Assembly: GCA_004022145.1 (NCBI GenBank)
Contig: RCNU01000007.1
Direction: 5' to 3' (one strand)
Length of the DNA stretch: 64,000 nucleotides
Source: Paecilomyces variotii
Taxonomy: Eukaryota
Position numbers and translations under genes: made by a program. Shown one piece after another: positions 1 to 64,000 of this stretch. Within the stretch, counting starts at the first letter, position 1. Each line of letters opens with the position of its first letter. A model generated the notes under the pieces. That model did no database searches. It saw nothing but the letters and a program-made list of their open reading frames with translations, and was not told where the DNA came from.

Positions 1-1448
1 GCACATATCTGGTGACGAGTTATAGCGCGTGGTATCTGGCTTCGTCGACGACCACCACGGAAGTAAGTCCCTCCAATCCTTCTCTGGCTCCCTCATTCGG
101 GGGTTGGAGAGAGAAAGAGAGAGACATGGAAAGGCTAACCCAGGACAGACAGACTGCGTGACGAAGACGGCTTGCAACGGACAGGATACGGCGGTTACCA
201 CGACGCCCGGCAGCCCCGAGTGCACGATCGACCCGGATGTCCAAAGTGCGCTGTCGGTTGAGCAGGCGGCCGAAGAGACGATAATTAATGGGCAGCAGAT
301 CCCGCTTGCCTTCGAGCCGACAAACCCGGCGGGCTACAATGGATCGACGTTTACCTTGACGCAGTTCGGGTTGACAGACACTCTCACGGTTGTGAAGACG
401 TCGACGGTGACCATCCATCCGACTACAACGGTGACGGTCGTGGTGCCGCCGACGGCGCAGGCGGACTGTGCATACTGGTAGCGATTCTTTTCTATTTCTT
501 GCTCTCTCTCTCTCTCTGCATCTATATCTATATCTATCACTATGCTATGTATGTCTATGTATAGTGGCTGACAAGCACAGGATCACTGATTTCTTCTACA
601 TCTTCGAAGTCTACAACATCGCCGGCTGGAGCACCGACGGCGGCTCAAGCCTGAACCACGAAGAAAAAGGCTGCGGCGCCCTGACAGGCTGGGAGTGGCA
701 CGAGCATACTGACACCCAATATTCGCGCGCCTACTTCAACCTGCCCTTCATAATGAAGTCTGGCTGCGTCGAGCGGGCCATCGTCTCAGCTGGCGGGCCC
801 AAGCTGTCCTGTGAGTTCCAAGACTACGACTTCCTCCTCAAGAAGAAGCGATCCGCGGCCATTGACCCCCCGCCGCCGGCGCCGTCATGGTCGACGCTGC
901 ACAGGCGCGACCTCGTCAGCGAGACGCCCAGTTTCCCCAGCGGCTTGTCGACCGCGTCGAGCAACAGCACGCGCCCGGCGACGACGGCGCCCCTGTACAC
1001 GCCTGAGTCTTGGGGCCCCGGTAACACGGAGACGTTCACGACGACCCTCAACGAGACCTCGAAGTCGACATATACGACTGAGATCGTCCTGGCGACGGGG
1101 ACGAACTCCACGACGACAGGATCCAAGACGACCAGTACCCAGACTACCAATACGACGACGACCAGCACTACTACACCTACTACTACACCTACTCCTACCA
1201 CTGCACCTACTACCACTACTACTTCTCCTACTACTACTACATCAGGAGCAGTCGCAACCCCAACCCCCACCCAAGCCGGGATGGTAAGTAACTGCAAAAA
1301 GTTCTACTATGTTAAGAGCGGGGACGGCTGCCAGGCCATCGCGACAACGTACGGAATTACCCTGGACGAACTGTATACCTGGAATCCGGCGCTGAATGGG
1401 GATTGTACGGGGTTGTGGGCGGATTACTATATCTGTGTTGGTGTGTAG
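1..1448 (+). CDS. 3' part of a secreted Cys/Thr-rich protein with a C-terminal LysM domain (5' end outside the window)
   Basis: Exons join in frame across GT..AG introns at 63-148 and 478-580. A Thr-rich linker is followed by a typical fungal LysM ([52 protein letters not shown]). Confidence 0.85.
495..562. repeat. Compound (CT)n/(TATC/TATG)n microsatellite in an intron
   Basis: ctctctctctctctctgcatctatatctatatctatc...tatgtatgtctatgtat lies inside intron 478-580. Confidence 0.8.
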
Positions 1449-1454
1449 GTTGGT

Positions 1455-2060
1455 ATCTTTATACAGTAGAATATATCTATAGCTATATCTATAGCTTGTA
1501 ATAGGGAAGCGCCCTGCGAGTATATTAGCATAGCTAGATATATACTATACTGTATATATAATAAGATCCTTAAGGATATTTAGTATTAATAAGGGCTTTA
1601 ATAAATATAGTTCTATTAATTTCAGAATTGATATATATACTTTATATCAGTATATAAAGCAAACGCTAGGTAGGTAATGTGCAATTATCCGCTTATAGCA
1701 GGTTCCCGCATAGAACTAGATTGAACCTCCATTACACAGCGATAATTCTTGCTGCTTATACGGAGATAAATCCTAGCATTATTAGCCAGTGCATATGGAT
1801 ATGTTACTGAATAAGTACATGTACATTTGTGTCGGTATTCCTGGTTATACTGACCCTTCGCGGCGCGTTTTCTTCTTCTCCTCCCTATGAGTATATTCTA
1901 ATTAATGTATTATAATAGCTATGTATAATTACCTTATTTATTAAATAGTAGTTAATATAATTGCAAACACTATAAATTATATTAAATATTTACTGGTTAT
2001 AATAGTATAATAGTATTAAGATAACTATTATTGTATTTATAACCCACAGCAACACTAGTT
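1455..2060. other. AT/TpA-rich degenerate tract, RIP-like
   Basis: Abrupt switch from GC-rich CDS to TA-dense, ORF-free sequence. Confidence 0.6.
1717..1875 (+). repeat. Dispersed degenerate repeat, copy 1 (copy 2 at 13651-13800)
   Basis: Colinear shared blocks ttgaacctc / gataattcttgc / taaatc.tagcattatt / ccagtgca / ttactgaa / tcctggt / cccttc.cggcg.gtt. Confidence 0.8.
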
Positions 2061-2246
2061 AAACCGGAAAACACGGCAGCGGCGGAATTCTCGGAACTGA
2101 TTACTGTGGCTGATTAGACAACAACGGAGGGACACAGTCCGTGGTTTCCGTTTTTAGCCCGTCACCCTGTCTTTCGGGGTAGAAAAAACTTGTTCGCGTA
2201 GAAAGAATAATACATACTGTGATGTTCTAATCAGAGACCTGACGTC

Positions 2247-4737
2247 CTATCCCGACTGGGTGGCGGCTCCCGAATCTGCAAGTGTCATATCGTGTACTTG
2301 AAAATCTCCGCCATCGCATTGTGCCAGGCCATATGCGGCAGGGTCAAAGAATTGAGCTGACCATTCCATAGTGTTCGAGATTTCGCTTGGCCATTGCCAA
2401 TTATTCGAGGTTGCTGTCAGACTGTCGCCTGGTACGAGTGGAATGTTGTCGACTAAGCTCGTCGAGCAAAAGGGAACAGGTTGTTGAACATCTTCTGGTG
2501 CTAAAAGTTGCAGTTTGGTATTGGGAATATCTGGTGATAGCGTTAGAGGAGTCACTGCCATTATGCTATGTGCTGGAATGTTCATACTTCCCAATAACGA
2601 ACCCAGCCGCGTGAGGCCCTGTAGCATTTTCATTGCTTTCTTTGCAGCATCGGAGTTAGAGCTCAATGCTTCAAAGACTGTAAGGCATATCTCAGCATCC
2701 TCGCGCAACGTCCCGTGGGCGTCACAGTCTGCGCAGTCGTTTTCTGAGAAAGATTCTGCGATAAACAATATCGAGCTTGCACAGATAAGACAGGGAATCA
2801 TCTGCCACCATGGAAAATCATGTACGAGGCTCCCCTCGTCGCTGACATTGTGCAGCAGGCGTGCGGTTTGTTGAGCCTCGGATATACAGATCTTCTCTGC
2901 TCGCTTTATCCGAGCACTGTCTTGCTGAAGTAGATCCATAAATGGCTTGTTGTTCCGTTGTAGCAGGGGAAGGCATAAAAACGTTCGGTGTATGAGTGCC
3001 CGCAGGTGATGAAACTTCACTGCAAGCATATTTCGCTGTTAAGGTCAGAATCGTGGAAGCCATTTTCTGACAATCAGTCGCTGCAGCGGGATGACCGCGT
3101 ACCTGCCGTTTCAACGTAACCGACTTTTGAAATGTATGCCCAAGATCGAACCGCAGGTGCCGCGGCAAATTTGACTTCCATTCAGTGATCGACGTATCGA
3201 GTGCTGAAGCACTAAGAAGCATATTATCTGGTGATGGGTCTATCTGTGATGGCTGATAGAGCTCTCGAATGACTAATCCGACAATGTGGGAAAAGCGAAT
3301 CACCTGAAGAAAATAGTCCATCGTGGAGACCTTCAATATCTCACTGTTGTCCCCGGAGAGGCTCTTCTCTTCATCCGGCTCGAAAGCAAGTTTTTCTGAG
3401 CGGGATGGTAATATGACGTGAAAGTCTGATTCATGGATAGCCATGGGACGTCCTAGCTGCAAAGCCAGAAGACGGTCCAGCACATACATTGAGTACCATG
3501 CTCGTCGCCGCAGTTCTCTTTCTACTACGGGCGGGAATTTCGACTGTCGTAAAGTGGAAGAAGGTTCTACATGCAGGCCGATGCTCTGCCCCATGCGAAT
3601 AGCGAATCCAAGTATGTTCCAACATCTATGCTCTGTCAGCCGAAGCGCTCTGGACAAGAGACACACTGCTCACCTATCAGTCTGAGAAACTGCGAGGAGG
3701 AAAAAGCATTGGACAAGAAGAGCCCAGACGTTCGTAAGATTGCACATAGCTCCGAACTGGCCGGAAAAGTATGTGCCCTGGTTGAAGTACTGAAAGTGCA
3801 TCTGGAGATCTCTGGTCTCCTCGCGAGGAAAAGACATATAGTAAGAGCCAATTGCGAATATGAAATCTCTTGTAGTCAGTATACATCTGAGTATGTCACG
3901 AATGAACGTTCTTACTTATTAGCGCGAGCCACGAGCGGTCGCGTTTCCCGTCTAATTCACCGTTCCACAGTCGACGGTATTGGCGCAATACGGCTGCCTT
4001 GTAAAGAAATGGATAGGCAACGTGGATGGTAGAGAAATAGATATCGATATAACGATCTGCTTCCTCCTGAGAAGGAAGCTGTAGAGGTCGCCCAAATGCT
4101 GCCGTATCGTCGGACATGTCAACCTGCTCATAGCTTTGATTGTCGCGTTCCTCGCCTGTCGTGGCTGATTCATGTTCGCGCATACAGTCTCTTACAGTGT
4201 TAAAGAAATGTATGTCGCTCGCTCTGCCAACATAACTAGGTGATTCAACATCCTTTTTGCCACTAGCACCTTGGGTATCTGGACTCTGGCTTGCATCCCC
4301 AGAGACAATCTCATCGGGAATATGGCGACGGATATTAGTGAGAGTCATATCGAGCGCGGCACGTAGTGCACCATCCAGCCTTGGTCGCATACTCTGTATA
4401 AGGACTTCATAGTTCTTGATGGCCTGCAGATAGGCTGCAACATGGTTCTGCGTTGTTGGGGTAGCTCTGTTATCTGATATGCTAGACTCAGAGTGCGGAA
4501 TATCGCTGTCTTGGGCATATTTTCGAGTATCCTTGGTGGCTGTACGCTTTCTGTCTGCCCACCTACATGTGAAGCCATACCCGGAGCAACGACCGCAGAT
4601 AGGTTGCTGACCATCGCACTGAGGTAGATGTTAGCTTCTCAGACTGACGTGATAGGCGAAATACCAAAAGATAACAAGACCTTCGCTTTCAGCAGACGAC
4701 ATTTCTCACAGGCCAATTCGACTCTCTGTCGCTTCAT
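2247..4737 (-). CDS. Zn(II)2Cys6 transcription factor with fungal-specific TF (MHR) domain
   Basis: Spliced N-terminus MKRQRVELACEKCRLLKAK|CDGQQPICGRCSGYGFTC (intron 4619-4680). Middle region YIDIYFSTIHVAYPFL and AIRMGQSIGLH...RRRAWYSMYVLDRLLALQLGRP. Confidence 0.92.
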
Positions 4738-5996
4738 GATTGGAATCCAGGGCTGCAGTTCCACAGGTATTGCACGATGTTACACATGGAAATAGTGATG
4801 TTCGTCACACTGCCGGTTTGCGATGCGGCACAGAGAAACATTCCCAGTTTTGTCACATGATCTATTTTTTCCGTGGCCAGCAGCAACTGACATCATGCGA
4901 CGTTTTTGCAATATGCGATCAGTTGACTATGTCTGATCTTCTGTCGATGCTGCAATGGCTGTATTATTGCAGAGCTGTAGTTATTAATTTGCGAGATCAA
5001 CCTAGCGGAAACAGTTCATGAACGAGAGGTATAAGTAATGACCGCTTTCTTGCCAGGCTCGAACTCCTCCTCGAATGGCCTCTTATGAAACAGAAAGCCG
5101 GCTCTTTGCTCTTTTGATTTATGGGTGAGCGCTACCAGTAATAATTATGGATTTATCACAGCTTTCTCCCCAGGAATAGTTCTGTCGGTGATGTCGCTGG
5201 AAATATTACGGTAGAAACCTATCTGTCTGGATGCAATTTAGATAACATGGGCGTCTAGTCTCAGTCATTACAAGATTTAACGAACTTAACTATCTACTCC
5301 GTATGTTACTTACTCGTCTTAAGGCCAATTTATCCCCTCTGCGGCTCGGTTCACGTGACTGCTAGGATTCGGTAACGAAGCCTAGCAATTTAGTTAAAGA
5401 GCCCCTATAAAATAGTTAAAGGCTATCCCTAAACTAGTTCAGCTACCACTATCTACATAGCGAAACACCTCCCTAAAGTTTCACGCTAATATTCCCCCTT
5501 GTTTTATAGGGTACCACACCGCACCCTCGGCACCTACGTCGGGGATTTAACCGCTTAAAGGCATGCCAAGTATACCGAAAAGCGCCCTCTAAAAGCACCT
5601 GTAAGTTAGTTAAACAAGCAGCGAATATTGAAACCTTAGATATAGGCGATATCTACTTAAAGGTCCTGTAGATTATGCTTTTACCGAGTTCTAGTAGTCT
5701 CATAAGATTATCCGTTACGAGTCTCAGGCCCACTGAACTAGGTCCCTCTTAGGAACGTCCTCAACCGGAGGGGCAAGGGGATAGTTGCTGTCGACTCGAG
5801 AAAGGGGGGCGTGGATCGAAAATGTGAGAACTACACGGGCCGCCCGAGCCGGGAGAATGGACACGCCTAGGGACTAGTTAGGGCAATATCAGACATTTCC
5901 GCGCGGGCAGTAAACAGCAACCACAGAGACATTGAGTATTCAATTACTTACTCTTCATGCTAGAGATATCGATCTCATACCGACCTAGGAGCGACA

Positions 5997-7550
5997 ATGG
6001 AAGAGAAAGGCCCGCAGCATCATGGTTACAGAAACGAGAATGAAGGCCAGCCTCGACTTTACGATTCTACGTCCTGTCGGGAGCATCGAAGATCGGAGCA
6101 GAATCGACAATTTGACTCCCCGTATGAGCAGACATACCGCTCGCCGAGTCCCTCTGAACAATATTCTTTCCCGGAAGCAGAATCCAATCTCGATGAAGTG
6201 GCAGCACCATCACCCACATACGACCCTAGCGAAGACTATATACGCAGACATAAATATCTGGAGGATGTGAGATCGGATAACTCAAGACGAAGAAGAACAT
6301 CTGGTGACCATCCACGACCTGGGAAGAGGCATTCGCATGGGGCTGGTGTCGAGGCTTCAGCATCTGAACCGCTCGATGTCGAAGCACCCAGTTCAGGAGT
6401 GAGAGAAAAGACTGGAGAGGGACGCCCGTCATCACGCCTTTGGACGGAATTGTACACGATATCTTATTTGATTTTCTTCTCCTTCGTGGGAACCATACTC
6501 AGGCTGGCCATCGAGGCTCTAACGTTCTACCCCGGTGCCCCCGTTATTACCAGCGTCCTTTGGGCCAATGTCGGGGGTAGCTTCGTCATGGGCTTTCTCA
6601 GCGAGGACCGCCGGCTATTTAGCATTGGCGGTCCAAAGGACAGCCCGGCTGTCTCAGAAGCAGAGGATGAGGATTTTGTAAAGGCACATCATGCCCACAA
6701 GAAAACTATTCCGCTCTATATCGGTCTGGCGACCGGTTTCTGCGGTACCTTGACTTCCTTCTCGACCTTCATTCGCGACGCCTTCGTTGCCATCTCCAAT
6801 GATATCCCCGCGCCTCACGGACCATATTCAAGAGTGTCAATATACCAGTTGCCTCCCCCAGATCTCAAAGCTCCCAATGGTGGCTACAGTTTCATGGCAG
6901 TTGTAGCTGTTCTGATTACGGAGATCGGTCTATCTATGGCAGGGTTAATGGTTGGAGCTCATTTCGCTCTATTGACAGCACAATGCTTGCCCCCTGTCTC
7001 AACAAAGTTCATGCGGCAGTTTCTGGATCCACTTATCATGTTAATCGCTCCTCTAACCTGGATCCTCGTGATATGTCTTGTTGTCCTCTTGCCCCATTAT
7101 CACAGCGACAACAGCTTATGGAACGCAGAGATATGGCGAGGCCCTGCGCTGTTTTCTCTCGTCTTTGCTCCAGCTGGCTGTCTCGTTCGCTTCTACGTAT
7201 CGCTGAAGCTTAACAGTCGCATACCTTCGTTTCCCTTGGGGACATTCGTGGTGAATGTTGGCGGAACGATGATCTTGGGAATGGCGTACTCGCTGCAGCA
7301 CGCGCGGATCGGCTCTACCCTCGGCGGAGGAGGATTTACAGGCTGCCAGGTGCTGCAAGGCATTATGGATGGATTCTGCGGATGTGTCACAACTGTCAGC
7401 ACCTGGGTACTGGAGTTGTCCAACTCCAGACGACGACATGCCTATGTATATGGTGGAGCTACGGTCGCCGTCGCACTGGCAATGTTGGTAGTGGAGATTG
7501 GCAGTCTCCGGTGGACTAGAGGCTTTACAACTGCCGCCTGTTTTGTGTGA
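5997..7550 (+). CDS. FEX: FEX-type fluoride exporter (two CrcB/Fluc domains)
   Basis: Intronless 517 aa. Two Fluc signatures, GLATGFCGTLTSFSTF and GIMDGFCGCVTTVSTW, plus R...N pairs (GTILRL...ANVGGSF; GCLVRF...GTFVVNVGG). Confidence 0.92.
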   Translation: MEEKGPQHHGYRNENEGQPRLYDSTSCREHRRSEQNRQFDSPYEQTYRSPSPSEQYSFPEAESNLDEVAAPSPTYDPSEDYIRRHKYLEDVRSDNSRRRRTSGDHPRPGKRHSHGAGVEASASEPLDVEAPSSGVREKTGEGRPSSRLWTELYTISYLIFFSFVGTILRLAIEALTFYPGAPVITSVLWANVGGSFVMGFLSEDRRLFSIGGPKDSPAVSEAEDEDFVKAHHAHKKTIPLYIGLATGFCGTLTSFSTFIRDAFVAISNDIPAPHGPYSRVSIYQLPPPDLKAPNGGYSFMAVVAVLITEIGLSMAGLMVGAHFALLTAQCLPPVSTKFMRQFLDPLIMLIAPLTWILVICLVVLLPHYHSDNSLWNAEIWRGPALFSLVFAPAGCLVRFYVSLKLNSRIPSFPLGTFVVNVGGTMILGMAYSLQHARIGSTLGGGGFTGCQVLQGIMDGFCGCVTTVSTWVLELSNSRRRHAYVYGGATVAVALAMLVVEIGSLRWTRGFTTAACFV

Positions 7551-8300
7551 ATGGGCGTAGCTTCCTCACGGTTTGGCAAGCGATTTTCGAGTATATCATA
7601 ACTACCGAACGTGTGATGGTTTCCTTTTCACGCGCTGGTGTTCTGGTGCTGTCGATAGTTTTCATTATCAGAGATACAGTCTATAGAGAATATTTACCAT
7701 ATATGGAGAAGGATAAATAAAATTTATCGGATCAGTTGAAAAGGAACAAACAAACCATAAATTGAAATCCAACAGACATTATTACCCTGACAGTCTAAGA
7801 CCACAACTAAGAGCCCGTAAAACTTATTTGACATGCAGGGGTTAGTTTTTGTAGCAGTATTCTTATTCTCAATTTTAGTGGAATGCTCTGTACCATTGCG
7901 GCTGTGAGCCTTCTGAGCATTTGCCAATCTAGACAAAATAAGGTTACCAGGACGTTCATTCCTGTCATTCGCAGAGGCGCAGAAATGGCATTCAACTATC
8001 GAATTTGCTTGCTTAAGACTCGGAATCTAAGAGAGATTTGGCCCATGTTCAGCCGCTGCTTAGACAAAATGATTAGATGAGTAGCATCCAGTAATTTGCT
8101 TCCCTTAGTCAAGCTCACTAACGGCATTCGCTACCTCGCATAGGTACGCTGCTGCTGCTGACAGTTCAATCAACATTGAACCTCAAATGGCGCTCGGCTT
8201 CGACGAAAGAGACCACTCGATTGACACTTTAACGCGGAAACTGGTACTTAATGGTTTTTCGCGAATTGGGGTTCCTCCGCAAATAAACGCACACCCACGT

Positions 8301-11300
8301 TCATTCCATATCACCTTCTTCCTTGCTAGCGAGAAAGAAACGACCTCCTCCGCTTTCGCCTTCCTTCTCGTACTGAACAGATATTTGAGCGAGATGGCTC
8401 AGAATCGTCCCAATCTGGATGTCTCCTTTACTCCGCTTAGTTCGACCGAGTTCGTCCAGCCACCGAATCTTGTTCAGAGCATAGTATATCAGCGCGAGGA
8501 CAACGGTGACTCCAATGGCATAGCCCCAGATCCGGACAACCGTCACAATATCCGTCCACCCATTTTGTGTTTCCTTCGGAGTATTAAGTAACTGGTCATA
8601 GGGGTCCGTGACCATGTCTCTATTCGAGAGCCAGCCAAACAAGCAAAATATTGTGGCCAAGGCATCGACACCAAATATTGCGCCGACCAACTGTAGTGAC
8701 GGCCAGGTATCAGCTCCTCTGGTGATAAATATCAGCCAATTTTCTGTTAGTGCAACCTCGAGGAAAATGACCTCTTCGATAGAGCCCCAGTTCTGAATAA
8801 TGCCGCCATCCGGGAGAAACATAGTCCCACGAATAACCCATGTTGCTGCTGCAAGTAAGATGCCAAGTATAATAGAGATAATCCAGATCTTTGGCAGCTG
8901 CCATTCTACCGGTCTGAGCTCATAAGATGCATGGTCATATGCGATAGCAACAGTAGCCAGATCAGCAAAAAGCGCAAGAAAAACAATTAAATCAGCCCGG
9001 ATACTTTCATTCAAAATAATCATACTCGTGACAAGATAGATTTCCAAATGAAGACAGAGTGCTATCCTATATTGGATATATGCCTTCATTCGATGAAATA
9101 TCTGCCGAGCAACTTTGATGGAGTCAATGATTGTTGAAAGTCCCGGCTCTAAAAAAACAATATCTGCAGCAGATTGAGCAGCCTCAGATGCCCCCTCAAC
9201 TGCAATACCACAATCAGCCTTTTTTAGGGAAGGCGCATCGTTTACCCCATCTCCAGTCATGGCAGTGAGATGGCCACGATCTTGAAGTATCTCAACGACT
9301 TGGTATTTGTGTTCAGGAAAAACCTCAGCAAATCCATCAGCTTTCTCAACTAATTCAGCGGCCATCGCACCACTTAGACCGCCACTGATAAGCTTCTCAG
9401 ATTTGAACACCCTAGTACCTAGGCCCAGCATTTTACAGGTCTCTTTTGCAATAGCAATAGCATCACCTGTAAGCATCTTAACTTGAATCCCAAGCTTTTG
9501 GGCTTCAGCAATTGTTTGGGCGGTATCCTCGCGGGGAGGATCAAACATCGGAAGCATGCCAAGGAGAGTCCAATCTTCACCTTCCTTTTGAACAGCAACA
9601 CCTAAGGAACGGAAGCCGCGGCTGCCAAATTCTGTTGCTTTTTCTTTATACGTCTTTGCAGTGCTCTCCGAGGAGTTAGTGAGCTGCAAAACAGCCTGCG
9701 GCGCACCTTTGGTGCATGTATATCTCGTCCCGTTGCAAGTTGCAACTGATACAATCCGCTTCGAAACCGGGTCAAACGGATGAAATTCTTCCATTTTCCA
9801 ACCTTGCTGAAGGATCTCTTTTGCCTTGGGGTACTGTCTGAGTGATAAAATAGTGATCCTATCAATGGGATCAAGGGTGTTAACATTATGGGATGATGCT
9901 AGTGCTGCCACGGCAAACAGCCAGTTCACATCGACCCCTTCTGCCACAAACGGTTCTCGGATGCTGAGTCGATTTGCTGTTAGAGTTCCAGTCTTATCGG
10001 AACATAGGACATCAACACCCTAAGTTTCTGTTAGAACAGAGTTTCCGAAATAGATGAAGGAGAACAAAGGATATATCAATACTTACCGAAAGTGACTCAA
10101 TGGCGGTGAGCTTCTGTACAATAGCTTTCTTCTTTGCGAGATACGCTGCTCCAACAGCTAATGTCGTGGTTGTAACGACTGGAAGGCCGACCGGGACTCC
10201 GATGATCAACAATTCTAGGGTGTAAAAGAGAAGGGTCTGTTCTTTTGGCGAGGCAATAGGGATATTCCGATAGAACCCGCCAATCCACATAGCTAGGATC
10301 CATGCCATCACGAGAACTAGTAGAACTGTGCCAATACTATCCATGACCATTTTAAAATGACCGGTGTCCTTCGTATTCTGAACCATGGCAGCGGTTCGAC
10401 CAACGAAGGTCCTCGGCCCAGTCGACTGGACCACCGCATAGGCTTTACCACGCTTGCATCCAGTGGTGTAGAAAGCCGTATCGCCCACATAGCGATCAAC
10501 GGCAAGAGACTCACCAGTTATAGCTGAATGGTCACAAGCTATGACTGAGGGTCCTCGCTGATCTGTTTCGTCATGCTCGCTGCCGTCTTTATCCTCCGAG
10601 TGATCAGCCGCTCCGGCTGACAGTTTCCCCTCCTCCATAAGCCTTTTATATTCGTTCCATCCATTTTCGGGGTCATCGTAGGCGCAAATTATTTTAGCAT
10701 CTGCGGGAATTGTCTGGCCCTCGTCGATTATGATCTTGTTATTGACTTAGTATGGTATCCTCGTTCAACCCATGAGAGGAGTGAAAATCAAATTTTGACT
10801 TACCACGTCTCCAGGAACAAGCTCACGCGCGTAAGTATCAACTTCCTCTCCGTCACGAACTACTATAGCTCGCATAGCAATATCGGCTTTGAGTGCGGAA
10901 ACAACATCAGCAGCTCGCTTCTCCTGATACCAGCCCACCACAGCGTTCAGGCACAGAATGCCAATGATAACACCGAAGTCTATCCAGTCCTCTAGTCCTG
11001 CAGCGAGCAAAACCGCGAGCTCCATCACTATAGCAGATTAGAATTACCCTGTATGATAGAGAGGAGTCGGTTATAAGATGGATCCTACCATATAAGATGG
11101 GCCCTTGAAAATAAGAGAGGAATTTAGCAAACGGATTCTCCTTCTCCGCAGCTAGTTCATTGTAACCAACGAGACTCCGTCTCGTAGACACGTCGGATTC
11201 AGAGAGGCCTTGACGAATATCGGTGAGAAGCCATTCTTCTGGAAAGCTAGGTGTGCTTCCAATGTATCTCCAACGAAATCTCTTCTGTCGCCAAGGAGCG

Positions 11301-11500
11301 TACCAGATGCGGCGGGTTCGCACCTCTCCCTCTTCTGGACCATGAACGTCCTTGTCTCGATAAGTTGACGCATACTTGACAAGCCTAGTAAACTCGTCTA
11401 GTTTCTCCCCGTCCTTGCTGGAGACGCGTGATGGACGTCTGTCTGCTGCGTCGTGTTCAACGTCGCGACTATTGTCGCCATCAACACCGTCTCGGGACAT
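8301..11500 (-). CDS. Plasma-membrane P3A-type H+-ATPase (PMA family), multi-exon
   Basis: [18 protein letters not shown] (phospho-Asp, ~9975-10000), [24 protein letters not shown] and ALTENW motifs. Three introns at approx. 10020-10086, 10736-10802 and 11029-11087. Confidence 0.95.
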
Positions 11501-12443
11501 TCTGCGGCTAGTGCGTACTTAATAGGAAGCCAGGCAATTAACACTTCTAACGCGATTTCGGTATGTTATTCCCCAACTTGATCACACGGTGATTAAGAAG
11601 CAAACCAAGATGCTTAAATAATGCATTCTAGGATCTGCAAGCTCAACGGTTATATGGCCAAGTTAGAAGTACAATGACGGACGACAACCCTTTGTTTGAG
11701 CCGATTATGATGTTATCGGCCGGATACTTCCCAACCATGGCCTGGATCAAAATCCTGAAGTATGACATTGTATTCAACAAAAGCCAAGGACAATCAAACA
11801 GAAGTTTGAGTGGATCCCTGCAGATGTATACTCGTTCGGGTTCAAAAAGCTACATGGTACCCTCCGCCATATCCGGGACAGTTTCAGGTTTCGACTATAT
11901 ACTCTATCTTAGCTGGAGTCTAGGTACCTACTGAGGACCACAGCTAGTATCAACGAACACTGATTCTCTTGTCTGAATAACCCACTGCTATCTACGTCGT
12001 TCACTTGTCTGGCGTCACCATTACGACTGGACAGTGACATGTTGACAAAGAGCAATCAACCCGTCCGGACCGTCTTCGTTATAGTATGCTTCGATATCTT
12101 TATTATCTTGATTTCACCTAGTACCTAGTTTTCGACTCTAATAACTGCAAGATCCGATATGTTAGTTGAAGTCTTACAATTGCTATTGAACCTATCGTTA
12201 TATACCTACCGAGTGTACAGCGACGTCTTTCCCTCTTATATCTCAGAACTTCTGAAGTGTCCCAATTCCATGACACAAGACTTTGGAGTAATCTATATAC
12301 ATATATTTCGGGCCTAGATTCCTCTCCCAAAGTAAAGTATGACTACCCAAACCCCAACCCTGCCTTCGGTCTTCACAGAAGAGGAAATACGAAAGTTAGT
12401 AGACTGACCTGTGTGTGACTAGACATAACATTAACAAACACTG

Positions 12444-12671
12444 ATGGCTACCATTCTAGTCTCACAACCCCGGCCAACGAGTGACAACATTCGCAAAATC
12501 ATGAAACGAAGCGATTGGGCGCAGAATCAGCCGGGTGTTATTCTTGTATTTGTGATCGTCTTCATTATCGGCTGCGGAATCCTTATGGTGATGATCCATA
12601 AGGAATGGTTGGCACGGAAAGCTGAAAGGGCTAAATGGAGCGTCGAAGAGATTACGGATGATGATAAATAG
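12444..12671 (+). CDS. Small single-pass membrane protein (75 aa), divergent from the H+-ATPase
   Basis: WAQNQPGVILVFVIVFIIGCGILMVMIHK hydrophobic helix with a basic C-terminal flank. Confidence 0.6.
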   Translation: MATILVSQPRPTSDNIRKIMKRSDWAQNQPGVILVFVIVFIIGCGILMVMIHKEWLARKAERAKWSVEEITDDDK

Positions 12672-38082: not shown

Positions 38083-40435
38083 TTATGCCTGCTTCCATTT
38101 CTGCCACCGTCGGATTAACCATATACAACCAAACAAGACCCATGGGAATATCATCATGGGGAAGGGTTTTTTGATGGAGACGAATACAAAGGGAGCCGTG
38201 AAAAGAAACAAGCCTATATATGAAAGGCTCCTCCTAGCTGGGTATAAATTCCAAGCGTTGAAGGCAAGAGAGAACAAAAGAATGCAATTGCACACTGTCC
38301 CTGTTGTTTCAAGTTCCCCCCCAGACATAGAGCCTGCAATGCTGAAAAAAATGAACCCTATGTATGCAATGATATAGAGGACACGCCAATATCTCACATA
38401 GCGTGCAGCAGACTGCACGGACCATCTGAAGATGCCGCCAGCGGCGAGTGCCAATGGAAGTGTTAGAATCAGACAACCTAGCATGATTCCAAATTGTTCC
38501 CAGGTCCAGTTCAAGGACCCTGATGTATTCATAGCAGAAATTATCGCTTCTGTGGAGTTACGGGTGTCAGCAGGGAGACCATCTAGCGATGAATTTGTCC
38601 AGGTAGAGAATGCCTGTGGGCCTGGCGAGGTATTTGTATTCATATTCATGCCAAAGAAACTTGTCGTGAAAGACAGAGGCAGGTAAATGGCAGCGAGTAA
38701 CGCAAGAATAAAATCTCGACGGCCTCGAGACAGAGAGAGCTGTTCACGAATCTTCTGCTGCATCTCTTCGATAGCTTTGGAAGTATGAACGAGCTCATCC
38801 TGGAGATACTCAAGATCTGTCCTGAGTATCTCTAGCCGCTGCTCGAAAGATTGGCCTCCGTCCCAGAGCTTTTGCTCTGTTTCTTGCTCACGGATCCAGT
38901 TCTCAAGTGTCTTGAGGACGCTTAAGGCATGCGTAACTGACTCTTCGGCACCGAAGCGGCAGTCTTCGAGATGGACTAGATATCTCATCTTGTTAACGCT
39001 GGGATGCTGGCGGCCCAGAAGTTCCTGAAGTCGTCGTTAGTTGGCCAGCGTAATTATAACTGAAATATGTCCTCATGCTTACCATCTTGCGGAGCTCATC
39101 TGTGCAGCCTTCTAAGAAGGTCCTCGATTCGAATTTCATGACCTGGAATACCGCCAATATCGAGAAGACAATCTCGCTTTGGCATGCGCGACAGTTGACA
39201 AGGGTTGTGCCCTCCGACCGAGCATAGACCTGTGACTCACTACGCATGTAGGAGAAATGATGCAATGCATTCATGGAGCGGAAGAGGATAAAAAGCCTTG
39301 CGCCATTATCTCCGCCAGCGACTGTGTTACTGCTAGATGCGGAAGTCGCGGACGCCGTTCGATTGTCATGTTCAGGTTCTGTTGCAGGGAACAATCTGAT
39401 ATGGGCAAACTCCCTCTCTGGCAGCTTTTTATACTGTTGCCAAATCTCAACGTGCATGTCCGAGACGAAGCTTGGGGCTGTTGAGTGCCAGGTGAGCATT
39501 ATGCGATCATGAAAACCTTGTGCTGGATCCAAATTTCCCACTGGCTTCTCTGGTACCCAGACGATAAAAGATCAGCAAACAAGAATCAACTGCAATAACC
39601 AAAAATATATGACTACGGACTCACTCTGGGAGGGAAGGCTGACTAGCCTTCGTCGACTGCGCTCAATTACGTCGAAATCCTGTCCAACCAGGGGCATCGG
39701 CAAGTCCCACAAGTCGGACACTAGAAAACAAATCATTTGGCTTGGGGCAAAACGCATCCCATCTATATTTCTCCTAATTGTTGCGCTCACTTCGTGCCTG
39801 AAAGTGAAGAACCCGTCGAGTGCCCCCGTGTCTGGCGTAGCGGCAACCGCACTAAACTCATCGACCTTGCTGAGAAACTGCTCTTATGATGGAAGACAAA
39901 TTACTCACACCAACGTGACACCACCTGGTGGACAGTGTTTAATTGAATATGCCAAGTTAGAAAGCATTTCCGAGAAAGAATTACTTGGGTCGGTGACTAG
40001 TATTTCTTCATTCCCTATGCAGAAATCTTAGTCATGTCGTAAAGGAGGATCTGTTTCTAACTCACACTCTGCATCCGTGGAATATGTACTTTGCTCAGTC
40101 CATGAATGAATGGGCGATGGCGTAAATGTCCAGCATCGGAAAATGTCGACGAGTCCCACCGTTGGTCTCTTTTTGAACCGTATGTATTCCCGTAGTAATT
40201 GGCGTAGAATGGGCCGGAAAGAATGGTCATTCGAGCTGGCGTGCCTTTCTATTGCATGTTTGAGTCGTATCTCATTTTCATCCTCGTCTGACGGGCTTCT
40301 GGCTGCACGTAACAATTTCATCCAGCGCCTGACCATTGGCGGTGGGGAAAGGTCACCTTGAGATTCTAAGCTTGGTTGGCGAGGCAGGCTTCTCAGACTG
40401 TATGTATCAGGCTCTAGACTCGAATATAACGCCAT
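38083..40435 (-). CDS. CorA-like membrane protein (GMN motif) with extra C-terminal TM helices
   Basis: Coiled coil, then LAAIYLPLSFTTSFFGMN. Exons are joined by introns including 40015-40065 and ~39027-39082. Confidence 0.75.
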
Positions 40436-42726
40436 TTTTGGTGTGCAACAATATGCAAATTTGCTAAAAGAACGGAAATCGAAATGTCAACAACCCGATT
40501 ATTGGGATAGGGAGAATAAATGAGCCTCATTCCAGAGCCTCAGTCTGCAGCCTCGCTCCACACTGTCCACAGCCTTGTGTACTACGGAGTAGTTCGTGCG
40601 CAGTGGGAGAGCCGCAATTGCTGGCGTTTACAGGTAAAACTAAGACTAACTGAGCAGATTTACCAGAGATCTTCAATCATCGGACGAAATAACGAATCCG
40701 ATTAGCTTTCTTAAAATTAGGCATTAAATAAAGGAGTTGTGTTTATTTCTTTCATTGGATCCTATCCTCCACATTTTCAGCCCCCACGATCATCAGCCTC
40801 TTATCAGAGGGGGTCGTGTATAAGTTTTGCCCCCACACTCTTGCAGATCTCAGGAATATGCCAGCTCACAAAGCGTAGTTACGCCCAGGTGATTTGTCAT
40901 ACCAGCTGTTTGCAGCATGTTCTTTGAGATATAGGCCAGCAAAACAATCCACAAGGGGAATTCTCATCACCGTCAGATCTACCCATGGGGATAAACAGCT
41001 TGCGATCGCCAAAGAATCCAAGCATATGGCAGGTTCAACTTGCGAAGGTATTCTATTATAAAAGGATTAGTCTATTGTATGAGCAATGAGATAAGATATT
41101 CGTCTATTTTAATCACAGTGTTATCATGACTTACAAACTCCTCTGAAACTATAGAAGTATTTCTGATTCCACTCGGTGGTCTACTTGTGACAATTAGTCT
41201 ATGGAAGATTGACTGCCATATATTGTCTGAAATATCGGATATTATGCGTGTATTTGCTTATAACTTTAACTAAGCTTTCACCCAAGTTAATTTGATAAAA
41301 GGCTTATCCATACTTTAAGTTCTTACCCCGCAATACCGATTATGCATAAATCCAGAAAGATTTGGGACGCCCTGTGACCACTGTATATTAATTATTATTG
41401 CTGGCAAGTCCCGTTTTCTATCGTGCTGGTAACCTCTAAAAGACACGATACTTAGTTGATAAATGATATACTACCAAGGGATCTACAGATTCTGACATTC
41501 TAAAGACGGCCATCGGGCGCAATGATAAACGTATGGATACCTTCTATCCTGTTTGCGTCTTTATTAACACTGATAGATGTCTTGTCTATCCTTTTTTGAT
41601 TCGATGCCACCTAGAAGCGATGTGAGTGTGTAGTTATGATCAACTAACTACAATCCTCCGGTATTTATCTTCAAACCTTCTTGATAACAAATGATCAACT
41701 TGGGAATTAAGCACCTAAAAATAGAGCATTATGCTAGTTATTACGAATGCTTATAGAGCTTATTCTCAGCTTTCCGAGGTTCAGCTCGGTAGACTCTAGA
41801 GGAACCTTCGATGGGGCTCTCCGACGCCTTCGCCTTGGCGAGGTCCACATATGAACTATGTAAATCGTTTCAGCTTGCGAGAAGATCGAAGCATTGAACA
41901 GGTTTAAACTAAGATCAGCTGTGGGTATCGAATAGGTAGAACTAGACAGAGACCCGCTAGGATTCAATGCCATATGGTAACTATACATTGAAGCTTGATA
42001 AGACAATTCTACGCTATTCCTAAACTTCACTGTTGGCTGTTTTTAAGTAAACTTGCGGGACTTGCGAGCTAAGCATAGCCCGTACAGCGTGTAGTTGCAC
42101 TGTATTATCTCAGGCTACTGGACTGAACATGATGAAGATGCTTGATTCTTTAAGAGAGGAGCATCTAGCTGTGCGGTGGGCTATGCCCAAACAGGAAGGA
42201 GACAGGTGATTCCAAGGTTCCAACCAAAGGTACGGTACATAGGTACCTAGGTAGGTATCCGCCAGGCTCCATGGTTAAATGCTATTTTGAATCCGAATCT
42301 TACTAGATCAGGCAGACATAGAATCAATTCAAAGATAACCACACCGCCATTCCAGCGGTACTTATGTGGTCCACTGTCAATTTGAATCAAACTACTAACT
42401 AGCACTCCGTAGAGAAGTCCTAAAGCAGTATTCCATTATCAGGGCTCCACAATATCTTGCGTCATAACGTCGGAACTGAACCGATAGGATCCATATACCC
42501 GAGAATATTGATTAGCATCTCTTCCACTTTGATGATTTTGTGTTTTGTGCCAAAAAGAACAGATTCAGATCAAGCATTCTACTCTAAACTTTGATGAAAA
42601 AGTAAAAGTCCACTCGTTAATTGCCAACCATAACCTACACTGGGTGATTACTGGTGCACTGACGAACACGCTTTCCGATATCCAATAACCGGATGCCAAC
42701 TCCAGACCAAAGACGAATAGTCTCCA

Positions 42727-43578
42727 ATGGCCCTATTCAGCGAACACGAAGGCCAACAATGGCCTCAAATCTGCCAACTCCTTCTGGCCGTCGGACTGAC
42801 ATCGCTGATCGGAATCGAGCGCCAACTGCGTCAAAAGGCTGCTGGACTACGCACCAACACGCTCGTCGGAATGGGGTCCGCTCTCTTCATGCTCATGTCC
42901 AAATACGGCTTCACGGACATTTTGGCCCGATACATGATTGTGCTTGACCCGTCGCGAATAGCAGCTCAGATCGTCTCTGGGGTCGGATTTATCGGTGGAG
43001 GGATCATATTCAAGCAAGCTTCGGATGTGAGGGGCCTCACGACGGCGGCGGCGGTGTGGTTGAGTGCCGCGATCGGATCGGCGTGTGGTGCAGGACTGCC
43101 TATACTGGCAGCCATCACGACTGGGTTGTATTTTGTGACGGTGTTAGCTTATCCGTTGGTATGGTACTCGATCGAGAGGGTGAGGAAGCGGAATGCATTG
43201 GTCGAGTCATGTATTACGGTGCGGTATCGTCGATCAGAGATGGGCTTGGAGCCGATTCTGGAGGGAGTGTTGAAAGCCGGCGCGGAGTCGGTCCAGGTTA
43301 GGAGGATCGAAGAGGTGGTAATGTCATCTATACACAGTCCAGTCGTGGGCACGATGGAGAGATTGGAGAGACCAGCAACAAGACAGTCGACGGCTAACAT
43401 GCCTGGAGTCTCGCCGTTGCCACCGCCAATGGAGAGTCAGGGGTATTACAGTCGAATTTTCGATCTGCACATCGTGGTGAGAGGACATGAATCGCCAAAT
43501 GAGCTTATAGTTGGGCTATCGCAGCTGAACTCTGTTGTTGGTGTGTGGATTGAGGGAGATACAGGAGATGAGGTATAG
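42727..43578 (+). CDS. mgtC: MgtC/SapB family membrane protein
   Basis: Intronless. LIGIERQ...AGLRT..LVGMGSALF...DPSRIAAQIVSGVGFIGGGII...VRGLTTAAAVWLSAAIG, followed by an ACT-like C-terminus. Confidence 0.93.
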   Translation: MALFSEHEGQQWPQICQLLLAVGLTSLIGIERQLRQKAAGLRTNTLVGMGSALFMLMSKYGFTDILARYMIVLDPSRIAAQIVSGVGFIGGGIIFKQASDVRGLTTAAAVWLSAAIGSACGAGLPILAAITTGLYFVTVLAYPLVWYSIERVRKRNALVESCITVRYRRSEMGLEPILEGVLKAGAESVQVRRIEEVVMSSIHSPVVGTMERLERPATRQSTANMPGVSPLPPPMESQGYYSRIFDLHIVVRGHESPNELIVGLSQLNSVVGVWIEGDTGDEV

Positions 43579-44210
43579 GAGGATCCTAATTGGACCAAGG
43601 GATACCATATTATTCGATTTAGATGATGCAGAAAAGGGCATCTTACTGGAAACAGGTACTATTAGGAAGTTTTAAACTAGACCAGTGTCCCGATGTGGAA
43701 TATCCTTCATCTACTCATAGGTTCACAAGGCTCATGTGACAAACCAAATAATCCATCGTCTCACTCACGTTTAGTAATCCTTTCTGCGCCTGCAGCAGTT
43801 CTTACAAGAATTTAAGGTTATAGCTGACTCTGGGGATCTCGCCCTAGCCAAACTAGGCAGACAAAGTGGCAAGAATGCAGGCCTGGCTGTTTGGGGCTGG
43901 CTGTTTGTGTAACATCGACGATTGACAAAAGAGACTGGGCTAGCGCGTGTCGATATGACTGGCTCCAAGTCCGTACAACTTTTAGGGATCTGCCGGTGAC
44001 TGATCTCTTTGGACTAAAACAATGTGGTAAAGACATTGAAATCCCGCCAGGATGGATTGGCGCTGTCAGCTTACGGGGCGCTAGATGCAGTCGTCTCTGT
44101 CAGAGTAGTATTGGGACTCTGGCTTTCCTTTCATGTAAAACAGGACTTCAGGACTTTCCCAATTAGGGAACAGCAATATAACCTCATGCGAGACAGAGCT
44201 GAGCCGAAAA

Positions 44211-44220
44211 GATATAAATA
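44211..44220 (+). promoter_or_regulatory. Putative TATA box of the KP4-like gene
   Basis: gatataaata ~115 bp upstream of ATG 44330. Confidence 0.4.
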
Positions 44221-44329
44221 TGGCCCATATTCCCATTGAAAATATAACTTCCCATCCTAATCCTCTCAAACATTCCTCCAGCATACAAGAGACAAACCAC
44301 ATATTACAAAACCAAACCAATTGTCCATC

Positions 44330-44710
44330 ATGCATTACATCCTCAACCTCACCCTCATTACCCTCGGCATCTCCTCTGCCTCAGAAGCTCTAGGCATCAA
44401 CTGCAGAGGCAGCAGCAACTGCGGCGGCACCCTGTGTTCTCTGAGCACGATCTATTCTGCAGTCGAGCAGCTGCCGGACGGAAACTTATACAATCCAGGC
44501 CAGCACATCGCCTGCTGCGGTGATCCGGGCGTCGTTTCTGGACTCTGTGCGTTTACGCAGAACACGGACAAGCAGATCTCTGCCGCTCAAGCCAAGACGC
44601 TCCTTCAGGGACTTATCAATCACGGTTGCCAGAAGTGCGGCAGCAACCCATTCCAGGATAACAATGTTGCTGAGGGGGAACTTACTGTGAACTATGTGTC
44701 TCAGAAGTAG
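44330..44710 (+). CDS. KP4 killer toxin-like secreted protein
   Basis: Signal peptide, then LGINCRGSSNC...HIACC...GLCAF...HGCQKCGSNP...GELTVNYV, the hallmark KP4 pattern. Confidence 0.9.
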   Translation: MHYILNLTLITLGISSASEALGINCRGSSNCGGTLCSLSTIYSAVEQLPDGNLYNPGQHIACCGDPGVVSGLCAFTQNTDKQISAAQAKTLLQGLINHGCQKCGSNPFQDNNVAEGELTVNYVSQK

Positions 44711-45423
44711 ATTGGAAGTGACTGAAAGGCTATCTGGCCTGTGAGATTTGTGGCGATATATTGGCTCCATCTTTCTTGCAACCATGGAGATGGAAGAAGC
44801 CAATGCTGGAACACATGGTGCTGGTACCACATCCTTACATCGAATAAGACAAAAAGGCCTCAATGACTGGAAAAGGTTGATATATCATTATTCACTTCAT
44901 AATGACTTCTAGTACGGATAATGAAATTGTCATCCCTGTCTTAGAACAATATATCAAAGCATTCTTTTCTGAGAGTTCATCAGTAACCAACAATGCAAAA
45001 TGACTTTTGAACGGGATCACTTCCCTTTACGATCCAGAGGAAGTGACTTGGTCGGAGGAACACAACAAATCTAACAAAGATGATGGCTAGCTCCAAAGTG
45101 AAAGGAAGAATTGATGGTCGTCCATTCACTATTTCCTGTTCATTGAAGCCTGCCTGGAAATAAACAAACAATAACCCAGAGTCAGTCATTGTTTCTTCAC
45201 CTTTAAAGACGCCTGTTCTTTTCTCGACTCACTTGCTGCTGCACCCTAGAATTTGGTAACCACCCAAGATTTCGCATCCGAGAGAAACGCCCACTGGCAT
45301 CAAGGAAAGGTGCGTCAGCTTGCGGTAACTAAAGAAGAACACGCTCAGTATCTAACTTCTTGTTCAAAGCTGACGATCAGTTTTCTTGGCTCTCAACAGG
45401 TAGTCCACCTGCAAGACGCCAAA

Positions 45424-47134
45424 ATGAACGGAGACACCGTCTCGAACATGCGCACCCAGCCGTTCATAAACAACAAGGTTCGAAGCCCATAGTTATATGC
45501 ATCCATCTTCAAACACTGCCAAACTAACAAGCATTATCAGTATGTCACCACCAAGTACCACGACAAGCTCAAGATCTACAACCCAACGGACGAAACCCTC
45601 GTTACCGGAGACGTTCAGATCTGCGGCCCAGAAGACGTCAACGACGCTGTGGACGCGGCCAGCGATGCCTTCGAGATCTGGAAGACTTGGACCGGTGCCC
45701 GACGCGCCAAATGTCTCTTGAAGCTGGCCGACCTCCTAGAAGCGAACTGCGAGCGTCTAGCTAAGCTTGAAACCATGGCTATGGGCATGCCGTTTATTGC
45801 TGCCCGTGAGCTCATTCGTACCAAAGTGGCCGAATGGTTCCGGTACTATGCGGGCTGGTGCACCAAATTGGGAGGAGAATACTATCCCGATGATGACGGT
45901 GAAGGTTTCTACAAGCTCGTCACGTATGAACCGATGGGCGTCTGCGCTGCTGTGGCATCGTGGAACGCAACCTTCCTCTATGCTGCGTGGAAGATTGCGC
46001 CTGCTGTGGCTGCAGGAAATACCATCATATTCAAGGCTTCAGAGCGCTCTCCCCTTGGGGCGCTTGCGATGGGCGATCTCATCAAACAAGCAGGTTTCCC
46101 ACCTGGTGTCATCAACATCGTCAGCGGCGGAGAATGGACCGGCTTCCTCCTTGCACAACACAAGTGTATCACCAAGGTCAGCTTCACCGGAAGCCACGGC
46201 AATGGTAAAAGGATCCATGTGGCTGCCACGCACAGCAATATGAAGCGCGTGACTCTCGAACTGGGAGGGAAGAATCCATCTATCGTCTTCGAAGATGCGG
46301 ATTTCGGCAACGCCTTGCATCATAACTCTTATGGATTCCTTCTCAACACTGGCCAGGCCTGCGTCTCTGGATCGAGACTTTTCGTCCATGAAGAGATCGC
46401 AGATGGATTCATCAGGGGTCTCGTAGACTGTTTCAAGGCTTTCACTACCATCATGGGTGATCCTATGGAACCGAACACTTTGCTTGGACCGCTCGTCGAT
46501 AAGAGACACTATGATAAAGTGATGTACTACATTGCAGAGGGGCAGAAGGAGGGCGCGCAGCTGCTGTGTGGAGGAGTCAGGAAAGGCGACAAAGGCTGGT
46601 TCGTCGAGCCGGCTATCCTTCTCAATCCGCCTACGGATAGCTGCGTGTATCGTGATGAGATCTTCGGTCCGGTTCTTGTGGTTCGCACTTTCAAGGATGA
46701 AGAAGAGGTCATCGAGATGGCGAATGATACCATGTATGGACTTTCAGGTAAGAATGATCTGACTGCATCAATATACTGCTATGTTTTCTCAAAGAAACAA
46801 CACACTAACAATTAGTCTCCTAACCTCCAGCGAGCGTCTTCACCAAAGACATCGTGCGTGCCATGCGTATCAGCTCTGAGCTCAAAGCCGGCACTGTGAG
46901 CATTAATAGCGGCACAATGCCCACCATGAGCACTCCATTCGGGGGCTTCAAGCAGAGCGGGTTCGGACGTGAGTCTGGAAAGAATGGACTCATGGAGTAC
47001 CTAGAGCCGAAGACTATCTTGATCGAGTAAGTGTGATTAGTCCAGGGATTCATATGTGCCTCATGGCTTTGGGACAGTCACTGACCTATGCTATCTCTAG
47101 CTGCAAGCCGCCTCCTCCTGAGGATGAAATCTAA
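45424..47134 (+). CDS. NAD(P)+-dependent aldehyde dehydrogenase
   Basis: SWN, KASE, SFTGS, LELGGKNP, GQACVSGSR (catalytic Cys), EIFGPV, PFGGFKQSGFGRE. Confidence 0.93.
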
Positions 47135-47449
47135 TCGAGTCCGCTGTCGCGATCGTGGTTGCGGTATCACTTCTCCTTTGGGGTGTAGTATTTTGAACTA
47201 CTTTGATTGGACCAGGGCTTGATACTACTAGTATTTCCCGTCCATCACCGAGATCGTACTATTGGGGACTGTACCATATCTATTTCAGTGACGGAATCTG
47301 CAGCATGCCGTGATCGCCCTTCATTCACTAAAAGAAGAAAAAAAAAGTTCATTTCTAGCACCACGACCCCAACGCGTAGAGAATATACAGAGGACAACTA
47401 AACCGTCTCCTCGTCATTTTTTTATAACTATCCAGGATTTATTACATGA

Positions 47450-49311
47450 TCAACTCTTCACATCAACCTTTGGATCAGCTTTGAGTTCTTTGCTCTCCGG
47501 CGGAATGACAGCTTCATGCTTCTCGTAGCCTTTGAGGTCTTTGACATCTCCAGGACCGGTAAAATGCTTCCTGCCCGTCGTCAACCAGGTCACGGTACTA
47601 ATCAGTCCAATGACTCCGATAGCAGCAGATGTGTAGTTCATGTTCTCCTTGTCGACAGGAGAGCTTGAGGGAAAGTTGCAGATTGTAGCAGCGAAGAGGA
47701 GGAAGATAAGGCCGATGGTACTAACACCCAGGGAGATGGAAGGTGACAATGCCCAGGGGCCCTGCATAGCGGTAACATGGCCGGTGAAATAGGCCAAGAT
47801 GCGGGAGAATAGAGGCATCGCATAGGAAAGATCTGTTGTTGATAGTCGGTTAGCCAGGTGTCTAGTCTAGATAAGGATGTATTAGGTATAGGCATACAGA
47901 ATCCTTCGGTGGCAATCGAGATGACGGTCTCAAAACCCGTCAGAGTCCCAAAGTAGATGGCATTCAGAGCCATCTGAACTCCCAAGCTGAGAAGGATAGC
48001 ATTGATTGGTGCACCCCGCTTGTCGTTTACTTTGGCAAAGAACCGCGAGAAAGGAAGACCATGGTCACGAGCGAAGGCGAAGACTGAGCGAGAGCCTTCA
48101 GCCAGGAGACTATTCGAGGCGAAAATGACGATGACGTTTATCATGCTGGCAAGAAAGCAGGCCCCGACCTTGCTTTGAGTGGAGTCAAACAATATCTGAA
48201 TAACAGGCACACCAGTACTCGTATCCGCGGTTTCGTTGATGTTCCCGATGCAGAAACACAGAGTGAGGAGGAAACCAAACCCAGTGACAGCTCCTAGAAG
48301 CACGGACAGGATAATGGCCTTGGGCGCTTCTTTGGATGCGTTCTTCATCTCCTCTGTCATGTGTGCAGGGGCATCGTAGCAGCACATGCCGAAGCAGGAT
48401 TGAAGAATACCTACCATGGCCGCCATGCCAGAGCCCCAGCCTGTGAAGTTCTGGAACTCCTGGAACACAAAGGAAGCAGGCTGTTTGTGGTCGTTGGTAG
48501 CCAGAATCGTTATCATCACGATTACAAAGGAACCGACGTTCCAGATTAGGATAAATCGGGAGATGCGGTTGAGAAGATGCGGGCCCCAGATATTGACAGC
48601 CGCAGCCATGAAAGCGATCAAATATGCCACGAGGACTGTGTGCCAGCGTTCGATGGTAAATTGAGGGAACACTAGGTTTGCTTGACCAAGAACAAAGTTG
48701 GCCGCCACGAAGTTATTCGTTGCTCCCATTGCGAGAACACCTGAAGAATCATCAGCACCCGATCTGTTGGAAATCGATAGAGGTAACAATATACATACCA
48801 GTCAACATAAACCAGCCAGCAACGTACGAGAACCCTCGTGCAACTCTTGGAGGAGCCAAGATTGCTACCCAGGAATATTGACCCCCTGCGACCGGCCACA
48901 TCGAACACATCTCCGCCATGGGGAAAGCAACGGCCAGAGTTGCCAAACAGACGGCGATCCAACCATAAACCATCACAGGCGGCCCTCCAGCATTGACACC
49001 GACAGTGAAGACACCACCCAGCGCAGTCCAACTATATAAATGTCAGCGGAGTCGGTTTGAGTAGATGATCTATTGTCAGACGCACGAAGTAACAATACTG
49101 AAACTGAAGCCAATCATGCCCAGGAGACCAAAGGACCGCTTGAGCTCTAAGATCATTATCAACACATCTTCTCCCCAGACGTGAAGTGTTGTTTCCTCCT
49201 ACCTTGCTGGTAACCAAGCTGCTCGAGGCGAACATCTTCTGCTGTCGTTCTAGAGAAGACCTGGGCACCGGTCGCGTGTCCCAGAGAGGCATCTTCTTTG
49301 TGAGTCCCCAT
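47450..49311 (-). CDS. APC-family amino acid/GABA/choline/polyamine permease
   Basis: MAEMCSMWPVAGGQYSW, YDAPAHMTEEMKNA, SRSVFAFARDHGLPFS, NMNYTS. Confidence 0.92.
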
Positions 49312-49965
49312 CGCGAATGAGGAACGAGAGCAACAGCCTACGTGATCGTACAACAGAAAGAATTGGTGATCATGGCGACCATGTTGGCGACGGCGATCAG
49401 GTTTAAATTACCAGCCCTTGCTTCGTGCCCGCTGTGCTGTTCGGAACACCTCGCATTTGCTGATAACGCCGTTTACTCATACCCCGTCAGAATATCAACG
49501 AGTTTATAGATAAAGATAAACCCCGGGCGCCACCGCACTTGAGCTTCCCCTGTTCGAGAAACTCGGCGCGATGCAACCTTCACTTTGAGGCTTGGCTTGT
49601 TCTGTCCGATCGGCGCGATAAGAGATCGAAGGTCAACGGCGAGGCGTCAATGCCCGTAATTCGACGCATTGGCCGTAGCGGATCCGGCAACACAAGCCAC
49701 TTGTCGCCATCTCCGCTCTAGAAGAAGTAGTTATCTAGCATCGATCGTGAAGCATCTGTCATCGGAATCAGTCAATGACTTTCCACATGGCATCCCGCAT
49801 ATACAGGGCTGTTGGTCTGGCCCCCTATTAGCCAACATAATAAACACACCTGATTGGCCAGAAGTTGGCATTGGCCTTCGGTGAACCTGGCGAGTTCTTA
49901 CAATCTATATAACGACACTGAATGCTAATTAACTAATTAACTAACAATAATTATGCAGATTAGCA

Positions 49966-50034
49966 TAGCATCCATGAAAGTGCTTTTTTCCTGTTCATAC
50001 TCAGACCAATATCGTAACTAAATTTCTTTCTAGT
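49966..50034 (+). repeat. ~70-bp direct repeat, left copy
   Basis: tagcatccatgaaagtgcttttttcctgttcatactcagaccaatatcgtaactaaatttctttctagt, matching 54750-54820. Confidence 0.92.
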
Positions 50035-50079
50035 TAACTCATCTTCGCGCAAGATTTAGATAACCTGATAGAGACTCTG

Positions 50080-50561
50080 ACAGGCAGAACAGCGAGTTAA
50101 TGAGGGACGACGTCTCCGTGAATAGGCTGAGGGACAACTTGAAGGAAGCAATCTCCTCAGTCTTCTTGAAGGATACCACGGACTTTTCCTTGCCATCCGT
50201 ATCGAGAAAAATGCGACTCTTATAACACAACGGGATCCTACTAGACGTTTAGTGCCATGGAATGATTTCCAAGGAGCAGTGTGGAGGGCGTTTCACAAAG
50301 AGTCCGACTTCTTATCTCAGCGCCTTTCTCCGTCAAAACACCAGTTGTAACTCAATCCGACATGATATTCAAACGATCAGGTTCGAGATTGACCTTCGAT
50401 TCTTTGAACATGATACGGTGGATAGATTTGTACGATCGATCCTAAATGAGGTGGGCAACAACGACCGACTTCGTCGACAATTCAAGCTACGTGGGAACGT
50501 GATTTTTGAGAGCTATGCCAATATGAGTGATCAGAGTAATGCAGTCAAGTGCAATTCATAA
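50080..50561 (+). pseudogene. Decayed N-terminal part of a Spok-family-like protein
   Basis: Frameshifted pieces LSLLEGYHGLFLAIRIEKNATLITQRDPT / LVPWNDF / EIDLRFFEHDTVDRFVRSIL..F.L.G.V.FE..AN resemble the Spok N-terminal region (recalled from memory, not searched). Confidence 0.45.
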
Positions 50562-50599
50562 ATATGGGGACAGACACTGGTCAACGCGGCACAGAATGA

Positions 50600-50880
50600 C
50601 CTTGATGAACGTACCTACGGAGATGCAGAACCAGCCGGGACGCGAAAGTTCCCCGAGCAATCCAAATATCACCACTATAAAAGAAGTGATCGAAAATGTG
50701 TCAATAGAAGGAATCGCGAAAGTATTTAACGAATACATTTGTGGTACTATCAGACGAGTCCGAGTTCAGGATGACGGGATAATGACCTGGAAAGCTTCTG
50801 AAATGATGATATTCCCTCTTCGAGGACTTGTCGATTGTCTCATGAGTCTAGATGTCTGCGAATGAGGAGTGTAATAGGCT
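50600..50880 (+). pseudogene. Fragment of an unrelated uncharacterised fungal protein
   Basis: SIEGIAKVFNEYICGTIRRV...IFP..GLVDCLMSLDVCE; no clear start, ends at a stop. Confidence 0.35.
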
Positions 50881-51241
50881 TGATGGGTGATGAGGGATAA
50901 AGATTGATTCATAACTGCTTGTACCGTGTAAACGGATAGTTAGCCAATCTTGGACTTGGGCTAGCTACCTAGGTACATCACGAGAGGCCTGGATATGCAG
51001 GCGGGGCTCTCTATAGGTCAAGACCCCTCTTTATCAATCATCCTTGTTGGCGCCCAACAAGGCTGGTAGGCAGCAGCCTTAGTCCAGAAACTGGATATAG
51101 AGACTCAACGAACCCACGACAGCTGACTTTCTTCTCCTGCTTACTACAGAAACAGCATATTACGTGTCCGGCATTGAAGGTATACATCGCATGCTCATCA
51201 ATGGAATTCCTGGCTAAGATCATCAGCGTGGCATAGCAGTT

Positions 51242-51697
51242 ATGTCTAACATCAGAGCCGACACAGACCCCGCTTCAGGCAACACACAGTCTGCCACGCG
51301 ATCTACGACAAGCTTCAGTCAAAGGACTACCGGCCAGCAGGGCCCCGAAACCAGTCGTTGGAGTTCCAGCACGTCGAGCGCGGTGGGAAGTACCGCTGGA
51401 AGCCGCACGCAGCAGTCTACTAGATCAGGAAATGATAGCACTGCTGCCAACCGGGGATCTATTACGAGCAACATGTCTCGCAATTCGACAAACAGCGCTG
51501 ATAGTGTCGAAGCGGCACGGAGACAGACAATATTTGCCTTGGAACATGGTGGACGTACGTCAGATTCCGAAAGACCTGCTCAAGCACTGGTTTCACGAGT
51601 TGCTGAGGATCCTAATGCGGCTCAGCAACTGAGTAGCAGTGGTGGTGAAGCGCAGAGACGAAGGCGAGGGGGTAATGCTGCTAGCAGCCTGAACTAG
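51242..51697 (+). CDS. Small Ser/Thr/Gln/Arg-rich low-complexity protein
   Basis: 151-aa ATG-initiated ORF ending 45 bp from the stop of the convergent APH gene. Confidence 0.45.
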   Translation: MSNIRADTDPASGNTQSATRSTTSFSQRTTGQQGPETSRWSSSTSSAVGSTAGSRTQQSTRSGNDSTAANRGSITSNMSRNSTNSADSVEAARRQTIFALEHGGRTSDSERPAQALVSRVAEDPNAAQQLSSSGGEAQRRRRGGNAASSLN

Positions 51698-51742
51698 AAG
51701 ATAGCAAGTGGTGTTTGCAGAATTCTGATCCCAGATCGATCC

Positions 51743-53504
51743 CTATCGTATATATACCTTCCCGCTCTTATCACTATTGAAAATATCTCGTACTTCCTGG
51801 ATATACTGGGCGAAATCTTTCAGCTTTGAACTTACAAACGAACTCATTCCCGGCGTCCAGAAAGGAGACACAGCTGCACACAGGGACACCTTAGGCGGCG
51901 GTTCTTCATATAAGGACTGCAGTTGGTCCCTAAAAAGATTGAATAATCCCTTGGGAGATTTCAAGGCACTCAAGTACCAGTAGTGACGCTGCTCCAAAGC
52001 GCGATCCATAGTTGCAGCCAGAGAGTAGATCGTGCCCTCATAGTAAAGCGGCGCATTGATCTCTTCTTGCCTAATGGCATTAGTGAATTGCCTGTAGCAA
52101 TTCTCGAATCGCTCATACTCTGGACCAGTAAGTTGATCGACCCCCTTGCCTGTTAGCCAATATGGAACCAACAGATGCTCGAGGGGTAGAGAGCATGCCC
52201 ATTCTAGATCGATGATATGCTTGATATTCCAGTCTTGATCGACGAAGATGTTACTAGAATGCATATCTGTCAGATGCATCACGAATGGCCCGTCGCGAAG
52301 AGATCGATCAGTGAACTGGGAGAGACTCGCCCGCATAAGTACCAAGTCTACAGCTTGACGACGTGCATCGTCTTCACTGAAGACGGCATTCCCTTGATAC
52401 CGGAGGCGATTGTCATGGCCAGCGAGCAAATCCAGGTGGAGAGTGTCAGCGCTTGTATAAGTTGTATCCCGCGCTATTCCACTTGGAATGTTCCAATTCT
52501 CTAGTCGTTGCAGATGGCAGAACAAGGGACGATTGGACAAGCTTAATTGGCCGTCATTGCTAATAGTCCACGAACCGATTCGAGGCTGTGGAACCTTGGC
52601 AAGTGAGACGATGATCCTCGCCATGTCTCGATAGAGATTCTGCGTTTGTGCCTCGGTATGAGGCTGATTGAATATGTTAGAGAGCATCTGCTCATCCTCG
52701 CTCTCGATCCAATCAACTAGGGTATAGCCATAGTCCAAGAAAGTCGTCCTCATCTGGGGGATGTAATCACAGGGTATTGTTCTCCCATATAGACGATGGA
52801 AAAGACGCCAGACATAGGCCTTTATCCTTTGCCAAGGTGTGACGAATTTAGACTGGAAGAACTGATATCCTCATTAGAAACAACACTAAGGGTTGAAGAA
52901 TCTCGGCACTTACGCTGAGTCCACCAGGAACCCCGAACCCTCGTAGAGTTGGAATTGGTACATCCGGGCAATTCTCACCGATCCAGATATATGTTGCAGC
53001 CTCAGATCGTAACTTTTCCTCGCAATTTCCGGGATAGAACTCTTCACCGACTTTATACGGCAAGGGAACCCGGAATGCCATCCTGGCTGGAAGGGATCGC
53101 CCTGGCTGTTTGATAGAAACTGGAATACAGACATTGAAGCTCCCATGTATCCACAGAATTCTTTTCTCGTCGAACATGTCAGGTACATGAACCAAGTCAG
53201 CGCTCGCCAACCCGCAGTGAGAAGCTACAATACTTCTGATGTCCTCCTCCTTATTCTTCATTTCGGTATAAAACTCCCCTCGCTTTTCCACATATTGCAG
53301 TCTTGCTCTCATATCATCCTCTTCATCTTCGGCCTCAGACAGAGTAATAAAGCCGCGGAGAAGAGCCTTGTGTGGCTTGCTGGGAGTAATTGGGTCGTTG
53401 GACGGGGTGTCATGACTACCTTCAGTATGCAGATTGTCGATTCGGGAATTTTCGCTCGCTGAAGATATCGAGTTTTCATGATCTGCTTGGGAAAGAGGCG
53501 GCAT
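51743..53504 (-). CDS. Aminoglycoside-phosphotransferase (APH)/kinase-like protein
   Basis: HGSFNVCIP, RVPLPYKVGE, EKLRSEAATY, catalytic HLTDMHSSNIFVD and IIDLEW; one intron ~52863-52913. Confidence 0.88.
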
Positions 53505-54327
53505 TGTTGTTTCTTGTTGTTCTTGTTGGTCTCAAGGGGTGTTGTGACCAGATGAAGCTGCCTCCCAACACGTGACCAGTTTTGGATTCCGATCCTAGCA
53601 AGGTGGCTGGCGGTGTATCAGTAAATCCGAATCCGGATGTTGTTAGTTAATGACAATTTATTTGCTGAACAAGATGAACATAAATAGATACAGCCCAGGT
53701 CTATTTATCCAGGCCGAACAGTCAAGCTTTGATAGTTGGAGTATGATTACGGCCCTTTCGTGATGAGGCTCGCCTCGGACTCCGATCGCTCAGTTGTGGG
53801 TTCAGGACTGGACGCCCTTTCCGCTGATTGGATAGACTAAATCCACATATCTAAATATAGAACGTGATGAGGAAGGGGATCTCCTTCGCGAGGCGATCGA
53901 GGTGTAGTTAATGTGGCCCAATATTACTTTCACGAAACTGTCCGAGTACCTGGTAGAGATGATGATATCAGAGGCAATGTACAGAAGAGCTGAGATGTGG
54001 TGATCGTAGGGAACTATCGGACATCATGATCTAAGGCCAAATAGAGAGAGCTGTCGTGGAAACAATAGTGCAGGAGGACCTAGTGGAGGAAAGGACAAGA
54101 TTGGGCGTATTTCCCATGAGAATAAATGAGGATGTGAGAAAATGACCAGTTCGTCTTTCGATTGTAGGGGCCACCATTATTGTTACATTCCGGGTCTCCG
54201 TTACCTGATCTAGATACGCACACTAAATAGACAAATATATAGCATGTGTCTCCAATGTCTATAGAATTCAGTAAGTCAGATTGTCTTCTTGTCAATATCC
54301 AATGATAACACTATCGCAATGTGTCCT

Positions 54328-54610
54328 CTACACAAACCTGTAGTGGTAAGACCGTGTGCGATTGACCTTGCCCTCCTTATGATCTTCAGTCTGCAAAAAG
54401 TCAGTTGGAACTATAAGTAAGTACCTATTGAGACCTACTAGAGCTTGAACAAAAACATCCATCATCTCAACTTCTTCCTTGAACCATGTGTCTTGTCTTG
54501 GTAAAAGGGGCCCCTCTGAAAAAGTCTGAGCAGAATCAAAGTCAATCCAAAGCACCCTATCCTGTTTGTTCTCCTGGTACTATCATCATATTTCTTGATT
54601 AAACGGGGAG
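54328..54610 (-). pseudogene. 3' fragment of a fungal protein-kinase-like gene
   Basis: RNMMIVPGEQ/DRVLWIDFDSAQTF...WFKEEVEMMD, then an intron and a final exon. The 5' part is absent. Confidence 0.6.
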
Positions 54611-54749
54611 GGGAATAGGCCTGGAAGAAGAAACCTATCACTTCCCATGTCCGCAATTCCTTCGTCATCGTCTCGTTTCCAAGTTTGCACTTATCTATAT
54701 ATTCTTTTAAATTGAATGGTATTGTGTTTCCTTTTTATGCTTCCATGTG

Positions 54750-54820
54750 TAGCATCTATGAAAGTGTTTTTTTGTCCTGTTCATACTCAGGCCTGTATCG
54801 TAACTAAATTTCTTTCTAGT
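54750..54820 (+). repeat. ~70-bp direct repeat, right copy (in the 3' flank of the ALDH6-like gene)
   Basis: tagcatctatgaaagtgtttttttgtcctgttcatactcaggcctgtatcgtaactaaatttctttctagt. Confidence 0.92.
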
Positions 54821-54826
54821 ATATTT

Positions 54827-56837
54827 TCAGCGCCACAATGAAGACACGGTCTTGGTCATTGTGAAGAATTGCCAAGGTGCATCACAGTGAGAGATGAGAT
54901 CTGCCGACGTCAGACAATTCAGTATGAAAATAACAAATGGAGGCACCCAAACTACAACATACCTCCCATGAATGAGTCTTTGTTTGTCGTCCGGGGCAAT
55001 TGTCCGTTGGAGGCTACATGTTGCATGAGCTCTGGTCAAGATCCCAAGGGAGCTTACCACTTACCAAATACGGGCACATTTATTCCTATTTGACCAACGT
55101 TGACGTGGCGCTGGAAGTGCTGCGCATTGACTGGATTGGTCGTGAATATCGAACATCCGTTTCCAACTAGAGGAACCCCTGTTCAGCATTACAGACATCG
55201 AGGCGGGAATCAGTCTCAGCTTACAGCGATTCTCATTCACGATCTCGATTGCCTCGTCGAGATCTTGCGCCTCAAGGCAAACAAGCACAGGCCCGAATAT
55301 CTCCTGCTGGTAACATTGCATGTAGCGTTGGACGCCGGTAATAATCGTTGGTCCGACAAAATTGCCGTTAGGATATTCTGGGACCTCCGGGTTTCGGCCG
55401 TCAAGTATCACCTCTGCGCCCTCATCGACGGCACTTTGAATGATCTCCTCAACGCGTTCCTTGGCGGCTTTGCTGATGAGTGGGCCAATGTCTGTTCCTT
55501 TATCCAGACCGCACCCTAATTTGAGTGATTTGGCGATTTCAACCAGCTCTGGCAACCATTCCGCAGTCGAGCCAACAAAGACAATGGCACTCAGGGCCAT
55601 GCATCGTTGTCCGGCCGCCCCGAAAGCTCCGCCAGCCACTGCGTAGAGCGTCTGGACTTTATTCGCATCTTCCAAAATGACTCCGTGATTCTTACCACTG
55701 CATTCTGCTTGTATCCGCTTCCGCGTTGCCGTTGCGATCTTGTAGACGTGGTCAGCAGCGTCTTCAGAACCGACGAAAGAAACCGCGCTGACAGCAGGCT
55801 GGGCCAGTAGCTTTTCGACAGCTACAGAACTTCCCTGTACAATGTTGACAATTCCTGTGGGAAATCCCGCTTCCAATATAAATTCTCCTAGCATCATTGC
55901 CGGCGATGGACATCTTTCCGATGGCTTGAGAATGACCGCATTGCCCGTAATAAGAGCGTATGGGATGAACCAAAGGGGTATAAGAAATGGGAAGTTGAAT
56001 GGAGTACAGACAACGCACACTCCCTACATTCGACATCAGTCTCTTTCAAACTCGGAAAGATACAAATCAGAACTCACAAGAGGCTCATGTATTGTATGAC
56101 TCTCGGTCGATTTGAGAGATACATACTGCCCGGAAGTGTTCGGGATACCACACGCTGATTCAATCATATCAGTTGCCCGCACTACCTCCGTCATGGCATC
56201 ATCTATGGTCTTCCCCTCTTCCAGAGATATACAGTATGCCTGGAAAGAAACCGGGGTAAGCTTGTGGTCGATATGCAAGACACCGGCCTGCCGGACTAAA
56301 CTCACAATTTTCTGAGAATTGGCTCGAATTATATGGACGAGAGAGTAGAGCAAGGATCTCCGTTCTGAGAAAGACGTCGTCCGCCATGTCTTCTGCGCAT
56401 CTTGCGCGATCCGAACGGAAGTCTGGATCTCGCTAAGAGTCGAATCCGGCACTCTGGTTAGAATCCTCTGAGTTGCCTAACCAAATAGTTAGTATCATCG
56501 ACAGAGAAATTGGAGGGAAATAGCAGGAATTAATTACTGGATCATGAACCAGTGTCCAAATGTTGGATTTGGAGAGAACCAAGTCTCCACCAAGAAGGTT
56601 GCGGGTGACTGTTGGGACAGCGTGCGACTCGCGACGACCGGAGACGGAGTCGGCGGGCGAAGCGGCAACGCGCGATGGCGTCTGGGGTTCTCCATTAACG
56701 ATCGTCTTTGGAGACGGATTATCTTTCTCGACGCCATTGTTCTCGTCTTGCGCAGAGACATCGTCGCTGGCGCGTCGCTTGGTTGGTCGCGGCTCATCCA
56801 GCGACTCTTTGGATGAGCGTGTCCTCTTCACGCCCAT
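54827..56837 (-). CDS. (Methyl)malonate-semialdehyde dehydrogenase-like (ALDH6)
   Basis: [35 protein letters not shown] (catalytic Cys), [25 protein letters not shown]; multi-exon. Confidence 0.88.
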
Positions 56838-57568
56838 TTCCCGAGACGAAGGGTGTCACTTATCGGTCTATCAATTGAAATCAGAGAGATGCAAATCCAA
56901 TCGCTGATACTTAGACCTAAACCGACGGATCTCCTTCCTTCAAATCTAGCCGGTCAGTCACTCCACCCGCTTGTCGCTAAGTATAAAAGAAAAGCAAAGT
57001 AACAGTTCAGTTCAGTTCTTTACTTCCCTCCACGACGTGTTTTAACGTTATCTTATCTACACACGCATCTTCTGCGGAGATGTTCCATTGTTTATTAATC
57101 TTTATTGGTGACCATATTGTTTAAAACGGTCCACCAAAAGACCGGCGCGGCTGTTCCGCCCGTGCGCCTCGGTACACAATGGCCGACCTCGGTGGCGGGG
57201 AAATTCTGCTTTGAATACGGAGTAGACTAAAGTACTCTACATGGTATAGTTATATTGCATTCTCAAGAGTTAACGAGGCCTCTCGGGTTGTTCTCGTCTT
57301 TCTCCTTTTCGGAGTGGTGAAATTACTCTGGTATGAGCTCTTCGGGTATTTCTCAGCTCACCTGAACTACTTCGGAGTATATATATGCATCGGGGCTACG
57401 AACTCGAAGTTGGAAATATCAGGATATTCAGCTATAAACAGTCAATGGGCAGTAAATTAAACCTTTAATTTGATGACATATCTCATTATCTATTTCAACA
57501 AAAGTCAATTTCATGCTTTCTTCGATCCCAACAGCCGAATGTGCTGTACATACCTATATTTTATTCCT

Positions 57569-59046
57569 CTAGTTCTTCTGAGAGACTACATGCCTTGTAT
57601 CGTCAGATTGCACTATCACGCTCGAGCGCTGCTTCTTCTCTTCCCTCACGGACATGTACAGAACCACTGAAGTCCATATTGCCAGAGCAATCGAACAGCC
57701 TATCATAGCCCACATGCCCTTGGTAAACTTAGGGGCAAAATCGGCAGAATAGAACAGAATACTCCACCAGGCATTGACTGCATTGTTCCCCATATTCATA
57801 CTTGCAAGTACGACCGAGCGTAGCCGTCCATCGTGATCGCGCATAGCATCATTACACCAGGCGAAAAAAGTGGCCTGACAGGCATATACGGCACCCGCCC
57901 AGTAATACGCGCCAAAGACAGTCGCTGTATCTGAGAACCGTGTCAGAATTAGGACGGATGTCACGATTCCCGTGACAGCGATGAAGTATCCCACAAGGTA
58001 GCGTTTCCCTCCCAAAAAATCAGTCAGCGTGGCCCAGAACAAGGTTGATACGATGCCCACTGCTGGCACGCCAGTAGGATAATCGTTCATTTGAGCGACC
58101 GTATATTTGATAGTAGGGTGTGCTTGCATGTATAGCGCCAGAAGGGAATTGGAGGAAAAGGACTCAGTTTCTCCCGCGATAACCCAGAGCATGACGAAAC
58201 CATACCAGAACCAGGTGCCAAAAAGACGCTTGGCAAACGCGAGATTCAGTGGTGTTCGAACAGCACCGGTTTCTGGTACGCGTGATATAGCCAGGGCACG
58301 CTCCGATGCAGTCAAATAAGGGGCATTGGTAGTCGCTGGGGTATCTGGGAACAGAAAGAGACCGTATAGGGCAACTGGGATAGTGATTATGCCATCAATC
58401 TACGAAGGGCTCGTTTAGCATGGCACCGTCACCCAAGAAATGCATATTTGGAAGCAAAACTTACAATAAAAAGCCATCGCCATCCCGACATCCCCCGCGC
58501 ACCGTCCAGCGAAGAATGTATACCGGTCTGAATGAAACCGCCAAACATTGTTCCTGCTAATCCTGATGCAGTGAAAATGCCACTCCGTTTCCCCAATTCC
58601 CTTTCCGTGTACCATGCACCAAGGATATAGTGAGTTCCCACAAAGGTGCTTGATTCTGCCACTCCCAAAAAGAAACGGATGGCCATAATCCCTTGCGGAT
58701 TATGTACAGCTGCGGTGATCATGGTAAGCCCTGCCCACAGAATGGTCATTGCCGGCAAGAAGATGCGCGGGCGGACATAGGTCAACGCGAGGTTTGACGG
58801 GACCTGGCCCACGATGTATCCAACTGTGAAGATGGTATTGATGACAGTTAACTGGTTTCCCTTGAAATTCAGCTCTTCCTTCATCCCCGACACGTATGCA
58901 TTGGTCAAATTCGACCGGTCAAGGTAGTTGAAAAAATAGACCAAACAGCAGAACGTGAGGATGAAGAAATCAAGCTTCCGTAGAAGCTTCTTCTCCGCAG
59001 GGGAAGCTGCACTACCGCACACATATTCCTTGAATCTGGAAAACAT
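57569..59046 (-). CDS. MFS transporter, anion:cation symporter family, pantothenate transporter (Fen2/Liz1)-like
   Basis: [54 protein letters not shown]. Confidence 0.9.
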
Positions 59047-60046
59047 GGTATGGAATTATCATGAGGGCCTCCAGCAGAGCAGTTGGAGCTCTCTGTGTGG
59101 TGACGGTCGGTTGGTTTTTCTTGCCGCCAAGATCGGTCAAAAAGGAGAAGGCATCTCCCACTCTTTTTCTCTCGACGGAGGCAACAATCAATAGAGGCAC
59201 AGACTGCGGTGATCCGATCGACACATTATCCGCCGCAAAATCGAAGCGGCTCTGCCATCGGATCGAGGGAAAGGATTAAGATCTCTGGCGTCGATCGTGG
59301 CCTTCTTTGCGGTTTGATGCCAGCTAAGTACTGTACTTATCATAGGATCTATCCTCGCCGGGCATCATCCACTGTCGTCCATTCTTCCTTCTCCACCCCG
59401 CAGGTACCAGTAAGCATGAGGATGCGATACTTGGTGTTTCGCAATAACTAGATCGAGCGATCACCATCCGTTGTGTCTGGCTCGTCAGCACCAGCTCCAC
59501 TGATCGGTCACAATCAGAGTTTGCCGATCTTCGTATGAAGTCACAGGTCCAAGACGACATGAACAAGGTCAATGCTAGTGGCCACTGTGACTCGCGTGTG
59601 GCAGTCTTGTCTGGGTGTAACCATGCCATGCTAGGAGGTCACTGTGGTTGTCGTATGACTTGGCCGAGGCAATTGAGATAAGTACCTAGTATCTTCAAAG
59701 AATGGTATTATTGTCACTACCCCGCACGTGGAATCGGCCTTCATGCGACGGTATTATCTGTGATACTTCGACGGATCTTATCGCTGATTCGATATGATGA
59801 TACGGCGTTGATAGGTCTTTCCAGTTGAATGGAGCCGGAATCAGGCCTAGCCAGTTGAGAACGCAATGGACCCTGCTCCACGAGGGGGGTCTACGAATCT
59901 TGCTTATTGAACGGAGTACTGTACATCGGCATATCCCGGTTTTTCCTGGATAACATATAGAAAGGACGACATCACTGCTTTTGCACCTACAGGTCTGGTT
60001 CCTATCTGATACCACATTTGCGTCGCTTTCCTACAAAGACATCAAG

Positions 60047-61929
60047 ATGCTTGAGTATCTCGGACTGTCCACGGACTCAAAACCAAAGCCATGGGAGAGA
60101 ATTGCTGCGGCTAAGCGGCAGGCCCTTCGTGATGCAATCCCTGCAGAATGGGTGATCCCCGCAGAGATTCTTCCTCCCGAAGAAGAGACAGATGTGACCA
60201 CTTTTTTGCGTGAATCGGGTTGGTTCACTGACCGAGAGGTGGAAATCACATCGACTCCTGCACCGGAGCTCCTCGCTGAGCTTTCCAGCGGGTCATGTAC
60301 TTCAGAGGAGGTGACCAAGGCGTTTTGCAAAGCCGCAGCGGCCGCTCATCAACTAGTAAATCATCCTCAGATATCCGTACACGGACATTCGCTAATGAGC
60401 GCAAAATAGACCAATTGTCTATCGGAGATTCTGTTCGATGAAGCTATCTCTAGAGCAAAACAGCTGGATGACCATCTCAAACAGACGGGCAAGCCTGTAG
60501 GGCCTTTCCATGGCTTCCCAATTTCTCTGAAGGACAATTTCAATATCATTGGGAAAGACTCTACCATCGGATTTGTATCACTTGTCGACGACCCAGCCAC
60601 TTACAACAGTACTCTCACGGATCTCCTTTTAGAGGCAGGTGCTGTTCTCTATATCAAGACGAATGTGCCCACCGCAATGATGATCGCTGAAACGGTGAAC
60701 AATGTCTTTGGTCGCACAGTTAACCCGAGGAACAGAAAGCTCACACCTGGCGGTTCGTCTGGAGGAGAAGCAGCATTGATTGCGTTTGGAGCGAGTAGGA
60801 TAGGTGTCGGGACGGATATCGGTGCGTCCCAATCTTATGCTGGAGCAGGAAAGCTAGAATGCAAGAGCTAACGGCGATTTGCTGTGAAGGTGGTTCTCTC
60901 CGGATTCCGGCCGCCTGTACAGGCATCTTTACTTTGCGTCCGTCTTTTGGGCGCTTCCCTAACTCTCAGACACGCTCAGGATTGGCAGGCCAGGAATCTG
61001 TGAACAGCGTCAACGGCCCAATGGCAAAGACTCTCCCGGAGATCGAGCTTTTTGCGAAAACAGTAGTAGGACAGGAGCCTTGGATACACGATCCAAAATG
61101 CCTACCGATCCCATGGCGCTCAGTCGAACCGAAAAAGACGTTGAAAATCGCTGTCTTGTGGAATGATGGAAACGTTACCCCAACTCCTCCTGTCGCTCGG
61201 GCACTTAAGGAAACCGTGGAGAAGCTCAAAAGTGCTGGCCATGAGATAGTAGACTGGGGGCCCACAGACCACCAGGCCGCAGTCAAATTACTATCACGCA
61301 AGTTCCTCGCAGACGGCGCGAAATCCATTCGTAAATTAATCGAGCCCACTAAGGAACCGTTCCGACCCGAGATGAAAGATTATGAGGCGTCCTCGGAGAT
61401 CGGAGTGAATGAGTTATGGCAGATTCATATAGAACGCAACACGCTGCAGAAAGATTATCTAGAGAGATGGAACGCTTGTGAAGGTTTGGATGCAATTCTT
61501 GGTGAGATTATTCTTCTCCTTTCGCCTCTTTGATCTTCAAGCTGACACTGAGGTCAAATTAGGCCCAACGACTCCGTATAGTTCTGTAGAACACGGGAAA
61601 TTCGCCTATGTGGGCTACACCGGTGTCTTTAACATACTCGACTATCCCGCCGTATCTTTCCCCAGTGGTGTCAAAGTCGATAAGGCGCTTGATACTCCTT
61701 ACGCTGCACACCAAGCATTGAGCGACATCGACGCGACCGTGCAAAATATATGTAAGTCTTCATCCCATCTATACTCCACCTTGGAAAACATCCAAAAGCT
61801 ATCAACTCACTCGTCCTAGATAATGCGGAGGCAGTCGATGGCATGCCCGTCAATTTGCAATTAGTCGGACGTCGCCTCGAAGAGGAGAAAGTACTTATGA
61901 TGACGGCTGTCGTACTTCAAGCTCTTTAG
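60047..61929 (+). CDS. Amidase-signature family enzyme (acetamidase/general amidase-like)
   Basis: GLPISLKD, KTNVP, TPGGSSGGE and GTDIG|GSLRIPA (Lys-Ser-Ser triad motifs), GMPVNLQLVGRRLEEEKVL. Confidence 0.93.
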
Positions 61930-62529
61930 ATTCAATAGTGTCCATCTTGCAAGAGGTAGACAATACTCTGGAGATCCAAATTATCCCAATTCCAGCCACG
62001 CTCTAGTTATGGCTGCCCAGTAATCATTTCTTTTGTCCAGACGCCCTGTTCCCCGATCCAATGGGAAATAAGGCCGATGAAAGCTGGGACGCCACATTGT
62101 TAGCCTGTATACTCATCCTGATCTAGACTTCCACATATAGTCGGCCATGCATGCTTATGGAGCCGGTAAGGTAAAACTAAAGGTTCCTCATCTCCCACGT
62201 TTAATCCAAATACGAGTTATTGCAGGGTTCTAGATGAATGTCTTACAATAGTTGACCGTTGCGGCGTTGAAAGAGGGGAATCATGTGGCTGGCTTATTTT
62301 CTTATTATTATATTGATGAATTCTTTGCCGAAAAAAGTCTCCCTGGTTCTTTTCTTACTGGATTCCTTTCGCTGCATTAAAAGCGATTCTCTACAGTGTA
62401 ATTGTCTCGCTTGTTCGCTGTTTAGGCACGATATCGTTCTTTATCCAACATTCCTTTTCTGACGCAGAATTTCTACACTGGCAAAGTTTTCTTCCGCCAG
62501 AATCACCAAATAGATTAAACAATCTCAAA

Positions 62530-62987
62530 ATGAAATTGCTCACCTACATCGCCGTCATCTTCATGGCCCCTCACCTTCTTACCGCTCTTCCGACACTCCA
62601 GCCCCGGACAGTTGACAGTAAGTTGACACCGAACCACATCGACCCCTATAAACAGACATCGACAATATACTGAACACCAACCCCCGATCCATAGCTCCAA
62701 CACTCAGAATCCGCGATATCCCATCATCCGAAGTTGACCTGCCGGCCTTCATAACCGCCGTGTTCGACGGTATCGCCAACGTAATCGCCGCGTCGGGCGG
62801 GGCCGCCGCGAACACGATCGCTGCGACAGGCGGCGCGGTTGCAAATGGACTGGGCACAGATGGAACAGAGTCTTCTTCTGCTCCTGCTTCCACGAACACG
62901 ACTCTTATTGGAAGGGCGCTGGGAGAGAAGGTTGGAAGAGCTGTCGCGCAAGAACTGACGGATGCTTTGGCGGGGAAGAAGGCTTAA
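62530..62987 (+). CDS. Small secreted Ala/Gly-rich protein
   Basis: Signal peptide MKLLTYIAVIFMAPHLLTALP. Intron 62618-62693 joins to ...DLPAFITAVFDGIANVIAASGG. Confidence 0.7.
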
Positions 62988-63449
62988 GTAGGTAGACTGA
63001 AGCCCACTCAACTTGAGGATGGAGTCGTTTTTGCATCGCCCTCTCATGCCGTTCTATGCAGTTGAGGATTATAGGATTTATGGTTACTGAGCGCTAGTAT
63101 GTATCTATGTACATCTCTACATATCACTTCTTTTTATTGTCTCGTATTTAAAAGCACGGAGCCCAGCAGAGAAGTTTGCTTTGGTTTGTATAAGAAGACT
63201 ACATTGAAGTTTGTGGCTTCGAAATGGAAATCTTTCCCGTAGAAATACTCAGTAATACTTAGAGGCTGGGCTATAACATACGTAGTGATTTTGAGACGAT
63301 CCGCTCAACCGCTGGACAACTTTATCTAGATCGCATCGCCTCCAATATTGGGACCTAACAATTTTAGGATAAGTTATTATATCTTCACAGTCATCTATAA
63401 TTCAACGTCATGTACCCATTCCTGTTAAAAGCGATATCGTTTAGATACA

Positions 63450-64000
63450 TTATACTTTAGCAGACAGAGAAATCCTTGCTTCTTTCGTTTCCTCTTCCTG
63501 TTCGATTCCCTCGATAAATGATTCCTTAGCAAGCTGCTCTCTTGCCAGATGCCTAGTATTCTTCACATTTTCGTGCGGCCAAACTTGATTAATGGCCCAG
63601 TATACTGTAAACCCGAGAGTAAAAGAAAGACACCACCCCAGATGGCCCAGATTAGAAGCAGATTCTGACACATTCGCGCCGAGTGTCCCGACGAATCCTT
63701 TACCGATGTTAGCGATATTATCCGGACACTTGAAGAACAATGAGTTACTTACCCGGAAATGGTAGCGCGATTGCAACCACATATGCAATGTAAGCCCGTA
63801 AATTCCATCCTCCTGTGTACCAGTAATTCTCATTACTTTTCGTTCCGTTATATAGAGACGGAACAAAAATATTCCCTCTCGAAATCATGAAATACTCGCA
63901 CACCATGATCGCACAGACAGGCGCCATGAAGATTCCATAGCCAGAAAGGAAGGTAAGGAATGTGTTTGCAGAGAACATAATCTTCCATGGACATATGGCG
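63450..64000 (-). CDS. NCS1 (uracil/allantoin/thiamine) permease, 3' part
   Basis: PWKIMFSANTFLTFLSGYGIFMAP..IMVCEYF, YWYTGGWNLRAYIAY..PG|FVG. Confidence 0.88.

Follow-up and report, generated by a model that had tools for sequence, protein, structure and literature searches.

Why a fluoride exporter, a proton pump and a tiny membrane protein should lie side by side in a filamentous fungus is the question raised by a 64-kb stretch of Paecilomyces variotii DNA (contig RCNU01000007.1; hereafter the window). We confirmed four genes in it, encoding a Zn2Cys6 transcription factor, a FEX, a P3A H+-ATPase and a 75-aa membrane protein. The transcription factor and FEX genes are divergent, with start codons 1,259 bp apart; the FEX and pump genes are convergent, with stop codons 750 bp apart; and the pump gene and the gene for the 75-aa protein are again divergent. 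An original prediction, made from the DNA letters of the window, had called the same four genes, and their coordinates, orientations and intactness were all borne out. It had further described them as intact genes inside decayed DNA, of which the second half proved only partly correct: RIP-like dinucleotide ratios were found in three of the first 20 one-kb segments (1–2, 5–6 and 14–15 kb; TpA/ApT of 1.28–1.36 and (CpA+TpG)/(ApC+GpT) of 0.71–0.81), and a DUF3638 gene at 17394–18259 is broken across three frames. The neighbourhood had also been called undescribed, and this still stands: in a literature search that took in few subscription journals, neither a FEX–PMA neighbourhood nor a PMA3 clade was described, and no Aspergillus or Paecilomyces homologue of PMP1 was reported.

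The FEX gene (5997..7550, plus strand) is a single exon encoding 517 aa. Its product matches the Pfam family CRCB (PF02537) twice along its length (103 bits, cut-off 32.9; E = 1.1e-29), is identical to P. variotii protein P0385 and shares 99% identity with P. variotii protein P0121. Residues 157–510 align to the FEX of Candida albicans, whose structure is solved (9op1/11wr, chain 11wr_C; E = 6.8e-38), and the core residues are conserved in an alignment of 17 Eurotiales FEX sequences. Like yeast FEX1 and FEX2 and the C. albicans protein, it carries two CrcB domains in a single polypeptide, both similar to characterized FEX, and is predicted to export fluoride; it differs from them in an N-terminal extension of around 150 aa and in the physical linkage of its gene to that of a proton pump. 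Counted from protein-database matches, this appears to be the only FEX of P. variotii. Because it looks like the sole FEX of the species and also sits where the species tree predicts, the gene itself is probably no added copy, and the original proposal of an accessory cluster is not supported as far as FEX is concerned. According to an excerpt of PMC12808221, F- leaves through Fluc/FEX channels owing to the negative resting potential, and in the portions of the FEX literature examined the proton pump Pma1 appears solely as a loading control.

The pump gene, here termed PMA3b (8301..11500, minus strand), comprises four exons (11500–11089, 11027–10804, 10734–10087 and 10019–8301). The 1,000-aa product of splicing is identical to a stored P. 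variotii protein (P0370), and the intron at 10020–10086 is bridged by a contig from run X3. PMA3b spans all 755 positions of the equivalog TIGR01647 (ATPase-IIIA_H; positions 1–755) at 837 bits, above the curated cut-off of 615.5, and is matched by yeast Pma1 (7vh5) over residues 82–229 and 277–981 (E = 1.2e-274). It retains TGES, DKTGT and TGDGVNDAP, which we take to be the P-type catalytic motifs (DKTGT being the phosphorylation site), and a membrane Asp that is presumably the proton site; all are identical to yeast 7vh5 and invariant in sets of 7 and 40 aligned PMAs. These features, together with its clade placement, assign PMA3b to the P3A H+-ATPases and predict that it exports H+ across the plasma membrane. 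The closest known pumps are fungal Pma1 proteins such as those of Saccharomyces cerevisiae (7vh5) and Neurospora (1mhs/7nxf). Compared to yeast Pma1, PMA3b has an additional stretch of around 20 residues in the last extracellular loop, and a Val aligns to the second residue of the C-terminal Ser-Thr pair, for which we assume a role in glucose activation of the yeast enzyme.

The pump had been suspected to be an extra paralogue, and it is one. Strain DTO212C5 carries three PMA genes (tags _2041, _6997 and _4732), namely canonical PMA1, PMA2 and a third paralogue, which fall in three separate clades of the PMA tree, the third of them with a patchy distribution. The whole protein shares 66% identity with the PMA1-clade protein of the same species and 73% with its PMA2, and the 572-aa product of its C-terminal exon shares 72% with the PMA1-clade protein. 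Copy number, again counted from protein-database matches, and phylogeny support an added pump but not an added FEX.

The gene for the 75-aa protein (12041..12671, plus strand) has a 5′UTR exon covering at least 12041–12336, an intron at 12337–12422 with GT..AG ends and a coding sequence at 12444–12671. Splicing of the 5′UTR is seen in an X3 contig that covers 12041–12336 and continues in loose letters matching 12423–12439. Residues 31–59 match the Pfam family PMP1_2 (PF08114) at 19.4 bits and E = 9e-4, which is below the gathering cut-off of 22.3. The protein has relatives in 60 representative clusters at E ≤ 1e-3, and among 36 relatives examined 14 match PMP1_2 at E ≤ 0.01 (best E = 2.4e-6), whereas any other family is matched by at most one. 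PF08114 is also assigned to 11% of the members of one Atlas cluster among its nearest. In the AF2 model, one helix spans residues 30–73 (pLDDT of 91–97 at residues 31–60), and the relatives carry two to seven basic residues within the 18 residues that follow the helix, so that the modelled protein resembles PMP1 and PMP2 in its very small size, its single membrane pass and the basic residues beyond its helix. A profile search of the PDB with the family returned only a chance-level match (E = 0.87). An 'NWA' motif is present in all 36 family members, a dibasic site in the N-terminal part in 32 of them. What had originally been noted as a 'micro-membrane protein' can thus be refined to a PMP1-like proteolipid of a conserved fungal single-helix family, and is likely to be a pump subunit. 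Like yeast Pmp1 and Pmp2, which are small subunits co-purifying with Pma1, it consists of one hydrophobic helix with a basic stretch behind it, but with 75 aa it is longer than the 43-position PF08114 profile, having an N-terminal part of around 30 aa and an acidic tail, and its gene, unlike theirs, adjoins a pump gene.

Could this pump and its proteolipid alone make up the functional unit, as an auxiliary H+-ATPase serving at low pH or against weak-acid preservatives, with FEX and the transcription factor as bystanders? In the window, PMA3b and the PMP1-like gene diverge from each other, and in three other lineages across the PMA3 clade a proteolipid relative and a PMA3-clade gene are found on contigs of exactly equal size (25,125, 280,998 and 799,276 bp). 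An acidic tail, [WYF]x[VIE][ET]EI, occurs in seven of the 36 family members: the window protein, the three lineages with equal-sized proteolipid and PMA3-clade contigs, and P0423, P0425 and P0430. In addition, an excerpt of PMC9200314 counts P. variotii among the preservative-resistant moulds and proposes H+-ATPase as a countermeasure to weak acids. A unit of two genes would nevertheless leave the linkage of FEX to PMA3b and the congruence of the Aspergillus trees unexplained, and it depends on binding of the proteolipid to PMA3b, which is itself putative. We regard this account as unlikely.

That linkage recurs beyond the window. We judged it from the order of locus tags or accession numbers on equal-sized contigs rather than from genomic DNA itself. 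On this basis, FEX and PMA3b are adjacent in 11 P. variotii assemblies, and both genes are present in every P. variotii assembly seen (clusters of 18 and 20 members). In Aspergillus, they are adjacent in A. pseudonomiae and A. pseudocaelatus, two apart in A. pseudotamarii, A. bertholletiae and A. novoparasiticus, three apart in A. nomiae and nine apart in A. unguis. In the six linked species of section Flavi the two thus lie one to three annotated genes apart, and since these species are close kin, their common order amounts to about one event. The pair is unlinked in the sister strain No. 5 (FEX on a contig of 32,295 bp, PMA3 on one of 106,929 bp), in two A. niger strains (on different small contigs) and in A. 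bombycis (150 accession numbers between them), and a linked FEX was not seen for A. caelatus. Searching 71 metagenomic FEX loci by tblastn, we found no PMA or PMP1-like gene near FEX in any of them, with FEX itself recovered in all 71 as a positive control; 47 of these loci extend for 5 kb or more to one or both sides, and at 36–65% identity to the query the loci come mostly from other fungi and are uninformative on Eurotiales. The linkage on which the original prediction was built recurs, by these measures, in 11 P. variotii assemblies and seven Aspergillus species, is absent from strain No. 5, two A. niger strains, A. bombycis and the metagenomic loci, and is not a general property of FEX.

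We favour the reading, to which we give a probability of roughly 40%, that the locus is a conserved P. variotii ion-homeostasis neighbourhood in which FEX, PMA3b and the PMP1-family proteolipid act jointly against HF or acid load. Entry of HF brings one H+ and one F- into the cell. PMA3b and the proteolipid would constitute an auxiliary proton-extruding unit that, under acid load, sustains both the pH of the cytosol and a membrane potential negative on the inside, F- would exit through FEX down that potential, and the two activities together would reverse HF entry. The equal-sized contigs of proteolipid relatives and PMA3-clade genes in three lineages also speak for this reading, as does the statement in PMC6521590 that Pmp1 and Pmp2 associate with Pma1 and that losing them halves the specific activity of the ATPase; a C. 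albicans pmp1 null without phenotype, noted in the same paper, speaks against it. Overall, the original idea is supported in part. A joint function of this kind is plausible, but cooperation of the proteins, binding of the proteolipid to PMA3b and a trigger in the form of fluoride or acid are what we infer.

The same arrangement might instead reflect descent, the genes being neighbours by inheritance at a spot with few rearrangements and each working independently of the others. Such an account fits the position of FEX in the species tree, the concentration of the linked cases in closely related section Flavi species, and an order that has been lost in strain No. 5 and is stretched to nine genes in A. 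unguis. It also fits the promoters: words common to the transcription factor/FEX and PMA/PMP spacers were not above chance (six 9-mers against 9.6 expected; no 10-mers against 2.6). By contrast, it does not readily explain why linkage occurs in both Thermoascaceae and Aspergillaceae despite the differing histories of the two genes, or why PMA was near none of the 71 other FEX loci. Nor does it account for A. pseudotamarii and A. pseudocaelatus, which have a further, separate FEX of another clade, so that it is a second FEX copy that has stayed with PMA3b, or for the grouping of A. unguis with A. niger in both trees. Weighing these points, we consider inheritance without joint function possible but doubtful.

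The trees themselves add to this picture. Within Aspergillus, those of PMA3b and the linked FEX agree in separating A. unguis plus A. niger from a section Flavi clade, and (bombycis, (pseudonomiae, nomiae)) and pseudotamarii plus pseudocaelatus recur in both, with the deeper order inside the Flavi clade not settled in the PMA tree. AU tests rejected an Aspergillaceae-only PMA3 clade (p = 0.0024) and a clade of Paecilomyces plus linked-Aspergillus FEX (p = 0.002), both groups having been chosen after the trees were inspected. By these tests, the pairs of Paecilomyces and Aspergillus lack a single simple joint history. A stronger version of the joint-function reading would make FEX, the accessory PMA3 and a pump-dedicated PMP1-type proteolipid a selected 'HF-expulsion' module of Eurotiales, exporting both ions of HF, kept over family-level divergence and moved as a unit between Aspergillus sections, from an A. 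unguis-like source to A. niger strains; we hold this to be rather unlikely as it stands.

A further idea is that the genes travel as cargo in a mobile accessory island, such as a Starship-type giant transposon, spreading ion-stress genes among Eurotiales. PMA3b and the linked type of FEX are indeed rare in A. niger, where the PMA3b cluster has two members on contigs of 15.6 and 33.9 kb, and the nearest kin of the A. niger copies belong to A. unguis, a species of another section; RIP-like stretches and the broken DUF3638 gene also lie nearby in the window. Against this, the pair is carried by every P. variotii assembly seen, and a non-exhaustive scan of 70 ORFs of the 64-kb window sent to Pfam (11, 24, 20 and 15) matched no tyrosine-recombinase 'captain'. 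Long repeats, including terminal repeats, were likewise absent from 1–20 kb, and no link between Starships and fluoride appeared in the literature searched, the word fluoride occurring in none of 15 Starship papers. The window thus lacks both a captain domain among these ORFs and repeats in the stretch covered, and we rate an origin as mobile cargo as very unlikely.

If the three proteins do act jointly, several consequences would follow. To our knowledge, FEX is at present the sole explanation for eukaryotic fluoride resistance, and a dedicated pump and subunit encoded beside it would indicate a built-in partner that provides the driving potential and removes the proton borne by HF. The 'HF-expulsion' module, were it real, would provide the first fungal example of a P-type pump paralogue whose gene adjoins that of its own single-helix subunit. 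Single-helix regulators of other P-type pumps, phospholamban and sarcolipin with SERCA and FXYD proteins with the Na,K-ATPase, are encoded apart from their pumps. By analogy, the window proteolipid may follow the same logic of a tiny single-pass protein tuning a P-type ATPase, but the gene for this putative regulator is divergently paired with the pump gene. The locus also offers a testable function for the third PMA clade of Eurotiales, so far unstudied, and extends the yeast Pmp1 proteolipid family to filamentous fungi, with a genomic hint of its partner. Among spoilage moulds, P. variotii and its relatives tolerate acid and preservatives, and because of this tolerance an auxiliary pump unit would bear on their survival in low-pH foods.

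Nothing found here ties the remaining gene to the transporters, and any control of FEX, PMA3b and the proteolipid by the transcription factor would be conjectural. The gene (2247..4737, minus strand) has six exons (4737–4681, 4618–3916, 3866–3674, 3625–3103, 3035–2588 and 2530–2247) and encodes 735 aa. The product combines a Cys6 zinc cluster, C-x2-C-x6-C-x6-C-x2-C-x6-C at residues 10–37, with the fungal-specific middle domain (Fungal_trans, PF04082; E = 1.1e-15 in Pfam for the piece at 2818–3594), as in Zn2Cys6 factors. All five introns are bridged by a single spliced contig of 2,545 nt from run X3, with CT..AC ends at the joints; its pieces cover 2043–4618, and the fifth joint skips 4619–4680. 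Contigs from metatranscriptomes X1, X2 and X4 were rejected as proof of transcription: since they retain the introns unspliced and show many mismatches to the window, we read them as DNA of another strain. The spacer between the transcription factor and FEX genes (4738..5996) is RIP-like in composition, with TpA/ApT of 1.36 and (CpA+TpG)/(ApC+GpT) of 0.81 in the segment 5001–6000, and CGG/CCG pairs are present in it.

All four genes of the candidate module at 2247-12671 are intact, and they are oriented as originally predicted. The minus-strand Zn2Cys6 transcription factor (ATG at 4737, stop at 2247; 735 amino acids), which contains its Cys6 motif at residues 10-37 and a Fungal_trans domain (E = 1.1e-15), is divergent from the fluoride channel gene FEX; besides this position, no tie between the factor and the transporters was found. 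FEX is a single plus-strand exon (5997-7550) encoding 517 amino acids with two CrcB stretches (103 bits), and the solved FEX of Candida albicans aligns with its residues 157-510 (E = 6.8e-38). It converges, with 750 bp from stop to stop, on a four-exon P-type ATPase gene (PMA3b; 11500-8301, minus strand), from which a small gene with a 75-residue open reading frame (12444-12671, plus strand) diverges. The stored protein P0385 is identical to the window's FEX, and the spliced 1000-residue pump matches P. variotii protein P0370 letter for letter. The pump scores 837 bits against the NCBI equivalog model for plasma-membrane proton-efflux ATPases (cut-off 615.5) and, when aligned to yeast Pma1, keeps every catalytic motif. 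Contigs from sequencing runs X1, X2 and X4 have an in-frame 21-base gap at 6270, within the N-terminal extension of FEX; the gap fits the 510-517 amino acids spanned by P. variotii FEX variants in a 90% cluster, and by these comparisons the extension is length-variable among strains.

Transcription was assessed with spliced contigs from run X3, a single-organism library whose type is guessed. One contig of 2545 nt joins all exons of the transcription factor across five minus-strand introns with GT..AG ends, and another bridges the pump intron at 10020-10086. A third spans 12041-12336 and continues with 17 letters matching 12423-12439, which implies that the small gene has an intron with GT..AG ends (12337-12422) in its 5'UTR. 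These contigs indicate transcription and RNA processing for the transcription factor, the pump and the small gene. An X3 contig also covers 6517-6987 of FEX, although the RNA origin of a contig from this intronless gene is not provable. Contigs from X1, X2 and X4 (metatranscriptome) were all unspliced and slightly divergent, and we read them as DNA of another strain rather than as evidence of transcription. Contig depth gives no basis for ranking the genes and was not used.

The original prediction held that the pump was probably an extra paralogue, and this was borne out. Searching with the 572-residue last pump exon recovered the pump itself (P0241 cluster, 1000 amino acids) at 100%, a second P. 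variotii protein (P0340, 998 amino acids, tag DTO212C5_2041) at 72% and a third (1015 amino acids, P0015 cluster including DTO212C5_6997) at 79%. These distinct matches place three PMA genes in a single strain, DTO212C5, and the genes fall into three separate clades. The starred clades of the 50-row PMA tree are a PMA1-like clade of 6 rows, a PMA2 clade of 21 rows whose branching tracks Eurotiales families, and its sister, a PMA3 clade of 13 rows with two branches. Branch 3a comprises An16g05840, a section Nigri gene that many A. niger strains carry, together with some Penicillium sequences; branch 3b unites Paecilomyces with patchily distributed Aspergillus members, namely A. unguis, two strains of A. 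niger and several species of section Flavi.

The predicted micro-membrane protein also proved real, and its identity can be sharpened: judged by its family and its single predicted helix, the small protein is probably a PMP1-like proteolipid. It matches Pfam PMP1_2 (PF08114) weakly (E = 9e-4; 19.4 bits, below the cut-off of 22.3), and an exhaustive HMMER search with it returned 60 related representative clusters of about 60-150 amino acids plus one of 488. When 36 relatives were scanned singly, 14 matched PMP1_2 (best E = 2.4e-6) and no other Pfam family was matched by more than one. Aligning these 36 relatives revealed a helix that starts PGV[IV]LVF and is followed by a basic stretch, with a dibasic site 8-10 residues ahead of the helix in 32 of them, which we infer could be a Kex2-type processing site. 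AlphaFold models one long helix at residues 30-73 (pLDDT 91-97 over residues 31-60), and in a protein-language-model atlas the protein sits among Ascomycota clusters, one of which has PF08114 on 11% of its members. According to PMC6521590, Pma1 of yeast co-purifies with Pmp1 and Pmp2, the loss of both halves ATPase specific activity, and a C. albicans pmp1 null has no phenotype. The exact 75-residue sequence is recorded only in Logan assemblies (16 and 1 contigs), with no NCBI accession; deposited P. variotii genomes seem to lack an annotation for this gene.

Taking identical size of the carrying contig as a proxy for co-location, we found relatives of the small protein together with PMA genes on contigs of 25,125 bp (P0485 with P0257), 280,998 bp (P0429 with P0299) and 799,276 bp (P0424, from A. 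ibericus, with P0250); all three pumps belong to the PMA3 clade. An acidic tail, [WYF]x[VIE][ET]EI, occurs in 7 of the 36 family members. One is the window protein, three (P0424, P0426 and P0429) represent the co-contig lineages, and the others are P0423, P0425 and P0430, whose linkage could not be judged. The tail common to the window protein and the co-contig lineages gives a thin suggestion of a PMA3-linked sub-family of proteolipids.

Conservation of the linkage between FEX and PMA3b was upheld in part. Our proxy, the order of locus tags or accession numbers together with equal-sized contigs, is good but indirect. By this measure, the two genes have consecutive tags in 11 P. variotii assemblies; they are adjacent in A. 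pseudocaelatus (KAE8422306/307) and in two annotations of A. pseudonomiae (APSETT444_001990/001991; KAB8260716/717), and 2 apart in a third. They lie 2 apart in A. pseudotamarii, A. bertholletiae and A. novoparasiticus, 3 apart in A. nomiae, and 9 apart on one contig in A. unguis. The expectation failed for strain No. 5 (PMA3 94% identical to that of the window) and two A. niger strains, where the genes are on different contigs (small ones in A. niger), for A. bombycis, where they are 150 accession numbers apart, and for A. caelatus, in which no linked FEX was seen. As a background control, no PMA or PMP1-like gene was found at 71 metagenomic FEX loci, which are 36-65% identical and so mostly from other fungi; FEX itself was recovered at all 71, and flanks of 5 kb or more were present on one side or both at 47 and on both at 31.

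Within Aspergillus, the trees of PMA3b and of the linked FEX agree. Both set A. unguis plus A. niger against a section Flavi clade, and both Flavi clades contain (bombycis, (pseudonomiae, nomiae)) and pseudotamarii with pseudocaelatus; the deeper order of Flavi groups is not resolved in the PMA tree, and the exception to the agreement is the FEX of A. niger CBS147353, placed away from that of IFM63604. A. pseudotamarii and A. pseudocaelatus have a second FEX in a separate, long-branched Flavi clade, which makes their linked FEX an additional copy. The P. variotii FEX branches as the species tree predicts, beside Rasamsonia/Talaromyces-type sequences, and no second P. variotii FEX is among the best 120 of 2296 matches; it is therefore probably the only FEX of this species.

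Approximately unbiased (AU) tests rejected an Aspergillaceae-only PMA3 clade (p = 0.0024) and a clade of Paecilomyces FEX with linked Aspergillus FEX (p = 0.002), both groups having been chosen after seeing the trees. The rejections point either to an old 3a/3b duplication with the linkage already present or to repeated origins of the linkage; one joint transfer of FEX and PMA3b fails to explain both. In A. niger, PMA3b and a linked-type FEX (P0246/P0395, P0174/P0188; strains CBS147353 and IFM63604) are confined to small protein clusters of 1-2 members and lie on short contigs of 3.8-78 kb. The sequences closest to them come from A. unguis and, for FEX, also from A. heterothallicus, and these copies look like a recent horizontal gain. 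They alone speak for the genes being cargo of a mobile island, an explanation we regard as improbable.

At low pH, HF enters cells and there yields H+ and F-, and P3A pumps export H+ and create the membrane potential. F- exits through Fluc/FEX channels owing to the negative cell interior (PMC12808221). Lying next to FEX, a PMA3b-proteolipid unit would carry off the proton of HF and would renew the driving force for F- exit through FEX; we give this joint function a probability of about 0.4. The neighbourhood may instead be plain inherited synteny, in our estimate a somewhat doubtful account. Alternatively, the unit could serve in general stress or weak-acid stress and FEX could be a bystander, which we consider unlikely; P. 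variotii is described in PMC9200314 as a preservative-resistant mould. The component gene families are already known. The literature searched, in a library with few subscription journals, yielded no description of the FEX-PMA neighbourhood, of the PMA3 clade or of PMP1-family members in Eurotiales.

The surroundings had been called decayed DNA, a description that fits locally. When the first 20 kb were divided into 1-kb windows, RIP-like ratios (TpA/ApT 1.28-1.36; (CpA+TpG)/(ApC+GpT) 0.71-0.81) occurred in three, at 1001-2000, 5001-6000 (the spacer between the transcription factor and FEX) and 14001-15000, but the bias is confined to these and absent from neighbouring coding windows. No long repeats were found within 1-20 kb. 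A DUF3638 gene (17394-18259, minus strand) is broken over three reading frames and is likely a pseudogene; adjoining it is a 388-residue open reading frame with an HNH_2 endonuclease domain (18923-20089, minus strand). At 753-1448 (plus strand), an open reading frame combines a long Thr/Ser/Pro-rich stretch with a C-terminal LysM domain (E = 4e-6). Further ion-related genes lie about 30 kb downstream within the same 64 kb: a CorA-like Mg2+ transporter piece (38083-39571, minus strand; PF01544, E = 1.3e-9), an MgtC-family gene (42721-43578, plus strand; PF02308, E = 5e-36) and a KP4 killer-toxin-like open reading frame (44261-44710, plus strand; PF09044, E = 1.1e-34). The remainder of the window carries genes with commonplace metabolic and transport roles: two aldehyde dehydrogenases, an amino-acid permease, an MFS transporter, an amidase, an NAD kinase and a short-chain dehydrogenase, together occupying 45493-46815 (+), 55061-56476 (-), 47638-48801 (-), 58429-59055 (-), 60410-61533 (+), 30985-32970 (+) and 21017-22189 (-).
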